Shown here one piece after another: positions 1-64,000 of a stretch of 64,000 nucleotides of DNA. The position numbers were made by a program, and so were the translations under genes. The notes beneath the pieces are model-generated. The model saw only the letters and a program-made list of their open reading frames with translations. It was not told where the DNA came from and made no database searches. The first letter of the stretch is position 1, and each line of letters opens with the position of its first letter. The stretch spans positions 76,768-140,767 of the forward strand of contig CAZPYM010000001.1 of assembly GCA_964590105.1 (NCBI GenBank), written 5' to 3'. The stretch comes from an uncultured Gammaproteobacteria bacterium. GTDB taxonomy: Bacteria > Patescibacteriota > Patescibacteriia > UBA11705 > JABHMO01.

Positions 1-681
1 GACAGTTTAGGGCAGGAATTAAAAGGTTTGAAAATTGGCGTGCCGAAAGAATATTTTGTCAAAGGAATGGACAAGCAGGTTGAAACGGTTGTTAAAAAAG
101 CAATAAAAAATTTAAGCAAGCTGGGTGTTGAGATTGTTGAAATTAATTTACCAATGACAAAATATGCGCTGGCAACTTATTATATTTTAATGCCGGCTGA
201 AGTCAGTTCAAACCTGGCGCGTTATGATGGCGTGAGATACGGTTTTCGCGCCGAAGCCGGTAATTTGTTGGAAATGTATTTGCAGACACGCAGGCAGGGC
301 TTTGGCGAGGAGGCGCGCCGCAGAGTTATGCTCGGTACTTATGTTTTGTCGTCAGGTTATTATGACGCATATTACAAAAAAGCTCAGCAAGTCAGGCGAC
401 TGATAAAAAATGATTTTGACAAAGCATTTGAACAGGTTGATTGCATTGTCACTCCGACTTCCCCCACTACTGCTTTTAATTTGGGTGAAAAATTTGACGA
501 TCCTCTGACTATGTATTTGGCTGATATTTTTACAGTGTCCGCCAATGTGGCCGGACTGCCGGCGATTTCAATCCCTTGCGGCAAAGCCAATAAAATGCCC
601 GTAGGTTTGCAGTTTATTGGAAAATATTTTGATGAAAAAACACTGTTTGATATTTCATCTCGGGCTGAAAGTATTTTTTAG
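1..681 (+). CDS. gatA: Glu-tRNA(Gln) amidotransferase subunit A, C-terminal portion; the reading frame is open back to base 1, so the 5' end lies outside the window
   Basis: Amidase-family C-terminus (…VTPTSPTTAFNLGEKFDDPLTMYLADIFTVSANVAGLPAISIPCG…); no stop codon upstream in frame. Confidence 0.75.
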   Translation, partial: DSLGQELKGLKIGVPKEYFVKGMDKQVETVVKKAIKNLSKLGVEIVEINLPMTKYALATYYILMPAEVSSNLARYDGVRYGFRAEAGNLLEMYLQTRRQGFGEEARRRVMLGTYVLSSGYYDAYYKKAQQVRRLIKNDFDKAFEQVDCIVTPTSPTTAFNLGEKFDDPLTMYLADIFTVSANVAGLPAISIPCGKANKMPVGLQFIGKYFDEKTLFDISSRAESIF

Positions 682-684
682 CCT

Positions 685-1137
685 ATGAATAATATGGAGA
701 TTGTTTTTGAACCAGCAATTATAGACTATGTGATTGGTGTCGTGGCGGTTGCAATCGCGGTTGTGGTAATTGTGGCGGTTTACTTTTTTCGGAAAAATAA
801 AAGATTGGAGGGCGTGGATAGAAAATTTGTTCAGGAACAGTGGAGAAAAATTGAAGAACTTTTTTCTTATGGCAAAGACATGAATTTTAAGCTGGCGGTG
901 ATTGAGGCTGACAAGCTACTGGATGAAGTTTTGAAATTAATGCATTTTCCCGGCAATACAATGGCTGCGCGATTAAAATTAGCTTCATATAAATTTCCAA
1001 AATTAAAAAGCGTTTGGTGGGCGCACAAAGTCCGCAATCATGTGGTGCATGATGTGCGTTATAATTTACGGCACGGAGAAACGAAAATGGTTTTGAAGCT
1101 GTTCCGCGCGGCGCTCAAAGAATTAAATGCATTATAA
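685..1137 (+). CDS. hypothetical membrane-anchored protein (single N-terminal TM helix)
   Basis: 150-aa ORF with a hydrophobic N-terminus (VIGVVAVAIAVVVIVAVYFF); no recognisable motif. Confidence 0.45.
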   Translation: MNNMEIVFEPAIIDYVIGVVAVAIAVVVIVAVYFFRKNKRLEGVDRKFVQEQWRKIEELFSYGKDMNFKLAVIEADKLLDEVLKLMHFPGNTMAARLKLASYKFPKLKSVWWAHKVRNHVVHDVRYNLRHGETKMVLKLFRAALKELNAL

Positions 1138-2308
1138 TATGAAAAAATTTTTTTTGTTTTTTGCTTTTATTTTGCTAATACTTTTACCTGTGCATTTTTC
1201 CGGCGCGGCTAGTGTTGATTTGGGACTGAAACCTTTGGAAATAAGACTTTCAAAGGACACGGTAAATCTGATTATTGGCGAGCCGGTGAGAATCTACACA
1301 TACGTCGTAAATTTGGGCGAGCAGGATGCTTCAGGTTATGTTGTTTTCATGCGGGGACAGGAATTGATCGGTCAGGCGCCGGTTTCCCTGACTTCCGGCG
1401 GAGTAAAAGACGAAGTGTATGTTGATTTTACTGTGCCAGCAAGTGATTTTAATATTTTAGTTAAATTGGTTTCCATTGTGCCTGATGATGAGGATGATAG
1501 CAATAATGCGATTTTAAGCCCGATGTATCATGTTCAGGAAGACGCAGACAGTGACGGGCTTGGAAATGATATTGACACAGACGATGATAATGACGGTTTA
1601 ACTGATTTGGAGGAACAAGCGCTAGGCACGGACAAAGACTTGCAAGATACAGACGCCGATGGCGTGATTGATCCGGAAGACGAGTTTCCCCTGGATCCAT
1701 TAAAAACAAAAAAAGAAGTGATAGTGCCGGTTCCTGTACCCGAGCCGGAAGTGAAAAAGATTGAGCCGGTCCAGGTGCCGAAAGCAGTTGCTCAGCCGAA
1801 GCAGGAAGAAAAAAAGATTTTTGATGTCCTTAAGGATGACGAAAAAGAAAAAAAAGTAGAAATAGTGGAAGAATTTTATAAATCGCCGGAAGTGGAATTG
1901 TTAAAGGAAATTAAAATTAGCGCACAGCAGATTAATTGGAATACTTATGATTTTTCTTTTACTACAAATATTGCTGATTTGAATAATGAAAAATTAGAAT
2001 ATCTATGGGGTTTTAGCGATGGTAGTGAAAGCGTAAAAAATGGCAGTCACAAGTTTCGTGGCACAGGAGAATATTTTGTCACCCTAAAGGTCAAGGGGCC
2101 GTGGGAAAATGATTTGTATGATAGCATAACAGTCAAAATAAATTTTTGGTCGGTTTACAATTATTGGTTGTGGCTGATTGTGTTAATTGTTGCTTGTTTG
2201 ATTTTCTTGTACAGCTATGAATTTAGGCACAAAACTTCAGTTGAGTCGGAACCTGAACAAAGGCAATTGAGAAAACCAAAGATAAGAAAAATAAAAGAGG
2301 AGGAATAA
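1127..2308 (+). CDS. secreted, membrane-anchored acidic protein with thrombospondin-type-3-like Asp-rich Ca-binding repeats, a beta (PKD-like) domain and a C-terminal TM anchor
   Basis: Signal peptide, DxDxDG-type repeats (DADSDGLGNDIDTDDDNDGLTD…DTDADGVIDPEDE) and a C-terminal hydrophobic tail (NFWSVYNYWLWLIVLIVACLIFLY). Confidence 0.5.
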   Translation: MHYNMKKFFLFFAFILLILLPVHFSGAASVDLGLKPLEIRLSKDTVNLIIGEPVRIYTYVVNLGEQDASGYVVFMRGQELIGQAPVSLTSGGVKDEVYVDFTVPASDFNILVKLVSIVPDDEDDSNNAILSPMYHVQEDADSDGLGNDIDTDDDNDGLTDLEEQALGTDKDLQDTDADGVIDPEDEFPLDPLKTKKEVIVPVPVPEPEVKKIEPVQVPKAVAQPKQEEKKIFDVLKDDEKEKKVEIVEEFYKSPEVELLKEIKISAQQINWNTYDFSFTTNIADLNNEKLEYLWGFSDGSESVKNGSHKFRGTGEYFVTLKVKGPWENDLYDSITVKINFWSVYNYWLWLIVLIVACLIFLYSYEFRHKTSVESEPEQRQLRKPKIRKIKEEE

Positions 2309-2312
2309 AAAA

Positions 2313-2918
2313 ATGGCAAGAAAAATAAAAATCGCAGTTGTGGCCGTTTTGATATTGTTTTTTTTGGGCGGCGCATTTATTCAGGCTCGAGCAGCTGAAT
2401 CATTAATGGCCCAGCCTTTGCGGGAAGTCTATGTCAAATATCAACGCGTCGGCTGGCAAATGTATGAATTTGTTGTACAGACGAACTTGGCGCAGCCTTT
2501 TGATTTGCAATATGAATGGCGCATTGATAATAAAGAAACTTTTAATGCTGAGACCCTGCGATATTTTTTTGAGCGCGGTGAGCACGTGGTGAAAGTTAAG
2601 GTTGAAGATAAATACGGTAATGTGGTGTATGATACCGTCAGAATCAATATAAATTTCTGGTCATTAAAAAATAATTGGTTTTGGTGGCTCTTGTATTTGG
2701 TCGTTGTTTTAATAATAATTTATTATTGGATTGTTAAAATTATCTACCTTTTGAACAGAAGGAAAATCAGCAAAGAGGTTAGGTTTTTTATGGATGTTTT
2801 GGACGAACATGGTTGGGTGGAAAAGTTGGTGGCGGAGCACTTAATGAAAGTAAAAAGTAAAAAATTGAAAATTAAAAGTAATAAACAAACAGCTGGGCAA
2901 CGTAAAATTTCTCGCTAA
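2313..2918 (+). CDS. paralogous membrane-anchored protein sharing the C-terminal beta domain and TM anchor with the upstream gene
   Basis: Signal/TM N-terminus; C-terminal ...VRININFWSLKNNWFWWLLYLVVV aligns with ...ITVKINFWSVYNYWLWLIVLIV of the 1127..2308 product. Confidence 0.45.
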   Translation: MARKIKIAVVAVLILFFLGGAFIQARAAESLMAQPLREVYVKYQRVGWQMYEFVVQTNLAQPFDLQYEWRIDNKETFNAETLRYFFERGEHVVKVKVEDKYGNVVYDTVRININFWSLKNNWFWWLLYLVVVLIIIYYWIVKIIYLLNRRKISKEVRFFMDVLDEHGWVEKLVAEHLMKVKSKKLKIKSNKQTAGQRKISR

Positions 2919-2967
2919 ACAGCGTTCGCGCAGTTTCGCGTTTTGTTCTGCGTGGTTTCGCGTAAAT

Positions 2968-3318
2968 ATGTACATGATCCTTCGTTGGCTTATCAACGCG
3001 GTCGGTCTACTCGCGATCGGCTATTTTATTCCGGGCATTGAAGTTGAAAGTCTGTATTACGCCTTAATTTTGGTTGTAATAATCGGACTGGTAAACTTTG
3101 TTCCCGGAATGATTTTGAAAATCATCACTTTTCCGATCAACATTTTGACGCTTGGACTTTCCAATCTTGTAATCAATGCGATTATCTTTTGGTTTGTGGC
3201 GAGTTTTATCCAGGGCTTTGACATCACTATTTGGTGGGGCGGTTTTATCGGGGCGATTTTGTATACGATCGTAACAACTTTCAGCGCCTGGCTTTACAAG
3301 GAAAGTTATTTGCATTAA
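2968..3318 (+). CDS. small 4-TM membrane protein (holin-4/YvlD-like superfamily is a guess)
   Basis: 116 aa, four hydrophobic segments; preceded by three TTCGCG direct repeats at 2925..2962. Confidence 0.4.
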   Translation: MYMILRWLINAVGLLAIGYFIPGIEVESLYYALILVVIIGLVNFVPGMILKIITFPINILTLGLSNLVINAIIFWFVASFIQGFDITIWWGGFIGAILYTIVTTFSAWLYKESYLH

Positions 3319-3323
3319 TCAAT

Positions 3324-3857
3324 ATGAAAATATTACTCCACGCCTGCTGCGCTCCGTGCGGCGGTCAAGTTATTAATGAATTAAAAAAAGAGGGACACAG
3401 TGTGTCTGTTTATTTTTATAACCCTAATATTTTCCCGGAAGATGAATATAATTTGCGGCTAAATGAAGTTCGGCGATATGTGGATAAGTCGGGTGTCGAG
3501 TTGATTGAAGGCAAATACGCGCATGATGAATGGCTCGAGGTTGTAAAAGGCTTGGAAACCGAACTGGAAAGGGGAGAGCGTTGTAGAAAATGTTTTATGC
3601 ATCGACTGGGCGAGGTCGCGCAAAAAGCGAGCGAAGAAGGGTTTGAAGCTTTTGCCACGACCCTGACAATCAGCCCGCACAAGCCGGCGGAAATGATCAA
3701 TCAAATAGGAAAAGAGTTTGCGGAGTTTTATAATTTGAAATTTATTGATAATATTTGGCGAAAAAACGAAGGGTTTAAAAAATCCTGCGAACTTAGCGAG
3801 CAGGAACATTTCCACCGGCAAAATTATTGCGGTTGTGAATTTAGCAGGCGAGAATAG
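3324..3857 (+). CDS. queH: epoxyqueuosine reductase QueH (DUF208 family)
   Basis: N-terminal LLHACCAPCGG Cys cluster and C-terminal CGCE motif typical of QueH; start taken at MKILLH. Confidence 0.7.
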   Translation: MKILLHACCAPCGGQVINELKKEGHSVSVYFYNPNIFPEDEYNLRLNEVRRYVDKSGVELIEGKYAHDEWLEVVKGLETELERGERCRKCFMHRLGEVAQKASEEGFEAFATTLTISPHKPAEMINQIGKEFAEFYNLKFIDNIWRKNEGFKKSCELSEQEHFHRQNYCGCEFSRRE

Positions 3858-3884
3858 AAAGTAGAATTATAATCGGGAAAAAAT

Positions 3885-3919
3885 AAAACGGCTCAATGAG
3901 TGAGCCGTTTGTGGTTTTT
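3885..3919. terminator. bidirectional intrinsic terminator between queH (+) and the 3918..4289 (-) gene
   Basis: Perfect 10-bp stem aaacggctca/tgagccgttt with 5-nt loop, flanked by an A-run upstream and a T-run downstream, so it works on both strands. Confidence 0.6.
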
Positions 3920-4289
3920 ACAGGGCGCGTGGTTTGCGTACCTGATGTGGTTCTTTTCCTTCTTCGAAGACCACGACGCCGCCCTTGGCGAAAGGTGCGC
4001 AGCGGGTGATGTGGCAGACATCCCTTTTGCCTACGCGGCGGAGTTTTGCTTCGTAGATGAGCAGGCAGAATCCGGTAGTTTCGTTTTTGTGACAGACGGT
4101 TTGGTCGAAGTAGAACTTGCCTACTCCCAGCCCTTTGCCCAGGTCAACTTCGAGTTCGACCAAGTCGCCGAACGGTTTCTGCGACTTTACTAATCCGAAC
4201 ACGTTGTGAACATCGCTCTGGTTTCTTTGCATTGGCGTCTCCCTGCGTTTTTGTGTTTGGTCCCAGAGAACAAATTGAATAAGTTTCAT
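3918..4289 (-). CDS. hypothetical protein, visibly GC-richer than its neighbours (function unknown; QueF/T-fold resemblance considered but not supported)
   Basis: 123-aa ORF from MKLIQFV with protein-like composition; the 97-aa antisense ORF looks like nonsense. Local GC clearly above flanking genes. Confidence 0.4.
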   Translation of the reverse strand: MKLIQFVLWDQTQKRRETPMQRNQSDVHNVFGLVKSQKPFGDLVELEVDLGKGLGVGKFYFDQTVCHKNETTGFCLLIYEAKLRRVGKRDVCHITRCAPFAKGGVVVFEEGKEPHQVRKPRAL

Positions 4290-4361
4290 AATACGACATG
4301 ACGGATCGTTTGTCAAGGGCGGATGTTTTTATTTTTGTTGATGTGATAAAATTAAGGCATT

Positions 4362-4929
4362 ATGGAGGAGAAATTGTTCCAGGATAAATATCGCATTAAA
4401 TCAACTCGTTTGGCCAATTGGGTTTATTCGTTGGATGGATTTTATTATGCAACGATTTGCGTTAATGATCGGCGAGAATGTTTTGGGCGCGTTCAGAATG
4501 GGAAAATGATTTTATCGTCAATTGGACAAATTGCGTATGAGTGTTGGTAGAAAATTCCAATATTTTTTCCGTTTGTAACATTGGATGAATATGTTGTAAT
4601 GCCAAATCATGTGCATGGTTTGTTGCGGATTTTGCAATCGCAAGATGATTGTGATCGTGATTACGATTGTGGTAGAGACGCGATTAATCGTGGCTCTACG
4701 GCGGGCGGAACGGCGGTCTTTTGGTGAAATAATGCGGTGGTTCAAAGGTAAATGCACATTTCTTATTCATAGAAGCCATATTAATTTCAAATGGCAACCG
4801 CGTTTTTACGACCATGTTGTGCGCGATCAAAACGATTTGGAGCGCATCCGTCATTATATCCAAACCAATCCGGAACGTTGGTGTCGAGATCGAAATAATT
4901 CCGCCAATGAATTTAAATTTCATGATTGA
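4362..4929 (+). pseudogene. IS200/IS605-family (RayT / REP-associated tyrosine transposase-like) HUH transposase, disrupted
   Basis: N-terminal part (…FYYATICVNDRRECFG…) ends at an in-frame TAG at 4548..4550. The HuH motif VVMPNHVHGLLRI follows in the same frame. The C-terminal part (…RFYDHVVRDQNDLERIRHYIQTNPERW) is in the +1 frame (ORF 4609..4929). Confidence 0.6.
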
Positions 4930-6892
4930 TTATAAAAAATTATTAAATTCCGAGCAATATCGCGTTGTCACGGAAGCCGACGGGCCGTGTTTGGTTTTGG
5001 CGGGCGCCGGATCGGGCAAGACGCGCACCCTGGTTTTTCGAGTCGCTTATTTGGTTAATCAGGGGATTGATCCGGAAAATATATTATTGGTCACATTCAC
5101 CAACAAAGCGGCAAAAGAAATGCTCGGCCGCTGCGAAAAATTGTTGGGCTTTGCGCCTGAACATTTGTGGGGCGGAACATTTCACCGTATTGGAAATTTA
5201 ATTTTACGGAAATACGCGAACAAGCTTGGCTACAATCGAAATTTTAATATTCTGGACCAGGATGATTCAATTTCCCTTGTAAAGCATTCCATGGAGGCGC
5301 TAGGTTTAAATGTCAAGGGCCAGAATTTTCCCAAAGCCAGCGTTGTTCAGGGCATGATCAGCTTTTCTCGCAATACAAATCAGGAAGTCAGAGAAACCGT
5401 GGAAATAAATTACGGCTACCCTGATTTTGTGGCGGAAAAAGTTGAGCAAATATTATTTACTTATGAAGACAAGAAAAAAGCGTCGAATGTTATGGACTTT
5501 GATGATTTATTGGTTAATTGGCTGCGGCTATTGGAGCAATTTCCTGAGATCAAAGATAGGCTGGCCCGGCAATTCAAATACATTTTAGTTGACGAATATC
5601 AGGACACAAATTATATTCAAGCGGAAATAATCAGACAGCTCTCCGCCTATCATGGCAATGTGCTGGTGGTGGGGGATGATTCGCAGAGCATTTATTCATT
5701 TCGCGCGGCGGACGTGAAAAATATATTAAATTTTCCGAAATTATTTCCCAAGGCAAAGGTTTATAAAATTGAAACCAATTACCGCAGTACGCCGCAGATT
5801 CTCGGCTTGGCCAATGATATTATCAGTCATAATGTTGATCAGTTTGAAAAAAAATTGCGCGCCGAACGAGAGGGCAGTATTTTGCCGGCCTTGATTCCGG
5901 CGCGCGACGAGCACAATCAGGCGATGCTTGTTACCAAAAGAATTATGCAATTGTACCGCGATGGAGAAAATTACAATCAGATTGCTGTTTTGTATCGCGC
6001 CACTTATCAGTCAGCGGAAATCCAACTCGAGCTTAGCAAGCAAAATATTCCCTATGTTGTCCGCGGCGGTATGCGTTATTTTGAACAGGCGCATGTGAAA
6101 GATGTGATTTCATATTTAAAAGTTATGGCCAATTTTCAGGATGAAGTTGCCTGGAAGCGAATTTTGCTGATGCATGAGGGCATTGGTATGAAAAAAGCGG
6201 ATTTAATCTGGGCGCGAATTAAAAAGTTTGGCAAGCTTAGCGAGCTAATTGATTCAAAAATAGAATTCACCGGCAAGGCGGGTAGCAGTTGGCAGAGGAT
6301 TGTGGAAACTTTTCATCAAGTGGACGCCTTGGACAAAAATCAAAAAGGCTATATTGCCGAGGCCATTGAATATATTTTAGAGCATGGCTATGAAGAATAT
6401 TTAAAAAATGCTTATGAAAATTATCGCGACCGACTGGATGATTTAGGGCAATTAATAAATTTTGTGGCTCTTTATTATGATTTGGACAAATTATTGGCTG
6501 ACGTGATGCTTAGCGAATCATTTGCCGATGAACATGAACATGATCAAAGCGCGGTTGTTTTGTCCACAATCCATCAGGCAAAGGGTTTGGAATGGCCGGT
6601 TGTTTTTATAATCGGTTTAAGGGACGGCTATTTCCCGCATCACAAGAGTTTGGAAAACCCAAAAGAATTGGAAGAGGAGCGCCGTTTGTTTTATGTTGCC
6701 GCCACTCGCGCTAAAGATGAATTGAACATGCTTTATCCGGTTCGTTCATTTAGCTACAAATTCGGAGAAATTTATTCCAAGCCGTCAATGTTTATCCGCG
6801 AGCTTGACGACTCCAGATATATGGTTCAGGGAAGACAGCCGTTTGGGGATAATATGGATAGTGATGATGATGTTATTTATGTAAATGATTAG
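4922..6892 (+). CDS. UvrD/PcrA-family ATP-dependent DNA helicase
   Basis: Walker A LVLAGAGSGKTRTLV, a VDEYQDT motif (Walker B/DEXQD region), and C-terminal helicase motifs (VVLSTIHQAKGLEWPVVF, LFYVAATRAKDEL); start taken at MIDYKKLL. Confidence 0.8.
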   Translation: MIDYKKLLNSEQYRVVTEADGPCLVLAGAGSGKTRTLVFRVAYLVNQGIDPENILLVTFTNKAAKEMLGRCEKLLGFAPEHLWGGTFHRIGNLILRKYANKLGYNRNFNILDQDDSISLVKHSMEALGLNVKGQNFPKASVVQGMISFSRNTNQEVRETVEINYGYPDFVAEKVEQILFTYEDKKKASNVMDFDDLLVNWLRLLEQFPEIKDRLARQFKYILVDEYQDTNYIQAEIIRQLSAYHGNVLVVGDDSQSIYSFRAADVKNILNFPKLFPKAKVYKIETNYRSTPQILGLANDIISHNVDQFEKKLRAEREGSILPALIPARDEHNQAMLVTKRIMQLYRDGENYNQIAVLYRATYQSAEIQLELSKQNIPYVVRGGMRYFEQAHVKDVISYLKVMANFQDEVAWKRILLMHEGIGMKKADLIWARIKKFGKLSELIDSKIEFTGKAGSSWQRIVETFHQVDALDKNQKGYIAEAIEYILEHGYEEYLKNAYENYRDRLDDLGQLINFVALYYDLDKLLADVMLSESFADEHEHDQSAVVLSTIHQAKGLEWPVVFIIGLRDGYFPHHKSLENPKELEEERRLFYVAATRAKDELNMLYPVRSFSYKFGEIYSKPSMFIRELDDSRYMVQGRQPFGDNMDSDDDVIYVND

Positions 6893-6932
6893 TATAGATT
6901 TTTTAAATTCTTATTATTATGAAAATAATTCA

Positions 6933-6958
6933 AAAACACCAAAAAGGTGTTTTTTTGT
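6933..6958 (+). terminator. intrinsic terminator downstream of the helicase gene
   Basis: aaacacc-aaaaa-ggtgttt hairpin followed by a T-run. Confidence 0.5.
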
Positions 6959-6976
6959 ATAATTTTAGTTGAAACA

Positions 6977-7005
6977 TTGACAAAAATCATTAGATGTGAT
7001 ATAAT
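6977..7005 (+). promoter_or_regulatory. near-perfect sigma70 promoter with an extended -10 element driving the 7061..8899 gene
   Basis: TTGACA (6977..6982), a 17-nt spacer, then TGaTATAAT (6997..7005). A GAGGGA Shine-Dalgarno sits at 7051..7056, 4 nt before the ATG. Confidence 0.6.
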
Positions 7006-7060
7006 ACCTTGTTAAGGGAAGGTCCTTTGACAATGGTCTAACTATTAATGGAGGGATGAA

Positions 7061-8899
7061 ATGTACGCATTGTTCATGGCTTTTGTGGTGTCTTTGCTTG
7101 GCGTTGTGCCACTCATGATCCGGAGGCGTTTTCTGCCTGCCGCAGTTGCCGGCGCCATCATGACGATTCCCTGGTGGATCGCGCTCTACTGCACCTGTCC
7201 GTCGTTGGTCTGGCCGCTGTGGGGCTGGATTGGTGGAGCAGTGGTAATCAACTGGCTCATTTCCGCCATTATCGACGGAGTGGTGAAGGATGAGCCAACC
7301 CTGACACTGCTGTTCCCTGTCATTGGGATGGGGATCCTGGCCATTGTGTCGCTCAGTGGCTGGGGATTGTTTCGCGCCAGCGATTACAGGAACCTTATCG
7401 GTGAAGTTCAGAAGATGGAGTTTACCAAGGATATGCAACCGAGCGACCCGGCCCACATCCGGATCGTGCCGCGGGAGCTGGCTGAATTCATGGCTGACAA
7501 GCAGCTCGGCGAAGCGGAGGGCTCCATCGGCAGTCAGTATCGAGTTGCCAAGGAATTGATGACGATCCAACGAGTGAACGGTGAATTGTGGTGGATCGCG
7601 CCGCTCGACTACAACGGATTCTCTGTCTGGACCTCGGTCGGCACAGTTCCCGGCTATGTCAAGGTGAATGCTGAGGATCCCTACCGGCCGGTGGAGTTGG
7701 TGCTTGACAAGCAGTACAAGTACACGCCGGGAGCATATTTCGGCGACAACCTGGAACGACATTTGTGGACCAATGGTTACATGACCAGAGGGCTCACGGA
7801 GTACTCGTTTGAAGAAGACGAGGCTGGCAAAGGTTGGTGGGTGGTGTCGGTGTTTGAGCCGACCATCAGCTACTGGGGAGAGAAGATCACCGGCGTGGCT
7901 GTGGTTGACCCGGCTTCGGGGGAAATTACTTTTTACGGAAAGGATGAGATCCCTGACTGGCTCGACAGAGCAGTTCCCCGGGAGTTTGCGGTTCAGTACA
8001 TGTCGAACTGGGGAAAGTTCACCCATGGATGGTGGAACACTCTCTGGGGCAAGAAGGAAGTCATGGATGTGACCCCGATGGGGAAAAACGAGGACTTCGT
8101 TGAAGTGATTTACGGCGCTGACGGCGAACCGTACTGGTTCACCGGCATTACGTCGGCCAGCAAGGAAGACGCGGCTCTGGTGAGCGTGATGTACATGCAC
8201 ACGCGCACCGGCAAGGTCATTGATTATCGGATTTCGGGGTTGAACGAAGAAGCAGTCATGCACGTTGTCAACAACGAAATCCATTACAAGGGCTGGACCG
8301 GCAGTACGCCAATGCTCTTCAATTTTTACGGGCGGGCGATCTGGGTGAGCACAGTGCTCGGCCAGAGCAACACGTTCAAGGGCGTCGCCCTGGTAGATGC
8401 GGATAACCAGAAGATCTACTGGGATGAGAACAACCCGCTTGGCGGATTTGCCAAGTTGCGGGTGGAGCTCGGCCAAGAACAGATCGCGGTGCCGCTCTCT
8501 ACGAGTGATGAACGGATTGCTTTCTCGGGGACGGTGGCAAGGATTGCTCTCGAAGGCTCGAATTACTACGTGCTGGTGAATGACTTGCCGCACGCCCTCG
8601 CTGGAACAAAGAGCATTTCGCTCGATCTGATTTTCACCCGGCCCGGCGATTCTGTGAAGGGCGAGTATCTTCAGTCCGGGGAAGATATTTTCTCACTGGC
8701 TTCCTTCGACAATCTGGCTGTAGAGCTCAAGCCTTCTGCCAAGCAGGAAGAACTGCGGGAGCGGACGGCAGGGCATCAGGAGGAAGTGAGGAATACGGAA
8801 GATTCCCGGGACATGAAGAAGCAGGTTGACAACATGAGTCCCGAGGAGCTGCGGCAGCTGCTCGAACTCAAGAAACAGGCGCAGGATAGCAAGGAGTAA
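7061..8899 (+). CDS. GC-rich 612-aa membrane protein of unknown function (three N-terminal TM helices, a large Trp/Tyr/Gly-rich probably beta-rich domain, and a charged coiled-coil tail); likely foreign
   Basis: Long ORF with E. coli-like codon choice (CTG, GGC, CCG, GCC) in a GC-rich block. It has its own consensus promoter, SD and terminator; the antisense 542-aa ORF is a GC artefact. Confidence 0.7.
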   Translation: MYALFMAFVVSLLGVVPLMIRRRFLPAAVAGAIMTIPWWIALYCTCPSLVWPLWGWIGGAVVINWLISAIIDGVVKDEPTLTLLFPVIGMGILAIVSLSGWGLFRASDYRNLIGEVQKMEFTKDMQPSDPAHIRIVPRELAEFMADKQLGEAEGSIGSQYRVAKELMTIQRVNGELWWIAPLDYNGFSVWTSVGTVPGYVKVNAEDPYRPVELVLDKQYKYTPGAYFGDNLERHLWTNGYMTRGLTEYSFEEDEAGKGWWVVSVFEPTISYWGEKITGVAVVDPASGEITFYGKDEIPDWLDRAVPREFAVQYMSNWGKFTHGWWNTLWGKKEVMDVTPMGKNEDFVEVIYGADGEPYWFTGITSASKEDAALVSVMYMHTRTGKVIDYRISGLNEEAVMHVVNNEIHYKGWTGSTPMLFNFYGRAIWVSTVLGQSNTFKGVALVDADNQKIYWDENNPLGGFAKLRVELGQEQIAVPLSTSDERIAFSGTVARIALEGSNYYVLVNDLPHALAGTKSISLDLIFTRPGDSVKGEYLQSGEDIFSLASFDNLAVELKPSAKQEELRERTAGHQEEVRNTEDSRDMKKQVDNMSPEELRQLLELKKQAQDSKE

Positions 8900-8916
8900 T
8901 CCTCGCGCCATACATA

Positions 8917-8958
8917 AGGCAGGGCTTCAGTTCTTAACTGAAGCCCTGTTTTCTTTTT
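8917..8958 (+). terminator. strong intrinsic terminator of the GC-rich cassette
   Basis: 13-bp stem cagggcttcagtt/aactgaagccctg with a ctta loop, followed by ttttcttttt. Confidence 0.7.
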
Positions 8959-9007
8959 GAAATTTTTGTTAAAATGTATACATAAACCTTTTAATTGTCC
9001 CTATCCT

Positions 9008-9625
9008 ATGGAAGGCAAAAAATTCGTCACTATTTCCGGCAATATCGGCATCGGCAAATCAACACTGACAAAGAAGTTGGCGGATTATTATGGTTTTAAA
9101 CAATATCTGGAGCCAGTGGCGGAAAATCCTTATTTGGAAGATTTTTACAAGGACATGAAAAAATGGGCCTTTCATTCGCAAATGTATTTTCTTGGCAAGC
9201 GATTGCAGGATCATTACACTTTGGTTGTGGATAAACATTCGGTGATCCAGGACAGATGCATTTACGAGAACGCGGAAATTTTTGCCAAATATTTGCATCG
9301 GCGCGGATTTATTTCCAAGCGAGACTGGAAAGTGTATCAAACTATTTATAAAACCTTTACCCGCGTTTTGCCGGCGCCGGATCTGGTTATTTATTTAAAA
9401 GCTTCAACAGACAAAATAATGCAGCGAATAGAAAAGCGCGGCCGCGAATTTGAAAAAGGAATTTCCAAGCGCTATATTGAAGACTTGAATAATCTGTATG
9501 ATGACTGGGCGGGTAATTTTAAATTGTCGCAAGTTATTATTATTAATTATGATGATCTGGATCTAAAAAATAATGCCATTGATTTTGAGAACTTTTTGTC
9601 GGTGGTGAATGAGTGTTTGAAATAA
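9008..9625 (+). CDS. deoxynucleoside kinase (dCK/dGK/dAK family)
   Basis: P-loop ISGNIGIGKSTL and dNK-family motifs (for example ERC..); start moved to MEGKKF so it clears the upstream terminator. Confidence 0.7.
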   Translation: MEGKKFVTISGNIGIGKSTLTKKLADYYGFKQYLEPVAENPYLEDFYKDMKKWAFHSQMYFLGKRLQDHYTLVVDKHSVIQDRCIYENAEIFAKYLHRRGFISKRDWKVYQTIYKTFTRVLPAPDLVIYLKASTDKIMQRIEKRGREFEKGISKRYIEDLNNLYDDWAGNFKLSQVIIINYDDLDLKNNAIDFENFLSVVNECLK

Positions 9626-9710
9626 AACACGAATGGGCTGCACGCGAATGACGCGAATTAGAGAGTAAATCGAAGACAACGAAGCAATGAAATAAAGAAA
9701 CAATTAATCA

Positions 9711-9737
9711 ACAAAGAGATTTGTTGGTTTTTTGATT
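9711..9737 (+). terminator. intrinsic terminator after the kinase gene
   Basis: aacaaa-gaga-tttgtt hairpin followed by ggtttttt. Confidence 0.4.
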
Positions 9738-9781
9738 TTAGGATGATTTACCATGGTAAAAAAGTTATCCACAGGGGGCTC

Positions 9782-9809
9782 TTGACGTATTTAATTACAC
9801 GAGTATAAT
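9782..9809 (+). promoter_or_regulatory. sigma70-like promoter for the large noncoding region; a consensus DnaA box lies just upstream (9765..9773)
   Basis: TTGACG (9782..9787), a 16-nt spacer, TATAAT (9804..9809); upstream TTATCCACA. Confidence 0.5.
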
Positions 9810-9816
9810 AGGCATT

Positions 9817-10952
9817 ACAGTCGCAAAAAGCTCATTACAAGTCAGAGGCAGAAAAAGACAAGGGACGTCATGGATTGAAGCGCAAGCAGAGAACCATGAT
9901 CTAGCTATGAAAAGCGCCTTGCACTTACCTGCACCATTGATCAAGTAGCCAAAGCCAGCGAGTAATCAAAGGCCAAAGCAAAAGATCAAGCCAGCTGTTC
10001 AAGCCAAAGCAGAAAGCTTAGTGAAGACAACAAACTCTTGATTTCGTAGAGATACGGAGCCAAAGGCAAGTTGAAAACACAAAGCCAAAAGCAAAAGCAA
10101 GAACACGACTTCAAAACCTATGACCTCACGGTCAGAAGTCCAGAAGTTCAAGGCAGTACTAGCACTGTGGTTGAAGAAAAAGACCGGAGCAATCCGGAAA
10201 CTATCCTCAACACTAATCCAGTCTTTGGAATTGTAGCAATACAAACCCAAAGAAAAGCCAGACCAAAATCCGGCTCAAAGCAAAAAGCAACGTCGCAAGA
10301 CAATGCAGAAAGCTAAGAGCTAGATAAAAGTTTGACCTGGAATCACGCAAGCGCAAGCAAGCAAGATTCCCAGTGATTAGAAGGCAATGGAAGCCGCGAT
10401 CGCAAGATCAAAGCAACCAAAGCCAAACACAGCGCGAAAAGTTCAAGCGCAAACCGGGGACCAGACCAAAGCGGTCTGCTTCGAAAGAAGACTTGTTACT
10501 TCGGTAATAAGTAGCCGGAATGCATCAGTCCCCTTAAAAGGATTGAAAGATGCCAAAGGGCAAACCTGACAAGGAAAAGGAAAGCTTGATGGAGAGAGTA
10601 TCTATCAAAAAGGAAATAAACCTTGGCAACAAGGCAGACATCCTTGGAGAAAGTAACTCAAACTATCTTTAGTTCACTTCGGTGGACAAGCTGCCAAATC
10701 AATTCAGAAGAACTTCTGGAGGAGGATGACACCTGGAGGAGCAATCCAAAAGGAATATTCCTTGATACCATTAGTTCAAAAGAAAAGAAGAGGTCACCCC
10801 CAGTACCTGTCATGGCGAGCAAAACGCGCGTCTACTTGAACCAAGCACTTGGTAAAATCTTTCATGTAAATGAGCCTGAGGCAAGCCAACCAGCAAGCCA
10901 CTAGCGACTCATAGGAGGCAATCGTCACAACGAGAGCCTCCTGTTTTTTTTG
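9817..10952 (+). ncRNA. candidate large (~1.1 kb) structured noncoding RNA of unknown class
   Basis: Promoter-to-terminator unit with stop codons in all frames and only 60-93 aa low-complexity ORFs. Strongly T-poor and A-rich on the + strand, with CAAAGC-like repeats. Contains two C(UUCG)G hairpins (cttgttacTTCGgtaataag; gttcacTTCGgtggac), a GNRA hairpin (ccggaGCAAtccgg) and a cagacc/ggtctg hairpin. Confidence 0.45.
10914..10952 (+). terminator. intrinsic terminator ending the noncoding unit
   Basis: ggaggc…gcctcc stem with an inner tcg/cga stem, followed by gtttttttt. A second GC hairpin (ccctgcc/gggcaggg) lies just downstream. Confidence 0.6.
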
Positions 10953-11114
10953 TACAGATGTACCCCTGCCTGCCGGCGGGCAGGGATTAAGTACAGATTG
11001 AGGGAGTTTGTATGATAATCGGATGTGTCGCTTTCTTTGTTTATATATTTATTATTGTTATAATTTGAATACGATTTTGCCTTCGCATAAACTGAATCGT
11101 TTAATCAAAATCCA

Positions 11115-12122
11115 ATGACTAGCGCAAGAAAAAAAATTATTGTCGGAATAATTTATGGCGGAAAATCGCCTGAGCATGAAGTTTCCATTGTTTCAGCAAA
11201 GGGAGTGATTGAAAATATCAATCGTGAGAAATTTAGTGCAGTTAAAATTTTTATTGATAAGAAAGGACAATTTTGGCTGGATAATAAAAACAGAAAGCGG
11301 TTTGACCCTTTTGTCGACGCGAGCAAGATTGATGTTTTTTTCCCTGTCTTGCATGGATACGGAGGAGAGGACGGCGAAATTCAAGGATTATTGTGTTCTA
11401 TTAATAAACCTTTTGTCGGCGCGGATATTTTGGCTTCCGGGATTTGTTTGGACAAAGGAATTTTTAAGTTGATATTAAAAGCGGAAGGCTTGCCGCAAAC
11501 CCGGTTTGCTGTCTTGGATTTTACAAAGACGGCAAAAGCAAGTATGCGGATTGCAATCATTGAAATAAAGCTAAAATTTCGATTTCCGGTTTTTGTCAAG
11601 CCGTGCAATTTGGGTTCGTCAGTTGGAATTTTTAAAGTGAAGAATAAAAACAGGCTTGCCGGCTTTATTGATCAGGCAAAAAAATTCGATTCACGAATCG
11701 TCATAGAGGAGTCGGTTGAAAAGTGCAGAGAAATTGAAATTTCTGTGTTGGGAAATAATTACAAAAATACGAAAGTATCATTACCGGGTGAAATAGTTTC
11801 CGGCGCGGAATTTTACGATTACGACGACAAATATAATAATTGCAAAGCAAAAACTGTCGCGCCGGCGGAATTGGGAGCAAGGCAGATAAAGCAAATTCAG
11901 CAATTGGCCATGAGGGCATATAATTTGGTTTGTTGCGAAGGCCTGGCCAGAGTGGATTTTTTGATCAATCAGAAGGGGAAAATTTATATTAACGAAATTA
12001 ATACAATTCCCGGATTTACGCCAATTTCCATGTACCCAAAAATGTGGGAAGCATCGGGACTTGATTATAAACGGTTAATAACAACGTTAATCTTGCTGGC
12101 GTTGAAAAAGAACCTTAAATAA
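11115..12122 (+). CDS. ddl: D-alanine--D-alanine ligase
   Basis: IVGIIYGGKSPEHEVSIVSAKGV N-terminus and ATP-grasp C-terminal motifs (…EINTIPGFT…). Confidence 0.85.
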   Translation: MTSARKKIIVGIIYGGKSPEHEVSIVSAKGVIENINREKFSAVKIFIDKKGQFWLDNKNRKRFDPFVDASKIDVFFPVLHGYGGEDGEIQGLLCSINKPFVGADILASGICLDKGIFKLILKAEGLPQTRFAVLDFTKTAKASMRIAIIEIKLKFRFPVFVKPCNLGSSVGIFKVKNKNRLAGFIDQAKKFDSRIVIEESVEKCREIEISVLGNNYKNTKVSLPGEIVSGAEFYDYDDKYNNCKAKTVAPAELGARQIKQIQQLAMRAYNLVCCEGLARVDFLINQKGKIYINEINTIPGFTPISMYPKMWEASGLDYKRLITTLILLALKKNLK

Positions 12123-12255
12123 TTTACGTCGGATTTTGTGTTTCGTTGCTTTATTGTTCTTTTGTTTTCTTCCGCCATAGGCGGACTGGTGTTTTCTTGT
12201 TTTCTTGTTTTTGTGGTATAATAAATTTAGAAATAAAAATTCAAACAAATACAAT

Positions 12256-12642
12256 ATGGTTCGGGAAAATATTGCGGCCAAGTCTATTAAATTTATTTTA
12301 AGGGATTTGGTGCTGGACATTTTATTATGGCCGATCTGGTGGTATGGCGTGGGACTCAAAACCGCTTTTGGTAAGATGGGGGAGACGATTTCTCAGGGGA
12401 ATAGAGAATTGGCTCTCAGCGTTTGGGTAAAAAATTTATTTAAGCCAATGTTTGGCCAGTACGACTGGCAGGGCAGGATAATAAGTTTTTTCATGCGTGT
12501 TTTTCAAATTATTTTTCGTTTTTTGCTTTTTATGTTTTGGATAATATTTTCGGCAGTAGTTTTTTTGATCTGGTTTTTGCTGCCGATTTTTTTAATATCT
12601 CAAATCTTGTTAAATCTGGGATTGTTCGATAAATTAATATGA
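12256..12642 (+). CDS. hypothetical small multi-TM membrane protein
   Basis: The ORF-track start (12205) lies inside the promoter (TGTGGTATAAT at 12212..12222), so the start is moved to MVRENI at 12256. Confidence 0.45.
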   Translation: MVRENIAAKSIKFILRDLVLDILLWPIWWYGVGLKTAFGKMGETISQGNRELALSVWVKNLFKPMFGQYDWQGRIISFFMRVFQIIFRFLLFMFWIIFSAVVFLIWFLLPIFLISQILLNLGLFDKLI

Positions 12643-15392
12643 GCGATAAAAATAATTATTTAGTTTGTACCGAATGCGGCGGAACCGGCCAGGTCGAAGG
12701 AAATGTTTGCAATGTTTGCCGCGGACTCGGCGTGGTGTTGTTTTTGAACGACAAAGTTTTGTATTGGGGCAAGCATTATGACGCGCTGAATATTGCTTAC
12801 GACAAGATAACAACAAAGTTTAAAATCATTTATAATCTGGCGTTGGGACTAATCGGGCTGTCAGGGCTTGCGGTAATGGTTTACTATGGCTATCAGGACA
12901 ATTTTGTTGCATTTTTTTCTTATAAATACTGGTTAACGCCGAGCAGTGAAAAATTATATTTTTGGCTGACGCTTTTGATTGATTTGTATTTATATTATCG
13001 ACTGGAGCAGGAAGTGTCTTTGAAATACAGAGTAATGACTAAGAAATTTCAGTCAGGAATTGGCTCGGTTGCAGGAATGATTGATTGGGAAAGTATCAGT
13101 AAAATGAAAAAAGGAGAAATGGTTGACATCTCCGATACTTTTACCGGGGAAGCGAAAAAAGCAGTGCAAGCGAGCTTTGAGCTGGCCTGCCACTTTGAAC
13201 ACGGGGAGGTTTTGAGGGTTCATTTTTTTGGTATTTTATTTCAATTTGATAAATCAGCTATTATTCTAGCGCGGCTCGGTATAAACTTTGAACAGCTAAA
13301 ACAAAAGATCAGCAGATTTTTGTCCAGAAGCATTGTCAGCCGGCCGGGGATCCCCGGGCTGTCAGCTGAGTTATTAAAGTTGCTTTTGGCGGCTTATGCG
13401 GAAGCATATTCATCCAATAAAGACAAAGTTGATTTGCCGGAAATGGCGCTGTCTTTGGCCAATCCCGAGATCGTTGAAAAAGATAAACTTGATGAAGTTG
13501 AAGAAATATTAGTTGATTTTGATTTAAATTATCAAAAAGTAATAAATGTTGTTGCCTGGATCAGGATTCAAGAACAAATGCGCAGCAACTGGCAGAGATT
13601 TCGCGGGCGGGCTAGATATAAGCCAAAGTCAGGCATGGATAGAGCCATGACAGCGATCGCCACGCCTCTGCTTGACAAGTTTAGCGAAGACCTGACCGTT
13701 CTGGCCAAGTACGGGCAATATTTTCCTTGCATCGGCCGCGCTGACGAATTTGAAAAGATTTTCAGAGTCATTGAAGGCTCAAGACAAGGAGTGCTTTTGA
13801 TAGGAAATCAGGGAGTCGGTCGCACAACGATTTTGCAGGGGCTGGCTGGGCGCATGGCTTCAGAAGATGTGCCGGAATTATTGCAAGACAAAAGATTGGT
13901 CAGCCTGAACGTAGCCAGCTTACTGGCCGGCGTTGACGCGAGCGGCGCAGAGCAGAGATTACTTTATATTATTGATGAAGTGATTCGTTCCGGCAATATT
14001 ATTTTAGCGGTGGAAAATATCCACAATTTGCATGGCATCACAGCCGGCGGTGAGAACAGTCTAGATTTATCCGAGGTCTTTGCCCAGTTGCTGTCCAAAC
14101 ATTTATTTTATTGTCTGGCCACGACCACGCCTGACGGTTATGTAAATACGATTGAAAACAAAACATTGGATGCGGCTTTTCAGATTGTTAAAATTGATGA
14201 ATTGGAATTAAACGACGCAATTCAAGTATTGGAAGCAAAAAGCGGGCCGATTGAATATCAAAATAATATTTATTTTTCATATTCGGCAATAGAAAAAGCA
14301 GTAGTTTTGTCTTCCAGGTACATTCATGACAAATATTTGCCTGAAAAAGCAATCGGTATATTGGAACAGAGCGCCATTAAAGTAAAACAAGAAAGGGGTG
14401 TGGATAAAGTCGTGTTGGGTGAAGACGTGGCTGAAGTTATTTCCAGTATGACCAAGATTCCTCTGACTCAAGTGACGCAAAAAGAAAGCGAAAAACTTTT
14501 GAATATGGAAGACAGAATTCACGAGCGCATGGTTGATCAGGAAGAAGCGGTAAGTCTGGTGGCTGCCAGTCTGCGCCGGGCGCGGGCTGAATTGCGCGAA
14601 GGCAAGAGGCCGATCGCCAGCTTGCTGTTTCTCGGGCCGACCGGTGTTGGAAAAACCGAGCTGGCCAAAACAGTTGCAGAAGTTTATTTTAGCAATGAAA
14701 ATTCCATGATCCGCATCGACATGTCAGAATATCAGGAACAGTCGAGCATCGGCCGTTTAATCGGCCATGGTTCTAGCGCCGGCATTTTGACCGAGCAGGT
14801 GCGCAAAGCGCCATTTAGCTTGGTTCTCTTTGATGAGATAGAAAAAGCGCATCCCGATATTCTAAATTTATTTTTGCAGGTGCTGGACGATGGCCGGCTG
14901 ACTGACGCGCGCGGACGAACAATTGATTTCACCAGTACGATTATTATTATGACTTCCAATGCCGGCGCGCAATATATTCAGGATCAGATTAGAAAAGGCG
15001 AAGCCATTGAAAAAATAAAAGATTATTTGATAAATGAAGAATTAAAACAACATTTTCGGCCGGAATTTCTAAATCGTTTCGACGGCGTGGTTGTTTTCAA
15101 GCCTCTGTCAATGGTCGACGTGATCAAGATTGCTCGACTGATGATAAATAAAATTACTGCGCGATTAAAAGAAAAAGGAATTGAATTCAGCGTTACGGAC
15201 AGCGCAATCGCCGAGTTGGCTGAACTGGGTTTTGATCCAAAATTCGGCGCTCGGCCATTGCGCCGCACTATCCAGGAGCGGGTTGACGACGCACTGGCCA
15301 ATAAGATTTTAAAAGGCGAACTTGGCAGGCGGGATCGTGTAGTTATGGACGTCGGTGGAGAGTTACAAATTGAAAAAGCCGAGAAATTATAG
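12639..15392 (+). CDS. ClpC/ClpB-like AAA+ chaperone with an N-terminal DnaJ-type zinc ribbon plus TM segment(s), a degenerate D1 ATPase and an intact D2
   Basis: N-terminal CTECGGTGQ…CNVCRGLG, then hydrophobic helices, then Clp_N-like repeats. D1 Walker A reads GNQGVGRTT and Walker B ILAVENIHNL (both non-canonical); D2 Walker A GPTGVGKTE, Walker B LVLFDEIEKAH, and a sensor/arginine region. Confidence 0.7.
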   Translation: MSDKNNYLVCTECGGTGQVEGNVCNVCRGLGVVLFLNDKVLYWGKHYDALNIAYDKITTKFKIIYNLALGLIGLSGLAVMVYYGYQDNFVAFFSYKYWLTPSSEKLYFWLTLLIDLYLYYRLEQEVSLKYRVMTKKFQSGIGSVAGMIDWESISKMKKGEMVDISDTFTGEAKKAVQASFELACHFEHGEVLRVHFFGILFQFDKSAIILARLGINFEQLKQKISRFLSRSIVSRPGIPGLSAELLKLLLAAYAEAYSSNKDKVDLPEMALSLANPEIVEKDKLDEVEEILVDFDLNYQKVINVVAWIRIQEQMRSNWQRFRGRARYKPKSGMDRAMTAIATPLLDKFSEDLTVLAKYGQYFPCIGRADEFEKIFRVIEGSRQGVLLIGNQGVGRTTILQGLAGRMASEDVPELLQDKRLVSLNVASLLAGVDASGAEQRLLYIIDEVIRSGNIILAVENIHNLHGITAGGENSLDLSEVFAQLLSKHLFYCLATTTPDGYVNTIENKTLDAAFQIVKIDELELNDAIQVLEAKSGPIEYQNNIYFSYSAIEKAVVLSSRYIHDKYLPEKAIGILEQSAIKVKQERGVDKVVLGEDVAEVISSMTKIPLTQVTQKESEKLLNMEDRIHERMVDQEEAVSLVAASLRRARAELREGKRPIASLLFLGPTGVGKTELAKTVAEVYFSNENSMIRIDMSEYQEQSSIGRLIGHGSSAGILTEQVRKAPFSLVLFDEIEKAHPDILNLFLQVLDDGRLTDARGRTIDFTSTIIIMTSNAGAQYIQDQIRKGEAIEKIKDYLINEELKQHFRPEFLNRFDGVVVFKPLSMVDVIKIARLMINKITARLKEKGIEFSVTDSAIAELAELGFDPKFGARPLRRTIQERVDDALANKILKGELGRRDRVVMDVGGELQIEKAEKL

Positions 15393-15508
15393 AAAATCCT
15401 CTAAAAAATTTTTGTTAATGAAAAAAACAGGCGCCAGTCAAGCGGCCTGTTTTATTGATAAAAATATGAATATCAGCTAGAATAATATCAATTGATATAA
15501 AGGCTTTT

Positions 15509-16627
15509 ATGAACAGCTATGACTACATTTTTGCTTTGATTGCTTCATTTGCGCTTTGCCTAGTGGTGACGCCTTTTGTTATATTATTCGCGAAAAGAGC
15601 AAAAATAATTGATAAGCCGGATTCAGACCGCAAAATTCACCGGAAGCCGACGCCATTGCTTGGCGGGCTGGCGGTGTTTTTGAGTTTTAATTTGATTGTG
15701 CTTTTTTATTCTTTGATAACACGTGATTTGATCGGCGACACGATTATTTTCAAAAATCTTCTTGGCGTTTTTCTCGGCAGTTTTTTTCTGGCGCTCGGCG
15801 GATTTTTGGACGATAAATACAATCTGCGGCCAAAGTGGCAGCTGATCTGGCCGATACTAGCGGCGCTCAGCGTAATTGTCTGCGGTATTGGCATTGATTG
15901 GATAACAAATCCTTTTGGTGACGGAGTCCTGGAGTTAAATAAATATACGATTAAACTTTTTTGGTACCATGGAATAGCTTATAAATTTACTTTGCTGGCT
16001 GATATTTTTACTTTTGTCTGGCTACTTGCCATGATGTACACGACGAAACTTTTGGACGGGCTTGACGGCTTGGTTTCCGGCATTACAATTATTGGTTCAA
16101 TTTTTATATTTTTTACTGCTTTGAACAAAGGTGACATTATTCAGTACGATGTTGCTCTTCTGGCAATAATCCTGATCGGAGTTTTTGTGGGCTTTTTGGT
16201 TTTTAATTTTAATCCGGCCTCGATTTTTCTTGGCGAAGGCGGCAGTACCATGGCCGGATTTTTGCTCGGCTGTATTTCAATAATCAGCGGTAGTAAAGTC
16301 GGCATTACTTTGCTTTTGCTGTCGATTCCTTTTCTTGATTTTGTCTGGACCGTAGTCCGTCGTTTTGTTGAAAAAAGAAATTTATTCAGCGCTGACAGAA
16401 AACATTTGCACCATCGTCTGCTCGATGCCGGATTTACGGTCAAGCGTGCGGTTTTATTTTTGTATTCAATCGCAGTGGCCTTTGGCTTGGTGGCATATTA
16501 TTTCCAGGACAAGGGCATTAGTTTCATGACCGCAATGGCGGCGGTAGTGGTGGTTTTTATGCTGATTTTAGCTTATGTATATACAAAAAAGAGGCGAAAA
16601 GCCAGACTCTTGACGGAAAACAATTAA
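15509..16627 (+). CDS. glycosyltransferase family 4 polyprenyl-phosphate sugar-1-phosphate transferase (MraY/WecA family)
   Basis: Multi-TM protein with DDKYNLRP and LLDGLDGL motifs. Confidence 0.7.
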   Translation: MNSYDYIFALIASFALCLVVTPFVILFAKRAKIIDKPDSDRKIHRKPTPLLGGLAVFLSFNLIVLFYSLITRDLIGDTIIFKNLLGVFLGSFFLALGGFLDDKYNLRPKWQLIWPILAALSVIVCGIGIDWITNPFGDGVLELNKYTIKLFWYHGIAYKFTLLADIFTFVWLLAMMYTTKLLDGLDGLVSGITIIGSIFIFFTALNKGDIIQYDVALLAIILIGVFVGFLVFNFNPASIFLGEGGSTMAGFLLGCISIISGSKVGITLLLLSIPFLDFVWTVVRRFVEKRNLFSADRKHLHHRLLDAGFTVKRAVLFLYSIAVAFGLVAYYFQDKGISFMTAMAAVVVVFMLILAYVYTKKRRKARLLTENN

Positions 16628-16674
16628 TCGTGTATTATGTAAGCATTAAAACAATAAAATAACAGAATATCAAT

Positions 16675-16989
16675 ATGAATTTAGCTGTAATAAAGACCGG
16701 TGGCAAGCAATACAAGGTTGCCGGCGGACAGGAATTAAATATAGAAAAACTGGAAGGCAATGTAGGCGACAAAATTAAGTTCGACCAGGTTTTGTTAATG
16801 ACGGATGAAGAAGGCGAAAAATTTGAAATCGGCCAGCCAATTTTGAAGGAGATAAATATTGAAGCTGAAATTGTTGAGCAAGGAAGAGCGAAAAAGGTTA
16901 GCGTCATCAAATACAAAAGAAAAGTGCGCTATCGCCGTAATGTTGGCCATAGACAGCCATTCACCAAAGTAAAGTTTGGGAAAATATAA
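16675..16989 (+). CDS. rplU: 50S ribosomal protein L21
   Basis: MNLAVIKTGGKQYKV… L21 signature; a terminator follows immediately and no rpmA comes after it. Confidence 0.85.
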   Translation: MNLAVIKTGGKQYKVAGGQELNIEKLEGNVGDKIKFDQVLLMTDEEGEKFEIGQPILKEINIEAEIVEQGRAKKVSVIKYKRKVRYRRNVGHRQPFTKVKFGKI

Positions 16990-17012
16990 AATTTAGAGGT
17001 CAATATATAAAA

Positions 17013-17042
17013 AGCCCCTGCCTTGGCGGGGCGCTTTTTTGT
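17013..17042 (+). terminator. intrinsic terminator after rplU
   Basis: gcccctgcc/ggcggggc stem followed by gcttttttg. Confidence 0.6.
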
Positions 17043-17096
17043 TAAGTAATAAAAATAATAAACGCTTCAACGGTGAGGTTGAAGCGTTTTGTTGCG

Positions 17097-17920
17097 CTAG
17101 AGTTTTTTCGCACCAAGGATTTTTTGCAACAGGAATTTCTTGTGTTCAGTCAGCGTTTCAGCCGTGGCGCGGACAGTGCTGGCGAGAAGCGCTCTCATTT
17201 CTTGTTCATCTTCCGGTAGGGCAATGGGAGTATCGCAGTCAAGTTCTTCGTCTGAAGCAGTTTCCGGATAGAGCTTTCTAATAGAACCTGTTACGTTCGA
17301 AAGCAGGCTTGACAGCGCCATGTTAGTGCGTTTGATGAAAAGCTGGAGCAGCGCGCCCATTAAGGCTGTTTCTGATATTTTCGAATCCGGCTCGCGGACA
17401 ACGCCGATGATGGCGTAGACATTCAAGGCTGGAGTTCCGGCATGGTGGAAAAAGTGGCAGGTCGTTTCGTTTATTTGGCAGACAGGCACAGCTTTGTCGT
17501 CAAGGAAAACAAGAGTGCATTGGCGCCGCAAATTGAGTTCGGGAATAAGCTGATTGATCAGCATTATCATTAGTTCGTGCTGGATGTCCTCAAGCGTTTC
17601 CTGGCCGGTATTCCTGCCAAAAGAAAAGTCATGTACTCCGGTTCCGGAACCAAGGTCAGGGGTCCCACGGTAAGAAAAGCCGCGACCGACAATACCTGGT
17701 TGCCAGATAACAGCGCAGTGGCTTTGACGGAACTTACAGATTACTGACCCCGAGATAAACATTTGTTTGGCGTTTTCCGGTGATTGGAAAATCAGACCTT
17801 CGTGCAAGACCTGGGCGCACAGCTGTCCTTGGAGCAGCTTTTCTTCATTAAAATAAAGCACTAGTACGTGCTGTCCAGAACTTTGGGCTAACTCACATTC
17901 TTCTTCGCTAATCATGCTTC
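17097..17920 (-). CDS. hypothetical protein, GC-richer than its neighbours, unknown function (His/Cys-rich, possibly metal-dependent)
   Basis: About 274-aa ORF from MISEEE…; no family recognised (motifs such as HFFHHAG and GSGTGVHDF); sits between rplU and recR. Confidence 0.45.
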
Positions 17921-18060
17921 CTCCTCCCCATTCGTCCGAGCAGGCTTGCCTGTTCACGAATCAAGGGCACAAGGGTTTGAGCAATAATCCAGACCTTCTG
18001 GATTATCAAAGAGCCAAGACATTTAACTTATTGAATTTTATAAAATTTGTCAAGTGTATC

Positions 18061-18663
18061 TTATTTTATTTCTTGCCTCCCCTTGAGCGCATTGGCCAGC
18101 GTAACTTCATCGGCATATTCAATATCCGCGCCCATAGGCAGGCCGCGCGCCAGAAGGCTAATTTTGACGTTTAGCGGGCGGAGAATATTTTTTAGGTGAA
18201 TAATAGTGCCTTCGCCCAGAATGTCCGGATTTAGGGCTAGAATGATTTCCTGAATTTGTTGATTTTTTATTCTTTCGGTCAATTGAGAAATATTGAGCTT
18301 ATCCGGTGTGATTCCTTCCGGCGGATCGATTTTTCCGCCGAGAACATGATAGAGGCCTTTGTATTCGCCGGTGGCTTCGATTACGTTCAGGTCGTGAAAT
18401 TCTTCTACAACGCAGATGATGGAATGGTCTCTGTTTGGCGCTGAACAGACGGCGCAGTTGTTTTCAGTTTCAGAAAAATTAAAACATTGCGGGCAAGTGA
18501 AATTGTGATTGTGCAGTTCAGACAAATCGTGGGAAAACTTCAAAATAATTTCTTTTGGCTGTTTTAGCAAAGAAAAAACAAAACGCTCGGCGGTTTTTCG
18601 TCCGACGCCGGGCAGGGTTGAAAAAGAGTCAATCAGATTGCTAATTTTTTCCGGGTAGCGCAT
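18061..18663 (-). CDS. recR: recombination protein RecR
   Basis: HhH N-terminus (LPGVGRKTAERF), C4 zinc finger (CPQC…CAVC) and Toprim region. Confidence 0.85.
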   Translation of the reverse strand: MRYPEKISNLIDSFSTLPGVGRKTAERFVFSLLKQPKEIILKFSHDLSELHNHNFTCPQCFNFSETENNCAVCSAPNRDHSIICVVEEFHDLNVIEATGEYKGLYHVLGGKIDPPEGITPDKLNISQLTERIKNQQIQEIILALNPDILGEGTIIHLKNILRPLNVKISLLARGLPMGADIEYADEVTLANALKGRQEIK

Positions 18664-18713
18664 GGGAAAATAGGATAAAGAGGATTGAAGATGATAAAAG
18701 CGGTAATATTAAT

Positions 18714-18980
18714 TTAGAAAAGACCGCCGAGCTCAGACTGCATGCTCATGGCTGATTCTCTTTGCGCTCGGCTGACAGCGGCGTTCACAGCTTGCCGGAT
18801 TGAAAATTCGAGTTTGGTTTTGTTTTCCATTAGATCGTCTTGAATTATTTCAAGATTTAAAATATCGAGTTTGCCGTTGATTGTTATTTTAATCCCATTG
18901 CTTTCTTCAGTAATAATAATGCCCTGCATTTTGCTTTGCAGTTCTTTTGCTTGTTTTAATAATTTTAATTTATCGAACAT
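18714..18980 (-). CDS. ybaB: YbaB/EbfC nucleoid-associated protein
   Basis: 88-aa protein with a conserved YbaB-like N-terminus, placed upstream of recR as in many bacteria. Confidence 0.7.
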   Translation of the reverse strand: MFDKLKLLKQAKELQSKMQGIIITEESNGIKITINGKLDILNLEIIQDDLMENKTKLEFSIRQAVNAAVSRAQRESAMSMQSELGGLF

Positions 18981-19119
18981 AGGGAGTGGGTAGTAAGTAG
19001 AGACGCAAAAATTTGCGGCTGCATTATAAGTTAAAAGTTAAAAAGTAAAAGTTAAAAGTTAGAAATTGGAATCCAAGAAAGTCAGGTAGTGGAAAATAAA
19101 AAAATGAAATTGTGGAAAA

Positions 19120-20496
19120 TTAATTTTCGGCAGTGAATTTTTTATCAAGATTTTTGAAACTGGCGCGCGGTTCATCAAAAAATAGTTTAATGAGCCCGGT
19201 TGGTCCGTTTCTATGCTTGGCAATGTGTATTTCCGCCATATATCTTTCTTGTGAAGTTAATTCTTCAATCCGATAGTTGCGGTCAGCTGCTTTGCGGTAA
19301 ATGAACATAACCACGTCAGCATCTTGTTCAATCGAGCCGCTTTCTCGCAAGTTTGCCAACTTGGGAATAGCTGGTTTATTCATTTCTACGGCGCGCGACA
19401 ACTGCGAGAGGGCGAGTACAGGTAAATCCAATTCTCTGGCAATGCCTTTTAGCGCCCTTGTGATTTCCGCCACTGCCTGTACGCGGCTTTCCGCGCCGGG
19501 CCGGGCTTCCATCAATTGCAAATAATCAATAACAATCATTCCCAGATTGTGTTCTGCTTTTAGACGGCGAGCTTTTGTTCTGATTTCCATTACGTTGAGA
19601 GAGGCAGAATCGTCGATGAATATAGGCGCTTCTGACAATACTCCCATGGCGTGGCCAATGCGCGGGAAGTCATCATCTTCCTCGCGATCAGATAATTTTC
19701 CGGTTCGCATTTTCCACAGGTCGACGTTTGCTTCGGCGCAGAGCAAGCGGTCAACCAGCTGTTCTTTTGACATTTCTAAACTAAAAACGCCTACCGGAAC
19801 TTTGGCTTTGATCGCAACTTGGCGAACAATATCGAGAGCCAGAGATGTTTTTCCAACAGATGGGCGGGCGGCCAAAATTACCAGGTCGGACTTTTGCAGG
19901 CCGGCGAGAAGATTGTCCAGATCAGGAAATCCGGTTGGCACGCCGCGCAGTTTGCCGCTGCTCTTGTGCAATTCGTCAATGCGGTCAAAGGTGTCGCCAA
20001 GAATGCTGCTGATCGGCGTGAAAGATTGCTGGACAAAATTTTGTGAAACAGCAAAAAGTTTTTGCTCGGCTATGTCCAGAATTTTGTCTATGTCGTGATC
20101 TTCTTCATACGTTAATTGGGTGATTTCCGAGGATACGCTTTGCAGTCGCCTCAAAGTGGCCTTTTTTTTGATAATATTGGCATATTGAATCACGTGGCTC
20201 GAAGTGGGCACGGTATGAGACAAGGTTACCAAATAACTGCGGCCGCCGGTTTTTTCCAAATGATTTTTTTCTTCGAGAAGATTAGTTACCGTTAATAAAT
20301 CAATTGGCTCTTGCTTGGAGTACAGCGCGACCATTGTTTCGAAAATAAGTCGGTGAGCGTTTTTGTAAAAATCTTCAGGACGAATAATGTCGGCGATTTT
20401 ATCAAAAGAATCTTTGTCAATCAAAATTGAGCCTAGGAAAGATTGTTCAGCTTCCAGGTTTTGTGGCGGAATTTTGGTTTTGTCTAGTTCTTGCAT
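19120..20496 (-). CDS. dnaB: replicative DNA helicase DnaB
   Basis: DnaB N-domain plus RecA-like domain with Walker A ARPSVGKTS and the IVIDYLQL motif. Confidence 0.85.
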   Translation of the reverse strand: MQELDKTKIPPQNLEAEQSFLGSILIDKDSFDKIADIIRPEDFYKNAHRLIFETMVALYSKQEPIDLLTVTNLLEEKNHLEKTGGRSYLVTLSHTVPTSSHVIQYANIIKKKATLRRLQSVSSEITQLTYEEDHDIDKILDIAEQKLFAVSQNFVQQSFTPISSILGDTFDRIDELHKSSGKLRGVPTGFPDLDNLLAGLQKSDLVILAARPSVGKTSLALDIVRQVAIKAKVPVGVFSLEMSKEQLVDRLLCAEANVDLWKMRTGKLSDREEDDDFPRIGHAMGVLSEAPIFIDDSASLNVMEIRTKARRLKAEHNLGMIVIDYLQLMEARPGAESRVQAVAEITRALKGIARELDLPVLALSQLSRAVEMNKPAIPKLANLRESGSIEQDADVVMFIYRKAADRNYRIEELTSQERYMAEIHIAKHRNGPTGLIKLFFDEPRASFKNLDKKFTAEN

Positions 20497-20685
20497 GAGT
20501 CTAAAATTGGAAATTTGAAATTAGAAATTAGGGCAGGGGCCAAGCAATTTCCAATCCAACTTCAACCCCAGTTTCAAATTTCCAGTTTCGTTATTTCTCC
20601 CCCTCATCTTATTACATCCTTCCTGAATTAACAAGTTGATAATATCTGGATAAATCGGGCATTGAGAAGTCTATTGGCAGTAATA

Positions 20686-20714
20686 TTGACAATATTCGGA
20701 TGTTGGGCTAAAAT
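20686..20714 (+). promoter_or_regulatory. sigma70-like promoter of an orphan small transcript between dnaB and folD
   Basis: TTGACA (20686..20691), a 17-nt spacer, TAAAAT (20709..20714). Confidence 0.45.
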
Positions 20715-20720
20715 CATAGC

Positions 20721-20899
20721 GCGTTGGCCCGATTGTGGCCCAGTTTCTTGAATAGCCCCGCCAAAGGCGTGGCGCAAACCATGTTGACGCGGCAGAGCCG
20801 CAACTTGCGATGATAAGAGAAATATGAGGAGGGACTACGAATGACTGGCGATTGGCCGTAAAGCAAGGCTGAACCCCATTGGGTTCAGCTATTTTTTTT
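20721..20899 (+). ncRNA. candidate ~180-nt small RNA (GC-rich, hairpin-rich) ending in an intrinsic terminator; carries a 6-codon mini-ORF with a strong SD
   Basis: Promoter upstream; hairpins ggcccgattgtggcc, cgcc-aaa-ggcg and gcgg-cagag-ccgc; terminator gctgaaccc-catt-gggttcagc plus a T-run (20866..20899). GAGGAGGGA then ATGACTGGCGATTGGCCGTAA encodes MTGDWP. Confidence 0.35.
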
Positions 20900-21730
20900 C
20901 ATCAGATGAAGTTGAACTAAATTGCGCAGTAGCATGGCAATGGTCATGGGCCCGACTCCGCCGGGCACCGGCGTTATAAATTTAACTTTATTTAGAACGC
21001 TATTGTAATCAACGTCGCCCACAATTTTGTCGCCAAGTTTATTTATGCCGACATCAATTATTGTTGCATCTTTTTTTATCATGTCTGTATTAATAAAAAG
21101 AGGTTTACCAATTGCGACAATTAAAACATCAGCTTTTTTTACGGCTGTCTGCCATTTTTTGTCTTCCAATGTTTTTGCTTTTACTTTATTGTCTTTGCCC
21201 CAGACGCAGGAAAATGGCGCTGCAAAAAGCAGGTGATTGCAAAGGATAACTATTTCCTTGTTTTTGATTTCCTGGCCGGTTGAATTTACCAGTTCAACGA
21301 TCGCGAGCGGTAGAGGCGGCAGGAGCCGGTATTCGCATTTTTGCATTTTTTCATGATTTTTTGGATGAAAGCCGTCAATGTCTTTTCGATAATCAAGCGC
21401 CTTGATTATTCTTTCTGTATTATATTTTGGCGGCAATGGTAATTGGATCAGGATGCCGGTAGTTTCCGGATCATTATTTAAAAATTTTATGCAGTCAATG
21501 ATTTCTTTTTCAGTATAATCGCCTTCAAAAAGATATTGGTGAAAATTAATGTCGCAATCATTACAGGCGTGTTTTTTTAATTTGACGTATAGGTGAGAAG
21601 CTGAATCATTGCCAATTAAAATAGCGGCCAGTCCGGGGTTAATTCCTAATTCGCGAATTTGTTCTTTGGTTTTTTGCAAGAATTTTTTGCTTAACTCTTT
21701 GCCGTTTATAATTTTGTCATCGCGATTCAT
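20885..21730 (-). CDS. folD: bifunctional methylenetetrahydrofolate dehydrogenase/cyclohydrolase
   Basis: FolD N- and C-terminal domains (…GVGPMT…). Confidence 0.85.
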   Translation of the reverse strand: MNRDDKIINGKELSKKFLQKTKEQIRELGINPGLAAILIGNDSASHLYVKLKKHACNDCDINFHQYLFEGDYTEKEIIDCIKFLNNDPETTGILIQLPLPPKYNTERIIKALDYRKDIDGFHPKNHEKMQKCEYRLLPPLPLAIVELVNSTGQEIKNKEIVILCNHLLFAAPFSCVWGKDNKVKAKTLEDKKWQTAVKKADVLIVAIGKPLFINTDMIKKDATIIDVGINKLGDKIVGDVDYNSVLNKVKFITPVPGGVGPMTIAMLLRNLVQLHLMKKNS

Positions 21731-21740
21731 GAAAATTTAT

Positions 21741-22991
21741 TTAATCGTTTAATTCTGGATACAGCGAAAATTTTGAAGTTAAATCAAGAACTTGTTGTTT
21801 GATTTTTTTAAGATTACCGTCCTGGCCTTTACTACTCAAGGTTTCGGAAATTAATTCGCCAACCAGTTCAAAATCTTGTTCCTTGAATCCGCGGGTGGTC
21901 ATGGCCGGCGTGCCGACGCGAATACCCGACGGATCCATCGGGCTTCTTGGATCGTCCGGAATCATGTTTTTGTTGCAGGTAATGCCGACAGAATCAAGCA
22001 GTTCTTGCGCTTCGCGTCCGCTGACATTTTTGTTTGATACGTCAATTAGCAGTAAATGGTTTTCCGTTGTGCCAAAAGCGATTTTAAAATCTTTTTCTTT
22101 TAATTTATTTTCCAGGGCTTTGGCATTTTTCATAATTTGTCCGGCGTATTCCCGGAATTCCGGCTGAAGAGCCTCGCCAAAAGCCACGGCTTTCGCGGCA
22201 ATATTGTGTTCGTGCGGACCGCCTTGCAGGCCGGGAAAAACAGCTTTGTCAATTTGTTTGGCCAGTTTTTCTTTGCACAAGATCATGCCGCCCCGAGGGC
22301 CGCGTAAAGTTTTGTGGGTTGTTGTCGTGACAACATCAAATAATGGCACGGGATTGTTCATTTTTCCAGCGGCAATCAGGCCGGCGATGTGAGCAATATC
22401 AGCCATTGTAAGCGCGTTTACTTTATCGGCGATTTGTTTAATTTTTTCATAATCAATTTCCCGCGAATATGCAGAGTAGCCGACGAGAATTAATTTGGGC
22501 TTATGCTCTTCGGCCATTTGTAAAAGATTGTCATAATCAATCAGGCCGGTGTTTTTGTCGGTTTTGTATCGGATAAAATTAAAAATTTTTGACATGCAGG
22601 TTACCGGATGGCCGTGCGTTAAATGTCCGCCATGAGACAAGTCCATGCCAAGTATTGTGTCGCCCGGCGAGAGTAGAGCAAAATAAGCGGCAATATTGGC
22701 CGGCGCGCCTGACAGCGGTTGGACATTGACATGCTCGGCGCCGAATAATTGTTTGGCTCTTTCAATGGCCAAGAGTTCAACAATATCAACGTTTTCCGTG
22801 CCGCCGTAATATCTGTTGCCGGGATAGCCTTCGGAATATTTATTGGTCAGGACACTGCCAAGCGCTTCCAGGACAGCGACTGAAACAAAATTTTCAGAAG
22901 GAATAAGTTCAATAACATTTTGCTGGCGCAGGAGTTCATTTTTTATTGCTTGCGCGATTTCAGGATCCTGTATTGATAATTTGTTCAGCAT
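21741..22991 (-). CDS. glyA: serine hydroxymethyltransferase
   Basis: SHMT motifs, including the PLP-lysine region ([14 protein letters not shown]). Confidence 0.9.
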
Positions 22992-22996
22992 AAGAA

Positions 22997-24907
22997 TTAT
23001 TTAAATTCTAAAGATATTTCATTGCTATATGTTCCGCAAACACTGCCGAGATTTTGGCAGACGCTGAAATAATATGTTTTGCCTGATTCAAGTCCTGCCC
23101 ATACGTCAGTTGTCTCGCTAGCCGAAGTTAGCAAGTGATGTCCTTGGCCAGGGAAACTGACGCCCGGTGTTTCACTGATAATACTTTTAAATCCCTTAGT
23201 TATTTCCAGGTCGCTTACCTGCCAATTTAAATTGATCTGACCACCAGTTGATGTTCCAGACAAGGTAATGGTACCTGTTGGCGCAGTTTCAGTGACAGTA
23301 ATGTTGGCATTATTGCTATAAACAACACATTGATTGTTTTTCAGAAGACAGACCCGGAAAAAATAGATTGCCGGACTTAGTTTTTTCCAGGTGTCGTTGC
23401 GTTCATTGCTATTTAAAGAATGATATGAATTACCGGGATATGCCGGATCTTTTGTTTGCGAAATAATTGATTTAAATCCTTCGGCCGGATTAATGTCATT
23501 GCTTATTGACCAGCTGAGACTGACATCGTCTTTGTCAGCGGAAGCATTTAAATTGATTTGTCCGGTTGTTTTTTCTCCGGCGCCAATGCTTGCATTGTAA
23601 TTATTACTATATGCCAGGCATTTGCCGTCGGTGGAATATGCGCAGACGCGGAAAAAGTAATCGCCGTCGACAAGGCCAGCCCATTGGTCGCTTGATGCCG
23701 CGCTTTCAATTGTGTGGTACGGATTATTGGGAAAAGTGGGATTTTCCGCATTGGCCTGAACAACTTTGTATTCTTTTAAATTATCAATACTGTCTGTAGT
23801 CCATTCCAGAGCCACAGTGTTTTCTTTTTTCGAACCTTTTAGAATGATTTCAATTTTTTGTTTGTTTGAGGTGACGAAAATTGTTTTTTTGTTAAGGTTT
23901 TTGCCTTTTTTAACAGTGATTTCGATTTCATTTTCTCCGGGCGACAGCAGATAATCAGTTTCAAAGCTTCCTTGATTGTTATCAACTTCTTGGCCGGACA
24001 TAAAAATTTCAGCACCCGGATCGGTTTGTCCTTTGATAGTCACTTTTTCGCTGTCTGTTTGAGTTTTTGTTTCAGCCGGCTCGGTCAGGACGAGCGGAAC
24101 TGCTTTTTCAAAAACACCGAGAAAGTGATTTTCCTCCCGGTCTCGTTCCAAATTCCAGGCGTACCAGCTGTCGTTCAAAAGGTCGGCAATTGAAACTTCT
24201 TCTGTTTGGATCATTTTGCCGAACTCGAGCGTAGGATTGACAGACGCTTTGGTGCCTTGCTCTACGGTTCTCATGTTAATGATATCTTCTTGGTCGTATA
24301 TTTTTAATTTAATTTTTCCCTCAGTCACTGTGACATAGGTTAATTTGCTGCTAACAAGAGTATTAAAAGCAGTGCCAAGCGCGGTAATTTCAGTATTACC
24401 ATTTGTTACTCGGTAAATAGCAGTTGATTCGCTGTTGACGCGGTGAAAAGCTGTGCCGCTTATTTGTTCGATTACTACATCAGACATTCCCATTTGGGTA
24501 ATTCTTAATTCGCTTTTTTCCGATAGCCTGATTTGACTCTTGTCCGGCAGTTCAATCACTGCTCTCGCGGCGTCATTGGTTCTGACAATGTCATTCATCT
24601 GAATTTGATAATTATCACCGATTTCTTGCCACGGCTGATCCTCGGTTTTGATTTCAATTGTTCCAGTTGAATAAATAAGCTTGGCCGCTGTTATGGGGAT
24701 ATTGTCCTGGTCTGAATATTTTTGCCTGTTGTTGGCTTCATCTTCGGTTTTTTGAATTGACCAATAAATAAAGCCAGCTACCAAAATTATGATAACCAGT
24801 AAAATATAAAAGCCCTTTGTTTTTCGAAAAGGTTTTTTGTAATAACTGCGGTGAGCTGAGCTATAGGCGCTTGAAGAATGTGTGTTCATAGGTGATATGT
24901 AGACCAA
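22997..24907 (-). CDS. membrane-anchored protein with a FecR-like domain and three C-terminal fibronectin-III-like repeats
   Basis: N-terminal TM ([19 protein letters not shown]); three repeats each ending …YFFRVC…YSNN. Confidence 0.5.
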
Positions 24908-24983
24908 TTAAAATTTTAACTTATTTTGTGAGTTTTAACAAGTTGGCAACCAAGTTAATCGAGTTAATCAACTAATTAACCAA

Positions 24984-26594
24984 TCAACTAATCAACTTTT
25001 TTGTCATATACGTGCCCTCAAGCTTGTATCCCAGTTTTCTGTAAAATCCGCGCACGCCGATACCGGAGATAACTGCGATTTTTTTAAAACCTTTTTTACG
25101 AGCGATCATTTCAGCTTCATGCGTTAATTTTGTTCCCAACCCGGTATGTTGAATTGAAGTACGGATTACGGATTTGCTTTGAGCTAAGGAAACCAAGCGT
25201 CCATAAGTATGGACTTCGCGGATCATGGCGCAGTCTTGAATTTCTTTAATAATATTTTGTTCTGATTTTTCCGGCAGACGCAGGCGCAGGAAAGCGTACA
25301 ACTTTTTTTTGTTTGGCGAAGCAAATTGTAAAAAGTATTCACTAGCATCTGAGGCTTGATATTTCTTTGTAAATAATTTGGCTTGGCTTAAATTTTTAAT
25401 GTCTTCTCTGGCTTCACGACAACGAATGCATTTACACCATTTACCTTCAGCTTTCAATTTGGTTTGAAGTGTCTGACGGAGATTACTGACCAGATTGCCG
25501 GCTTCAATACTTTCTTTTGGAATGTCGCGAATTAATCGAATGATTCGAACATATTCAGGTGTGGATAACTTTAATTGAAAAAGTAAATCCAAAAGTTGTT
25601 TGTCAGTGTAAGGTTTATATTTGCCCTGTTTCCACCATTTGAAAAGCAAGGAGTTTTTTGTAACTACAGTGGGATAAATTTTTATCAGATCCGGCTGAAA
25701 ATCCTGATTTGTAAAAAGTTTTTTAAAATTTTGCAGATCTTTTGCCGGGGTCGCGCCCGGTAAGTTTGGCATCAGGTGATAGGCGACTTTGAAGCCGGTT
25801 TGTTTGAATAATTTTGTTGCCCGAATTATTTCACCGGTTCCGTGTCCGCGTTTATTTAATTTTAAAATTTTGTCGTCAGCGATTTGTACGCCGAGTTCAA
25901 CTTTTGTAGCGCCGAGTTCCCGCCAGTATTTAATTTCCTCGGCATCAATATAATCCGGCCGCGTTTCGAGCGTCAGTGCCACGATTCTGTGTTTGGCTTT
26001 TTCATTGAGCTTGTGAGCTTGACGGATGTTTTTTGAAGTTTTGGAATTGCAGGCGTCAAAACAGCGTTTCACAAACCATTTTTGATATTGCCGCGGCAAG
26101 TATGACCAGGTGCCGCCCATGATGATCAATTCAATTTTGTCTGTGGCGTGGCCGTTGTTTTCCAGAGCCCTTAGCCGGGATTTTACCTGAATAAAAGGGT
26201 TAAAGCGCGCCGCTATCGCCCGCATTACAGCCGGCTCGTTTGACAGGTAGCTCTTTGGCATGTTTTTTTCATCGGGGCAGTAGGCGCATTTCCCGGGGCA
26301 GGGAAATGGTTTTGTCAGAACAGCGACCGGCGCCACGCCGGATAGAGTGCGGATTTTTCTTTTTTGCAAAAGTTTTTCCAAGTCTTTATTTTGTTTAATC
26401 TTGTTTTGTTTAATGAGCCGGCGATACAAATTCAAAAGCTCGGCATTTGAAATCATGCCGGCTTTGTTTTTATTGGCGGATCGTCGTTTGATTTTATTCA
26501 GGCGATTATAATTCTTGATTTTCATTGCCGCCAATTCAAAAAGTAGTTGTTGCGCTCCTTCAGTAGCGCTTTTAGTAAATCGGTTCGAAGTCAT
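24984..26594 (-). CDS. Elp3-like radical SAM / GNAT acetyltransferase (bacterial elongator protein 3 homologue)
   Basis: CPGKCAYCP (CxxxCxxC) radical-SAM cluster and a C-terminal GNAT fold (…HTGLGTKL…). Confidence 0.7.
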   Translation of the reverse strand: MTSNRFTKSATEGAQQLLFELAAMKIKNYNRLNKIKRRSANKNKAGMISNAELLNLYRRLIKQNKIKQNKDLEKLLQKRKIRTLSGVAPVAVLTKPFPCPGKCAYCPDEKNMPKSYLSNEPAVMRAIAARFNPFIQVKSRLRALENNGHATDKIELIIMGGTWSYLPRQYQKWFVKRCFDACNSKTSKNIRQAHKLNEKAKHRIVALTLETRPDYIDAEEIKYWRELGATKVELGVQIADDKILKLNKRGHGTGEIIRATKLFKQTGFKVAYHLMPNLPGATPAKDLQNFKKLFTNQDFQPDLIKIYPTVVTKNSLLFKWWKQGKYKPYTDKQLLDLLFQLKLSTPEYVRIIRLIRDIPKESIEAGNLVSNLRQTLQTKLKAEGKWCKCIRCREAREDIKNLSQAKLFTKKYQASDASEYFLQFASPNKKKLYAFLRLRLPEKSEQNIIKEIQDCAMIREVHTYGRLVSLAQSKSVIRTSIQHTGLGTKLTHEAEMIARKKGFKKIAVISGIGVRGFYRKLGYKLEGTYMTKKLIS

Positions 26595-27657
26595 TGATTA
26601 TTTGGCTGAAATAATTTTCGTACATCTCTATATCGCTTTCATTGAAAATAATAAGTTCGAGGTGAATAAATCTTTTTGTGTTGATCATGATGTCCAGATA
26701 AATTTCCGCGCCTTTTTTAAATTCTTCATCGTCGCGCGTAAAGTCAGTGTTGTATTTGAATTTCTGATATTTGGCCGGCTTGACCCCGATCTGAATTTCT
26801 TCATCGGTTATTTTTTCTGATGATCCGACTTTGCTGACATTAAAATGACTTAACGTAAAATCCTTGTCTGATTCCAAAACGTAAATTTTCATCCGACCGG
26901 CGTTTGCTGACGGAGTTAAAACTAATTTGTGAACAATGTCCATGCTTTTGAATGAGGAAAGCTTGTCAGTGTCTGGATTGATTGCCTTGGACCAGCTATT
27001 CGGGTATTTCATTTTATATTTGCCGGCTGCTTCGAAAGTCGTTTTTACATAATTGGCCGCGATTTTGTTCAGATTGGCATTGCTGATGCCAATGCCCAGA
27101 TTGTACATTATTTCAAAAGCATTCCCGGGCCGGCCGAGAAAATAGCGCTTGGAATCATTTGGGTTCAGATACCAGGCTTCGCCCTTTTTTTCGACTTGTA
27201 ACAAGATTCTGCCTTTTAATTTATTGACCAGCGCCAAATTGGCCGGCAGTTTGTCGGGGCCGTTTGGATTATACCAGTTGGCGATTTCACTTTTATCAGA
27301 ATAATCATCGCCGTCCGAATCAGCGCTATTTGGATTGGTGCCAATGGCCAGTTCCATATCATCAGGCAGGCCATCCTGATCACTGTCAGTACCGGAATAA
27401 TTGATTAGTCCGATCGGAATTTGAGCAAGGTTCTTATTGGAAATGCCGAGACCAAAAGTTCGCATAATGCCAAAAGCATCAGCCGGGCGGCCGAGATAGT
27501 AGCGCAGGCCGTCAGTCGGATTAACATACCAGGCTTCGCCTTTTTGTTCCACCTGCAAATAAATTTTGCCGGCATGCAAACTGGCGGCGCTTGCTAAAAT
27601 GGGGGCAAATGATATAATGACAATGCTAAAAATCGCGAGCTTTAAATAGCTTTTCAT
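26572..27657 (-). CDS. secreted protein with an internally duplicated domain and thrombospondin-type-3-like Asp repeats
   Basis: Signal peptide; duplicated segment (GKIYLQVEQKGEAWYVNPTDGLRYYLGRP… / GRILLQVEKKGEAWYLNPNDSKRYFLGRP…); DSDQDGLPDD…DSDGDDYSD. Confidence 0.5.
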   Translation of the reverse strand: MKSYLKLAIFSIVIISFAPILASAASLHAGKIYLQVEQKGEAWYVNPTDGLRYYLGRPADAFGIMRTFGLGISNKNLAQIPIGLINYSGTDSDQDGLPDDMELAIGTNPNSADSDGDDYSDKSEIANWYNPNGPDKLPANLALVNKLKGRILLQVEKKGEAWYLNPNDSKRYFLGRPGNAFEIMYNLGIGISNANLNKIAANYVKTTFEAAGKYKMKYPNSWSKAINPDTDKLSSFKSMDIVHKLVLTPSANAGRMKIYVLESDKDFTLSHFNVSKVGSSEKITDEEIQIGVKPAKYQKFKYNTDFTRDDEEFKKGAEIYLDIMINTKRFIHLELIIFNESDIEMYENYFSQIINDFEPIY

Positions 27658-27688
27658 AATAATAAATAGTTATTGTTCTTTCTATATT

Positions 27689-28321
27689 ATGCTGGAAATT
27701 CAGCAGATAGTCAATGAAGAGGAGGATGTTCAGATGAAAGAAAATCCAATTGCCAGGTTTGCGGCGCGGGCCATGATTGAAGCTGAAGAATTGGTCAGGG
27801 GAAACCCTGGGCTTTTCCACACGATTATCCTGGACGACTGGCGCCAGGTCAGATTAATTTTTGATTCGGAGTGTTCAGTCACTTGCCATTATTATGAGGC
27901 GTGTCTTGAAACTTGCTATCATCGGCAATTATTCCCCCTTGACATACAAGAGGCTACCGAGCAGGGTCCGTTGAGAAAAACCTTGTACGACTTGACTTCT
28001 GATAAGGATAAATTTCTTTACGGTCCGGAACGTTTCTTGCCGTGCAAGACAATAAGCCGATATGCTGAATGTTTCATCAGGTGTATTTTGCTTGATGAAG
28101 AAATGAAAGAGCCTGTTAAACTTGAAGAAGAATTGGAACTGGTGAGGAATTTCCTCGTTGTCTATACTGATTCCCCTCTGGGTTGCGACGAGGTGGCTGC
28201 GGCGGCAAAGGAACAGATTGTCCTCGCGATTTTGGCCGGCGCGCCGGAAGAGCAGAGGAAGATGATTGTCATTAGTCTGACCAAGCTGGGTTGGGATTTT
28301 GCAAAGAATGTTTTCGTTTGA
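27689..28321 (+). CDS. hypothetical Cys-containing protein
   Basis: 210-aa ORF, somewhat GC-richer than its flanks; no recognised family. Confidence 0.4.
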   Translation: MLEIQQIVNEEEDVQMKENPIARFAARAMIEAEELVRGNPGLFHTIILDDWRQVRLIFDSECSVTCHYYEACLETCYHRQLFPLDIQEATEQGPLRKTLYDLTSDKDKFLYGPERFLPCKTISRYAECFIRCILLDEEMKEPVKLEEELELVRNFLVVYTDSPLGCDEVAAAAKEQIVLAILAGAPEEQRKMIVISLTKLGWDFAKNVFV

Positions 28322-28362
28322 AAACAAATATGGCCGCTACTCTGTAGCGGCTTATTAAAAAT

Positions 28363-29085
28363 ATGGACTTAAACGAATTAAATAAACAAAGTTATAACAA
28401 GATTGCTGAACTTTTTGCCAGTACTCGAGGTTATATTTGGGGGGATATTAATTTGTTGATTAATTACGTTAAGGCGGGAGATAAAGTTCTTGACGTTGGA
28501 TGCGGGAATGGAAGGCTAGGTAAAAGTTTAAAGGTAAAAGGTAAAAGTATAGGCTATATTGGAATTGATAACAGTGAAAAGTTAATAGAACAGGCGCGAA
28601 GGGCTTATTCTGATATAAAGTTTGAAGTAGCTGATATCTTGGAATTTGGTGCTTCGAACTGGGCGCTTGAAAGCTTTGATGTCGTTTTTATGAATTCGGT
28701 CTTAAATCATTTTCCAAAGGATAAACAAACGCAGGTTTTGAGAAATGTAAAAAAGGTCCTTCGACCGGACGGAAAGCTTTTGATGGTCAATTGGAATCTA
28801 TGGAATATAAATAATTTAAAATCAATTTGGCGGAATATTCCTTTTGTCAAAATTATTTTTGGTGGAGAAAGAGGGGTTGTTACCCGCTGGAAGACAACCG
28901 GAATTGACGTGCCGCTATATTATTATGCTTTTACCAAAGGTGAAATAAAGCGGTTGTTGAAAAAAAACGGATTTAAAATTATTAAAAACTATTACAGCGC
29001 CAAAAATGATCCTGATCAGCCGGGGAGGAAAAGCTGGTGGTTGTTTGGCTTGAATATTGTGACGATTGCACGAGCAAAAGATTAA
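28363..29085 (+). CDS. class I SAM-dependent methyltransferase
   Basis: VLDVGCGNGRL motif I and a Rossmann MTase layout. Confidence 0.7.
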   Translation: MDLNELNKQSYNKIAELFASTRGYIWGDINLLINYVKAGDKVLDVGCGNGRLGKSLKVKGKSIGYIGIDNSEKLIEQARRAYSDIKFEVADILEFGASNWALESFDVVFMNSVLNHFPKDKQTQVLRNVKKVLRPDGKLLMVNWNLWNINNLKSIWRNIPFVKIIFGGERGVVTRWKTTGIDVPLYYYAFTKGEIKRLLKKNGFKIIKNYYSAKNDPDQPGRKSWWLFGLNIVTIARAKD

Positions 29086-29121
29086 TCGAGTGAATTGTAA
29101 TTAAGCTGATTTTTTAGTAGA

Positions 29122-29754
29122 ATGATATATAGTGATAACAAGAAGAATAATATGTTAAAAACAATTTGTCTGTTTGGCGACAGCATTGCCTGGGGTGCGT
29201 GGGATCCGGAACGCGGCGGCTGGGGCGCTAGGCTTCGAAATTATTTTGAAACTAATGATATTGAAATACCTTTTTATAATTGCGGAGTGGCCGGCGACAA
29301 TACTGATTACCTGTTGGAAAGATTCAAAGTTGAGGCCGAGGCGCGCGAGCCGAAAATCATTATTTTTGCCATCGGTCTTAATGATTCCTCGTATATTGAT
29401 TCAAAAGATAATTTGTTTGTGCCGATGAAAAGGTTTGAAAATAATTTGCGCGAATTAATATCGCAGGCAAAAGAAATTACGGACACAATAATTTTTGTCG
29501 GGCTGACAAAAGTTGACGAGGAAAAAACTATGCCGACTTCATGGGATGAAACAAAAAATTACGATGAAGAAAACGTGAAATTGTATGATTTGAAAATTAA
29601 AGAAATTTGCGATAAGGGCGGCTTGTTATTTGTGCCGGTGTTTGACTTGCTGGAGAAGGGCGACCTTGAAGACGGCCTGCATCCGAATTCAGCCGGACAT
29701 CAAAAAATGTTTTTGCGGATAAAAAAGTTTTTGTTTTCCGAGAAGATTATTTAA
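29122..29754 (+). CDS. SGNH/GDSL-family hydrolase
   Basis: GDS block (LFGDSIAWG), GxND block, and a C-terminal DGLHP catalytic His. Confidence 0.7.
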   Translation: MIYSDNKKNNMLKTICLFGDSIAWGAWDPERGGWGARLRNYFETNDIEIPFYNCGVAGDNTDYLLERFKVEAEAREPKIIIFAIGLNDSSYIDSKDNLFVPMKRFENNLRELISQAKEITDTIIFVGLTKVDEEKTMPTSWDETKNYDEENVKLYDLKIKEICDKGGLLFVPVFDLLEKGDLEDGLHPNSAGHQKMFLRIKKFLFSEKII

Positions 29755-29822
29755 TTTAAGTTGTAAGGTTTATCAATGTTATTTACATTTTGAGCTGATT
29801 GTCTTCTGTGGGCCTTCGGCGA

Positions 29823-29848
29823 GTTACTTTTTGGCAGCAAAAAGTAAC
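29823..29848 (+). other. 10-bp perfect hairpin GTTACTTTTT-GGCAGC-AAAAAGTAAC in the murC leader; a near-identical hairpin recurs in the secA leader (34431..34457)
   Basis: Direct inspection; part of a ~180-nt GC-rich structured leader (29790..29975). Confidence 0.4.
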
Positions 29849-29980
29849 CACCCTTCGACTCCTTCCGTCGCTCAGGGTGACACAGAGGCACAAAAGGGCG
29901 AACGAAGTTTATGCTGAGCGGAGCGAAGTGCCCCGGACCCCGTGGAATGAAATGTATTGTTCACTGATTTTTAAAACATT

Positions 29981-31345
29981 ATGAATTTAGAGAATACAAA
30001 AAAAGTTTTTATAAGCGGCATTGGCGGCATCGGCGTTTCAGCCCTGGCGCGGTTTTTTATTAGCAAAAGAATTGAAGTTGTTGGCTCTGATTCAGAAAAG
30101 TCGGAGATAACTGAAGCGTTGGAAAAAAGAGGCATTAGAATTTATTACGATCAAAAAGCGGAAAATGTTACTTTTGCCAATGACTTGTTTGTTTATTCGG
30201 CAGCTGTTCCTCTTGATAATCAGGAAAGAAAAAAGGCCAAAGAACTCGGGCTCCCGCAAAAAAGTTATTTTGAAGTTCTGGGCGAGATCAGCCGGCTTTA
30301 TAACACGGTGGCGGTTTCCGGCACTAATGGCAAATCAACAACCACGGCCATGATTGCCGGCATTTTGCTCAAGGCTAGGAAAGATCCGACCGTGATCCTT
30401 GGCTCTTGTTTTGAAAAGTTGGACAACAATTTTCGCGCCGGCGCGTCAGACCTTTTTGTTGTCGAGGCCTGCGAATATCGGGCGCACATGCTCCTGCTTC
30501 ATCCTCAAACAATCGTTCTGACAAATATTGAGGAGGATCATTTGGATTTTTACAAAGACATCAATCATATTGTGCAGACATTTCAACAGTATGTAAAAGG
30601 GCTTCGTTCGGAAGACAATTTATTGGTAATGAACAGCGATGATGTAAATATCCGGAAAATGGCTTTGCCGAAATGCAAAATTGTGCGATTCGGATTGATC
30701 GGCGGCACTGACGTGTGGGCTGACAATATCCGCAAATTGCCGGGTAAGCAAATTTTTAATGTTATTTATTACGGCCAAAATATCGGTGAATTTGAGCTCA
30801 GCGTGCCGGGTGATTTTAATATTTATAATGCGCTTGGCGCCATTGCCTATTGCCTGACTCTGAATATTTCGATTGGCGAGGTGAAAGAAGCGATTCGCGA
30901 GTTCAGGGGAATCTGGCGGCGATTTCAAATTATCAAAGACAAAGAAATAACTGTGATTTCTGATTACGCTCATCACCCGACCGCTATTAGAGAAACAATT
31001 AAGGGCGCACGGGAATTTCTACCGGGCCGCCGCGTGGTGGCGGTTTTCCAGCCGCATCAGCGCGATAGAACAAAAAAGCTATTGGCTGAATTTGCCAAAA
31101 GTTTTGATTTGGCTGATGCAGTGATTTTGTCGGAAATATATGATGTTGCCGGCCGCGAGCAGGAGATTGCTATTAGTTCAAATGATTTGGCGGGGATTAT
31201 GAAAAAAGAAAAACCAAGTAAGCAGATATTTTTTGTCAAAGATCTGAATGAAACAAAAGAAAAAATTAAAGAGATTGTAAAAGATGAAGATATTGTTTTG
31301 GTAATGGGGGCGGGGGATATTTATAAGATTGTTAAGGAAATTTAA
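29981..31345 (+). CDS. murC: UDP-N-acetylmuramate--L-alanine ligase
   Basis: ISGIGGIGVSALARFF Rossmann N-terminus, Mur ligase Walker A GTNGKSTT, and a C-terminal Mur domain. Confidence 0.8.
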   Translation: MNLENTKKVFISGIGGIGVSALARFFISKRIEVVGSDSEKSEITEALEKRGIRIYYDQKAENVTFANDLFVYSAAVPLDNQERKKAKELGLPQKSYFEVLGEISRLYNTVAVSGTNGKSTTTAMIAGILLKARKDPTVILGSCFEKLDNNFRAGASDLFVVEACEYRAHMLLLHPQTIVLTNIEEDHLDFYKDINHIVQTFQQYVKGLRSEDNLLVMNSDDVNIRKMALPKCKIVRFGLIGGTDVWADNIRKLPGKQIFNVIYYGQNIGEFELSVPGDFNIYNALGAIAYCLTLNISIGEVKEAIREFRGIWRRFQIIKDKEITVISDYAHHPTAIRETIKGAREFLPGRRVVAVFQPHQRDRTKKLLAEFAKSFDLADAVILSEIYDVAGREQEIAISSNDLAGIMKKEKPSKQIFFVKDLNETKEKIKEIVKDEDIVLVMGAGDIYKIVKEI

Positions 31346-31346
31346 T

Positions 31347-31385
31347 GCGAATATGCTTATCTGCGAATGCCGCGAATATGCGAAT
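31347..31385 (+). repeat. array of four GCGAAT(A) heptamer repeats immediately after murC
   Basis: TGCGAATATGC…TGCGAATGCC…CGCGAATATGC…GCGAATAGC. Confidence 0.5.
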
Positions 31386-31478
31386 AGCACAATGGAAGAA
31401 GCCTTCGCGCAAGTGATTAGTTCTTGTAGCAATTTGTGTATTCGCGGCATCCGCATGATCTATAATTCGCATAACTAT

Positions 31479-31866
31479 ATGGATGAAGATAAAATAATAC
31501 ACAAGCAATTATCCTACGATATTAATGGGTTATTATTTCGAGTTCATAATGAGCTTGGTAAATATTGCAATGAGAAGCAGGTCGGCGACTTGCTCGAGCA
31601 GTTTTTAAAAGAGGAAGGGTACAATTATGAAAGAGAAAAAAATTGTTCCGCCGTTATTTGAGAATGAAAAGCCAGGACGCAACCGTGTTGATTTTGTGAT
31701 TGAAAGTAAAGTTGTTATAGAGCTTAAAGTAAAGAGAATTTTATCTCGTGAAGACTATTACCAGCTTCGTCGATATTTAAAAGCATTGAATTTTAAATTA
31801 GGGATATTGGTAAATTTTCGTAGCGATTATTTAGCGCCAAAAAGAGTTTTAAATTCAATAGCTTAG
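31479..31866 (+). pseudogene. GxxExxY-family PD-(D/E)xK protein (PDDEXK_3-like) split by a frameshift in an A7 run
   Basis: N-part …LFRVHNELGKYCNEKQVGDLLEQFLKEEGYNYEREK and C-part KPGRNRVDFVIESKVVIELKVK…YYQLRRYLKALNFKLGILVNF match the family end to end. The reading frame changes at gagaaaaaaattg (31631..31642). Confidence 0.55.
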
Positions 31867-31874
31867 CTTTAACT

Positions 31875-31929
31875 ATTCATCTATTCGTTTATTCGCATAT
31901 TTGCATCATTCGCATAGTCTCTAATTCGC
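31875..31929 (+). repeat. array of ATTCGCA(T) repeats, the inverse of the upstream GCGAAT array
   Basis: ATTCGCATAT, CATTCGCATAG, TAATTCGCATAA plus two degenerate copies; one more copy overlaps the -10 at 31461..31471. Confidence 0.5.
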
Positions 31930-32103
31930 ATAAACCATATGGAGGAGTTAGCTCGAAAAAAAGGAAGATTAAAAAAGCAACAAAAAAAGAAATTGGCTAA
32001 ATCATCAAGTACGCTGGCGGGTCAGGCGTCAAGAATGAAAACAGCCAAAGGATATTTCGGTCGGCGCGAGGCAGGCGTTAAAATTAAGTTTGATTAAGTT
32101 GAA

Positions 32104-33072
32104 ATGGCTTGGTATAATATGGATATGAAAGAGCAATTAATGAAAAAAATAGGTCTGGAAGTTTTGGAAAATGAATTATTGGCAAATTACACTACTTTTA
32201 AAATTGGCGGCCCAGCCAAATTTTTTGTTAGAGTGAACAACAAAGCTGATTTATTTAAGACATTAAAAGCAGTCAAGGAATTTGATCTGCCTTTTTTTAC
32301 TTTGGGTGGCGGCAGTAATGTCCTCGTGGCGGACAAAGGTTTTGATGGTCTAGTTATCAAATTGCATGACGGGCAGGCTGAATTTTCCGGGCAAACTGTT
32401 AAAATTTTTGCCGGCCATAGCTGGGCCGGATTGATTCGGGAATGTGTAAAAAAGGGGCTTGGCGGGCTGGAATTTGGCGCCAATATTCCGGGCACGGTTG
32501 GCGGTGCTGTTTACGGCAATGCGGGAGCCTATGGCAAGGGAGCCGGCGATTATATTCAAAGCGTGGAAGTCATTTGTCTGGATGACAATGAAATCAATCT
32601 TAAAATTTTAACCAAAGATGATTGCGCGTTCAATTACCGCGACAGTATTTTTAAAAAACATAAAGATTGGATTATCAGTGAAATTGTTTTTAAGCTTGAG
32701 CGCGATGAAAAAGCCATTGAAAAATTAAAACAAATTGAAAATGAATGGCAGAGTCGCTGTGACAAACAGCCACTGAATCTTCCGAGCGCCGGTTGTTCAT
32801 TCAAAAATGTCATATATACCGGCGAGCTTGATCGTTTCAAAGAATGGGAAATAAAGGGCAAATTGCCGGCCGCCAAGTTTATTGAAGATGCGGATTTAAA
32901 GGGTATGAAAATTGGCGGTGCCTTGGTTTCCGATAAGCACGCAAATTTTATTGTTAATACCGGCAATGCCAAAGCGGACGATATTGTCCAGCTGATCAGC
33001 GTGATCAAAACCAGAGTGCGCAATGAGTTTGGCGTTCAGCTGGAAGAAGAGATTCAGTATGTGGGGTTTTGA
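32104..33072 (+). CDS. murB: UDP-N-acetylenolpyruvoylglucosamine reductase
   Basis: FAD-binding domain (TTFKIGGPAKFF…GGGSNVL) and a C-terminal MurB domain; the exact start is uncertain (32104, 32119 or 32125). Confidence 0.8.
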   Translation: MAWYNMDMKEQLMKKIGLEVLENELLANYTTFKIGGPAKFFVRVNNKADLFKTLKAVKEFDLPFFTLGGGSNVLVADKGFDGLVIKLHDGQAEFSGQTVKIFAGHSWAGLIRECVKKGLGGLEFGANIPGTVGGAVYGNAGAYGKGAGDYIQSVEVICLDDNEINLKILTKDDCAFNYRDSIFKKHKDWIISEIVFKLERDEKAIEKLKQIENEWQSRCDKQPLNLPSAGCSFKNVIYTGELDRFKEWEIKGKLPAAKFIEDADLKGMKIGGALVSDKHANFIVNTGNAKADDIVQLISVIKTRVRNEFGVQLEEEIQYVGF

Positions 33073-33231
33073 AGTCGTATGTGAGAAGTGATAAGTGAAA
33101 TTGAAAGAAAAGATCGCAACCCCAATTTCTAGTTTCCAATTTCCAATTATATGTACCATCGTTCAATACTGCGAGCTGTTCTTAATTACAAAATTAATAT
33201 TGTAATTAAAGTTTTGATTTTTTCGGATTTT

Positions 33232-33765
33232 ATGATTTTTGCGGCCAGTAATTTACTGTCGCCGATTTTTGCCATTTTTATCATTAGCAGGATCCCTAGC
33301 GCCGGTCTGGAGACGGTTGGTCTTTGCGCGGCAATTTATTTTATTTCAAAGGCCGTCTTTGAATTGCCGGTCGGCCGGTTTATTGACAAAACGCGCTCAG
33401 AAAAAGACGATCTGTATACCGCGCTTTTGGGAACGATTTTAACGGCCGCGGTATATCTGGCTTATATTTTCATTAATTCAACCTGGCAGCTGTATCTCAG
33501 CAACATAATTTTGGGCGCCGGAGCCGCTCTGGCCTATCCCGGTTGGTATTCAATTTTTACCCGGCATGTTGATACAGACAAAAAAGGCGTTGAGTGGAGT
33601 CTGTATGATGTGATGATGGGTCTCGGAATGTCAATTTCCGCCGCGCTTGGAGCTTTTATTGCGGATTATTATGGGTTTAATGTTCTGTTTGTTCTAATCT
33701 TTGTCTTTACCGTGATTGGTGCATTATTACTGCTTTCAATAAAAAATAAAATTTACACCAGATGA
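33232..33765 (+). CDS. 6-TM MFS-like half-transporter (possibly a truncated MFS permease)
   Basis: Six hydrophobic helices and a GRFIDKTR-type MFS loop motif; only half the length of an MFS permease. Confidence 0.45.
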   Translation: MIFAASNLLSPIFAIFIISRIPSAGLETVGLCAAIYFISKAVFELPVGRFIDKTRSEKDDLYTALLGTILTAAVYLAYIFINSTWQLYLSNIILGAGAALAYPGWYSIFTRHVDTDKKGVEWSLYDVMMGLGMSISAALGAFIADYYGFNVLFVLIFVFTVIGALLLLSIKNKIYTR

Positions 33766-33820
33766 TTTTAGCGGGATGGATGTCGGTTAAAATATAAATC
33801 GCATTAATAACAAAATAATT

Positions 33821-34117
33821 ATGCAAATCAACATCAAGGCAACCAACATTGAGCTTACCGCCCCGATCAAGGCGCACGTGAATGAAAAATTCAGTTCTCT
33901 GGACAAGTATTTTAATAATATTCAGCTGATTGACATCGAGATCGGCAAAACCCGCAAGAATCAGCAAAAAGGCGACATCTTTTTTTGCGAGGCCAATGTC
34001 AGCGTGCCGCGAAAATTACTGCGCTTCCGCAAAGAGTTTTCCGATTTAATCAAGGCGATAAATGAGGCAAAAAAGGGAATTCAGAATGAAATAACAAAAT
34101 ACAAGGATAAGCTCTAG
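33821..34117 (+). CDS. hpf: ribosome hibernation promoting factor (short HPF/RaiA type)
   Basis: MQINIKATNIELTAPIKAHVNEKF… canonical HPF N-terminus. Confidence 0.75.
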   Translation: MQINIKATNIELTAPIKAHVNEKFSSLDKYFNNIQLIDIEIGKTRKNQQKGDIFFCEANVSVPRKLLRFRKEFSDLIKAINEAKKGIQNEITKYKDKL

Positions 34118-34152
34118 TTGATAACGATAACAATTTAATTTAATTATAATAA

Positions 34153-34181
34153 ACCGTCGCCATTGCGGCGGTTTGTTTATT
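34153..34181 (+). terminator. intrinsic terminator after hpf
   Basis: ccgtcgc-catt-gcggcgg followed by tttgtttattt. Confidence 0.55.
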
Positions 34182-34576
34182 TCCGGGCGGATATACTGGG
34201 TATTCAAAGTGTTGTTTTATTCATTGTTCATAGAGGCAGTTTTATAATTTTTACGAGTAATACTTATTTAGCCGGTGGGGGTTTGGGGGTAAATTGCTGA
34301 GCCAGTGGCCGTGGCTGTCGTACGAAGCAACATCAACGTGCTGTCTAGTATTGAGCACACTAACGTGACGAGGAGGAGTGAGAACCACGAAAAAGATGCT
34401 CTGACGCGAATCAATTATCCCCCAAACTTTTGTTACTTTTGGTTACAAAAGTAAACACAGGTATTGAAATTGCGCTAATGACAGGAGGGGTGCTGTTTTT
34501 TGTTTGAAAACAACGGACACTTGTTTTTTGGCTTGAAAAATGCTAGAATGCTGGTATTGATTTAGAAAAAAATAAT

Positions 34577-37336
34577 ATGTTTAAAAAGTTTTTTAAAGAT
34601 CCAAACCAAAAAGTGCTGGATAAAATGCAGCCAATGGTGGATAGCATCAACGCGCTTGAAGCTGAAATAGAAAAATTGACTGACGAAGAGCTGAAGCAGA
34701 AAACCGAGGAATTAAAAGCGCAAATAAAATCAGGAAAAACACTTGACGATATAATGGCGCCTGCTTTTGCCGTGGCGCGAGAAGCCAATCGTCGGACAAT
34801 TGGGATCAGGCACTATGATGTTCAGCTTATCGGCGGCATAGTCCTGCACCGCGGTGAAATAGCGGAAATGAAAACCGGCGAGGGAAAAACTCACGTGGCC
34901 GCCCTGGCTTTGTATTTAAACGCGCTGGCCGGCAAAGGCGCGCACTTGATCACGGTAAATGATTATCTGGCTCAGCGCGACGCCGGCTGGAACGGCCCGG
35001 CCAATCACTTGCTCGGGCTTTCGACCGCTTGTCTTATCAATCAGCAGGCGCTTATTTACGATCCTGAATATATTAATGAACAAACAAAAGACAAACGTAT
35101 TCAGCAACTTCGTCCGTGCACGAGAAAAGAAGCATATCTGGCCGACATTACCTACGGCACCAATAGCGAATTTGGTTTTGATTATCTGCGTGACAATATG
35201 GTTCCGCGACTCGATGATCAGGCGCAACGCTCATTGTATTTTGCGATTGTGGATGAAGTTGACTCAGTTTTAATTGACGAGGCAAGGACGCCTTTGATTA
35301 TTTCCGCTCCGGCCGAAGAATCAGCCAAGCTTTATCAAAAATTTTCTCAATTAGTGCCGCGCTTGGTGGAAAACCGTTCAATCGGGCCAAATCCAAAAGC
35401 TGAGCAGACAATAACCGGCGAAGGCGATTATAATGTTGATGAAAAAATGCGCACCGCGACTCTGACAGACAAAGGAATCGCCAAAGTTGAAAAAATGCTG
35501 GGCATTGGCAATATTTATAATGAAGGCGGAATCCAAATGGTGCATCATCTGGAGCAGGCTCTGAATGCGCACGCGCTCTACAAACGTGACCGGGATTATG
35601 TTGTGAAGGACGGTGAAGTGATTATTATTGACGAATTTACCGGCCGGCTGATGCATGGACGGCGATATTCTGAAGGACTGCATCAGGCGATCGAAGCTAG
35701 AGAGGGCGTTGAGGTGCAAAAAGAAAGTCGGACACTGGCGACCATTACTATTCAAAATTATTTTCGCATGTATGAAAAATTGTCTGGCATGACCGGCACG
35801 GCGGCTACGGAAGCGGAAGAGTTTTCTAAAATATACAAATTGGACGTGACTTTGATTCCGACCAACAGCCCGATAATTCGAAAAGATCTTCCTGACAGAA
35901 TTTATTCTTCAGAACAAGGAAAATTCCAAGCGGTTGCCCGTGAGATCAAGCGCCTGCATGAAAAAGGCCAGCCGGTTCTGGTGGGTACGATTTCCATTGA
36001 AAGAAATGAAGTCTTGTCCGCGCTATTGAAAAAAGAGGGCATTCCGCATGAATTGCTCAATGCCAAAAATCATGAAAATGAAGCGCAAATTCTGGCGCAG
36101 GCTGGACGCGAGGGCGCGGTAACCGTGGCGACCAATATGGCCGGACGCGGCGTGGATATCAAGCTTGGTGGCGATGGCGCTTCAGAAGAAGAACATGAAA
36201 AAGTTAAAAATCTCGGCGGGCTCTTTGTGCTCGGCACGGAAAGACACGAAGCCAGGCGCATAGACAATCAGCTCCGTGGCCGCAGTGGCCGACAGGGCGA
36301 TCCTGGAGCTTCTCAATTTTATATTTCACTTGAGGATGATCTGATGCGCATTTTCGGATCCGAAAGAATAAAAAATATAATGCAGCGCCTCGGCGTGCCG
36401 GAAGATCAGCCGATTGAAAATAAATTTATTTCGAGCGGCATTGAAAAAGCGCAACTCCGAGTTGAGGGCAATAATTTTGATGTTAGGAAACATTTGGTTG
36501 AATATGATGACGTGATGAATAAACAGCGCGAAATTATTTACAAAAGAAGAAAAGAAATTTTGCGGTCAGCGGCGAAAAATCCGGAAAGTTCAAAAAAAGT
36601 AATCTGGCAGCTGATTGAAGGCGAAATAGATCAGTTGGTTTCTTTTCATACAGCCGGCGCAGATCAAGCGCAATGGAATTTACAGGAAATTTGCGAAGTG
36701 GCTGGAACTATTTTCCCTTTTACCGGCGATTCCTGCGCTACAATTGAAAGCATAGAAAAAATTGCCGGCGATAGGGCGCAGGATGCGGTGGCCAGAACGA
36801 ATATTATAAATTTTTTACTTAAAATCGCCAAGGAACAATACGAACTGTTGGAGAAAAGTGTAATTGAGAGGACCGGCAACGTGGAAAATATGAGAATGGT
36901 TGAACGCGAAGTAATGATTCGCAGTATTGATAATTTGTGGGTTGATCATCTGGATGCTATTAACGCGCTACGATCTGGAATTGGTTTGCGTGGCTATGGC
37001 CAGCGAGATCCGCTGATTGAATTTCAAAAAGAATCATACCGGATGTTTACGCAGCTGCAAAATTTGATTCAAAAACAAGTTGTTTACACTATCTTTAAAA
37101 TAAGTTTTGCCGGCCAGATGGCCGCGTCGGTCATGCAAGATCAAAACGCGCGCACGAGCGATATCAAGAGCGATTCGCAATTCAAAAACACGGGAGCTGA
37201 TCCGTATGCCCGGGCCCGCAAATCAGATGCGCCGATTATTACGCCAAAAACCCGCGATTCTTCCGGCGATAAAGTCGGCAGAAATGATCCGTGTCCATGC
37301 GGAAGCGGAAAAAAATATAAAAAGTGTTGCGAGTAA
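34577..37336 (+). CDS. secA: preprotein translocase ATPase SecA
   Basis: Full-length SecA with DEAD motor motifs and a C-terminal zinc finger CPCGSGKKYKKCC. Confidence 0.9.
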   Translation: MFKKFFKDPNQKVLDKMQPMVDSINALEAEIEKLTDEELKQKTEELKAQIKSGKTLDDIMAPAFAVAREANRRTIGIRHYDVQLIGGIVLHRGEIAEMKTGEGKTHVAALALYLNALAGKGAHLITVNDYLAQRDAGWNGPANHLLGLSTACLINQQALIYDPEYINEQTKDKRIQQLRPCTRKEAYLADITYGTNSEFGFDYLRDNMVPRLDDQAQRSLYFAIVDEVDSVLIDEARTPLIISAPAEESAKLYQKFSQLVPRLVENRSIGPNPKAEQTITGEGDYNVDEKMRTATLTDKGIAKVEKMLGIGNIYNEGGIQMVHHLEQALNAHALYKRDRDYVVKDGEVIIIDEFTGRLMHGRRYSEGLHQAIEAREGVEVQKESRTLATITIQNYFRMYEKLSGMTGTAATEAEEFSKIYKLDVTLIPTNSPIIRKDLPDRIYSSEQGKFQAVAREIKRLHEKGQPVLVGTISIERNEVLSALLKKEGIPHELLNAKNHENEAQILAQAGREGAVTVATNMAGRGVDIKLGGDGASEEEHEKVKNLGGLFVLGTERHEARRIDNQLRGRSGRQGDPGASQFYISLEDDLMRIFGSERIKNIMQRLGVPEDQPIENKFISSGIEKAQLRVEGNNFDVRKHLVEYDDVMNKQREIIYKRRKEILRSAAKNPESSKKVIWQLIEGEIDQLVSFHTAGADQAQWNLQEICEVAGTIFPFTGDSCATIESIEKIAGDRAQDAVARTNIINFLLKIAKEQYELLEKSVIERTGNVENMRMVEREVMIRSIDNLWVDHLDAINALRSGIGLRGYGQRDPLIEFQKESYRMFTQLQNLIQKQVVYTIFKISFAGQMAASVMQDQNARTSDIKSDSQFKNTGADPYARARKSDAPIITPKTRDSSGDKVGRNDPCPCGSGKKYKKCCE

Positions 37337-37342
37337 TGTTTT

Positions 37343-37741
37343 TTGAAAAATATGCTCAATAAAAAATTACCAAAAATTATAAAGAATATTGGTTTTGATT
37401 TTGATTGGAGTGAGAACAAAGTTTGGGCACTTGATTTTCCGGTCGAAGAAATGTTGCTTTCGGATTTGGCCTGGCATTTTGACATACCATTTTGGGATTT
37501 TTCGGATGATAGTTATAATCTCTCGCCCAATCAAGTTATTTCCGACCCTGAAAAGTACAAAATTGAATATGATCGGACAATGAAAGCTGATTTGTCATAT
37601 CCAATTGATATTATGGAAAATAAAGGGCGTTGGTTGATACTTGATGGCCTGCACCGGCTTGTTAAGTTGAAAATTCTCGATTACAACAAAGTTAGTGTCA
37701 GAAAAATACCAAGGACAGAAATTCCGAAAATTCAAAAATAA
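37343..37741 (+). CDS. ParB/Srx-like nuclease-domain protein
   Basis: WLILDGLHRL matches the ParB_N/sulfiredoxin DG(H/L)HR motif. Confidence 0.5.
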   Translation: MKNMLNKKLPKIIKNIGFDFDWSENKVWALDFPVEEMLLSDLAWHFDIPFWDFSDDSYNLSPNQVISDPEKYKIEYDRTMKADLSYPIDIMENKGRWLILDGLHRLVKLKILDYNKVSVRKIPRTEIPKIQK

Positions 37742-38229
37742 TTTTACTGTATATTTTTAAAAATTTATTTTATCAAATAAAAAAAACGAGCTATCCATTT
37801 ATACTTAGGATAGCTCTTGTGAACCTTGATCAGGAGGGCGCGTCCGAGCGACGCCGGGCAGGCGAGTGACAAACCTTCGTTCGGTTCAAAACAGTCTGTT
37901 TCAACCCGGCCGACCTGATCCCTTCCGCCCGGCTTCTGCATTGACGAAGCCTTTCGGAATCAGATGTATAATAGCATGGCTACTATGTTTTGTCAAGCTT
38001 AGGCGGCGTTGCTACAAACAGAAACCTTTTTGTACACAGAGAGGTTTTTTTGATTGTGATATAGTAAAATTATATGGCGGAATTATTTAAAGGAAATTAT
38101 TGGATCAAATCAACGCATTTGACGACTTTGAATTATGCTTGGTTTATGAATGTGGTTTTGTGGTTGCAAAATTAATTTAAATGAGCTAGAATATCTGCGA
38201 GTGCAATTCTTAAATTATTTATTGATTTT

Positions 38230-40308
38230 ATGGCAAAAAAAATGAAAAAGATCCACAAAGTTAGATTAACGGTCGCGGCCATTCTGGTATTGGCTTGCTT
38301 GTTGATGTTTTTTGACGCGCCGCAGGTATATGATAGGGCAATTGATTATTTAAATGGAAAAATGGGAACAGAATTTTCTCATTTCAAGAGTATTCCTTTC
38401 AGATTAGGATTAGATTTACAGGGAGGAACTCATTTGGTTTATGAAGCTGATACTGAGAAGATAGATTTTGCGGAAAAAAGCGATGCCGTGGAGGGCGTTC
38501 GCGACGTAATTGAGCGCCGAGTAAATGCTTTTGGCGTGGCCGAACCCGTGGTGCAAATAAATAAAGCCAAGGGCAAATGGCGGGTCATCGTGGAATTAGC
38601 TGGAATAAAAGATGTTAAACAGGCAATCGCCATGATCGGCGAAACGCCGCTTTTGGAATTCAAAGAAGAAAACACCGAACCGGCGCGCGAACTGACGCCG
38701 GAAGAACGGCAAGGTATGGAAAGTTTTAATAAAGAAGCGAAAGAAAAAGCAAATATTGCCATGAAGGAGGCATTGTCCGGCAAAGATTTTGCTGAAGTGG
38801 CCAAAGAATATTCAACAAGCTCTGATATTGATGTTCAGACAGAAGGCGACACTTTCACCGTCGGCAGCGCCTATGATCTTGGTTGGATCGACGGCAAAGG
38901 CGGCTATGCGTTTTTGTATGAAAAAGCCGGAGAAACAGAGCCGGGCCAGCTTTATCCAAAGTTAATTGAACAGCCAAACGGCTATTATATATTAAAAGTT
39001 GAGGACAAGCGTGAAACAGGAGAAGAAGTAAGGGCCAGTCATATTTTGATTTGTTACAACGGAGCTGAACGTTGCGACAAAGAAACAACCAAAGAAGAAG
39101 CAGAACAAAAAATTAAAGAAGTAAAAGAAAAGGCGACTGACAAAAACTTCGCTGATTTGGCAAAAGAATATTCCACCGGTCCGACCGGCCCTGACGGTGG
39201 CGACCTTGGCTGGTTCGCGCAGGGACAAATGGTCAAGGAGTTTGATGATACAGTTTTCAATATGGAAAAAGGCGCTATCTCTGATATTGTGGAAACTCAA
39301 TTTGGTTATCATTTAATTTTCAAAACCGATGAAAGGGCTCTGGAGGAATACAAGGTCACCAATGCTTATATTAAAACAAAAACTGAGGCTGATATTTTAC
39401 CGCCGGCTGATCAATGGAAAAATACGGAATTAACCGGTAAGCAATTGAAAGGTTCAAGAGTTGAATTTGATCCAAATACCAATCTGCCTCAGGTTGCCTT
39501 GCAGTTTAATGATGAAGGTAAAAAACTTTTTGCCGAAGTAACCACCCGCAATGTCGGCAAACCAGTGGCGATTTATCTTGACGGCGCGCCAATCAGCGTT
39601 CCTCGAGTAAACGAAGCTATTACCGGCGGAGAGGCGGTGATTACCGGCGATTTTGACGTTCAGGAAGCGAAATTATTGGTGCAAAGATTAAACGCGGGCG
39701 CCCTGCCTGTGCCAATTAAACTTGTCAGTCAGCAAACTGTTGGCGCGAGCCTTGGCAGTGATTCATTGCAAAAAAGTTTATTCGCGGGAATTGTCGGATT
39801 GATTTTGGTAATGCTATTCATGATTATATATTATCGATTGCCAGGTCTCTTGGCGGTAATTGCATTGATTATCTATGGCGTTGCTGTTTTGTTTATATTC
39901 AAAGTAATCCCAGTAACCCTGACCCTAGCCGGTATTGCCGGTTTTATCTTGTCAGTTGGTATGGCAGTGGACGCCAATGTGCTTATTTTCGAAAGATTAA
40001 AGGAAGAACTGCGCATGGGCAAGCCGCTCGGAGCGGCCATTGACGAAGGATTTAAGCGCGCCTGGACTTCTATTCGCGACGGCAATGTTTCCACTCTTAT
40101 TACCTGCTTTATTTTAATGTGGTTCGGCACGAGCATGATCAAAGGTTTCGCCATAACGCTTGGAATCGGCGTTTTGATGAGTATGTTCTCAGCCATTGTT
40201 GTTACTCGCCAATTTTTACATGTTTTTGTTAATCCAGAAAAGCAGAGCAAGCGCTTGTGGCTTTTTGGAGTAAAGAGTAATAAAGGAGATGATGCCAATA
40301 ATAAATAA
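38230..40308 (+). CDS. secD: protein translocase subunit SecD carrying an inserted parvulin-type PPIase region (one intact and one degenerate PpiC domain) in the periplasmic head
   Basis: SecD base (GLDLQGGTHLVYEAD…) and C-terminal TM bundle (…GMAVDANVLIFERLKEE…). In between: VRASHILI…GGDLGWFAQGQMVKEFDDTVFNMEKGAISDIVETQFGYHLIFKTDER (parvulin), preceded by a degenerate copy (…DFAEVAKEYS…DLGWID…GYYILKVEDKRE). Confidence 0.75.
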   Translation: MAKKMKKIHKVRLTVAAILVLACLLMFFDAPQVYDRAIDYLNGKMGTEFSHFKSIPFRLGLDLQGGTHLVYEADTEKIDFAEKSDAVEGVRDVIERRVNAFGVAEPVVQINKAKGKWRVIVELAGIKDVKQAIAMIGETPLLEFKEENTEPARELTPEERQGMESFNKEAKEKANIAMKEALSGKDFAEVAKEYSTSSDIDVQTEGDTFTVGSAYDLGWIDGKGGYAFLYEKAGETEPGQLYPKLIEQPNGYYILKVEDKRETGEEVRASHILICYNGAERCDKETTKEEAEQKIKEVKEKATDKNFADLAKEYSTGPTGPDGGDLGWFAQGQMVKEFDDTVFNMEKGAISDIVETQFGYHLIFKTDERALEEYKVTNAYIKTKTEADILPPADQWKNTELTGKQLKGSRVEFDPNTNLPQVALQFNDEGKKLFAEVTTRNVGKPVAIYLDGAPISVPRVNEAITGGEAVITGDFDVQEAKLLVQRLNAGALPVPIKLVSQQTVGASLGSDSLQKSLFAGIVGLILVMLFMIIYYRLPGLLAVIALIIYGVAVLFIFKVIPVTLTLAGIAGFILSVGMAVDANVLIFERLKEELRMGKPLGAAIDEGFKRAWTSIRDGNVSTLITCFILMWFGTSMIKGFAITLGIGVLMSMFSAIVVTRQFLHVFVNPEKQSKRLWLFGVKSNKGDDANNK

Positions 40309-40311
40309 TAT

Positions 40312-41214
40312 ATGTACAAAATAATTCAACGTAGAAAAATTTGGTTAACAGGTTCCTGTCTGGCTGTCGGGCTTAGCATAATCTTCTTGGCTGTCTGGGG
40401 GCTGAAGCTGGGTATTGATTTTACTGGTGGAAGCTTATTGGAAGTTAAATTTTTGCAGGAGCGGCCTGGTCCGCAGGATGTCCGCGCTATTGTTGATAAT
40501 CTTGAATTGGGAAGTGAAGTGGTTGTCCAGGCAACGGGTGACAAAAATATGATTGTCCGATTTCAGCAAATAGAAGAAGATACTCATCAACGCATATTGG
40601 AAAAATTAAAAGAAAAATATCCGGACAATATACAGGAAGAGCGTTTTGAAGCGATCGGGCCGTCAATTGGCGCAGAATTAAAAACCAAAGCAATATATGC
40701 GATTATCGTGGTGATTATTGCCATTGTTCTCTATATTGCCTGGGCTTTTCGCAAAGTTTCCTGGCCGGTCAAGTCCTGGAAATACGGATTGATTGCCATT
40801 GTTGCGCTGGTGCATGACATTATGATAACGCTCGGCGTTTTTGCTATCCTGGGCAGATTCGCGGGAGTAGAAGTCGGCTTGCCGTTTGTGGCCGCGCTTT
40901 TGACAATCCTTGGTTATTCGGTAAATGACACAATTGTAATCTTTGACCGCATTAGGGAAAATCTCGGCCGGCTGGTTAAAACAAATTTTGAAGAAGTTGT
41001 TAATAGGAGCGTTAATGAAACTCTGACGCGTTCAATCAATACGGCGCTCACGACTCTCCTCGTTCTTGTCGCGGTTTTCTTTTTTGGGGGCGTTTCAATC
41101 AAATATTTTGTTCTGGCTCTGATTATCGGTATATTTTCAGGGACATACAGTTCAATTTTCCTGGCCAGTCCGCTATTGGTGGTGTGGGAGAGGTGGAAGA
41201 AAAAAAGAGAATAG
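40312..41214 (+). CDS. secF: protein translocase subunit SecF
   Basis: SecF TM bundle with a conserved P-loop-like periplasmic domain; directly follows secD. Confidence 0.85.
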   Translation: MYKIIQRRKIWLTGSCLAVGLSIIFLAVWGLKLGIDFTGGSLLEVKFLQERPGPQDVRAIVDNLELGSEVVVQATGDKNMIVRFQQIEEDTHQRILEKLKEKYPDNIQEERFEAIGPSIGAELKTKAIYAIIVVIIAIVLYIAWAFRKVSWPVKSWKYGLIAIVALVHDIMITLGVFAILGRFAGVEVGLPFVAALLTILGYSVNDTIVIFDRIRENLGRLVKTNFEEVVNRSVNETLTRSINTALTTLLVLVAVFFFGGVSIKYFVLALIIGIFSGTYSSIFLASPLLVVWERWKKKRE

Positions 41215-41236
41215 TCAATATTTTAATATAAAAAAT

Positions 41237-41262
41237 GTCCTGTTATCGCGGGACGTTTTTTG
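41237..41262 (+). terminator. intrinsic terminator after secF
   Basis: gtcctg-ttat-cgcgggac followed by gtttttt. Confidence 0.5.
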
Positions 41263-41449
41263 TTGTAAATTCTTAACGTGGGTTTTTAGCTAGAGGTTGA
41301 GTTAGTTGGGTATTTTTAAGTGATTGTTTCGATTTGCGTGTATCAGCAGCACTTTTTGGAATATTGACAAAATTTAGTGATATGCCAAGATATATATAGA
41401 AACGTCTTTTTCATTTTGAAAAAGACCATTGCTGAGGCTGGAGGAGAAG

Positions 41450-41713
41450 ATGAAAACTGTGAAATGTGCGGGATGCAAAGGGACAGGGTATGCTGAAAAA
41501 AGGAGTTACCTCGGCCAATCGTCAGTGGGTATATGCTCCGGTTGTGGTGGTACGGGGAAAGTTCCTGCAGAGTACGACTGCTATGTTTGCCATGGCAAGG
41601 GCGGGTCTTATTATCAGACATACAATAAGGACTCAAAAGGGCGAATCACGAAAGGCAGTACCGTTTGGAAAAAATGCAACAATTGTGGAGGCTCGGGTAA
41701 AAAACACGTCTAG
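41450..41713 (+). CDS. small stand-alone DnaJ-type zinc-finger protein (four CxxCxGxG repeats)
   Basis: CAGCKGTG, CSGCGGTG, CYVCHGKG and CNNCGGSG; strong SD GGAGGAG at 41440..41446; start at MKTVKC. Confidence 0.6.
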   Translation: MKTVKCAGCKGTGYAEKRSYLGQSSVGICSGCGGTGKVPAEYDCYVCHGKGGSYYQTYNKDSKGRITKGSTVWKKCNNCGGSGKKHV

Positions 41714-41823
41714 GCGCAACTTTAGAATCGAATCAGGTTTTGTTTCTATGTTAATGTCGGCAGTGTTTTACATTGCATCTAAGAGAGTGTTTCAACCAGT
41801 AGGCTGAAACAAAGTCTTGAGTC

Positions 41824-41857
41824 GCTGGTATTTTCTCACGAAATGCCAGCTTTTTTT
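41824..41857 (+). terminator. intrinsic terminator in the 3' UTR of the zinc-finger gene
   Basis: gctggtattt/aaatgccagc 10-bp stem (one G·U pair), loop tctcacg, then ttttttt. Confidence 0.6.
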
Positions 41858-42245
41858 ATATCTGGTTATAAACAAAATTTTTAAATCCTTAGAAGTAGAA
41901 CATTCCTGTTTCCCTAAAAATCGGACATTTCTACTTCCCCTTTACACAGCCTGTCAAATTCTTGACATATTTGGTAAAACGAGTTAAGGTAAGACCACAA
42001 ATTGACTGGAAGTAAAGACGTTTGCCTAATTGGGGCAGAAAATTGTATAATAAGTTGGCTAAAATTAGCAACATTGCTCAAAATGCTTGACATTTGTTTA
42101 TTTTAATGATATCATTATCACAAGCTAAACAAGATAGAGGTGATGGAAGGAAACTGGAAATTAGAAACTAGAGACTAGGGTAGCTCAATATTCATTATTA
42201 TATATTTTAACTGATAATTCGCTTGTCGGTTAATCGCTCATAAGT

Positions 42246-43358
42246 ATGGAAAATGTAAACACAAAAATCAATTTTCAGGAGCTGCTTGTCAGCATGCTGT
42301 CAAAACTGTCTGAAAGAGAACAGGAAGTTTTGAAGCAGCGCTATCAGCTGCTCAGTGAATTAAAAAAACGATCAACCCTAAAACAGATTGGCGATATTTA
42401 TAATATCACGCGCGAGCGCGTGCGTCAGATCGAGAAAGAGGCGATTCGCAAAATCGTGGCTTTGGCTGGAACACCGGAATTTTCCGGTGAGCTTGGATCC
42501 ATTGAACAGGAAGTAAATGAATTTCTGGAAAAGCGCGGCGGTATGATTCGTGAAGATCATTTGCTTGACGAATATGTAAAACCAGTTCATCAGCTTGATT
42601 TTTTGCACACCAATGCTTTTGTTTTTGTTCTGGAAAATCTGTTTGATTCAGTGGACAAAGTTGACGGCCATGACAGTTTTCATAGTGTCTGGACGCTGAA
42701 AGCTTTGGACGTTGACCAGGTTGCGCAATTGATTTCAGCGCTGGAAAGTCAATTATCCACAGCTGGCCGAGTTCACAGCCAGGATGAAGTATTAAAATTG
42801 GCTTCAGACAGTTTATCAAGCGAATTGCAAATCTACCTGGATGGCTATATTGCAAAGCATGACGGTCTGACTATTCAACAAGTTTTACAGTCATATCTGC
42901 AGGCAACTTCAAAAATTGATAAAAATATTTTGGATCAGTGGGGTTTGTCCAGCTGGGAAACTATTCAGCCGAAAAAACTTAGCGGTAAAATACTTTTGGT
43001 TTTCGAAAAACATAATGCTCCTCTTCATTTCCGCCAGATTGCTGAAAAAATCAATGATGCTAATTTCGACTATAAAAAAATCTGCGCGGCTACAGTTCAT
43101 AACGAGCTGATTGCCAATGATGAGTTTGTCTTGATCGGACGCGGAATTTACGCCAAAAAAGATTGGGGTTATAGCGCGGGAACTGTGGCTGACATTATCA
43201 CGAAAATTTTGAGTGAGGCCGATGATTCGCTTGATAAAGACGCGATATACGAAAAAGTATTAAAGCAAAGACAAGTGAATAAGTCGACTATCTATTTGAC
43301 TTTGATCAATAAAGATAAATTTGTAAAGTCAGCTGACGGAAAATTTAGCTTAAAATAA
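42246..43358 (+). CDS. DNA-binding protein with an N-terminal sigma-70 region-4-like HTH followed by HARE-HTH-like winged-helix domains
   Basis: TLKQIGDIYNITRERVRQIEKEAIRKI (sigma70 r4 signature) at the N-terminus. Downstream …DQWGLSSWE… and …VLIGRGIYAKKDWGY… resemble HARE-HTH (RpoE-delta N-domain) signatures. Confidence 0.55.
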   Translation: MENVNTKINFQELLVSMLSKLSEREQEVLKQRYQLLSELKKRSTLKQIGDIYNITRERVRQIEKEAIRKIVALAGTPEFSGELGSIEQEVNEFLEKRGGMIREDHLLDEYVKPVHQLDFLHTNAFVFVLENLFDSVDKVDGHDSFHSVWTLKALDVDQVAQLISALESQLSTAGRVHSQDEVLKLASDSLSSELQIYLDGYIAKHDGLTIQQVLQSYLQATSKIDKNILDQWGLSSWETIQPKKLSGKILLVFEKHNAPLHFRQIAEKINDANFDYKKICAATVHNELIANDEFVLIGRGIYAKKDWGYSAGTVADIITKILSEADDSLDKDAIYEKVLKQRQVNKSTIYLTLINKDKFVKSADGKFSLK

Positions 43359-43377
43359 GATTTAAAATAAAAGAAAA

Positions 43378-43404
43378 TCCGGGCTTGCTCCCGGGTTTTC
43401 TTTT
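43378..43404 (+). terminator. intrinsic terminator after the sigma-r4/HARE-HTH gene; followed by a TTTGTGGTATAATAAA promoter element (43418..43433) identical to the one at 12209..12224
   Basis: ccggg-cttgct-cccgg followed by gttttctttt. Confidence 0.5.
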
Positions 43405-43465
43405 GTTTGCTTTATATTTGTGGTATAATAAACTTCGAAGATGATAATTCGTGAAAATTTAATTT

Positions 43466-45082
43466 ATGGATATTTTCGGGTTGCAGCTATCATTTGACTG
43501 GAGCTGGATATACAATCTCGGGACGCAGCCTCTGTATGTAATCATGTGGCATTTTTTTGTTAATGGCGGCTGGATTTTGGTTTTGGTTGTGCTTATTTAT
43601 GGCGGCATGATCAACTATGTTTATTGGATGCAGTGCAAGTTTGCGGCCAAACAAACTTATGTTTTTCTGGCCATAGACATTCCCAAGAATATTTTGCAAA
43701 CACCTCGGGCTGTCGAAAATATTTTCACGGCCATGGCCGGCGCGCAGCAGCCTCTTGATTGGCATGAAAAATATTTATTTGGCGAATTTCAACTTGGCTA
43801 CAGTCTAGAAATCGTCAGCATTGACGGCTTTATTCAATTTATAATTAGAACTCCGAGCCAGTTCCGCAATCTGGTGGAAGCGTCTGTTTATTCGCAATAT
43901 CCTGAAGCGGAAATTACTGAAGTTCATGACTATACTGCGGAAATTAATGTCAGCTTTCCAAGTGATGAATATAATTTATGGGGCGCTGACTTGGTTTTGG
44001 TGAAGCCTGATTATTATCCGATTAAAACCTATAAAGAATTTCAAGAAGAACTGGATAATGAATTCAAAGATCCAATGGCCGCTCTGCTCGAAGTAATGAG
44101 CACAATCGGTCCGGGCGAGCAGATTTGGTTTCAGCTTATGATTGCTCCGGCTGATATAGGTTGGGAAAGTACGGGCGTTAAAGCAGTAAATAAAATAATT
44201 GGTATTGAAGAAAAATACAAGAAAAATGTTCTTGACTATATTAGTGACGTGCCGCTCAAGGCCCTGGAAATTGTTGGCGATTCATTGTTTTCCAGCGAAG
44301 GAAAGGTTGCTGAACAAAAAAAAGATGAAAAGTTCAACATGATGTTTCTCGATCCGATTAAAAAAAGAGAAGTGGAGACTATTTTGCAGAAGGTTGATAA
44401 AAATTGTTTCATGTGCAAGTTGCGCTATGTTTATTTTGGTAAAAGAGAAGTATTTAAAAAAGGACTCGGCGTGTCCGGCGTAATGGGCGCGATCAAACAA
44501 TTTGGCGTCACGGGCTTGAACGCTTTTAAGCCGGGGAAAAACAAGACCCAGGCTAAGCTGTTTTTGAAAAAACCGCGCATGTCGGTCAAGCAGAATTTGA
44601 TGTTGAAAAATTTTAAAAAAAGAAATCCGGATACTTGCAAGGGGAAATACCTGCTCAGCGTGGAAGAATTAGCCACCTTGTTCCACTTCCCATATATTGA
44701 GGTCAAGGCTCCAATGGTCAAGAAGATCGAATCGAAAAAAGGCCATGCTCCGATTGGTCTGCCAGTGGAAGAAAAAGCGGCCGCTGGAGAAGTGGAAGAA
44801 ATTGAAGCGCCAACGCCCCTGGAGTTTGGTGAAAAAGTGCCAGTGGTTGATTTTGATAATGATTATTTTGAAGAGCGTTTTGCTGTTGACAAGTCCGGCC
44901 AGTCAGACAAAATCCGTAAACAGCAATTAGTGAAAAAATTGGAAGAAGCCGGTATTTTGAAAGCAACTAAAACCGATAATAATAATGATGATCAAGATGA
45001 TGCTCCTCCTTTTAACGTTGAAAATAAAATTGATTCCGAGGATGGTGATCAGGCCACACCTTCCAATCTTCCTTTTGCCTAA
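43466..45082 (+). CDS. membrane protein of unknown function (N-terminal TM helices, large soluble domain, acidic tail), encoded immediately upstream of a VirD4-like ATPase
   Basis: Hydrophobic N-terminus (WILVLVVLIYGGMINYVYWM); no recognised catalytic motif. Confidence 0.5.
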   Translation: MDIFGLQLSFDWSWIYNLGTQPLYVIMWHFFVNGGWILVLVVLIYGGMINYVYWMQCKFAAKQTYVFLAIDIPKNILQTPRAVENIFTAMAGAQQPLDWHEKYLFGEFQLGYSLEIVSIDGFIQFIIRTPSQFRNLVEASVYSQYPEAEITEVHDYTAEINVSFPSDEYNLWGADLVLVKPDYYPIKTYKEFQEELDNEFKDPMAALLEVMSTIGPGEQIWFQLMIAPADIGWESTGVKAVNKIIGIEEKYKKNVLDYISDVPLKALEIVGDSLFSSEGKVAEQKKDEKFNMMFLDPIKKREVETILQKVDKNCFMCKLRYVYFGKREVFKKGLGVSGVMGAIKQFGVTGLNAFKPGKNKTQAKLFLKKPRMSVKQNLMLKNFKKRNPDTCKGKYLLSVEELATLFHFPYIEVKAPMVKKIESKKGHAPIGLPVEEKAAAGEVEEIEAPTPLEFGEKVPVVDFDNDYFEERFAVDKSGQSDKIRKQQLVKKLEEAGILKATKTDNNNDDQDDAPPFNVENKIDSEDGDQATPSNLPFA

Positions 45083-45099
45083 GAAACATTAATACGATT

Positions 45100-46857
45100 A
45101 TGACGGAAAAGATAACCCCATTTGCTTTTACAAATTTTCGAAATGCGCGCAAGCGCTTTGGCATCAAAACCGACGATCGACGCCGGCATATGTATATAAT
45201 TGGAAAAACCGGTATGGGTAAATCAGTTTTAATTGAAAACATGGTTTATTCTGATATTGCCAATGGAAATGGCTGTTGTCTGGTGGATCCGCACGGCGAT
45301 TCGGCTGAGCTGATGATCAATTGCATTCCTCCAAATAGAATCAATGATGTGATATATATTAATCCGGCGGATTTGGAATATCCGATTGCTTTTAATGTGC
45401 TGGAAAAAGTGGATAATAAATATCGCCACTTGGTGGCTTCGGGCCTGGTCGGAGTTTTCAAAAAAATCTGGGCGGACAGTTGGGGACCTCGTTTGGAATA
45501 TATTTTGCGCAATACCATATTGGCACTTCTGGACTATCCCGACAGCACGCTCCTTGGTGTCAATCGCATGTTGGTGGACAAGGAATACCGCAAAAAAGTA
45601 ATTGCCAAAGTTCAGGATCCAGTGGTAAAAATGTTTTGGCAGGATGAATTTTCCAAATATAATGAAAAATTTCTAACTGAAGCGATCGCGCCTATTCAAA
45701 ATAAAATTGGCCAATTCTTATCAACTTCTCTAATTAGAAATATTGTCGGTCAGGTGAAGTCAACAATTGATTTGCGCAAGATTATGGATGAAGGCAAGAT
45801 TGTCATTCTGAATCTTTCAAAGGGCCGGATCGGCGAGGATGCTTCCGCCTTACTCGGCGCCATGATTATTACCAAAATTCAGCTAGCCGCTATGAGCCGC
45901 GTGGACATGCCGGAAACGACGAGAAAAGATTTTTATCTTTATGTAGACGAATTCCAAAACTTTGCCACAGAATCATTTGCCAATATTTTATCAGAAGCCA
46001 GAAAATATCATTTGTGCTTAACAATTGGCCATCAATACATCGGCCAGCTCGAGATTGGTGGTAATACGGTTGTTCGTGATGCAATATTCGGCAATGTCGG
46101 CACAATGATTGTTTTTCGGGTTGGCGCAGCTGACGCGGAATTTTTATCCAGGGAATTTGCCCCGCATTTTACAGAAGAAGATTTAGTTAACTTGCCGAAA
46201 TATAATGTATATTTGAAATTAATGATTGATGGCGTTGCTTCAGATCCTTTTAGCGCCACCACCCTGCCGCCAATTTCCCAGAAAACCTCGAGTGAAGAAA
46301 GCGTGATCAAAGTAACCAGAGAAAGATACGCCAAAGAAAGGGATGTGGTGGAAGACAAAATTACTCGTTGGAGCGGTGTGGAAACCGATGCAATGCTGGA
46401 AAAAATGGAAATGGACATTGTGCACAAAAAAGCGCAAAAAATTATTAGCAAAAAATTGGATTTTTTGGCCAGCATGCGAGGTGAAAATCAGCGCGAAGAA
46501 GAGCAAACGCCGGAAGAAAAAGTAATAATAGCAAAAAAAGAAGGAGACGGAAAAGAAGATCTAGCTACAGGGGACAAGGATGAAATTGTTAATATTGTAA
46601 AATGCGACAGTTGTGGAGCCAAAACAAAAATTAATTTTAATCCTGATCCCCGCCGCCCGGTCTATTGCAAGGATTGTCTTAAGGATTTTCGGCGCAAACA
46701 AGCGCTCGAGGAAAATATAAGTCAAAGAAGACAGGATACTCGCGGCGCGGCAGCTCCGGCCGGAGGCGACCGGCCACGAGCCAAGGAAGTTTCTTTGTCT
46801 GATTTGCAAAAAAATAAACCTTCTTCGTTTCGAGCTCCCAAAAGAGAGCGCTCTTAA
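45100..46857 (+). CDS. VirD4/TraG/TrwB-like (type IV coupling protein family) P-loop ATPase lacking the N-terminal TM anchor, with a C-terminal CxxC…CxxC zinc ribbon
   Basis: Walker A IIGKTGMGKS followed by VDPHGD (compare DPKGE in VirD4), Walker B LYVDEFQNF, and a C-terminal CDSCGAKTKINFNPDPRRPVYCKDC. Confidence 0.6.
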   Translation: MTEKITPFAFTNFRNARKRFGIKTDDRRRHMYIIGKTGMGKSVLIENMVYSDIANGNGCCLVDPHGDSAELMINCIPPNRINDVIYINPADLEYPIAFNVLEKVDNKYRHLVASGLVGVFKKIWADSWGPRLEYILRNTILALLDYPDSTLLGVNRMLVDKEYRKKVIAKVQDPVVKMFWQDEFSKYNEKFLTEAIAPIQNKIGQFLSTSLIRNIVGQVKSTIDLRKIMDEGKIVILNLSKGRIGEDASALLGAMIITKIQLAAMSRVDMPETTRKDFYLYVDEFQNFATESFANILSEARKYHLCLTIGHQYIGQLEIGGNTVVRDAIFGNVGTMIVFRVGAADAEFLSREFAPHFTEEDLVNLPKYNVYLKLMIDGVASDPFSATTLPPISQKTSSEESVIKVTRERYAKERDVVEDKITRWSGVETDAMLEKMEMDIVHKKAQKIISKKLDFLASMRGENQREEEQTPEEKVIIAKKEGDGKEDLATGDKDEIVNIVKCDSCGAKTKINFNPDPRRPVYCKDCLKDFRRKQALEENISQRRQDTRGAAAPAGGDRPRAKEVSLSDLQKNKPSSFRAPKRERS

Positions 46858-46860
46858 GCT

Positions 46861-47559
46861 ATGGCAAAAATTAGATTAAATAAATATATTGCAGATTGCG
46901 GAATAGCTTCGCGCCGGAGTGCGGAGCGTTTTATATTACAAGGGTTAGTAAAAGTAAATGGAGATTTGGTAACAGAACTTGGGACAAAGATTGACGTGGA
47001 AAATGACCGCGTCGAAGTCAGCGATCAACTAATCAACCAATCAACCAATCAACCAGTTGTCCTGATGCTGAATAAACCGGCCGGTTATGTTTGTACATCA
47101 AGAAAATTTAAAGGTGAGAAAAATATTTTGGATTTAATTAATCTCGAACAGCGGGTTTATCCTGTCGGTCGTCTGGATAAGGATTCAACAGGCCTCCTGC
47201 TCCTGACCAACGACGGCGATTTGGCTTTGAAATTAACGCACCCTCGTTACGAAAAGGAAAAAGAGTATGAAGTGGAAGTTGATCATGAGATTAGCAGTGA
47301 ATTTATCGATGAAATGCAACAGGGCGTCACGTTGGAGGACGGAACAACCTTGCCGGCAAAGGTAAAACAGCTTTCTTATACTGCGTTTTCAATTGTTTTG
47401 GGACAGGGAAAAAAACGGCAGATCAGGCGGATGTGCCAGGAACTTGGGTACCGGGTAGTGGGATTAAATCGAGTCCGTATCAATAAACTGGAGCTCGGAG
47501 ATTTGGCTGTCGGCGATTATCGGATTTTATCGGAAAAAGAAATTGCTTTATTAAAATAG
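46861..47559 (+). CDS. RsuA/RluB-family 16S/23S rRNA pseudouridine synthase
   Basis: S4 domain N-terminus and the catalytic GRLDKDSTGLLLLTNDG motif. Confidence 0.75.
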   Translation: MAKIRLNKYIADCGIASRRSAERFILQGLVKVNGDLVTELGTKIDVENDRVEVSDQLINQSTNQPVVLMLNKPAGYVCTSRKFKGEKNILDLINLEQRVYPVGRLDKDSTGLLLLTNDGDLALKLTHPRYEKEKEYEVEVDHEISSEFIDEMQQGVTLEDGTTLPAKVKQLSYTAFSIVLGQGKKRQIRRMCQELGYRVVGLNRVRINKLELGDLAVGDYRILSEKEIALLK

Positions 47560-47661
47560 AGAGAGAGACTTTGGAATAAAAACAGCAAGAAGCGCCCCAT
47601 CCCGGCGATTTTTTTATTAAATGTTTTTTTGTGTTATAATGTATTCGGAATTAAAAACAAA

Positions 47662-49440
47662 ATGCAAAAACAAAAACCAAAATCCAAAAATCTTTTGCAA
47701 GGTTTAATGTTCGTGTTGCAAAAATTGTACGGACTTATTAAAGGGTTTCGTAAATATTTTGCTGTTGGTTTGATACTGGGGCTGGTAATAGAAGTTTTGC
47801 GGCTGATCGAGCAGTATTTGTTCAAGGGCGTGGTTGATTTTTTTGCCCAGCTTTCAGAACAGACAAGTTTTGAGAAATTGTTTTATCTGATCGGCGGCAT
47901 GGCGGCAATGTATTTTTCAATGAGCTTTCTGCAGTTCATTACAAACTTGATAATTGTAAGGGCGGAGGTCAGAGTCGGGCATTATTTATCCCTAGTCGTT
48001 TTTCGCAAGCATTTAGATTTATCATTAGCTTATCATGAAAAAGAAAATACCGGTGCTAAGTTAAATAAGATCCAGAACGGTATAGAAAGCGTTAATCGCA
48101 TTCTGGATCGACTGATGTGGGACTGCGCGCCAGCAATTTTGCGCGTGATTGCCAGTTTTGTTTTTTTGGTTTTTATTGACTGGCGCATGGCAATTGTGTT
48201 TTTGATTGTTATTCCGTTATTTGTTTTAACAACTTTAAGGATGAATGCCCGAGTCAATCCCTTGCGTCAGGGAATCAGACTCGGTTTTGAAAAAGTTTAT
48301 GGCGGTTTTGGGCAGGCAATATACAATATTAAGACCGTAAAAGCCTTTGTGCAGGAGAATCGGGAAAAAAACAGAGCAAAATTAGGTGTCCTAGATATTA
48401 TCAAAAAGCAGTTGCGATTTTTTAAAACAATGTTCAGCGTAAATTTGTTGCGAGATATTATTATTGCTGTTGGTAATATTTTGGTTGTCACTGCCAGTGC
48501 TTTTCTGGCTTATCGGGCCGAGATCACGCCCGGCGAGCTGGTGCTTTTTATCAGCGTGGCTGTAAGTACTTATTATTCTTTGTATGGTTTGACTCGAGTA
48601 TTTGATAATATTATGGACGCGAAAGTCGGCGTGGAGAGAATGTTTGAGGTTTTGGACAGCAAAGACGAGATTGCGGAAGAAAAATCAGCGTTGAAAATTG
48701 ATTTGCGCGGAGAAATTGAATTTAAAAATGTTAGTTTTGACTACGGCGACGGCAAGGTTATCAAAAATATCAATCTAAAAATTAATCCGGGTGAAATTGT
48801 CGCTTTTGTCGGGCCGTCAGGCGGTGGAAAATCAACCATAGTAAAGTTATTGTACCGATATTATGATGTTCAGCATGGTTCAATATTAATTGACGGCGAG
48901 CCGATTGAAAAACTTAATGTAAAAAATTATCGTTCTCAACTGGGCATTGTTAATCAAGATATTGATATTTTTAATGATACGATAAAGGCAAATATTGCCT
49001 ATGGCCGCCCGAGAGCAGGCCTGAAGCAAATTAAGTATGCGGCAAAAATTGCCAATGCTGATGAATTTATAAATAAGTTCAAGAAAAAATACGACACAGT
49101 CGTTGGCGAGCGCGGCATAAAGCTTTCCGGCGGGCAAAAGCAGCGAGTGGGGATTGCCAGAGCGGTTTTGGTTGATCCCAAAATTTTGATATTTGATGAA
49201 GCTACCAGTTCACTCGACGCGGGGTCAGAAAAAATGATTCAGCAGGCGATCCGGCGGGTAATCCGCGGCCGGACAACGATTATTATTGCTCATCGCCTGT
49301 CAACAGTAAAAAACGCTGACCGCATCGTTGTTATTGACAAGGGTAGAATCGCGGAGCAGGGCACTCACAAGCAGCTGATTGTTCGCGGAGGAATTTACAA
49401 AAAATTGGTAAAATTGCAAATCAGTGGATATTTGGATTAG
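47662..49440 (+). CDS. ABC exporter, fused permease-ATPase (MsbA/lipid-export-like)
   Basis: Six-TM domain plus NBD with GPSGGGKST, LSGGQKQR and ILIFDEATSSLD. The start is moved downstream of the TATAAT at 47635..47640; an intrinsic terminator lies at 47592..47616. Confidence 0.8.
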   Translation: MQKQKPKSKNLLQGLMFVLQKLYGLIKGFRKYFAVGLILGLVIEVLRLIEQYLFKGVVDFFAQLSEQTSFEKLFYLIGGMAAMYFSMSFLQFITNLIIVRAEVRVGHYLSLVVFRKHLDLSLAYHEKENTGAKLNKIQNGIESVNRILDRLMWDCAPAILRVIASFVFLVFIDWRMAIVFLIVIPLFVLTTLRMNARVNPLRQGIRLGFEKVYGGFGQAIYNIKTVKAFVQENREKNRAKLGVLDIIKKQLRFFKTMFSVNLLRDIIIAVGNILVVTASAFLAYRAEITPGELVLFISVAVSTYYSLYGLTRVFDNIMDAKVGVERMFEVLDSKDEIAEEKSALKIDLRGEIEFKNVSFDYGDGKVIKNINLKINPGEIVAFVGPSGGGKSTIVKLLYRYYDVQHGSILIDGEPIEKLNVKNYRSQLGIVNQDIDIFNDTIKANIAYGRPRAGLKQIKYAAKIANADEFINKFKKKYDTVVGERGIKLSGGQKQRVGIARAVLVDPKILIFDEATSSLDAGSEKMIQQAIRRVIRGRTTIIIAHRLSTVKNADRIVVIDKGRIAEQGTHKQLIVRGGIYKKLVKLQISGYLD

Positions 49441-49483
49441 GCATATTAACTTAATTTTGTTATAATTCAATAGTAATTAATTA

Positions 49484-50698
49484 ATGGAAATTAATAATAT
49501 GAGCCTAGAGTTTATTCAGGCAAATTGGCCCTATTTGGTTTTATTTTTAATTGGATTAATATTACTTTGGAAATTTCGCAAAGATATTATTCCCAAAGGC
49601 GGATTTAAAATCGGCGGCGGCAAGGTTTCATCAAAGCAGGTATTGAGCTTGTACACTACGGACATGACGGCCAAAGCCCGAGACGGCGGCATTGATCCGG
49701 TGATCGGCAGGGAAGAGGAAATTGAACGCGTAGTGCAGATACTCAGCCGGCGCAAGAAAAACAATCCTTTGCTCATTGGCGCGGCCGGAGTGGGCAAGAC
49801 CGCGATTGTTGAGGGGCTGGCTCTCCGAATCGTTACCAGTGATATTCCGAGCTCGCTTCGCAATAAAAAGGTCTTGGCCTTAAATTTGGCTGACATGATC
49901 GGCGGGACAAAATACCGCGGTGAATTTGAAGAGCGGGTAAAACAATTAGTTGATGAAATAATTACCCAGCGCCGGAATATTATTTTATTTATTGACGAAA
50001 TTCATACATTGGTGCAAACTAAAGGAACAGAAGGCGCCATGAATGTCGGAGATATTTTGAAGCCGGCTCTGGCGCGCGGCGAGTTGCAGGCAATCGGCGC
50101 CACTACGCTTGACGAATATGAAGAGTATTTTAAAAAAGACGATGCTTTGGCGCGCCGTTTTCAATTGGTTGAAGTTGACGAGCCGACACCTGAAGAGACG
50201 GTCAGTATTTTAAAAGGCATAAAAAAAGATTATGAAGATCATCATCAGGTTGAGTTTAGCGACGAGGCAATCGACGCCGCCGTGGATCTGTCGAACAAAT
50301 ATATAAAAGGAAGGCTATTGCCGGACAAAGCCATTGATCTCATGGATGAAGCCGGCGCTATGGTCAATCTAAAAGCCTATGACCTGCCAAATCATGCGCT
50401 AAAACTAATGCGCGCGGCCGCCGATGAAGTTCACGCTCAGATCGCCAGCGCGCCCGTAACAATACGGGGTTTGTTGCAGCATTTGGAAGAGTTAAAAGAA
50501 GAAGCAGAGAAAACAGAAGATGAAGAATTAACAAAAAAAATAAAACAGGAGATGATCAAGCTGACTGCGGAAATTCAGGACTTGGAAGCAAAGCACGAAA
50601 CCTCAAAATATGCGGATAAAAAACCGATAGTGAAGGCTTCTGATGTGAAAAAAGTTATTGCCGGATGGCTAAATGTGGCAATAGAAAAAATTCAATAA
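49484..50698 (+). CDS. membrane-anchored ClpB/ClpC-like fragment: N-terminal TM helix, an intact D1 AAA+ module and a coiled-coil, ending where D2 would begin
   Basis: TM (WPYLVLFLIGLILLW); D1 with Walker A GAAGVGKTA and Walker B ILFIDEIH; the C-terminal …KKPIVKASDVKKVIAGWLNV resembles the start of D2, then a stop codon. Confidence 0.6.
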   Translation: MEINNMSLEFIQANWPYLVLFLIGLILLWKFRKDIIPKGGFKIGGGKVSSKQVLSLYTTDMTAKARDGGIDPVIGREEEIERVVQILSRRKKNNPLLIGAAGVGKTAIVEGLALRIVTSDIPSSLRNKKVLALNLADMIGGTKYRGEFEERVKQLVDEIITQRRNIILFIDEIHTLVQTKGTEGAMNVGDILKPALARGELQAIGATTLDEYEEYFKKDDALARRFQLVEVDEPTPEETVSILKGIKKDYEDHHQVEFSDEAIDAAVDLSNKYIKGRLLPDKAIDLMDEAGAMVNLKAYDLPNHALKLMRAAADEVHAQIASAPVTIRGLLQHLEELKEEAEKTEDEELTKKIKQEMIKLTAEIQDLEAKHETSKYADKKPIVKASDVKKVIAGWLNVAIEKIQ

Positions 50699-50709
50699 GA
50701 AGAAAACTT

Positions 50710-51492
50710 ATGCAAACAGTCACAAAAGTGAAAAGCAAAATAAGCGTTAAACAAAAAGTGGCGATCGCGGTCGGCACGCTGGCTCTATTGGCCGGGCTTG
50801 GCGGGCTATTGAATGCAATGGGGCAGGCTCGTGGCTATGGCTTTGGCTGGCCGGCGGTAAGACGACCTATTTCAAAGAGCGCCGTTACTGTCAAGCAGAG
50901 TAATGAAAAACCTACTCAACCGAGCAGAATACAAAAAGGTCTAGTGGCTGAAACTTCTCCTTCGAAAGAAGAAAAAACAGTACAGCCGCAAAATGAACCG
51001 TCAGGTTCCGGACAGACAACAGAGATACCAAAAACAACAGAAGAACAACCGGCGACAACGGTTTCGGTGGAAAATTGTATTAATATAATTGATGATGATA
51101 AAAACGGTTTAACAGATTGTGATGATTTATATTGTTATACCCGCGACTTGGCGCCAATGAATATTTGTTACGGCGAAAATGGTCAAGACAAGGTTCTGAT
51201 TGTCGGAACTAATTATGGATTTATTGATTCGACATCGATTAAGGCTGATTATAAAACAAATGTTCCATATGTTTCTGGTATGGCCGCCTGCGTTTCGGCT
51301 TATAATAAGGCCTGTGTGTATATTGAGCAGTATGTTGCTAACCAGTGGCAGAAGAATACTGGACTCAATTGTTCGGATCAGATTACGCAGTCAAATTTTA
51401 ATCTGAACGAAATTTATCGAGCGGTTTGCCAGGGGCTCGACGCTGAAACCCCTGATTCACCGATTGTGCTTCCAGGAGTAATTAAAAATTAA
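50710..51492 (+). CDS. membrane-anchored Cys-rich protein, paralogue A of a tandem pair
   Basis: N-terminus TKVKSKISVKQKVAIAVGTLALLAGLGGLLNAMGQARGYGFGWP, then a Cys-rich domain. Confidence 0.5.
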   Translation: MQTVTKVKSKISVKQKVAIAVGTLALLAGLGGLLNAMGQARGYGFGWPAVRRPISKSAVTVKQSNEKPTQPSRIQKGLVAETSPSKEEKTVQPQNEPSGSGQTTEIPKTTEEQPATTVSVENCINIIDDDKNGLTDCDDLYCYTRDLAPMNICYGENGQDKVLIVGTNYGFIDSTSIKADYKTNVPYVSGMAACVSAYNKACVYIEQYVANQWQKNTGLNCSDQITQSNFNLNEIYRAVCQGLDAETPDSPIVLPGVIKN

Positions 51493-51503
51493 AATATTTT
51501 CGT

Positions 51504-51770
51504 ATGTTTACACAAGTAAAAACAAAGACGCGCCAAAAAGTTGTTTTGGCAATTGGAGTGGTGGCCTTATTGGCCGGACTTGGAGGATTTATGAGTGCTC
51601 TCGGCCATGCCCGAGGATTTGGATTTGGCTGGCCGATCAAAAGAGTACCATTGCTACTGCAAAAGAAAACAATGCTGCCGGCGTATGATGAAAGCAGGCT
51701 ATGCACGATCCGATCGAGCACCGGCGGAACAATCAAAGTTCCTTGCAGCAGTATCAAAAAAACAGAATAA
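51504..51770 (+). CDS. short paralogue B (possibly a truncated or decaying copy)
   Basis: N-terminus TQVKTKTRQKVVLAIGVVALLAGLGGFMSALGHARGFGFGWP is homologous to paralogue A at protein and DNA level; only 88 aa. Confidence 0.4.
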   Translation: MFTQVKTKTRQKVVLAIGVVALLAGLGGFMSALGHARGFGFGWPIKRVPLLLQKKTMLPAYDESRLCTIRSSTGGTIKVPCSSIKKTE

Positions 51771-51782
51771 TAAAAAGGTGAA

Positions 51783-53240
51783 TTGATTATGAACTACGGT
51801 ATTCGAAAAAAAATATTATACCTTACGATTTTGGGGATGGCTGGTGCCATTCCCTTTGTGTTTAATCCTTTTGGCTTTTTCAGATATGAAGTTGAAAAAA
51901 TTTATTTGTTCCGCTTAATTGTCAGCCTAATGTTTGCCGGCTGGCTGGTTTGGATGGGAAGTTTAAAAAACATCCGGACTTGGCTTTGGCAATGGGCGAG
52001 TGAAGTAAAGTTTTTTGATGTGGAGCTGTGGCAGATTTTTTTGCTGGCGGCGTATGGGCTCGCCACAACTCTTTCCATTTCGCCAGCGGACAGTTTCTGG
52101 GGGTTGCCTGATCGCGAGTTTGGCCTGATAACAGTTGCCGGATTGATACTGTTTTTTTGGCTAGGCCGGGGAATATTCAATCGGGTCAGGCAGGTTGAAT
52201 CTTTATGTTTGGTGATTTTAATATTCAGTTCTCTAATCAGCCTCTATGCCGTATTGCAAAAATTCGGCCTGGAATTTATTTCGGACGCCCGAATTGTTAC
52301 GCTTGGCACTGATAAAACAGTGATCCGACCGCTAGCCACGCTCGGTCATCCCAATTATTTGGGCGCCTATCTGGCCATGGTTTTTCCGTTCATTTTATTT
52401 TATTACGCGCGTGTTAAAAAAAAATGGCTGAAAATTATCATTCCCTTGATAATGATTGTTCATTTGGCGGCGCTTTACTTCACTCTAAACCGCGGCGGCT
52501 GGCTGGCGGGCATGGCTGGAATATTATGTTTTTTAATTTTTTATTCAATAAAAATAAAACAGCCGAAAAGAGTTGCCGTTCTTTCAATTGCCATGCTTGT
52601 AGTGATCGCCATGTTTTTTACCGGATTTTTCGGGTTTGGCGGCGACAAAAGGACCAAGGATTTGACCATTGAAGGCGGTTCTATGTATGTGCGGATTCAG
52701 GAGTATAAATATGCCCTGACAAAAATTATTGAAAAACCTTTGCTTGGCTATGGCCCGGAAACTTATATGTATCTGGCTATGAATCGTGAATACACGGAAA
52801 AAGAATTGCAAATTGATGACCGTTTGAGCGACCGTGTGCATAATATTTTTTTGGATATGGCCATTAATATTGGTTTAATTGGCTTGATAATCTTCATCGG
52901 GATATTTATAAAAATGTTTTCAACGGCCTGGAAAAAAATTCAGTCGGAAGTTCAAGGTTCCGGCCGCCTGGTCTATATTGCGGCGGGAAGTTCTCTCATC
53001 GCTTATCTGGTTGAAGTGCAGTTTCATTTTGACACTATTGTAACTTCGATTTTTGTGGCTGTTAATTTTATTCTAATTTACGCTAATTTTTCTAAAAATA
53101 AACTTAAAGACGCTGATGATTTTCAACCGGCAAAAATTAGCCTGCCGGTTTGGTGTCTGGCGGCAATAGTTTTGATTATCAGCATATACTTAAATATCGG
53201 CGCCATGATTTGGAATGTTATTGGCTATAAATGGCGGTGA
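51783..53240 (+). CDS. O-antigen ligase-like (Wzy_C/RfaL family) polytopic membrane protein
   Basis: More than 10 TM helices; periplasmic loop with HNIFLDMAINIGLIG-type motif. Confidence 0.55.
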   Translation: MIMNYGIRKKILYLTILGMAGAIPFVFNPFGFFRYEVEKIYLFRLIVSLMFAGWLVWMGSLKNIRTWLWQWASEVKFFDVELWQIFLLAAYGLATTLSISPADSFWGLPDREFGLITVAGLILFFWLGRGIFNRVRQVESLCLVILIFSSLISLYAVLQKFGLEFISDARIVTLGTDKTVIRPLATLGHPNYLGAYLAMVFPFILFYYARVKKKWLKIIIPLIMIVHLAALYFTLNRGGWLAGMAGILCFLIFYSIKIKQPKRVAVLSIAMLVVIAMFFTGFFGFGGDKRTKDLTIEGGSMYVRIQEYKYALTKIIEKPLLGYGPETYMYLAMNREYTEKELQIDDRLSDRVHNIFLDMAINIGLIGLIIFIGIFIKMFSTAWKKIQSEVQGSGRLVYIAAGSSLIAYLVEVQFHFDTIVTSIFVAVNFILIYANFSKNKLKDADDFQPAKISLPVWCLAAIVLIISIYLNIGAMIWNVIGYKWR

Positions 53241-53403
53241 AACATTAAATTTGCTATAATATAAAAATGCGGATTTAACGGAGGAGACGCGGATTTAACG
53301 GATGAAAAATTTATTGTGAGTTTAAGCGCAAGGAAATTGAAAAGTATTAATTGGTTTTTAAAATAAGTTAGTACGCTAAGCTCCGCGTTTATCCGCACTA
53401 ATC

Positions 53404-53417
53404 CGCGAATATTCGCG
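53404..53417. promoter_or_regulatory. perfect 14-bp palindrome CGCGAATATTCGCG abutting the start codon of the beta-CASP RNase gene; candidate operator
   Basis: Palindrome read directly; flanked upstream by GCGGATTTAACGGA ×2 (53268..53303) and by ATCCGC ×2 (53390..53406). Confidence 0.4.
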
Positions 53418-53425
53418 CTATGTAT

Positions 53426-54895
53426 ATGAAGTTAAAATTTTGTGGTGCAGATCAAAACGTTACCGGCTCCCGACATCTCCTCGAGATCAATGGCAAGAAG
53501 ATACTTTTGGATTGCGGGATGTTTCAGGGCGGCGATCGAGAAAAGACGCGCCAGTTGAACGAAGAATTTCTTTTTGAGCCGCAGGAAGTTGATTATCTTT
53601 TGCTTTCGCACGCTCACATTGACCATTGTGGCGCTATTCCGCGGCTGGTTAAGCTTGGTTTCAAAGGAAAAATAATTTCAACCTCAGCCACCCGTGAATT
53701 GACCGAGGTGATGCTACTCGATAGTTCGCACATTCAAATGCAGGACGCGAAATATGCTGGCCGGCATTCGCAAAAAACAGCTGAACCGCTTTATACGGAA
53801 AAAGATGTCAGGGCGGCCATGCAGCTTTTTGAAAGTTATGAATATTTTCAAAAATTCAAATTATGCGAAAACGTCTGGGTGACTTTTTACGACGCCGGTC
53901 ATGTGCTCGGCTCGGCTATAATGGCGCTTGATTTCAAGGATGACGGCGAGCAAAGGCGGCTGGTTTTTACCGGCGATCTTGGCCGCAAATACATGCCGAT
54001 CTTAAATGATCCCTATCAGATTGATCATGCGGATATTTTAATTATTGAGAGCACTTACGCCAGCCATTTGCACGATCCCATTGATTCGGTTTATGAGGAA
54101 ATAACTTGGGCGATCAATGATGTGGTCAAACGCGGCGGCAAAATAATTGTGCCCGGGTTTTCTTTTGAAAGAACGCAGGCGTTTGTTTATGTTTTGCACC
54201 AGCTTTATAATCAGAAGAAAATTCCAAAGATTCCCATTTTTGTGGACAGCCCATTGTCAACGGAAATTTCTGAAGTGTTTGATAAACATCGGGACTATTA
54301 TGACAATGAAACTTTTCGCGATTTTCTCAACAAAAAACAAAGTCCGTTTTATTTTAACGAGATAAAATATACCAAGTCGGTGGAAGAATCCAAAGCGCTC
54401 AATTATTATAATAAGCCGTGCATAATTATTTCCGCCTCCGGTATGTGCGATGCCGGTCGTATTGTGCATCATTTGAAAAATCACATGAGCGACCCAAAAA
54501 ATATGATTTTGGTCATTGGTTTCATGGCTCGTGGCACTCGTGGTCGGCAGATTGTCGAGGGCAAGCCCAGGATCAAGATTTTTGGCGAGCAATATGCTCT
54601 GCGCGCTGACGTGGTGGTTCTAAATTCGTTTTCCGCGCACGCGGATAAGCTAGAGCTGCTCGAATACATCAGAAATATCAGCGATTTAAAAAATATTTTC
54701 GTTGTTCATGGCGAGGAAACCGAATGCGCGGTACTGCGCGACAATATCTATAATATTTTGAAATTAAAATGTCGTGTGGATGTGGTGGATATGGGTGAGG
54801 AGTTTGAAGTAACTTCCAAGGGCACTGAGAGTATGCTCGGCAAACGCAGGAAAAAATATTTTGCTGAAATGGAAAGTTTAAAGCTGAAGACATAG
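53426..54895 (+). CDS. beta-CASP family MBL-fold RNA-metabolising hydrolase (RNase J / CPSF-like)
   Basis: HAHIDHCG metallo-beta-lactamase motif, beta-CASP region and a C-terminal RNA-specificity domain; start could be 53420 or 53426. Confidence 0.7.
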   Translation: MKLKFCGADQNVTGSRHLLEINGKKILLDCGMFQGGDREKTRQLNEEFLFEPQEVDYLLLSHAHIDHCGAIPRLVKLGFKGKIISTSATRELTEVMLLDSSHIQMQDAKYAGRHSQKTAEPLYTEKDVRAAMQLFESYEYFQKFKLCENVWVTFYDAGHVLGSAIMALDFKDDGEQRRLVFTGDLGRKYMPILNDPYQIDHADILIIESTYASHLHDPIDSVYEEITWAINDVVKRGGKIIVPGFSFERTQAFVYVLHQLYNQKKIPKIPIFVDSPLSTEISEVFDKHRDYYDNETFRDFLNKKQSPFYFNEIKYTKSVEESKALNYYNKPCIIISASGMCDAGRIVHHLKNHMSDPKNMILVIGFMARGTRGRQIVEGKPRIKIFGEQYALRADVVVLNSFSAHADKLELLEYIRNISDLKNIFVVHGEETECAVLRDNIYNILKLKCRVDVVDMGEEFEVTSKGTESMLGKRRKKYFAEMESLKLKT

Positions 54896-55059
54896 TTGGT
54901 CGGGAAATTTAATTCGAATAAACATTATAAAGGTGGACGGTTAATTAAGTTTGCGCCAAAGGCGCAGCCACCTATGGCGGAAATTCAGCTAATCTAGTTG
55001 ACCTCCTTTATCTTTTCCTTACTTTTACCTTTTACCTTTTAACTTTCAACTAATTCCGT

Positions 55060-55998
55060 ATGGACAACAACATCACTCAAACCTACCGTGACATCAAGTT
55101 AATCAAAATTCAGGGTGCGACCAATATTGCTCTGGCCGTTGGCAAAGCTTTGAAAAAATATGCCAAGGATTTAACAGCAATAAGCAAGCGCGATTTTGTA
55201 CAGAAAATTTCCAGCGCCGGCAAGTATTTGGTTGGCGCGCGAGACACCGAACCCATGGCTGACAATGTTGTTGAGTTTATTGTTTATCAATTGAACAAAA
55301 CAAAAACGACTGAAGTCAGGGAATTAAAAAGTGTTCTGGCTGATTCAATTGATTATTTTTTTGATTTGGTAAATAAAAATGATTTACAGATTATTAAACA
55401 CGGCGAGCGGTTGATCAAATTCGGCGACAAAGTTTTTACTCATTGCCATTCCTCAACGGTTATGAAGGTTTTGCTGGCCGCTAGAAAAAACAAAAAGCGC
55501 TTTGAAGTTTTTCAAACTGAAACCCGGCCGCTTTATCAGGGGCGCAGAACTGCGGCCGAACTTCTGAAAAATAAGATTAAAGATACTATGGTTGTTGATT
55601 CGGCCGCGCCGTATTTAATCAGCAAAATAAGCGGCCCTAGATTTCAAATTGACAAATTAATAATCGGCTGTGACGCTATCAGCCGCGACGGATCATGCGT
55701 CAATAAGGTCGGCAGTTTCGGCCTGGCGCTCGTGGCTTTTTTGAATAAAGTGCCGGTTTATGTTGTGACGCAAGCTTTGAAAATAAATGAAGAAGCTAAA
55801 AATTTAAAGGCGATTAAAATTGAACAGCGTAGCGCCCGCGAAGTCTGGAATGGCGCGCCGAAAGATTTGAAAATTTATAATCCGGCTTTTGATAAAGTGC
55901 CGGTCGAACTAATTACCGGGTATATTTGCGAATTTGGGGTAGTGAAACCGGAAAACCTGATCAAGAAAATCAAAAAAGATTATAGTTGGTTGTGGTAA
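55060..55998 (+). CDS. ribose-1,5-bisphosphate isomerase (eIF-2B alpha/beta/delta family, e2b2)
   Basis: eIF-2B-like fold with …IIGCDAISRDGSCVNKVGSFGLALVA…; sits in the cluster with RuBisCO III and AMP phosphorylase. Confidence 0.65.
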   Translation: MDNNITQTYRDIKLIKIQGATNIALAVGKALKKYAKDLTAISKRDFVQKISSAGKYLVGARDTEPMADNVVEFIVYQLNKTKTTEVRELKSVLADSIDYFFDLVNKNDLQIIKHGERLIKFGDKVFTHCHSSTVMKVLLAARKNKKRFEVFQTETRPLYQGRRTAAELLKNKIKDTMVVDSAAPYLISKISGPRFQIDKLIIGCDAISRDGSCVNKVGSFGLALVAFLNKVPVYVVTQALKINEEAKNLKAIKIEQRSAREVWNGAPKDLKIYNPAFDKVPVELITGYICEFGVVKPENLIKKIKKDYSWLW

Positions 55999-56049
55999 AA
56001 AAAAGATAAACATTTTTTATTTTACTTTATAATCATTAACTAAAATATT

Positions 56050-56898
56050 ATGTCACATGAAATAATGCCAATCTTTGAAGGATATGGTGAAAAAGACAAA
56101 GAAATTTTTGGAGGAGAATTTAAATTATTAAATTTAGGTAAGAAAGAGGGTAGCTTTAAGCCAACAGATCCCAAATTTTATGAAAGGATAGAGGGTGTTA
56201 GAAAAAAATTAGGATTAAAGTACATTTTTGCACCAAGCTTAGCTTTTACAAAACGAACAGCATCAATGACTAACAAAGGTGAGGAAAAGTTTATGTTTGG
56301 ATCAGAAGGCAAGGATGATAAAGTCGCTACTGAAGGTATTATGAGAACAGAAGAAAAAGCTGATGGCGGAATAGTTTTTTTGGATGATTTAGAAAAGAAA
56401 GGTATAAATCCAAATGAAGTTGGAATCGCTGGTTTTAATGCTGATTGTCCATTTATTGTTGGTTATGATGAAAAGAAAAGAGCGATGTTCATGCTTCATG
56501 CTGGCTTAGCGTGTCTGCAAAAGACAGGTGAAAGAAATCATGAAACTATATTCGAAAAGGTAGTGAAGGATCATGATTTAGATCCAAAAAACATTAAAAT
56601 ATTTGTAACCGGAGGAATTCAAAAGTGTTGTTATGGGCGAGATGATCAGGTTTTTCCTGATGTTATGAAAGCCTGGGGCGTGCGTTTCGGTTCAGTTGCT
56701 ACCGAAGGTTCCAGAGAAGGTCAAACTTCAATGAATTTGTTAGCTTTGATTTACAATGATTTACTACGAGTAGGTGTTAATTCCGATAATATTGATGTGA
56801 ATGAAAAGTGTACCTGTTGTGATGGTGAACATTGGAGTAATGTTAAAGGTGATCAAGAAAGAAATTTAGTTTTGGTTAGACCAAACTTTTCTGAATAA
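56050..56898 (+). CDS. YfiH/PgeF (DUF152, LACC1-like) family purine-nucleoside enzyme candidate; AT-richer than its neighbours
   Basis: …FNADCPFIVGYDEKKRAMFMLHAGLACL… aligns with the YfiH …TADCLPVL…AAAHAGWRGL… core; C-terminal …EKCTCCDGE… matches …DRCTYTENE…. Confidence 0.4.
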   Translation: MSHEIMPIFEGYGEKDKEIFGGEFKLLNLGKKEGSFKPTDPKFYERIEGVRKKLGLKYIFAPSLAFTKRTASMTNKGEEKFMFGSEGKDDKVATEGIMRTEEKADGGIVFLDDLEKKGINPNEVGIAGFNADCPFIVGYDEKKRAMFMLHAGLACLQKTGERNHETIFEKVVKDHDLDPKNIKIFVTGGIQKCCYGRDDQVFPDVMKAWGVRFGSVATEGSREGQTSMNLLALIYNDLLRVGVNSDNIDVNEKCTCCDGEHWSNVKGDQERNLVLVRPNFSE

Positions 56899-56937
56899 AA
56901 CAAAAAAAATCCCCAATTGTCAAGTGGGAAAAAGTGA

Positions 56938-57363
56938 GTGGAGATTTATATGAAAATCAAATGTATTATTTTTGATTTTTACAATGTCTTGTACCCTTTT
57001 ACTGCTGAAGCTGAAAAGGTTGTTGAATATTGCCGAAGTAAAGGATTAAAGCTGGCGGCGGTTTCCAGTTTATCCCCAGAAAAAGTTGATGAAATTGCCA
57101 AACATTATAAAATAGATACAGTGCTGGCTTCCTGGAACTTTGGTCTGCACAAAACTCAGCCTGAAATTTATCAGCGATTGCTCGGCCGGCTGGAACTAAA
57201 GGGTTGCGAATGCCTGATGGTTGACGATGAGCAGATCCGGCTTTCGGCGGCGAAAAGCTGCGGAATAAATACGGTTTGGTTGAAATTGGTGGAAGGTGAT
57301 AAACTTGAAACAACGGATTGCGTAATCAGCGAACTAGGGGAACTAAGTGAATTAGCGAATTAG
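56938..57363 (+). CDS. small HAD-superfamily hydrolase-like protein (variant motif I, DFYN instead of DxDG)
   Basis: IIFDFYNVL (motif I-like) and MVDDEQIRLSAAKSCGINTV (motif IV-like). Confidence 0.45.
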   Translation: MEIYMKIKCIIFDFYNVLYPFTAEAEKVVEYCRSKGLKLAAVSSLSPEKVDEIAKHYKIDTVLASWNFGLHKTQPEIYQRLLGRLELKGCECLMVDDEQIRLSAAKSCGINTVWLKLVEGDKLETTDCVISELGELSELAN

Positions 57364-57395
57364 CGAATTGGAGAATTGGCGAATTGGAGAGTGGA
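57325..57395 (+). repeat. tandem 8-9-bp repeats (GAACTAAG/GAATTAGC/GAATTGGC…) spanning the HAD gene's 3' end and the intergenic region
   Basis: gaactaggggaactaagtgaattagcgaattagcgaattggagaattggcgaattggagag. Confidence 0.4.
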
Positions 57396-57659
57396 AATAA
57401 AATATAAATAAGCCGAGGAGCTCCGAGCGGAGCGAGGAGCGACGAGGCGGCCGTCCGCCGGGACATACGCTTTCCCCCTCCCGACGGAGCGCAAGGGAAA
57501 GCGGAAATAATTATTGAATTGAAAAGCGGAGTACAGGGAGGGGGACAAAGGGGGTGGGTTCTTGCGGTAAGCGATTATATGCGGCGGATTCGTGAAAGGG
57601 CGGTTTCAGAAATTTCGATGAACTTAATTAACCTAATTAATCTTAATTAACTTTATTAT

Positions 57660-58943
57660 ATGCCCCACGTCGGATTTATTGACCCCATGTATCAGCCAAA
57701 TTACAAAAAAGAGATTGTGGCCACTTTTCATATGGAGCCGGAAGTGGCTTTTAATGAAGCGGCGGAGGCAGTGGCCGGTGAAAGTTCAATTGGTTCGTGG
57801 ACTGATTTATCCACGCTAAAGCCGGAAGTTGCCCAAAAAATTAAAGCCGTGGTTTTTTATTTAAATCAAAAACAAAAAATTATTAAAATCGCTTATCCTT
57901 TGGATTTGTTTGAACTCGGAAGCATTCCACAATTTCTTTCGAGCGTGGGCGGTAATGTTTTTTCAATGAAAGCCGTGAAAAATCTGCGATTGTTGGATGT
58001 GGAATTCCCGGAAAAATATATTAAAAGTTTTCAAGGGCCGGCGCTTGGCATTGAGGGTATTAGAAAAATATTGAAAAATAAAGACCGGCTTATTCTTGGC
58101 AGTATTATTAAACCCAAAGTCGGATTAACTGCGGCTGAACACGCGGAGGTTGCCTATGAAGTGTGGCGGAATGGAATTGACCTGGTAAAAGACGATGAAA
58201 ATCTGACCGACATGGTTTTTAATCGATTTGAAGAGCGGGTAAAAAGAACTTTGGCCAAAAGAAAAAAAGCAGAAGAGGAAACAGGAAAAATTAAAATATA
58301 TGCAGTGAATATTACCGCACCGGCAGATATCATGCTGGAACGAGCCAAGTTTGTGAAGGCGCAGGGCGGCCGTTGTGTAATGGTGGATATAATTTCAACC
58401 GGCCTCGACAATGTTCAGTATTTACGTAAGCAAAATTTAGGTTTGATAATTCACGGGCACCGAGCGGGCCATAGCACTTTTACCCGCAATCCGCGGCACG
58501 GTATTACCATGCTCGTCATTGCCAAACTTGCCAGATTGGCTGGAGTTGATCAGCTTCATACTGGCACAGTCGTTGGCAAGATGGAAGGTTCAGTGGATGA
58601 TGTCTTGACGACTAATGAGCTGTTGCGGGAAGACTGGCAGCATTATCATGTTCTTCAAGAAAATTGGACGTCATTAAAACCAACCATGCCCATTGCTTCA
58701 GGCGGACTGCATCCGGGCCTTTTGCCAAAACTGGTTGAAATCCTTGGCAGCGATTTAATCGCTAATTTTGGCGGCGGGGTGCATGGACATCGAGATGGCT
58801 CGGCAGCCGGCGCTCGCGCCTGTTTTCAGGCGGCTGAGGCCATTGCAGCGGGCAAATCACTGCGCGATCAGGCCAAATTTCATCCTGAACTGAAAATAGC
58901 GCTGGATCAGTGGGGCGGTGTGAAATATAAATATGAGAGGTGA
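57660..58943 (+). CDS. rbcL: ribulose-1,5-bisphosphate carboxylase large subunit, form III (II/III-like) type
   Basis: RuBisCO large-subunit catalytic motifs (…GGLHPG…, …GGGVHGHRDGSAAGARA…); about 427 aa with no small-subunit gene nearby. Confidence 0.8.
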   Translation: MPHVGFIDPMYQPNYKKEIVATFHMEPEVAFNEAAEAVAGESSIGSWTDLSTLKPEVAQKIKAVVFYLNQKQKIIKIAYPLDLFELGSIPQFLSSVGGNVFSMKAVKNLRLLDVEFPEKYIKSFQGPALGIEGIRKILKNKDRLILGSIIKPKVGLTAAEHAEVAYEVWRNGIDLVKDDENLTDMVFNRFEERVKRTLAKRKKAEEETGKIKIYAVNITAPADIMLERAKFVKAQGGRCVMVDIISTGLDNVQYLRKQNLGLIIHGHRAGHSTFTRNPRHGITMLVIAKLARLAGVDQLHTGTVVGKMEGSVDDVLTTNELLREDWQHYHVLQENWTSLKPTMPIASGGLHPGLLPKLVEILGSDLIANFGGGVHGHRDGSAAGARACFQAAEAIAAGKSLRDQAKFHPELKIALDQWGGVKYKYER

Positions 58944-59133
58944 AGAGGATATAGGATGAACAGGATAAATAGGAGATTAGAAACTGGAAATCAGAAATTG
59001 GGGTTACTGTCTTTTCTTTCTATTTCACATCTCACGTCTCACTTCTCACTTCTCATGTCTTACTACTTTTTCGCGTTTGTAATTTGTTATTTGCTTGTAA
59101 TTTGTTATTTGTAATTTGTAATTTTATTATTTT

Positions 59134-60633
59134 ATGTCGTATTATCTAAAATGTAAAAAACTGGATTTTTCCACCGGCGGGCCATTGGTGGTTCTTTTGA
59201 ATGAAGAAGAAGCGCAAAACTACGGTATTTATCCGGGAGACAGAGTTCAAATCGGCTGGGACAAAAAAAAGAAAGAGATTGCCGACGTGGATGTTTCGGA
59301 TTCGAAAGTCCAACCTGGCGAGATCGGATTATTTGAGGAAATTTGGAAAAAACACAATGTTGAAAGCGGCGACGTGGCTGAAATAACGTTGGAATCGCGG
59401 CCGCTGTCAATGGAAACTCTGCGAAAAAAAATGCTTGGCAAGCCGGCCAATTACAAAGAAATGTATGCGCTGATCAAAGATATTGCTGACGGCAGAATGG
59501 GTAAAATTGAAACAACATATTACGCGGCCAGCGGATTTGTTAAACCTTTTTCTGACCAGGAACTTTATTTTGTGGCCAAGGCCATGGCGGAAACCGGTGA
59601 ACAATTCAATTATAAAAAAATAAAAGTGGCAGACAAACATTCGGTCGGCGGCTTGGCCGGCAATAGGATGACGCCGATTATTGTTTCAATAATTGCTTCA
59701 CTTGGAATTTACATTCCGAAAACATCTTCTCGCGCCATCACTTCGCCTGCAGGAACTGCGGATATGATGGAAGTTCTTTGCCCCGTAAGTTTTACCTTGC
59801 CGGAAATAAAAAAAATTGTGCGCAAAACAAAAGGCTGCCTGGTCTGGGGTGGCGGACTGCGCATGGCGCCGGCTGATGACAAAATTATTAAAGTTTCCCG
59901 GCCGTTGGCAGTGGAATCATATGATAAAATGATTGTCAGTATTATTGCCAAGAAAGTGGCGACCGGTGTTGACTATTTAGTTGTGGATGTTCCTGTAGGC
60001 GCGACCTGTAAAGTGCCGGACATGAAACATGCCAGGCAAATTGAGAAAAAGTTTCATGCTCTGTGCAAAAGATTTAATATTAAAGTAAAAGTGGTAATAA
60101 CTCCAGCCAAAGAACCGATCGGTCGGGGAATAGGACCGGCGCTCGAAGCTAGGGATGTTCTGCGCGTTCTTCAGCAACATAAATTCAAGCCGCTTGATCT
60201 GGAAAATAAATCTTGCAAGCTGGCCGGCAAGCTTCTCGAATTAAAAGGGTTTTGTCGCGCTGGCAAGGGAATTTTAATCGCCAAGCAGCAAATAAAAAAC
60301 GGCGAGGCTTGGAAAAAAATGAATCAGATTATTATTGCTCAGGGAGGCAAAGTAGATATTAATTCCGAAGAAGTAATGCAGGAAGTGGAACGCTATGAGA
60401 TTCATGCCAAAAGAAAAGGGAAAATAGCTTTTGTTGATAATAAAGAAATAAATGAGGTGTGCATGAACCTGGGCGCGCCGATTGATAAATACGCCGGTAT
60501 TCATACGCACGTGAGATATGGCCAAAAAGTGAAAAAAGGTCAGAAGCTTTTCACCATGTACGCCAGCAGTCATGATCGCCTAAAACTGGGCGTGGCCGCC
60601 GCCGGTAACAATATAATTTTCCACATCAATTAG
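59134..60633 (+). CDS. AMP phosphorylase (thymidine-phosphorylase family with N-terminal extension)
   Basis: Pyrimidine-nucleoside phosphorylase core (…HSVGGLAGNRMTPIIVSIIASLG…TSSRAITSPAGTADMMEV…) plus an N-terminal extension, next to RuBisCO III and e2b2. Confidence 0.75.
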   Translation: MSYYLKCKKLDFSTGGPLVVLLNEEEAQNYGIYPGDRVQIGWDKKKKEIADVDVSDSKVQPGEIGLFEEIWKKHNVESGDVAEITLESRPLSMETLRKKMLGKPANYKEMYALIKDIADGRMGKIETTYYAASGFVKPFSDQELYFVAKAMAETGEQFNYKKIKVADKHSVGGLAGNRMTPIIVSIIASLGIYIPKTSSRAITSPAGTADMMEVLCPVSFTLPEIKKIVRKTKGCLVWGGGLRMAPADDKIIKVSRPLAVESYDKMIVSIIAKKVATGVDYLVVDVPVGATCKVPDMKHARQIEKKFHALCKRFNIKVKVVITPAKEPIGRGIGPALEARDVLRVLQQHKFKPLDLENKSCKLAGKLLELKGFCRAGKGILIAKQQIKNGEAWKKMNQIIIAQGGKVDINSEEVMQEVERYEIHAKRKGKIAFVDNKEINEVCMNLGAPIDKYAGIHTHVRYGQKVKKGQKLFTMYASSHDRLKLGVAAAGNNIIFHIN

Positions 60634-60698
60634 TTTGACAGCTGGGTAAAAAATATGATAACCTTATTTAAGTAACATAATTAATTAAAGTATAATTT

Positions 60699-61433
60699 AT
60701 GGTAGAAGAATTACATCCTGTGAGCAGGAAATCAGGAGAAAAAACCAATTTTTTTCTGGGATTTTTTTCAGGCATGGCCTTGCTGGCCGTGGTCGCTTTT
60801 TTTGTTTTGTTAATCATGGTTTTTGTTGGCAAACAGCCTGTTGATTTGGCTGTTAACGCAGAAGATAACACTGCGTTGGCCGCGGAAGAGCAGCAAGCGC
60901 CGGAAGCAGCGCCAGTTCCGCCGGTTACTGATGCGGATTACTTTATCGGCGGTAAAAATGCCAAAGTTGTATTGATTGAATACACTGATTTTGAGTGTCC
61001 CTATTGCCTGCGCCATCATGACACAGCCAAGCAGATCAGAGAAACGTATGGGGACAAAATAAAGTTTGTCGGTAGAAATTTTCCTTTGTCTTTTCACCCC
61101 GAGTCTCAGAAAGCTGCAGAAGCGGTGGAATGCGCCGGCGAGCAGGGTAAATACTGGCAAATGTATGACGCGGCTTTTGCGGCTAATGAAGCTGGTGAAA
61201 TGGGCGTGGAAAAATGGAAGTCCGAAGCTGTAAAACTCGGATTAAATGCCAGTAAATTTAATGATTGTTTGGATTCGGGAAAAACCGTTTCTAAAATTGA
61301 TGAGCAAATGGCCAGCGCCAGCGCAGCTGGAGTTGACGGAACGCCAGCGACTTTTGTCAATGGGCAATTGGTCAGCGGTGCTTTGCCGTTTGAAAGTTTC
61401 AAGCAGATTATTGACGGATTACTTGGAGAATAA
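60699..61433 (+). CDS. DsbA-like thioredoxin-fold thiol-disulfide oxidoreductase with an N-terminal TM anchor
   Basis: CPYC active site; TM LALLAVVAFFVLLIMVFV. Confidence 0.7.
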   Translation: MVEELHPVSRKSGEKTNFFLGFFSGMALLAVVAFFVLLIMVFVGKQPVDLAVNAEDNTALAAEEQQAPEAAPVPPVTDADYFIGGKNAKVVLIEYTDFECPYCLRHHDTAKQIRETYGDKIKFVGRNFPLSFHPESQKAAEAVECAGEQGKYWQMYDAAFAANEAGEMGVEKWKSEAVKLGLNASKFNDCLDSGKTVSKIDEQMASASAAGVDGTPATFVNGQLVSGALPFESFKQIIDGLLGE

Positions 61434-61502
61434 ATGTAAATTTAGAATATAAGAAAATCCCGCACTTTTGAAAGGCGGGATTTTTTTTGGGTAATAGGAG
61501 AT

Positions 61503-62087
61503 TTAAGAAATCTCTTTGATCTGGTGGGCCAGACTGAAAACAGCGAACAATAGACTGGCGGTCAGAACGTAATTGATGAACAGTTCTGCGATAATGATGG
61601 TTTCATTATCGATTTGCAGATTGACGATGGCCAGTTTGAGCAGGATTAGCAGACAGAACGCGCTTTTTTCAAAGTTGGCCTTGAGCTTTCCGGATAATTT
61701 GGCCATGATATTGTAAGCAACCTGTTTTTTTACTCCATAGTTCCATTTGTAAATGCGCAGTACGGTTAGTGAAATGCCGAGAGTAATGACCGGCAGGCTG
61801 ACAAAAATGGAAATTTCTTTCCAGAAATAGATTAGGAATGTCCAGGTAAAAAACTTGTCTACCAGCGGGTCAAAGAATGCGCCGATTTGCGAGGAGCATT
61901 TCAGCCGTCGCGCCACCCAGCCGTCAAAAAGGTCCGACAGCCAGGCAAGTACGTACACAGCGAGCGCCCAGTACAAAAGCCATTTTTCAAGGAGACAAAG
62001 AACGATTGGTACCATCAGTAGCCCGAAAAGTGTGATGGAATTTGGCAGAAGTCCGCGCCTAAAGTCGCGTTTGAAACTGTATATCAT
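61503..62087 (-). CDS. CDP-alcohol phosphatidyltransferase (PgsA-like)
   Basis: …SDLFDGWVARR…D…D motif block and multiple TM helices. Confidence 0.75.
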   Translation of the reverse strand: MIYSFKRDFRRGLLPNSITLFGLLMVPIVLCLLEKWLLYWALAVYVLAWLSDLFDGWVARRLKCSSQIGAFFDPLVDKFFTWTFLIYFWKEISIFVSLPVITLGISLTVLRIYKWNYGVKKQVAYNIMAKLSGKLKANFEKSAFCLLILLKLAIVNLQIDNETIIIAELFINYVLTASLLFAVFSLAHQIKEIS

Positions 62088-62300
62088 GCGAAGCCCTCCT
62101 TTTTTGCAACCATAATAAAGTATAGTTTACCGCGATTATGAACGATGTCAAGGTTGAATTTTTTAATCAGATTTGCTAGAATTGAATTAGGATTTTCAAA
62201 ATAGAGATTTAGTTAAAACCCTGATATTATGAAGTCTCTGATGAATTTTAAATTCTAGATTTCCTTTGGTTTTTGGGCTTTTAACTTTGAGTTTATTCCT

Positions 62301-62388
62301 GGAGGGTTCGCCTAGTGGTCTATGGCGCACGCTTGGAAAGCGTGTTGAGCGCAAGCTCTCGAGGGTTCAAATCCCTCACCCTCCGCCA
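62301..62388 (+). tRNA. tRNA-Ser (anticodon GGA), type II with long variable arm, CCA encoded
   Basis: Cloverleaf folded by hand: acceptor GGAGGGT/ACCCTCC, 3-bp D stem, anticodon stem CACGC/GCGTG with loop TTGGAAA, long variable arm, T arm GAGGG-TTCAAAT-CCCTC, then GCCA. Confidence 0.85.
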
Positions 62389-62393
62389 CTCGA

Positions 62394-62537
62394 CTCGCTA
62401 CGCTAGCTCGTGGTCTTCGACCAAGTATCGGAAAAAGAGTCGAGTGCCTCGAACGAACCCTTCACTTTCGTTCAGGGTAAACTCCGTGAGGCGAGAGGCA
62501 AGTTACTCGCTACGCTCGCTCGTGGTCTTTGGCCAAG
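62394..62537 (+). repeat. two 32-nt direct repeats (29/32 identical) 80 nt apart, immediately downstream of tRNA-Ser
   Basis: ctcgctacgctagctcgtggtcttcgaccaag (62394..62425) versus ctcgctacgctcgctcgtggtctttggccaag (62506..62537); a 10-bp stem cactcgactc/gagtcgagtg also pairs 62388..62397 with 62438..62447. Confidence 0.5.
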
Positions 62538-62640
62538 GAAAGGGACGAAAGTCTTGATATATGCAGGTGAGCCTGGAGTCTCATGTGCAATATTAATTGC
62601 GGCAGGCTTTGTAAATGACATTATTAATTTATCCATCAGT

Positions 62641-63051
62641 ATGAAAATTTATTTTGCGGGTTCCATTAGAGGCGGGAGAGACGATGCGGATTTATATTTT
62701 AAAATAATTGAGCATTTGAAGCGTTACGGTGAGGTTTTAACAGAACATGTCGGGGACAAGAACCTCAAGCTTCAAGGTGAAGATGGTCTCACAAATGAAT
62801 ATATTCATAATCGCGATCTTGAATGGGTTTTGGAGGCTGCTGTTTTAGTTGCTGAAGTTTCGACTGCGTCGCTTGGTGTTGGCTATGAAATTGGGAGAGC
62901 TATTGAGAATGGGAAAAGAGTCCTATGTCTGCATCGTTGTCAAGACGGAAAAAGACTTTCTGCCATGATTGCCGGTTCTCCTGATGTAACTAACGCAGAA
63001 TATAGAAACATAGACGAGGCTATAGAAATAATTGATGATTTTTTAAAATAA
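62641..63051 (+). CDS. nucleoside 2-deoxyribosyltransferase-family protein (DNPH1/Rcl-like 2'-deoxynucleoside 5'-phosphate N-hydrolase candidate)
   Basis: MKIYFAGSIRGGRDD… matches the DNPH1 YFCGSIRGGR signature; a catalytic Glu-containing …GVGYEIG… segment follows. Confidence 0.6.
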   Translation: MKIYFAGSIRGGRDDADLYFKIIEHLKRYGEVLTEHVGDKNLKLQGEDGLTNEYIHNRDLEWVLEAAVLVAEVSTASLGVGYEIGRAIENGKRVLCLHRCQDGKRLSAMIAGSPDVTNAEYRNIDEAIEIIDDFLK

Positions 63052-63080
63052 AGTTTGTTTTTGCGCTTTTCAAATATCAT

Positions 63081-63404
63081 ATGCAAATAAAAAAAATTTT
63101 CGAGAAATCAAATCGAAAAATTCGCGTAATGAGCGCGATTGAGTACATTTTATTTCAGGAACACGGAATTGAATTTAGCCAAGTCCCGGTGACGCTTAAA
63201 AAACGACTTGAACAGCTGGTTGGTGATTTGCTGCTCAATAAAGCTGGCGCTTCAACAAAACGCGAGCAATCATCAGTAAGTGGAACTGCGGAGCTGGTCA
63301 AACAAGGATTGTTGGAGTTTGGAATCAAGGGGGAGCTCTCCGAATTGACGGGAATAATTGACGAAATTATTCAGCATGAAAAGGAGCGTTCGCGCGAAGA
63401 TTGA
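63081..63404 (+). CDS. hypothetical protein
   Basis: 107-aa ORF, no recognised motif. Confidence 0.35.
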   Translation: MQIKKIFEKSNRKIRVMSAIEYILFQEHGIEFSQVPVTLKKRLEQLVGDLLLNKAGASTKREQSSVSGTAELVKQGLLEFGIKGELSELTGIIDEIIQHEKERSRED

Positions 63405-63423
63405 CAATTCTCGCTGGTTTTTT

Positions 63424-63499
63424 TGTCCTCGTAGTTCAACGGATAGAATGTGAGCTTCCGGAGCTCAAGATGGAGGTTCGATTCCTCCCGGGGGCACCA
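63424..63499 (+). tRNA. tRNA-Arg (anticodon CCG), CCA encoded
   Basis: Acceptor GTCCTCG/CGGGGGC, D arm GTTC-AACGGATA-GAAT, anticodon stem TGAGC/GCTCA with loop TTCCGGA, T arm GGAGG-TTCGATT-CCTCC, discriminator A plus CCA. Confidence 0.85.
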
Positions 63500-63635
63500 G
63501 CCTTCGCTCTGTACTTTGTCAGGGCTACGGCTGGCAGGCCATGTATTTTGGAATGAGTGCGGGGCTCGGGTACATGGTAAACCATTGTTTAGTGCTCTGA
63601 AACTCGGGGCTTGGGGCCATATATATTTAATTGTT

Positions 63636-64000
63636 ATGAAGAAAAATATTATTATAATCGTTTTGGTTGTAATTGCAATATGTTCATTTGTTTTGTGGGA
63701 AAAAGATTCAGAACATAATGCAACTTCACTCTCACTGCCCAGCACTTGCCTTGATCAGCCGGAGGGCGCGCCAGTAATAACTTCTTTATCAAACTATTCT
63801 GGTTCTGTGGGGATGGAATTGGAAATAAACGGTTGTAACTTCGCCGGCTTCGAAGGCGACAAGAATATTTGGCTTGAGAATGGGCTCGGAATAAAGGGAA
63901 TTCTTTTTGGAGAATCAGATTCAACAAACAAATTAATAAAGATTACTTTGCAGTCACCGCTTTGTCAGCAGGATACTTCATACAGCGGTCTGCCGTGTGA
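63636..64000 (+). CDS. N-terminal part of a secreted protein (signal peptide); the ORF runs off the end of the window
   Basis: ATG at 63636 and an open frame to 64000: MKKNIIIIVLVVIAICSFVLW… followed by a Cys/Gly-rich domain. Confidence 0.4.
   Translation, partial: MKKNIIIIVLVVIAICSFVLWEKDSEHNATSLSLPSTCLDQPEGAPVITSLSNYSGSVGMELEINGCNFAGFEGDKNIWLENGLGIKGILFGESDSTNKLIKITLQSPLCQQDTSYSGLPC

Follow-up and report, generated by a model that had tools for sequence, protein, structure and literature searches.

Canonical SecD and SecDF proteins (T. thermophilus, Tt, 3AQP; D. radiodurans, 5XAN) combine an N-terminal transmembrane (TM) helix, a Sec_GG motif, a P1 domain with base and head, and an RND-type bundle with a proton-relay Asp, together with a SecF part that has its own Asp and Arg. 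It is not yet settled how folding factors take over exported chains from the Sec channel, and PpiD, SurA, PrsA and Mpn444 have been proposed to participate via transient contacts only. PrsA, the membrane-anchored foldase of monoderm bacteria (B. subtilis, 4WO7/1ZK6), is a lipoprotein that holds a parvulin on the outer face of the cytoplasmic membrane, with an NC chaperone domain embracing the parvulin and an Asp at the acid position. SurA (1M5Y) contains two sequential parvulin units in canonical strand order within an NC chaperone core, the first being non-catalytic (P1 inactive, P2 active). SurA interacts with the SecDF holotranslocon (PMC9987972), PpiD/YfgM is located at SecYEG (PMC9643414), and the Mycoplasma parvulin lipoprotein Mpn444 cross-links specifically to SecD (bioRxiv 10.1101/2024.09.05.611430). 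PpiD-YfgM and Mpn444 are membrane-tethered parvulin chaperones at the translocon exit but are separate, non-covalent polypeptides, whereas in the SecD described here the parvulin module is covalently part of the SecD chain.

This SecD shares all of the canonical features listed above (with secF as an adjacent gene) but differs in P1, where canonical SecDF has only ~26 residues at the site of the parvulin module. Like PrsA, it places a parvulin on the outer face of the cytoplasmic membrane; unlike PrsA, SecD itself is the anchor, SurA_N/NC is absent, the acid position is Gly317, and a loop with Cys275/Cys282 is added. Like SurA, it has two parvulin units, the first in sequence non-catalytic; unlike SurA, one unit is permuted, the other is nested inside it, and there is no NC core. 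The features, all read from the window (the whole 64-kb stretch of DNA analysed), are as follows.

34577..37336, + strand: secA, 919 aa, upstream of secD (ORF list and translation, recognised by sequence reading)
38230..40308, + strand: secD coding sequence, 692 aa plus stop (ORF list; TIGR01129; 3AQP match)
38230..38676, + strand: residues 1-149, TM helix 7-29, Sec_GG, first part of the P1 base and hinge strand LLEFKE 142-147 (Pfam, AF2 DSSP, 3AQP alignment)
38677..39015, + strand: residues 150-262, outer parvulin-like unit, segment a (second Pfam Rotamase stretch; HMM cross-match; frame shared with one-unit SecDs)
39016..39342, + strand: residues 263-371, inner, complete parvulin in canonical order (Pfam Rotamase_3, PrsA/Pin1 alignments, Foldseek), with key residues H271, C275/C282, S315, G317 (acid position), M334, F338, T356 and H361
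39343..39375, + strand: residues 372-382, putative relocated first strand β1' of the outer unit (AF2 strands; one-unit SecD comparison)
39376..39711, + strand: residues 383-494, P1 head subdomain (Pfam SecDF_P1_head; TtSecDF alignment from 143)
39712..40305, + strand: residues 495-692, remaining P1 base and TM2-TM6, including Asp581 (Pfam SecD_SecF_C; TtSecDF alignment)
40312..41214, + strand: secF, 300 aa (TIGR00966, 304.7 bits against a cutoff of 160)

The original prediction of a bona fide SecD with N-terminal TM, P1 base and C-terminal TM bundle was borne out. The gene is one uninterrupted reading frame, its product scored 407.6 bits against the TIGR01129 secD model of NCBIfam (cutoff 244.4) and 239.5 bits against TIGR00916 (cutoff 148.6), and SecDF 3AQP was its top match among solved structures (E = 2e-86). 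Pfam assigned Sec_GG to 56-75, SecD_1st to 88-148, SecDF_P1_head to 397-494 (E = 5.6e-29) and SecD_SecF_C to 496-664, and Pfam and the AF2 helices together gave the full SecD layout of an N-terminal TM, P1 base and head, and a C-terminal five-helix bundle with the TM4 Asp; helix 7-29 and strand 142-147 were read from the DSSP of the AF2 model. Asp581 of the proton relay aligned with TtSecDF D340 and was invariant in the family (70 sequences). The partner gene secF starts 3 nt past the secD stop, and SecF keeps Asp206 (VND) and Arg240 (TLTR). The 488-nt gap upstream gave no match in Rfam scans, and no obvious arrest motif was seen in a 33-codon upstream ORF.

We then mapped the insert onto canonical SecD, as had been proposed. 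With head and base boundaries set by Pfam and by alignment to 3AQP, residues 57-145 corresponded to Tt 33-116 and 383-680 to Tt 143-439, so that the insert lies between Tt 116 and 143, where about 235-237 residues replace the ~26 of TtSecDF 117-142 at the P1 base/head junction. The insertion point is the base/head hinge, directly after strand 142-147. Pfam detected Rotamase_3 and Rotamase at 256-367 (E = 6e-36 and 6e-31) in two stretches, which upheld the claim of a PpiC-type parvulin domain inserted in SecD P1. A survey of CPR SecD homologues, likewise proposed, retrieved the same insert in >230 database clusters (120 with two parvulin units, 118 with one), every one of them from Patescibacteria and entered simply as 'SecD'.

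By sequence profile and by fold, the inner domain (263-371) is a canonical parvulin. Rotamase_3 scored 124 bits on it (cutoff 22.5), and it matched PrsA 1ZK6 and 4WO7 with E = 6e-20 and 2e-19, with identities of 45% to B. subtilis PrsA and 35% to Pin1. Foldseek superposed it on 4WO7 with an rmsd of 2.3 Å over 105 columns and gave target TM-scores of 0.74-0.79 against the Ess1/Pin1 catalytic domains; across the superpositions (105-116 columns, rmsd 2.3-2.9 Å) the unit was a contiguous full-length parvulin including its own first strand, and its pLDDT in the AF2 model was 91-96. SurA was also among the fold matches. The PrsA, SurA and PpiD models of NCBIfam cover only the parvulin part and stayed far under their cutoffs (PrsA, 64 vs 361), and Pfam gave no SurA_N match in SecD that would point to an NC chaperone domain around the parvulin.

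The catalytic signature that had been claimed for this domain was present only in part. Both histidines are there, H271 and H361 aligning with Pin1 H59 and H157 and being kept in 119/120 and 120/120 two-unit relatives, as is T356 at the position of Pin1 T152 (119/120), and the proline pocket formed in Pin1 by L122, M130 and F134 is matched by L326 (119/120), M334 (119/120) and F338 (120/120). The position of Pin1 C113 and of the Asp in the PrsA 'STD' motif is Gly317 in this SecD, while the 120 two-unit relatives have Glu (84), Asp (18) or Gly (18). Gly317 makes isomerase activity of this particular SecD doubtful; with this residue, the inner domain of the lineage may isomerise only weakly, or binding may be its main role. 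An invariant pair, Cys275/Cys282, marks the inner domain; the two-unit SecDs of Uhrbacteria and Peregrinibacteria are without it.

A degenerate second copy had also been predicted and was confirmed by an HMM of residues 146-262, which matched the inner domain with E = 1.4e-10. The arrangement is not a simple tandem, however. Segment a of the outer unit comprises the long helix α1 (157-182), the core and the last strand (251-257), lacks the first strand and both catalytic His, and includes a lineage-specific loop (199-215) that is disordered in the model. Outer position 253 is N/Y/E instead of His, and His occurs at the two equivalent outer-unit positions in just 7/120 and 11/120 relatives. After the inner domain comes strand β1', whose family consensus EYxVSRILI resembles a β1 strand (EVKASHLLI for β1). 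In the AF2 model, strands 251-274 and 359-382 have 24 residues each and their index sum stays at 633 throughout (DSSP), which indicates one antiparallel ribbon. From the DSSP and Foldseek summaries, we infer that strand 372-382 pairs with 251-257 and completes the outer unit, so that in the model a complete parvulin (263-371) is nested between strands 251-257 and 372-382 of a degenerate, circularly permuted outer parvulin.

The permutation is also seen in the one-unit SecDs, which were found in Komeilibacteria, Buchananbacteria, Kerfeldbacteria and Moranbacteria (e.g. P0286). These proteins have the same insertion junctions, long α1 helix and relocated β1 strand as the present SecD but, judged from their sequences, carry a single permuted parvulin with the full catalytic set and no nested domain. 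Of the parvulin HMM, only positions ~24-111 match in them, and HMM positions 2-13 then reappear downstream; D188, T/S230 and H235 are present in 118/118, H255 on the relocated strand ('xSHILI') in 117/118, and the Cys pair in 0/118. Their AF2 model shows a β4-turn-β1 hairpin (pLDDT 94-97); the top 50 Foldseek matches of this model were SecDF and RND pumps only and thus uninformative about the parvulin part. The outer unit of the two-unit form lies in the same frame as this permuted parvulin, and the absence of an N-terminal β1 together with a β1-like strand after β4 was found in both forms. The one-unit relatives are apparently the first natural circularly permuted parvulins, with catalytic His flanking the new chain ends, and in the nested two-unit form one domain would have evolved inside another, with the active site of the host domain decaying afterwards.

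Two other topologies were considered and rejected. A plain tandem of two parvulins does not fit an inner unit that is contiguous and complete, an outer unit without an N-terminal strand, and a β1-like strand after the inner unit. With two tandem permuted units, the two conserved His would fall in different domains, and strand 251-274 would need to fold back on itself, where the model has a continuous strand.

Taken as a whole, the explanation that we regard as probable is that the gene product is the SecD subunit of an intact export motor, SecDF, powered by protons, and that the two-domain nested parvulin module in the P1 of this subunit is a translocon-tethered foldase/chaperone resembling PrsA, PpiD, SurA or Mpn444. 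It starts from the observed domain identities, model topology, conservation and clade-wide distribution; chaperone or isomerase activity, movement with the head and a benefit to the cell would follow from it. In the proposed arrangement, the outer unit would run from α1 to β4 (150-262), receive its β1 last (372-382) and have lost its catalytic residues, and a canonical parvulin (263-371), closest to PrsA-type foldases, would have been spliced into the outer β4/β1 hairpin. The module would hold a foldase/chaperone at the Sec channel exit of a wall-bearing Patescibacteria cell, and chains that the P1 head has captured would, while emerging, come into contact with a prolyl isomerase or holdase. 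Translocation may be coupled to isomerisation, as originally suggested. The pTM of the AF2 model was only 0.47, and the model therefore gives no prediction of where the module sits relative to the head or the SecY exit. The translocon parvulins PrsA, PpiD, SurA and Mpn444 act in trans and offer a precedent for a foldase at this place.

The insert could instead be a catalytically dead structural or binding module, serving as a holdase, as a spacer raising the P1 head through the wall or S-layer, or as a docking platform. The Gly at the acid position here and in 18/120 relatives and the loss of both His from the outer unit fit such a role, and the PpiD-YfgM structure 8zht is among the fold matches. 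The parvulin domain of PpiD and SurA P1 are inactive yet functional chaperone parts. Against it, hardly any variation is seen at H271, T356 and H361 or, in the pocket, at M334 and F338, and the acid position is Glu/Asp in 102/120 two-unit relatives and Asp in 118/118 one-unit relatives, a pattern which argues for selection on the active site throughout the family. A stand-alone PrsA-like protein, P0237, has the identical 'STGP' variant, which suggests that Gly317 may be a tolerated active-site variant. On this evidence we consider a dead module rather unlikely.

It is considerably more doubtful that the module acts on the SecDF motor, by regulating or locking the head swing, or on partners such as host or episymbiont surface proteins, and not on general clients. 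The insertion exactly at the base/head hinge would suit such an action, as would the relative domain orientation that the model, at its low pTM, leaves unpredicted, and Patescibacteria are thought to be episymbionts. No specific evidence points to this role, however, it is the substrate pocket of the parvulin whose residues are conserved, and the known translocon parvulins work on clients. Finally, a frameshift or assembly chimera joining a neighbouring PPIase gene to secD, raised solely because metagenome assemblies can be chimeric and with no supporting evidence found, has practically no chance of being correct and was refuted: the SecD halves flank the insert on both sides in one frame, GC is uniform along the gene (0.41-0.46), the identical protein is present on 4 contigs from several sources, the same junctions recur in >230 distinct clusters and in 23 GTDB species genomes, and the best 120 homologues (55-73% identity) all have the same domain set.

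Returning to the proposed translocon-tethered foldase, its distribution supports a trait of many Patescibacteria lineages, and the insert is clade-wide and no rarity of one genome. Among 80 GTDB species genomes, 15 had the two-unit form, 8 the one-unit form and 57 no insert, and the insert-bearing SecDs fell in one clade of the SecD core tree, a crude neighbour-joining (NJ) tree without support values that was used solely for this clustering. The labels 'uncultured Gammaproteobacteria', 'Binatia' and 'Lysobacteraceae' at some loci probably come from bins with wrong names, and these loci were not counted as lying outside Patescibacteria. In the searchable literature we found no published description of a SecD-parvulin fusion or of a permuted parvulin, in agreement with the original prediction of an undescribed architecture; the architecture is apparently undescribed even though the sequences are already public as 'SecD', and several hundred entries named only "SecD" conceal a foldase module.

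The conserved covalent fusion in the mobile P1 is natural gene-fusion evidence for a translocon-parvulin partnership, and structural or biochemical work could use it as a stable complex in a single chain. We would tentatively go further, with a joint proposal that we think possible but somewhat short of probable: SecDF in a large Patescibacteria clade may be a covalent 'pull-and-fold' machine with a permuted parvulin in the P1 hinge and, in the lineage of the window, a Cys-pair parvulin nested in it, the nested parvulin having its closest stand-alone relatives among PrsA-like foldases of DPANN archaea. In that case the proton-driven swing of the head would bring chains to the foldase as they emerge, the family would hold the first natural permuted parvulin, and the fusion would serve, in Rosetta-stone fashion, as evidence for SecDF and parvulin chaperones being a single functional unit throughout bacteria.

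As for the origin of the inner unit, its core identity was 0.565 with stand-alone Cys-pair foldases and 0.464 with the one-unit SecD core, values which, as sequence comparisons, would favour kinship with the former. Since the Cys pair is missing from the Uhrbacteria and Peregrinibacteria two-unit SecDs, internal duplication and acquisition both stay candidate origins. No further parvulin ORF was present in the 64-kb window, and P0237 and other stand-alone relatives carry SurA_N. Small proteins made up of a TM helix, a P1 head and a parvulin also exist, an independent co-occurrence of the two domains.

The 692-aa window protein belongs to the SecD family (407.6 bits against the NCBIfam secD model TIGR01129, cutoff 244.4), and the parvulin region that the original prediction placed within it was confirmed by Pfam and by alignment to T. 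thermophilus SecDF (TtSecDF, 3AQP). SecD residues 57-145 and 383-680 align with TtSecDF residues 33-116 and 143-439, respectively, so that about 237 SecD residues stand in place of about 26 in TtSecDF, and the insert falls precisely in the interval that separates the Pfam base model from the head model. The proton-relay residues are kept in SecD (D581, equivalent to Tt D340) and in SecF (D206, and R240, equivalent to Tt R671). The SecDF motor is intact, and the parvulin module at the P1 hinge is conserved clade-wide.

Genes of the sec cluster and Pfam domains of SecD
34577-37336, + strand: secA, 5' of secD on the same strand
38230-40308, + strand: secD, uninterrupted ORF of 692 codons
40312-41214, + strand: secF, starting 3 nt past the secD stop and passing NCBIfam model TIGR00966
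SecD residues 56-75: Sec_GG (E = 8.4e-06)
SecD residues 88-148: SecD_1st (E = 1.2e-17)
SecD residues 256-367: Rotamase_3 / Rotamase, two stretches (E = 6e-36 / 6e-31), supporting Rotamase in the insert
SecD residues 397-494: SecDF_P1_head (E = 5.6e-29)
SecD residues 496-664: SecD_SecF_C (E = 1.7e-15)

An artefactual origin of the insert was ruled out: SecD sequence lies on both flanks in a single frame. Nor does the insert represent a frameshift-fused neighbouring gene, the case considered in the original prediction, as it is internal, lies in one frame and recurs in an identical SecD protein on four contigs (the largest 563,767 bp); GC content is even throughout the gene (0.41-0.46). When CPR homologues were surveyed, the same combination of Rotamase and SecD domains was found in 120/120 of the best database clusters (55-73% identity, 650-714 aa), which are named, where sources give any name, only as 'protein translocase subunit SecD'. 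Their named sources are Falkowbacteria, Kuenenbacteria, Parcubacteria or Patescibacteria, with the nearest named relatives in Falkowbacteria (72%) and Kuenenbacteria (71%), which places the window in a Patescibacteria (CPR) genome. Literature searches returned no description of a SecD-parvulin fusion, in keeping with the impression that the architecture was new, and NCBIfam holds no model specific to it; the sequences are public and annotated as SecD only.

Within the insert, residues 263-371 (the inner unit) form a complete canonical parvulin, matching B. subtilis PrsA structures 1ZK6 and 4WO7 (E = 6e-20 and 2e-19) and sharing 35% identity with Pin1. In the AlphaFold model of the whole SecD (pLDDT 85 overall, 91-96 in the inner unit; pTM 0.47), this unit fits PrsA with an rmsd of 2.3 A in 105 aligned columns, and its superposition on the catalytic domains of Pin1/Ess1 gives target TM-scores of 0.74-0.79. 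Residues 150-262, the second Rotamase stretch by Pfam, are, judged from sequence, a true but degenerate parvulin homologue, whose HMM matches the inner unit (E = 1.4e-10). This segment opens with the long helix 157-182 instead of an N-terminal strand; C-terminal to the inner unit, residues 372-382 carry the family consensus EYxVSRILI, resembling the parvulin first strand EVKASHLLI. The upstream degenerate copy that had been predicted is a parvulin homologue, but not a simple preceding copy, being probably completed by strand 372-382. Two 24-residue strands in the model, 251-274 and 359-382, have a constant index sum (251+382 = 274+359 = 633; H271+H361 = 632), which indicates a single long antiparallel ribbon, where the outer last strand (251-257) would pair with 376-382 and the inner first strand with its own last. 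DSSP assignments, Foldseek alignment lengths and conservation patterns together point to a circularly permuted outer parvulin that holds the inner one within its beta4/beta1 hairpin. An outer-unit loop contains a 9-residue insertion, SecD 207-215 (DTFTVGSAY; window 38848-38874), present in only 2/120 relatives and modelled at pLDDT < 50.

Across 120 two-unit sequences, the inner unit retains H271 (119), H361 (120), T356 (119) and S315 (120), together with pocket residues L326, M334 and F338. At the acid position, where Pin1 has Cys113 and PrsA an Asp, 84 sequences have Glu, 18 have Asp and 18 have Gly. Gly317 ('YSTGPTGPDGGDLG') is the residue in the window SecD and the proteins most closely related to it, which show no acid in the vicinity that would consistently compensate, and the 'STGP' variant also occurs in P0237, a stand-alone PrsA-like protein. 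Catalysis by the window protein is therefore uncertain, while the two-unit family as a whole looks catalytic. Of the SurA/PrsA catalytic signature originally proposed, H271, H361 and T356 are present but the acid is replaced by glycine; the inner unit is a parvulin superfamily member that departs in this one catalytic feature. The window SecD is not a PrsA, SurA or PpiD protein, because it lacks an NC/SurA_N domain and scores far under the NCBIfam cutoffs of those families. In the outer unit, His is found at the two positions in 7/120 and 11/120 sequences and never together, the pattern expected if both elements form one relaxed domain. A Cys275/Cys282 pair in the beta1-alpha1 loop of the inner unit is present in 120/120, and the motif H-x3-C-x5-8-C in 118/120 two-unit and 0/118 one-unit proteins.

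To place these architectures, GTDB species genomes were scanned and SecD loci sorted by the gap between base and head HMMs; the 80 loci were the top-ranking among no fewer than 600 matches and hence are not an unbiased census.

SecD classes among the best 80 loci
Two parvulin units, gap 239-295 aa: 15/80; Magasanikbacteria, Uhrbacteria, Parcubacteria, Patescibacteria, and two Peregrinibacteria with fused SecDF
One unit, gap 134-153 aa: 8/80; Buchananbacteria, Komeilibacteria, Kerfeldbacteria, Moranbacteria
No insert, gap 12-58 aa: 57/80; Nomurabacteria, Ryanbacteria, Saccharibacteria, Daviesbacteria, Chloroflexota, Gastranaerophilales and others

The one-unit SecDs have junctions, long alpha1 helix and trailing strand in common with the window protein, and match the parvulin HMM at positions of about 24-111 only, with positions 2-13 matched again just downstream. 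Across the permutation their complete catalytic set is invariant over 118 clusters (Asp188, Thr/Ser230 and last-strand His235 in 118/118; His255, in the relocated first strand, in 117/118), and the AlphaFold model runs from beta4 (233-243) through a turn into beta1 (250-259) at pLDDT 94-97. The one-unit insert is a natural circularly permuted parvulin, a form of which the literature searches yielded no account. In a crude neighbour-joining tree of SecD cores, one-unit and two-unit proteins are interleaved in one clade, apart from insert-less Paceibacteria- and Saccharibacteria-type SecDs; four insert-less loci within it (L023, L026, L029 and L056; gap 19-58 aa) suggest repeated secondary loss.

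An exhaustive search with the 251-aa insert gave 95 representative clusters at E <= 1e-30; about 16 to 18 of the top 150 matches were SecD fusions, the remainder being for the most part stand-alone proteins of non-CPR bacteria that carry two or three parvulins in tandem. The Cys-pair motif is seen again in PrsA-like stand-alone proteins that combine SurA_N with a parvulin (P0199, P0261, P0416, P0417 and P0419), some with an added C-terminal thioredoxin domain, whose named members come from DPANN archaea (Nanoarchaeota, Nanobdellota, Woesearchaeota); the best 120 matches to one of them included no Patescibacteria names. At the level of sequence comparison, these are the closest stand-alone relatives of the inner unit, which hints at an oxidative-folding parvulin type shared between ultra-small bacteria and archaea. 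Over a 61-column core, the inner unit is 56.5% identical to the Cys-pair stand-alone proteins (57.9% among themselves), 46.4% to the one-unit SecD core and 33.6% to its own outer unit, values that favour a course in which the permuted unit was already in place and took up a PrsA-type parvulin in its hairpin. An alternative, internal duplication, is possible because the Uhrbacteria and Peregrinibacteria two-unit SecDs have no Cys pair.

The SecD module probably serves emerging secretory proteins as a foldase or chaperone tethered to the translocon, and would then be the covalent counterpart of factors working in trans, such as PrsA in monoderm bacteria. PpiD/YfgM acts on SecYEG (PMC9643414), SurA acts with the SecDF-containing holotranslocon (PMC9987972), and the Mycoplasma parvulin lipoprotein Mpn444 cross-links to SecD (bioRxiv 10.1101/2024.09.05.611430). 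The P1 head is believed to bind the chain as it emerges and to perform a swing powered by the proton gradient (PMC6028853, PMC8669966). A parvulin placed at the base of the head would encounter this chain too. The pairing of head and parvulin is supported by independent proteins of about 280 aa (P0264, P0265) in which a TM anchor at the N terminus is joined to a SecDF P1-head domain and a Cys-pair parvulin; genes of this type (L082:3947-4807, also at loci L083 and L084) directly follow a Trypsin_2 protease gene. As to the original suggestion that the fusion might stand in for a separate SurA/PrsA, the 64-kb window contains no other parvulin ORF.

The surrounding genes are of an ordinary housekeeping kind (Mur ligase, MurB, secA, secD, secF), and the murein genes among them imply a cell wall. 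Between secA and secD, a 132-aa ORF (37343-37741, +) has no Pfam match and contains an 'LILDGLHRL' segment that by eye may resemble the ParB/sulfiredoxin-type DGxHR motif. The AT-rich 488-nt gap 5' of secD holds a GC-rich island (37775-38050), of note mainly on the minus strand (about 37960 to 37780). On that strand, a promoter-like site close to consensus (TTGACA-17-TATTAT with TG, 37996-37968) and a hairpin (37791-37819) with T8 after it suggest a candidate small RNA of about 180 nt; Rfam gave no match at gathering threshold or at E <= 1. Other bacteria are known to encode arrest peptides upstream of secDF; the 33-codon ORF here (38074-38175, +), 55 nt 5' of secD and called as a gene in a public record, shows no visible RAPP-like motif. 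Just 3' of secF, a 94-aa ORF (41429-41713, +) is made up nearly throughout of CXXCXGXG zinc-finger repeats of the DnaJ type (Pfam DnaJ_CXXCXGXG, E = 3e-08), a stand-alone zinc-finger mini-protein adjoining export genes. Further along, a 538-aa ORF with no Pfam match (43466-45082, +) precedes a 585-aa TrwB/TraG-type coupling-protein-like ATPase (45100-46857, +; TrwB_AAD_bind, DUF87, TraG-D_C), and the two might be what is left of a conjugative or type IV secretion-like element.

Follow-up and report, generated by a model that had tools for sequence, protein, structure and literature searches.

At the membrane face of the R388 machine, the N-terminal domain (NTD) of VirB4 touches VirB3, the VirB8 tails and neighbouring subunits. 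In TrwK, this domain comprises residues 15-400 (PMC9259494). Within pGO1-type and patescibacterial type IV secretion systems (T4SSs), a remote homologue of the N-terminal part of VirB4, TrsD, is encoded by a separate gene beside the ATPase, and TrsD homologues mostly adjoin virB4 (1,664 of 2,272) (PMC12102498). Orphan homologues of the coupling proteins (T4CPs) have already been published for Patescibacteria, and proteins such as the ATPase described here have been counted among the VirD4-type T4CP homologues (PMC12102498). The partner gene of this ATPase, the fold of the partner and the gene split reported below were not found in the searchable literature.

We analysed a patescibacterial stretch of 64,000 nucleotides (the window) with two neighbouring open reading frames (ORFs), P1 (43466..45082, 538 aa) and P2 (45100..46857, 585 aa), both on the + strand like every feature given below and separated by 17 nt between the P1 stop codon and the P2 start; an earlier note on this DNA had placed both ORFs exactly. 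With a probability of roughly 0.6, the pair is a membrane-anchored T4SS-superfamily ATPase split in two genes, acting as a trans coupling ATPase for a patescibacterial T4SS. As described previously, it stands between a gene for a Sigma70 region-4/HARE-HTH DNA-binding protein (42246..43358, 370 aa; Pfam Sigma70_r4 E=2.4e-15, HARE-HTH E=2.7e-6) and one for an RluF/RsuA-family rRNA pseudouridine synthase (46861..47559; S4/PseudoU_synth_2). The former protein matches sigma factors in region 4 alone and is not a complete sigma factor. Further upstream, secD, fused to PpiC-type rotamase domains, and secF (38230..41214; Pfam) form the upstream end of a syntenic block. A strong intrinsic-terminator-like hairpin (43365..43408; 19 pairs, GC core CCGGG/CCCGG, T-run) ends the sigma-r4/HARE-HTH gene, and just 3' of it lies TTTGTGGTATAAT (43417..43429), with TG at 43421-43422 and TATAAT at 43424-43429, which reads as an extended -10 element (TGnTATAAT) and is a candidate promoter for a P1-P2(-rluF-like) unit. 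Of the separate promoter claimed earlier, this extended -10 stands, with a putative function; no -35 element accompanies it, which is why a consensus promoter scan did not list it. The pseudouridine synthase gene starts 3 nt past the P2 stop codon and is probably cotranscribed with P1-P2 at this locus; it is a non-conserved part of the block, and the downstream genes differ among other genomes. Elsewhere the window carries housekeeping genes, namely UvrD, Ddl, ClpB, RecR, DnaB, MurC/B, SecA, SecDF, an ABC transporter, RNase J, e2b2, RuBisCO and an AMP-phosphorylase-like gene. No relaxase, VirB4, pilin, VirB3/VirB6/VirB8-type partner or other T4SS gene occurs in the 64-kb window, so that the pair is an orphan within it; this label does not hold beyond the window, as T4SS loci of the lineage lie elsewhere (PMC12102498) and a fused paralogue is T4SS-adjacent.

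By sequence and by model, P2 is a VirD4/TrwB-type coupling-protein ATPase with intact catalytic motifs. The profile search suggested in the earlier note as a check of this identity returned Pfam TrwB_AAD_bind (42.8 bits, cut-off 20.5; E=4e-11, residues 24-344) and TraG-D_C (27.4 bits, cut-off 22) above their cut-offs, as well as DUF87 (39.9, cut-off 23.2), while PDB sequence searches found TrwB at E=1e-8 to 1e-9 and DotL at 3e-5. Foldseek on the AF2 model (pLDDT 78) ranked TrwB first (E=2.8e-14, TM 0.62-0.67 normalised by TrwB length), then Cagbeta, then HerA and DotL. These similarities are far beyond chance, and P2 has more than 8000 homologues. Walker A (GKTGMGKS, residues 35-42, 45202..45225), the DPHGD box (residues 63-67), Walker B (YLYVDE, residues 279-284, 45934..45951) and the LTIGHQY region with its HQ sensor, all recognized before, are present and invariant among 33 homologues, including G35, K36, T37, G38, G40 and K41 in Walker A and D283 and E284 in Walker B. 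An all-alpha domain (residues ~106-216, 45415..45747) is inserted into the RecA-like core according to the secondary structure of the AF2 model, as in the TrwB AAD arrangement. P2 contains no hydrophobic segment (top Kyte-Doolittle 19-residue window 1.45; threshold 1.6), in agreement with the reported lack of N-terminal transmembrane (TM) segments. The C-terminal zinc ribbon or treble clef (residues 502-526, 46603..46677) exceeds the cut-offs of both PF23477 zf_Tbcl_2 (E=1.5e-10, 41 bits, cut-off 27) and TIGR04272 (E=9.7e-11, 41.2, cut-off 36), its spacing being CxxC-x17-CxxC and not the x18 given originally. Its cysteines C502, C505, C523 and C526 are invariant in the 33 homologues, the ribbon is modelled at pLDDT ~85, and a basic disordered tail of net charge +8 follows (46678..46854; family median +9, 33/33 members). 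Ribbon and tail are apparently additions of the split lineage and together suggest nucleic-acid binding.

P1 belongs to DUF8128 (PF26449), a family of 3261 clusters at 50% identity. The precomputed match of the identical protein P0001 is graded 'weak', and most of the 120 P1 homologues listed carry PF26449; our local Pfam copy, which may lack this model, gave no match. Residues 1-37 are conserved in homologues, and we therefore preferred the 538-aa start over the 501-aa gene call of the database. Kyte-Doolittle windows of at least 1.6 start only at residues 23-37, indicating a single hydrophobic segment (TM residues ~23-55, 43532..43630), which the AF2 model extends as one unbroken helix over residues 23-62. 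P1 thus supplies a membrane segment as proposed, though not several helices, and its flank charges of -2 and +2 predict an N-out/C-in topology. The cytoplasmic alpha/beta domain behind it (residues ~63-410, some 345 residues; 43652..44695), which closes with an invariant EELAxxxHFP motif, adopts in the model (core pLDDT ~90) the fold of the VirB4 NTD: the best nine Foldseek matches were all TrwK chains, at ~10% identity and with undetectable sequence similarity, and the search returned no HerA match. The idea that P1 stands in for the canonical two-TM N-terminus of VirD4 was consequently abandoned, P1 being a single TM segment plus a VirB4-NTD fold. An acidic, disordered and hypervariable linker leads to the C-terminal short linear motif PSNLPFA (residues 532-538, 45059..45079), in which P532, N534, L535 and P536 vary little or not at all. 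Of 38 family members, 35 carry this PxNLPΦ tail, which terminates 66 P1-like ORFs and zero others among 1578 ORFs of at least 100 aa from 80 loci. Linker and terminal peptide likewise appear to be an addition of the split lineage, and the peptide is a candidate docking element. Docking of the tail to the P2 ribbon was considered and rejected as unsupported, since tail and ribbon co-occur weakly (39/49 vs 3/7).

Single-chain proteins of DUF8128 plus ATPase occur in Patescibacteria and Bacillus phages; about 90 proteins that join PF26449 to PF10412 are known among Patescibacteria and relatives of phage G, and phrog_5156 spans P1 and P2 colinearly. P1 residues 30-435 cover positions 12-389 of the fused chain, and P2 residues 2-423 cover positions 388-817, which sets the split junction at about P1 residue 435 and P2 residue 2. 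Because the pair is colinear with these homologues, it represents a true gene split, bearing out the proposal that a coupling-type ATPase had been divided into membrane and ATPase polypeptides. The fused proteins (phrog_5156, phage G gp156 and patescibacterial proteins of 725-990 aa such as P0479 and P0423) share both modules with P1-P2, and also their order; the ATPase halves of the patescibacterial ones are 39-58% identical to P2 (gp156, 32%), and identity between the N-terminal halves and P1 is 23-31%. They differ in being single polypeptides, P0479 and gp156 without any TM segment; the zinc ribbon is missing from those listed, and the PxNLPΦ tail from the seven examined. The genomic contexts of the fused proteins (T4SS cluster, dnaX, phage genomes) also differ from that of P1-P2. 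The gene of P0479, a paralogue from another genome that is 55% identical to P2, adjoins a PrgI and VirB4-like (P-loop_TraG/AAA_10) T4SS cluster near dnaA, whereas other fused paralogues lie beside dnaX or near gyrBA and not near T4SS genes, and the Bacillus phage homologues adjoin a VirB4-like gene (phage G) or a Replic_Relax gene (CP-51).

The neighbourhood check proposed in the earlier note covered 80 species-level genomes, with 77 loci testable for P2 and 66 with enough upstream sequence. P2 lay directly downstream of P1, on the same strand and with short gaps, in 61 of the 77, and a reciprocal check from P2 homologues held in 3/3 with the same gene order. The note had named FtsK/HerA-type best matches or an unconserved pair as arguments against its reading; the best match was TrwB, and adjacency was the rule. 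Mere chance adjacency of two unrelated proteins is effectively refuted by these same-strand neighbours and by the colinear single-chain homologues, even though P1 has no P2 beside it at 16 of the 77 loci. At those 16 loci, P1 and its tail are kept with no P2 within at least 3.9 kb, and P1 may have a partner or role beyond P2. The conserved block reads secD-secF-(sigma-r4/HARE-HTH)-P1-P2: at 36/66 loci the P1 homologue has SecF within 3 kb on its upstream side, the sigma-r4/HARE-HTH gene is directly upstream at 44/66, and the latter gene is kept in 14 of 19 loci without adjacent P2. The conserved neighbours of the pair are Sec components, not T4SS components. P1-P2 is a conserved, vertically inherited core feature of a large, class-level lineage of Patescibacteria; a patchy, transfer-like distribution with variable insertion sites was not seen in these genomic data.

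The earlier note had also offered a defence or mobile-remnant reading. We consider it very improbable that the pair is an anti-phage module, or what is left of a decayed mobile element or prophage, with a HerA/MADS-like ATPase. The best PADLOC match of P2 is mad8 (E=3.7e-16), HerA matches are weak, and Bacillus phages carry fused homologues. Against this, P1 matched nothing in the same PADLOC scan of P1 and P2, no other MADS component or defence island was recognised among the annotated flanking genes, which are housekeeping and syntenic across species, and the adjacent genes include no nuclease, Sir2, methylase, integrase or transposase. The chromosomal position beside secDF recurs in dozens of species-level genomes, GC content and skew of the P1-P2 region are unremarkable, TrwB beats HerA as structural match, and a search of 2.9 million viral contigs for split-type P1 gave next to nothing, namely one weak partial match. 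The Sec neighbourhood, in turn, would fit a protein-export accessory whose ATPase delivers or pulls proteins at the Sec translocon or aids membrane-protein biogenesis: SecF or the sigma-r4 gene is immediately upstream at 62/66 loci, and SecA is also close, both in this window and at locus L093. We nevertheless regard this as improbable, because P1 is set apart from the upstream genes by a candidate terminator and a separate candidate promoter, synteny within a class can be inherited gene order without functional meaning, and the fused paralogues are not beside sec genes; moreover, we know of no Sec accessory with this fold.

More weight is due to a T4SS-independent housekeeping translocase working on DNA or RNA, alone or with another channel, which we consider a rather unlikely but tangible alternative; FtsK-like chromosome or plasmid segregation, nucleic-acid uptake or export, or another core process are possible roles. 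The location among core housekeeping genes whose synteny is stable throughout a class-level lineage, the fused paralogues by dnaX or near gyrBA, and a zinc ribbon and basic tail suggestive of nucleic-acid binding are all consistent with it. Most patescibacterial T4CP homologues are far from virB4 (148 of 5,713 are near it), and in S. epibionticum the T4CP homologue is non-essential and dispensable for epibiotic growth although T4SS genes are essential, so that a T4SS-independent role is possible; exaptation was raised by the authors (PMC12102498). On the other side, P2 clearly resembles TrwB/VirD4 more closely than FtsK (FtsK_SpoIIIE 13.6 bits, cut-off 24) and lacks the FtsK gamma domain, the fold modelled for P1 is that of a T4SS-specific domain, and genuine conjugative systems commonly encode their T4CP far away from virB4 (PMC12102498). 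Two further points favour coupling to a T4SS in trans, namely the T4SS-adjacent position of the 55%-identical fused P0479 and the presence of T4SS loci in ABY1-class genomes (PMC12102498).

Acting as a trans coupling ATPase, P1-P2 would most likely form a membrane-anchored hexameric coupling and translocation ATPase, with P2 as a hexameric ring by analogy with TrwB, VirB4 and the single-chain relatives. P1 would be bitopic, with its N-terminus outside and its VirB4-NTD-like domain in the cytoplasm, and would hold the P2 ring at the cytoplasmic membrane face. The two proteins would meet at the domain-domain interface that lies within one chain in the fused proteins, and the PxNLPΦ tail may strengthen this contact. 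The most plausible role of zinc ribbon and basic tail is to recruit a substrate, either a nucleic acid or a nucleoprotein, a reading consistent with the order of ribbon then basic tail and with a DNA-binding protein gene as conserved neighbour. ATP hydrolysis would then drive this substrate towards a membrane channel, most likely a patescibacterial MPF-FATA-like T4SS encoded elsewhere in the genome.

Among known systems, HerA/FtsK-clade translocases share the ASCE P-loop superfamily with P2, with HerA structures at Foldseek E~1e-10, below TrwB and Cagbeta; the pair has neither a HAS-barrel nor a NurA, Sir2 or nuclease partner. T4CPs (TrwB of R388, VirD4, TraD/TraG, Cagbeta, DotL) and P2 have in common a RecA-like nucleotide-binding domain with an inserted all-alpha domain, Walker A/B, the DPxG[DE] box and the TraG-D_C region, TrwB being the best P2 match by sequence and structure. 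P2 differs from them in lacking the TM domain of typically two helices, in place of which the separate, VirB4-NTD-like P1 would provide a one-TM anchor, and in its extra C-terminal zinc ribbon and basic tail; no association with a relaxase or T4SS (VirB4) locus was found within 64 kb. All NCBIfam T4CP equivalogs score far below their cut-offs (best TIGR03743, 43.4 bits, cut-off 366; NF045973, VirD4-like, CD1115 family, 35.4, cut-off 250). VirB4/TrwK and P1 share the VirB4-type NTD fold according to the model, whereas the ATPase half P2 is T4CP-type: AAA_10 (16.4, cut-off 27.5), P-loop_TraG (17.1, cut-off 25.8) and TIGR00929 (19.3, cut-off 643) stay below their cut-offs, no VirB4 chain is among the best 50 Foldseek matches, and against the VirB4-like protein of a patescibacterial T4SS the P-loop alone aligns (E=0.039). 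By gene arrangement, TrsD and VirB4 present the same kind of split as P1 and P2, the difference being that P1 adjoins a T4CP-type ATPase in a secDF context. Given the VirB4-NTD fold of P1, the whole P1-P2 unit is, as modelled, a VirB4 architecture with a VirD4-type motor.

Both ORFs described in the earlier note lie on the forward strand at the places claimed, the membrane protein P1 (538 aa) at 43466-45082 and, after an intergenic gap of 17 nt, the ATPase P2 (585 aa) at 45100-46857. P2 carries the Walker A (GKTGMGKS), DPHGD, Walker B (YLYVDE) and LTIGHQY motifs and no hydrophobic segment, in agreement with the proposed lack of N-terminal transmembrane (TM) segments. The predicted C-terminal zinc ribbon is likewise present and scores above the cut-offs of Pfam zf_Tbcl_2 and TIGR04272, but its spacing is CDSC-x17-CKDC rather than x18; a basic tail follows (charge +8; family median +9). 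In profile searches, P2 exceeded the Pfam cut-offs for TrwB_AAD_bind (42.8 bits, cut-off 20.5) and TraG-D_C (27.4, cut-off 22) as well as that for DUF87, and stayed below those for FtsK, AAA_10 and P-loop_TraG. All scores against the NCBIfam equivalogs of type IV coupling proteins (T4CPs) fell far under the cut-offs, and P2 is therefore a divergent family member. TrwB was the best match in a PDB sequence search (E~1e-9), with DotL second, and again ranked first in Foldseek (E=2.8e-14; TM score 0.62-0.67, normalized by TrwB's length), followed by Cagbeta and then HerA and DotL, with no VirB4 chain among the top 50 matches. In the AF2 model (pLDDT 78), a helical insert (residues ~106-216) interrupts a RecA-like core; beyond residue ~425, a long helix leads through a disordered linker to the ribbon. 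Catalytic residues are invariant across 33 homologs, and alignment with the VirB4-like ATPase of a patescibacterial type IV secretion system (T4SS) cluster was limited to the P-loop. Together, the profile scores, search ranks, predicted structure and invariant catalytic residues indicate that P2 is a putative, catalytically competent T4CP-type motor without the family's N-terminal membrane domain. The proposed VirD4/TraG-like identity thus stands, as TrwB tops both the PDB sequence and the Foldseek search, with HerA lower in the latter.

P1 is predicted to be membrane-anchored as suggested, but through a single hydrophobic segment (residues ~23-55) instead of several TM helices. Its N-flank is acidic and its C-flank basic, so that the large domain is expected to be cytoplasmic. 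Homologs share conserved residues over positions 1-37, and the database's 501-aa start was therefore rejected in favor of the longer one. Neither the local Pfam, NCBIfam and PADLOC profiles nor PDB sequences (phmmer and profile searches) gave a match, and precomputed annotation assigns P1 and its homologs to PF26449 (DUF8128). A profile search against 1.84 billion representatives returned 3261 clusters, the best 150 of which are stand-alone proteins without exception (369-691 aa). Aligning the P1 family with gp155, a VirB4-like protein of Bacillus phage G, by hhalign yielded no meaningful match (probability 0.5%); the link between P1 and VirB4 is a purely structural one, predicted from models. 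In the R388 machine, VirB3 wraps around the VirB4 N-terminal domain (NTD), which also binds VirB8 tails and through which VirB4 dimerizes (PMC9259494).

That the two genes represent one protein split into a membrane and an ATPase polypeptide, as the earlier note had supposed, is borne out by colinear mapping onto single-chain homologs. Within the phage family phrog_5156 (824 positions), P1 matches positions 80-289 and P2 positions 407-805, and gp156 of phage G (825 aa) is a single-chain fusion of DUF8128 and ATPase. Using gp156 as query, we identified about 90 patescibacterial proteins (725-990 aa; Berkel-, Falkow-, Sacchari- and Gottesmanbacteria) in which PF26449 and PF10412 are fused. Mapping of P1 (residues ~30-435) and P2 (residues ~2-423) onto the fused proteins is colinear and contiguous, and P2 is 39-58% identical to the ATPase halves of the patescibacterial fusions. 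The seven fused proteins examined have no P1-type linker and tail, and the zinc-ribbon domain is absent from all fused proteins among the gp156 matches listed; among the best 120 P2-type proteins, nearly all carry the ribbon and none DUF8128. The split lineage is marked by lineage-specific appendages, namely the linker and PxNLPΦ tail of P1 and the ribbon and basic tail of P2. Overall, we assign the structural identity of P1 and P2 and their split relationship a probability of about 0.85-0.9.

Lytic Bacillus phages carry conjugation-like ATPase modules. In phage G (L003, 1196-5338), the VirB4/TraG-P-loop-like ATPase gp155 is encoded immediately upstream of the fused gp156; in phage CP-51 (L005, 2753-6314), the 911-aa relative gp91 is followed at once by a Replic_Relax (PF13814) protein. 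The N-terminal half of CP-51 gp91 was rejected as a P1 homolog, and because its pairwise BLAST match was not significant, we claim DUF8128 fusions for phage G-type and patescibacterial proteins only.

At its C-terminal end, P1 has an acidic, hypervariable linker (charge -14 here) and then the PxNLPΦ peptide, which is found in 35 of 38 family members. Of the 1578 loci ORFs with a length of 100 aa or more, 66 end in this pattern, all of them P1-like, and P1 is the sole ORF ending in it among 118 scanned in the window. Judged by sequence, it is the signature of a candidate docking peptide. Docking of the tail onto the ribbon was dropped as a specific claim, as co-occurrence is weak (39/49 versus 3/7) and the NLPΦ tail is kept where P2 is not adjacent; given this weak correlation, we do not claim mutual binding of the two.

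Scanning one genome per species identified at least 589 P1 relatives, of which the best 80 loci were analyzed. The pair is kept as neighbors: in 61 of these 80 loci, P2 immediately follows P1 in the same orientation; three others were untestable, and in the remaining 16 P2 is missing over at least 3.9 kb. These 16 form a sub-group with a glycosyltransferase-like gene after P1, and most retain the sigma-r4/HARE-HTH gene and the tail of P1. In a sub-clade of 13 loci (L027, L028, L030, L033, L036, L040, L043, L052, L054, L055, L057, L058 and L069; region ~11300-15500 in each), the P1 homolog retains the NLPΦ tail and the upstream sigma-r4 gene and is followed by a GT4-like glycosyltransferase (MKIGIDARFYGP...) and two 640-965-aa proteins in place of P2; the glycosyltransferase follows directly except in L052, where one small ORF intervenes. 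Upstream of P1, a sigma-r4/HARE-HTH gene or secF was present in 62 of 66 loci, and three loci reached from P2 homologs repeat the order secD-secF-(sigma-r4)-DUF8128-P2, with varying downstream genes. A function of the pair tied to these Sec neighbors is unlikely. This arrangement forms a core block inherited vertically within the Falkow-/Kuenen-/Uhr-/Magasanik-/Buchananbacteria group, which we take to be class ABY1 (GTDB taxonomy). A mobile remnant, also considered in the earlier note, or a viral origin is unlikely in view of this synteny, a base composition that is even over the region and the near-absence of split-type P1 from 2.9 million viral contigs. The suggested defense role is unlikely as well: P2 does match PADLOC mad8, but we reject this reading on genomic context and vertical conservation.

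In the window, the pair is flanked, as described, by genes for a Sigma70_r4 and HARE-HTH protein and an RluF/RsuA-type pseudouridine synthase. The rluF-like gene was rejected as a module member because downstream genes differ among genomes. The upstream gene (42246-43358) encodes a 370-aa protein with sigma-70 region 4 alone, at the N-terminus, plus HARE-HTH, and therefore falls short of a full sigma factor. Among the upstream neighbors of P1 it shows the most consistent conservation, even without an adjacent P2; it may serve the system as a DNA-binding accessory or simply be syntenic. The promoter motif proposed before P1 was recovered as a candidate extended -10 element (TGnTATAAT, 43421-43429), preceded by a strong hairpin that resembles a terminator (43365-43408). 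Again as noted, the window contains neither T4SS nor relaxase nor pilin genes; the remainder are housekeeping genes.

Several observations concern these other genes. SecD (38230-40308) contains inserted PpiC-type rotamase (parvulin) domains, a fusion shared by all related loci examined. Two overlapping forward-strand ORFs in different frames occupy 41429-41807; the 94-aa ORF at 41429-41713 matches the DnaJ CXXCXGXG zinc-finger domain (34.2 bits, cut-off 32.7), the database call (105 aa, no Pfam match) is seemingly in the other frame, and this small gene may thus be mis-called. At 55060-60633, an e2b2/IF-2B-family gene (ribose-1,5-bisphosphate isomerase-like), a RuBisCO large subunit gene and an AMP/pyrimidine-nucleoside-phosphorylase-like gene are adjacent, which corresponds to the archaeal-type pathway of AMP/nucleoside salvage, a typical feature of CPR genomes; this trio also lies downstream of the pair in L093. 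A 612-aa forward-strand ORF without Pfam match (7061-8899), which is annotated as a gene on the source contig, is covered almost entirely by a 542-aa reverse-strand ORF (6965-8593).

In the best-supported reading, P1 and P2 would form a membrane-anchored hexameric ATPase combining VirB4 architecture with a VirD4-type motor. P1 would organize the P2 ring and tether it to the membrane, a nucleic-acid or nucleoprotein substrate would be recruited through the ribbon and basic tail, and the motor would pass it to a channel, most likely a T4SS encoded elsewhere. We infer such coupling to be plausible, at slightly less than even odds. Its main rival, a housekeeping translocase operating independently of any T4SS, appears doubtful. 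Improbable, in our estimate, is that DUF8128+T4CP-type ATPases are a surviving VirB4-VirD4 intermediate, joining a VirB4-type N-terminal domain to a VirD4-type motor in fused or split form, with the split form exapted and equipped with PxNLPΦ as its own docking peptide. If so, the ribbon-bearing split form of ABY1-type Patescibacteria would serve as a core machine, inherited vertically and independent of any T4SS, for moving nucleic acid at or through the membrane of host-dependent cells, and would recruit a partner through PxNLPΦ.

Orphan T4CP homologs in Patescibacteria were already known. The accessible parts of PMC12102498 and of the 2025 FEMS review PMC12857230 do not mention the partner gene, and the searchable literature contained neither DUF8128 (PF26449), nor its module, fused or split, on patescibacterial and some phage T4CP-type ATPases, nor a conserved secDF-linked split operon with zinc ribbon and tail peptide; the VirB4-NTD fold predicted for DUF8128 was not found there either. 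Patescibacteria (CPR) account for a large share of bacterial diversity and depend on host cells, and a T4SS is essential in their sole genetically tractable member. Their thousands of orphan VirD4-like genes, so far counted without explanation, would thereby gain an anatomy, a VirB4-like N-terminal module that is either fused or a separate membrane-anchored gene, and in a whole lineage the split form, together with ribbon and specific tail peptide, has become fixed within a conserved block linked to secDF. DUF8128, so far a domain without known function, gains a putative fold and a partner, and a concrete candidate emerges for a link between the two T4SS ATPase families. The P1-P2, tail-receptor and ribbon-nucleic acid interactions are testable and bear on macromolecule exchange between ultra-small epibionts and their hosts.

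According to PMC12102498, 2,918 patescibacterial genomes hold 5,713 VirD4-type homologs, only 148 of them near virB4; the homolog of S. epibionticum is non-essential, exaptation is not excluded by the authors, and the T4SS loci of ABY1 include comF, recG and radA. In the patescibacterial T4SS cluster L090, the VirB4-like ATPase (6264-8122, reverse strand) is called as two consecutive ORFs (387 and 231 aa) with complementary P-loop_TraG/AAA_10 matches, either through an error (frameshift or assembly) or because this gene, too, is truly split. Fused DUF8128 copies were found beside dnaX or near gyrBA, and one, the paralog P0479 (55% identical to P2), ~8 kb from dnaA/dnaN. The P0479 gene is oriented divergently from a cluster of PrgI (VirB3-like), a VirB4-like ATPase and an M23 peptidase, which corresponds to the patescibacterial T4SS locus type described by Quinonero-Coronel et al. 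2025 (PMC12102498).

Follow-up and report, generated by a model that had tools for sequence, protein, structure and literature searches.

The locus at 53241-54895 of the window (the 64-kb stretch of DNA analyzed here) holds a promoter-like block, a repeat element, and a gene for a beta-CASP, MBL-fold RNase; coordinates are collected in Table 1. The TTTGCTATAAT block at the -10 position aligns with the orthologue promoters of L002, L003, and L004, and we infer that the conserved block TGCTATAAT is the putative promoter of the gene. The 5' arm of the element begins 8 nt past this -10, at the position taken by the ATG in L001 and L002. A sequence-only reading had placed repeats and a palindrome at 53268..53417, and these were confirmed: GCGGATTTAACGGA lies at 53269 and 53289, ATCCGC at 53391 and 53401, and the 3' arm terminates in a perfect 14-bp palindrome, CGCGAATATTCGCG, at 53404-53417, 2 nt short of an ATG at 53420. 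In the orthologue alignment, the conserved N-terminus MK(I/L)KFCG (conserved start ATGAAAATAAAATTTTGTGG) begins at a second ATG, 53426, which is probably the true start of the gene; the palindrome would then probably end 8 nt upstream of the real start. The public gene call begins this protein at an internal Met. Its relatives, at up to 81% identity, belong to Ca. Kuenenbacteria, Falkowbacteria, and other Patescibacteria; a search for relatives with 81-100% protein identity, sought for comparison of orthologous sites, found none.

Table 1. Promoter, repeat arrays, and adjoining genes in the 64-kb window
Feature	Position	Strand	Remarks
Extended -10 promoter TGCTATAAT of beta-CASP RNase gene (putative)	53252..53260	+	Seen in sequence
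5' arm, two GCGGATTTAACGGA copies with period 20; words GCGGAT, ACGGA (purine-rich)	53269..53302	+	
AT-rich loop of element	53303..53380	+	Local stems only in fold
3' arm, CTCCGCG / TATCCGC / TAATCCGCG / AATATTCGCG, period 8-10; pyrimidine-rich complement words	53381..53417	+	
Beta-CASP / MBL-fold RNase gene	53426..54895	+	Pfam Beta-Casp, Lactamase_B, RMMBL
5' arm, (TGCGAATA)-type array, GCGAAT x4, period 8-9	31345..31388	+	Directly after murC stop
3' arm, ATTCGC / ATCCGC words, ending at GxxExxY start codon	31429..31478	+	Pairs with 31345-31388
Frameshifted GxxExxY / PD-(D/E)XK (PDDEXK_3) gene between two 3'-type arrays	31479..31866	+	Pfam PDDEXK_3, both halves
Second 3'-type array, TATTCGCA x about 6	31873..31936	+	Ends at ATG of 52-aa basic ORF (31939-32097)
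5'-type array, CACGAAT...CACGCGAAT GA CGCGAAT TAGAGAG	9626..9665	+	Directly after dNK stop
TTCGCATAAAC, remnant of 3'-type arm	11082..11092	+	22 nt before ddl start; identical to 31925-31935
5'-type array, GTGAATTA GCGAATTA GCGAATTG GAGAATTG GCGAATTG GAGAG, period 8	57347..57392	+	Overlaps HAD-hydrolase stop
3'-type array, (G)TTTCGCG x3-4, period 10-12	2919..2964	+	Ends 6 nt before holin-like gene start
GAAAYT heptamer arrays, inverted pair upstream of dnaB	20503..20589	-	Fold 20497-20600, z -2.7
Arrays AGGATAA, GAAAYT (purine-rich), then TCACGTC, TTTGTAA (pyrimidine-rich)	58944..59124	+	Fill RuBisCO to AMP-phosphorylase spacer
Arrays GTGAGAA/GTGATAA, then CCAATTT x4, between murB and next gene	33085..33148	+	End 2 nt before start codon

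The RNA fold predicted for 53269-53417 has a free energy of -41.2 kcal/mol (z -2.9), and in it the 5' arm pairs with 53381-53406. Taken alone, the palindrome is unexceptional as a hairpin (5 bp, 4-nt loop, -6.2 kcal/mol, z -1.0). A promoter-like TTGAAA-16-TAAAAT in the loop (53337-53364) matches at 10 of 12 positions, no better than shuffles. Between 53150 and 53500, Rfam covariance models gave no match at E up to 1, and the + strand has no intrinsic terminator (GC-rich stem plus U tract). The state of the locus relative to its orthologues is insertion-like: the spacing from conserved promoter to conserved beta-CASP start is ∼150 nt in the window, whereas TATAAT and ATG are only 8 nt apart in L001 and L002. 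At the same leader position, L003 and L004 have unrelated hairpins (z -2.2 and z -7.2), that of L004 directly 3' of its -10.

All of the GCGAAT/TTCGCG clusters that had been listed across the window were recovered, some with ranges off by a few bases. Upstream of the holin-like gene, three TTCGCG copies, listed at 2925..2962, start at 2925, 2935, and 2957. For the cluster given as 9643..9675, the motifs exist slightly out of range (CACGAAT at 9628, CGCGAAT at 9643 and 9652). Four GCGAAT copies start at 31347, 31363, 31372, and 31380, and the ATTCGCA repeats reported at 31875..31929 comprise ATTCGC at 31891, 31908, and 31924 plus degenerate copies. The three GCGAATT units lie at 57355, 57363, and 57379; the range given for them (from 57364) began ∼9 nt late, and the first units fall within the final codons of the HAD-hydrolase gene. 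In the window as a whole, 17 of 55 GCGAAT/ATTCGC sites are intergenic compared with 12.3% of bases (binomial p = 2e-4). Three clusters contain at least three sites within 45 nt, and all three are intergenic; random placement of the sites yields a mean of 0.04 such clusters, with P(at least 3) = 5e-5. The sites cluster since they belong to tandem repeats of period 8-9 (TRF) and are not independent occurrences. Apart from the dyad at the beta-CASP gene, GCGAAT sites are arrayed in tandem on one strand, repeating every 8-13 bp. These arrays follow stop codons as often as they precede start codons, those at 9626, 31346, and 57347 directly after a stop.

Two arrays between murC and the GxxExxY gene make up one predicted stem-loop (31343-31481, -57.4 kcal/mol, z -6.2), and 0 of 200 shuffles fold as well. 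By hand translation, the first frame of the GxxExxY gene meets a stop near 31659, and a second frame is readable from 31645; on either side of the gene, at 31464-31485 and 31922-31945, stands the near-duplicate TAATTCGCATAA(A)C.ATATGGA. Dispersed copies share identical stretches of 11-22 nt beyond the word itself. For example, 9642-9663 is identical at 22/22 positions to a copy in the 5' region of dnaG (L459 18385-18406), ∼7.5 kb beyond the window end, and the 11-nt identity of 11082-11092 with 31925-31935 has an estimated chance expectation of about 0.004 in intergenic DNA. The words of the beta-CASP 5' arm likewise recur elsewhere: in L037 they lie beside a GCGAAT array, and in L464 they are part of the hairpin. 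The arrays at 2919, 57347, and 42150 lack a partner arm, and the 57347 array shows no simple pairing with that at 57621-57658 in the fold of 57340-57662 (z -1.9). Nothing terminator-like was found in 31200-32200, and Rfam had no match in the GC-rich spacer 57300-57700 (E up to 1) or in a 1.1-kb noncoding stretch; over the whole window, it returned tRNAs only.

Unrelated words are built into the same architecture in the window (GAAAYT, TTTGTAA, TCACGTC, CTTAATTAA, and others). Several of the other word families recur at multiple loci, and at least 10 different words occur in the 83 kb covered here, from a genome that measures 560 kb or more. Arrays detected by TRF have periods of 7-9 and 2.7-7.4 copies. 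Intergenic DNA holds 16 of the 26 arrays of period 6-10, against 12.3% of bases (p = 4e-9). Many arrays lie no more than 15 nt from a stop or start codon; because public calls start RuBisCO and AMP phosphorylase 27-54 nt later, an array abutting a start is not secure everywhere. Genes adjoined by arrays include those of nucleoside salvage (R15P isomerase, form III RuBisCO, and AMP phosphorylase). Base composition differs with position: the purine fraction is 0.55-0.80 in four of five post-stop arrays (the fifth, at 31882, has 0.35 and precedes the ATG of a small ORF) and 0.14-0.42 in the eight arrays nearest start codons (post-stop versus pre-start, MWU p = 0.03). The predicted fold of 33073-33153 is nonsignificant (z -1.0); L001 has a stem of z -2.7 at 10462-10586. 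Sense versus antisense folding, compared as a guide to selection on RNA or on DNA, gave no consistent picture: the sense strand is more stable in seven of eight window elements, a result confounded by GC skew, and the advantage is absent in the metagenome set and in L001. No copy-number polymorphism was detected among four independent assemblies, which cover 4.6-20.5 kb of the 3' third of the window (43519-64000; only L126 spans all of it), and which are 100% identical except for one SNP, as one clonal population.

GCGAAT arrays with this architecture also occur in unrelated bacteria, in contigs of 32-71% GC. An unusual abundance of such arrays cannot be claimed: next to at least 120 loci for GCGAAT, period-8/9 arrays are also formed by two control words, TAAGCG at 90 loci and GAGCAT at 120 or more. 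Only inverted pairing and polarity are specific to GCGAAT relative to the control words. Among the matches listed, an inverted partner accompanies the GCGAAT array at 25/120 metagenome loci and 10/120 viral-collection loci, compared with 4/210 control-word loci (Fisher p = 8e-7), and in the listed metagenome and viral loci, the arms run GCGAAT then ATTCGC in 35 cases and in the reverse order in none. The metagenome stems have predicted energies of -27 to -82 kcal/mol, their 3' flanks (e.g., ggctaa) are without T runs, and the neighboring genes are codirectional at 11 elements, convergent at 6, and divergent at 1. One family (L030, L032, L106, L111, and L119) shows compensatory spacer changes (tac/gta, cac/gtg, and gac/gtc) around unrelated loops. 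In the hfq-hflX spacer of four Terriglobia, a long near-perfect hairpin is present in 4/4, and the words differ: GCGAAT in L106 and L463, GCGGAT/ACGGAT in L464 (z -16.5), and unrelated words in L465 (z -18.0). Among the 686 ORFs that neighbor the arrays of the 120 listed metagenome loci, neither BLAST, all-against-all clustering, nor a motif regex detected a recurrent protein or transposase family. Our literature search found no description of GCGAAT repeats or of such arrays in CPR.

The window elements match, as a CPR example, a described class of intergenic heptamer-type repeats with unexplained function elsewhere. This class (“long SSR,” 5-11-nt units) includes arrays in Calothrix (cited in PMC4692102), GGGGAYT in Nostoc, GGGAATC in Xanthomonas, and TAACTGA in Beggiatoaceae (PMC4692102, PMC4679880). 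The Xanthomonas arrays are 89-93% intergenic, with ∼70 arranged as convergent inverted pairs (PMC4692102, PMC4679880); those of Beggiatoaceae abut start codons (PMC4679880), and the Xanthomonas/Nostoc study found no function (PMC4692102). Common to both are a head-to-tail unit of 7-9 nt in three to seven copies, strong intergenic bias, abutment to ORF ends, a strand rule by which, read on the coding strand, G/purine-rich words come after ORFs and their complement before them, frequent convergent inverted pairs, flanking genes without common function, and even similar words (G[GC]GAAT). However, heptamer-type genomes have one dominant word, whereas the CPR window has at least 10 in 64 kb; copies from separate window loci are identical over longer stretches, and one of its elements lies inside a 5' leader. 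Since GCGAAT has no G-tracts, the G-quadruplex explanation offered for GGGAATC cannot apply.

The sequence-only reading had also suggested a REP-like dispersed element. In the broad sense of intergenic, palindromic, and dispersed, this stands, and the window elements resemble REP/BIME/REPIN sequences (RAYT/Y1) in forming hairpins, in lying mostly between codirectional or convergent genes, and in the long stem-loops of their inverted doublets. REPs stabilize upstream mRNA. The defining REP/RAYT features are missing: in place of a fixed, imperfect palindrome of 20-40 nt with a conserved head, each arm consists of words in tandem whose type and number vary, and the window has no intact RAYT gene flanked by repeats. 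MITEs and small palindromic elements such as Correia/NEMIS, RUP, BOX, and ERIC are similar in size (about 70-160 nt), inverted ends, and intergenic location, and can add promoters or processing sites to their neighbors, but the window copies share no common terminal inverted repeat and change arm length by whole words. With 5'-terminal or intercistronic stabilizer stem-loops, the beta-CASP element would share a predicted pairing that begins at about +1 of the mRNA, a likeness that is a functional analogy only.

The GCGAAT/GCGGAT clusters are tandem arrays (unit 7-9 bp, in one case 20 bp) that form the arms of small palindromic repeat elements dispersed in intergenic DNA, and these elements probably act structurally. 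Their anatomy, intergenic bias, arm polarity, pairing potential, dispersal with shared sequence, and want of operator properties are established. A complete element comprises a purine-rich array (GCGAAT, GCGGAT, GAAAYT, AGGATAA, and the like) after a stop codon or promoter, a variable loop, and a complementary pyrimidine-rich array reaching to the next start; its two arms can form a stem-loop of 30-50 bp. The element of this kind at 53269-53417 would give the beta-CASP mRNA a leader of ∼150 nt in which the 5' end (GCGGAU...) would pair with AUCCGC near the start and a small terminal hairpin (CGCGAAUAUUCGCG) would stand just upstream of the AUG. The elements would act as structures and not as sequence-specific protein sites; in the transcript, as stem-loops between cistrons or at the 5' end, they may influence the decay or processing of the mRNA or the initiation of translation. 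Replication slippage, together with intrastrand template-switch (quasipalindrome) correction, may account for their origin and for the upkeep of perfect pairing.

The same slippage and quasipalindrome correction, operating in slack intergenic DNA, might instead leave a neutral simple-sequence by-product without any role in the cell. We regard this as possible but rather unlikely. In favor of neutrality, the words change gradually along an array and vary from locus to locus and from genome to genome, the orthologous sites in L001 and L002 are not conserved, flanking genes lack coherent function, and the published work on Xanthomonas and Nostoc reported none for the arrays. However, small CPR genomes are expected to lose useless DNA. 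The long hfq-hflX hairpin persists through sequence replacement in all four Terriglobia, hairpins between promoter and ATG of the beta-CASP gene recur in the window, L003, and L004, and symmetric slippage does not predict a polarity of 35 to 0 among the loci listed.

Improbable, in our judgment, is that the elements are actively mobile and nonautonomous (REP/REPIN- or MITE-like), moved by an enzyme such as the Y1/RayT-like product of a decayed gene at 4362-4926. A decayed RayT-like gene had been noted in the window, and a broken Y1_Tnp-like fragment is indeed present, but its match is weak and below threshold (E = 0.009, 16.5 bits versus a cutoff of 23), and arrays do not flank it. Mobility would agree with the inverted arms, the 11-22-nt identities between dispersed copies, the presence/absence pattern at the beta-CASP promoter, and the near-identical stems with unrelated loops in Terriglobia-like contigs. 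It fits poorly with arms built as tandem arrays that differ in word and in copy number, with neither a fixed terminal sequence nor a conserved REP-type head, and with the lack of a recurrent transposase family beside the 120 listed metagenome arrays. No target-site duplication is visible at 53265/53417 relative to L001/L002, relatives too distant (75-81% protein identity) to define the ends.

Very improbable, and by now largely refuted, is one of the two interpretations originally offered, that the clusters are operators of one dimeric transcription factor (half-site CGCGAAT) governing a small regulon that includes the beta-CASP RNase gene. The perfect dyad adjoining a start codon and the intergenic enrichment of the half-site speak for it, and L005 has ATTCGCGAAT in the same beta-CASP 5' region, where its GGCGGATTCGCGAATG, differently arranged, is a possible trace of sequence-specific conservation. 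The dyad CGCGAAT-ATTCGCG, however, has one exact copy in 64 kb, and GCGAAT-N0-12-ATTCGC likewise occurs once in the window; with up to three mismatches, there are 8 matches versus 4.4 expected, a number reached by 8 of 100 shuffles. In the remaining clusters, the copies stand in tandem on one strand, often just past a stop codon. The dyad, whose site had been credited with classic operator geometry, lies ∼150 nt 3' of the conserved promoter. At the orthologous beta-CASP promoters of L001-L004, the motif is absent. Unrelated words building the same architecture, and GCGAAT arrays in unrelated bacteria across 32-71% GC, speak further against a single regulator. Finally, that the arrays are stems or scars of IVS-like cassettes with small selfish genes (GxxExxY or four-helix-bundle) in the hairpin loop can be dismissed almost entirely: the GxxExxY pseudogene lies between ATTCGC arrays with a duplicated 20-nt junction, a GCGAAT array in L006 directly precedes a putative GxxExxY-type N-terminus (hand translation; BLAST from the window protein missed it), and a 1.4-kb insert with its own promoter lies between the arms at 9626 and 11082, but no protein family recurs near the 120 listed metagenome loci, where GxxExxY was detected just once more and did not adjoin the array.

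Against a purely structural reading of the window elements, a sequence-specific factor would explain the strict polarity and the recurrence of GCGAAT-like words in several phyla more readily than the notion that any hairpin will do. We tentatively propose, as a bolder and less likely idea, that the GCGAAT/GCGGAT “tandem-word palindromes” are a cross-phylum class (Patescibacteria, Acidobacteriota [Terriglobia], and contigs of 32-71% GC) with an undescribed dedicated mechanism. In this class, the purine-rich arm may always come first (35 loci to 0 among those listed); the arms may evolve in concert, as with GCGAAT in L106 versus GCGGAT/ACGGAT in L464 within the same hfq-hflX spacer; and the loops may be freely exchangeable and admit cargo, for example the GxxExxY gene or the 1.4-kb insert with its promoter. 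Together, these three properties would imply a dedicated mechanism, either a conserved factor that recognizes or processes the stems or a self-correcting, self-expanding palindrome dynamic. The strict polarity, and the way both arms change together at a single orthologous spacer, provide concrete starting points for tests of repeat origin.

For annotation, clusters of this kind should not be modeled as a regulon, and motif discovery on CPR genomes will keep rediscovering such words. In this streamlined Patescibacteria genome, the arrays occupy a sizeable share of scarce intergenic DNA and remodel 5' leaders. The beta-CASP genes of L001 and L002 look leaderless, in contrast to the structured leader of ∼150 nt predicted here, which argues that the arrays shape mRNA architecture.

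Every GCGAAT/CGCGAAT cluster named in the sequence-only reading was found, at slightly offset coordinates, together with the 14-bp palindrome reported there (CGCGAATATTCGCG, 53404-53417). Within the window, 17 of the 55 GCGAAT/ATTCGC sites were intergenic, compared with 12.3% of bases (p = 2e-4), and three clusters (three or more copies inside 45 nt) were counted, all of them between genes, against 0.04 under random placement. The sites cluster because they are head-to-tail tandem repeats with a period of 8-9, as identified by Tandem Repeats Finder. This program, combined with a listing of all intergenic DNA, revealed that GCGAAT is one word among many, with unrelated words building similar arrays; 16 of the 26 window arrays with periods of 6-10 were intergenic (p = 4e-9). 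A second word family, GAAAYT, occupied four intergenic loci, with 13 of 13 matches there versus 5.7 expected. No GCGAAT arrays were found in a Candidatus Kuenenbacteria relative (locus L001), which uses other words instead (ATTTGAC and, at two loci, AAAATGY).

Coordinates of tandem-word arrays (window positions) and of hairpins in the Terriglobia hfq-hflX spacer (contig positions)
Feature	Position	Detection
ATGCGAAT x5 array	31345	Tandem Repeats Finder, period 8-9
TATTCGCA x6 array	31882	Tandem Repeats Finder, period 8-9
GAATTGGC-type x5 array	57349	Tandem Repeats Finder, period 8-9
TTAAAAG array	19024	
AAATTAG array	20504	
CCAGTTT array	20568	
TAATCAAC array	24965	
CCAATTT array	33122	
GAAACTA array	42150	
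CTTTTAC array	55022	
AACTTAATT array	57621	
ATAGGATAA array	58951	
TCACGTC array	59025	
TTTGTAA array	59076	
hfq-hflX hairpins	L106 4325-4433; L463, L464, L465 ~1390-1480	

L001 also carries an element of its own, AAAATGYAAAATGAAAAATGYAAAACCAC, at 1620-1650 and 10466-10580; one copy is seemingly within coding sequence, and the other takes up an intergenic spacer as a complete inverted pair. Elsewhere in the window's genome (L459, 11460-11680, ~0.5-0.8 kb past the window end), CATAGAG/AGCATGGA words form an inverted pair with a loop of ~130 nt. At 55060-60633, tandem-word arrays fill every spacer of a CPR nucleoside-salvage trio (an IF-2B-family gene, probably an R15P isomerase from its gene context, form III RuBisCO, and AMP/pyrimidine-nucleoside phosphorylase).

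On the coding strand, arrays directly after stop codons consisted of purine-rich words (GCGAAT, GTGAAT, AGGATAA, GAAAYT; 5'-type arms), whereas those reaching start codons consisted of pyrimidine-rich complements (ATTCGC, ATCCGC, AATTTC, TTTGTAA, CTTTTAC; 3'-type arms), a contrast significant among window arrays (p = 0.03). Where both arms were present, they paired in predicted folds. The whole spacer from murC to the next gene (31343-31481) is predicted to form one stem-loop (-57.4 kcal/mol, z -6.2), and at 53269-53417 a GCGGAT 5' arm pairs with an ATCCGC 3' arm (-41.2 kcal/mol, z -2.9). Fold z was -2.7 both for the GAAAYT element 5' of dnaB and for the AAAATGC element of L001. Some loci were single-armed, and some arm pairings were nonsignificant.

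The palindrome adjoins the beta-CASP RNase gene, in a window from a Patescibacteria (CPR) genome with a GC content of ~0.42 across the window, a steadily positive GC skew, and most genes on the + strand. Four independent assemblies differed from the window by one SNP over overlaps of 4.6-20.5 kb in its 3' third, and identical copies of the gene were found on 237-563 kb contigs of public assemblies. In a species-level genome collection, the closest protein relative (81% identical) came from a Candidatus Kuenenbacteria MAG, with more distant relatives in Falkowbacteria and "Patescibacteria group" MAGs. When the promoter region was aligned with orthologues, two parts proved conserved: a TTTGCTATAAT block and the start of the coding sequence, ATGAAAATAAAATTTTGTGG, which corresponds to the second ATG of the window gene. 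Among the candidate starts (53420, 53426, and 53519; the public gene call uses an internal Met, giving 458 aa), this conservation points to 53426 (489 aa). In L001 and a second orthologue locus (L002), only 8 nt separate TATAAT from the ATG, so these genes look leaderless. The window gene has ~150 extra nucleotides that start exactly 8 nt 3' of the -10 element and end with the palindrome. Unrelated hairpins occupy the same promoter-ATG position in two further orthologues, L003 and L004 (z -2.2 and -7.2), and no Rfam family matched the window's leader region. The palindrome is the junction of the 3' arm's last ATTCGCG unit with one CGCGAAT unit; folded alone, it forms a 5-bp hairpin of no exceptional stability (-6.2 kcal/mol, z -1.0).

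A simple regulon, with these as the sites of one regulator, is ruled out by the dyad scans (one dyad in the window, near-matches not enriched at 8 versus 4.4 expected, and GCGAAT-N0-12-ATTCGC once), by the positions after stop codons, by the 150 nt that separate the dyad from its promoter, and by the lack of conservation at orthologous promoters, the motif being absent from L001-L004. The fifth orthologue locus, L005, has GGCGGATTCGCGAATG.

The alternative proposal, a REP-like element, holds by analogy but not beyond it. Array copies have more than the word in common: 9642-9663 is identical at 22 of 22 positions to a copy 5' of dnaG, ~7.5 kb past the window end; TTCGCATAAAC occurs both 5' of ddl (11082) and at 31925; and GCGAATTRGAGAGT ends the arrays at 9626 and 57347. 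The window also contains a broken IS200/Y1-type (RayT-like) transposase remnant with an MPNHVHGLL motif (4362-4926; Pfam Y1_Tnp, subthreshold E = 0.009), within which lies the palindrome GTAGAGACGCGATTAATCGTGGCTCTAC (4672-4699).

Between the 5'-type arm at 9626 and a 3'-type remnant at 11082 lies an insert of 1.4 kb that has a promoter and terminator of its own, and two 3'-type arrays, with the junction duplicated, enclose a GxxExxY pseudogene; the element loops therefore seem to accept cargo. GxxExxY was not borne out as a general partner among the metagenome array loci listed. Between the arms at 9626 and 11082, a ~1.1-kb stretch of the dNK-ddl interval (9760-10960) is A-rich (CAAAGCCAAAGC-like words), contains no ORF longer than 93 aa, is preceded by a TTGACG-17-TATAAT promoter (9782-9812), and closes with a GGAGGC...GCCTCC hairpin that runs into T8 (10913-10951). 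It had no Rfam match (best E = 0.44) and may be a large noncoding RNA or a decayed gene. A frameshift close to an A-run splits the GxxExxY/PDDEXK_3 nuclease-family gene (31479-31866, between murC and murB), whose flanking junction reads TAATTCGCATAA(A)C.ATATGGA. Directly 3' of the second ATTCGC array and 5' of murB starts a very basic 52-aa ORF (MEELARKKGRLKKQQKKKLAKSSS...GVKIKFD; 31939-32097) without a Pfam match. GC-rich islands in AT-rich spacers (57400-57620, 29830-29950, 34290-34440, and 37830-37865) have in common strings such as GAGCGGAGCGA(A/G)G and GGGGG/CCCCC runs and may be remnants of genes or a further dispersed element; 57300-57700 had no Rfam match and a fold z of just -1.9. Just 3' of tRNA-Ser(GGA) lies a 49-nt direct repeat (62393-62553; 80% identity, copies 112 nt apart), which overlaps a deoxyribosyltransferase-family ORF at the ORF's 5' end.

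Scanning metagenome contigs for three GCGAAT units with a period of 8-9 returned at least 120 loci (GC 0.32-0.71). In the viral collection, control words formed arrays too (90 for one word, at least 120 for another), so array abundance is itself uninformative. Among the matches listed, an inverted partner lay within 200 nt of the GCGAAT array at 25 of 120 metagenome and 10 of 120 viral-collection loci, versus 4 of 210 for control words (Fisher p = 8e-7), and the arm order was GCGAAT to ATTCGC in all 35 loci and the reverse in none. Predicted folds of the metagenome stems ranged from -27 to -82 kcal/mol, and the elements lay mainly between codirectional or convergent genes, often touching the stop codon. 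One family of metagenome contigs (L030, L032, L106, L111, and L119) kept gccGCGAATtgcGCGAATNacGCGAATgggccgc / gcggcccATTCGCgtN'ATTCGCgcaATTCGCggc, with compensatory N/N' changes and unrelated loops.

The L106 hairpin, from a Terriglobia (Acidobacteriota) genome, is located in the hfq-hflX spacer. It recurs in shortened form in a relative with 97% identity (L463); in an 88% relative (L464; arms GCGGATtgc ACGGATtac ACGGATggc, z -16.5), period and spacers are the same and the words are changed in both arms; an 84% relative (L465) has a perfect hairpin of unrelated sequence (z -18.0). A near-perfect hairpin of 30-45 bp is thus kept while its sequence turns over among relatives with 84-97% protein identity. 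GCGAAT and GCGGAT/ACGGAT are interchangeable variants, with exactly this mixture at 53269-53417.

GGGAATC heptamer arrays in Xanthomonas are 89-93% intergenic, lie near ORF ends, include ~70 convergent inverted pairs, and are mostly transcribed, with no function assigned (Rehm et al., PMC4692102). In Beggiatoaceae, cyanobacteria, and Bacteroidetes, TAACTGA arrays adjoin start codons, and 7-nt units are cited as overrepresented among long SSRs (MacGregor, PMC4679880). The window arrays share with this heptamer-type intergenic class the head-to-tail units, the noncoding bias near ORF ends, and the strand rule, and they differ from it in using multiple words, lacking G-tracts, and having longer identical stretches common to copies. 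Our literature searches returned no description of GCGAAT arrays or of such arrays in CPR. The window arrays are tandem, intergenic, polar, capable of pairing, and dispersed, and they are not operator-like; we class them as a CPR, multi-word case of the heptamer-type intergenic arrays, a known but unexplained class. Their perfect arms may be upheld by slippage and intrastrand template switching. The arrays would act as structures, forming intercistronic or 5'-terminal stem-loops in the transcript that may affect mRNA decay, processing, or initiation, and the beta-CASP mRNA would be extended by a leader that is base-paired from its first nucleotides.
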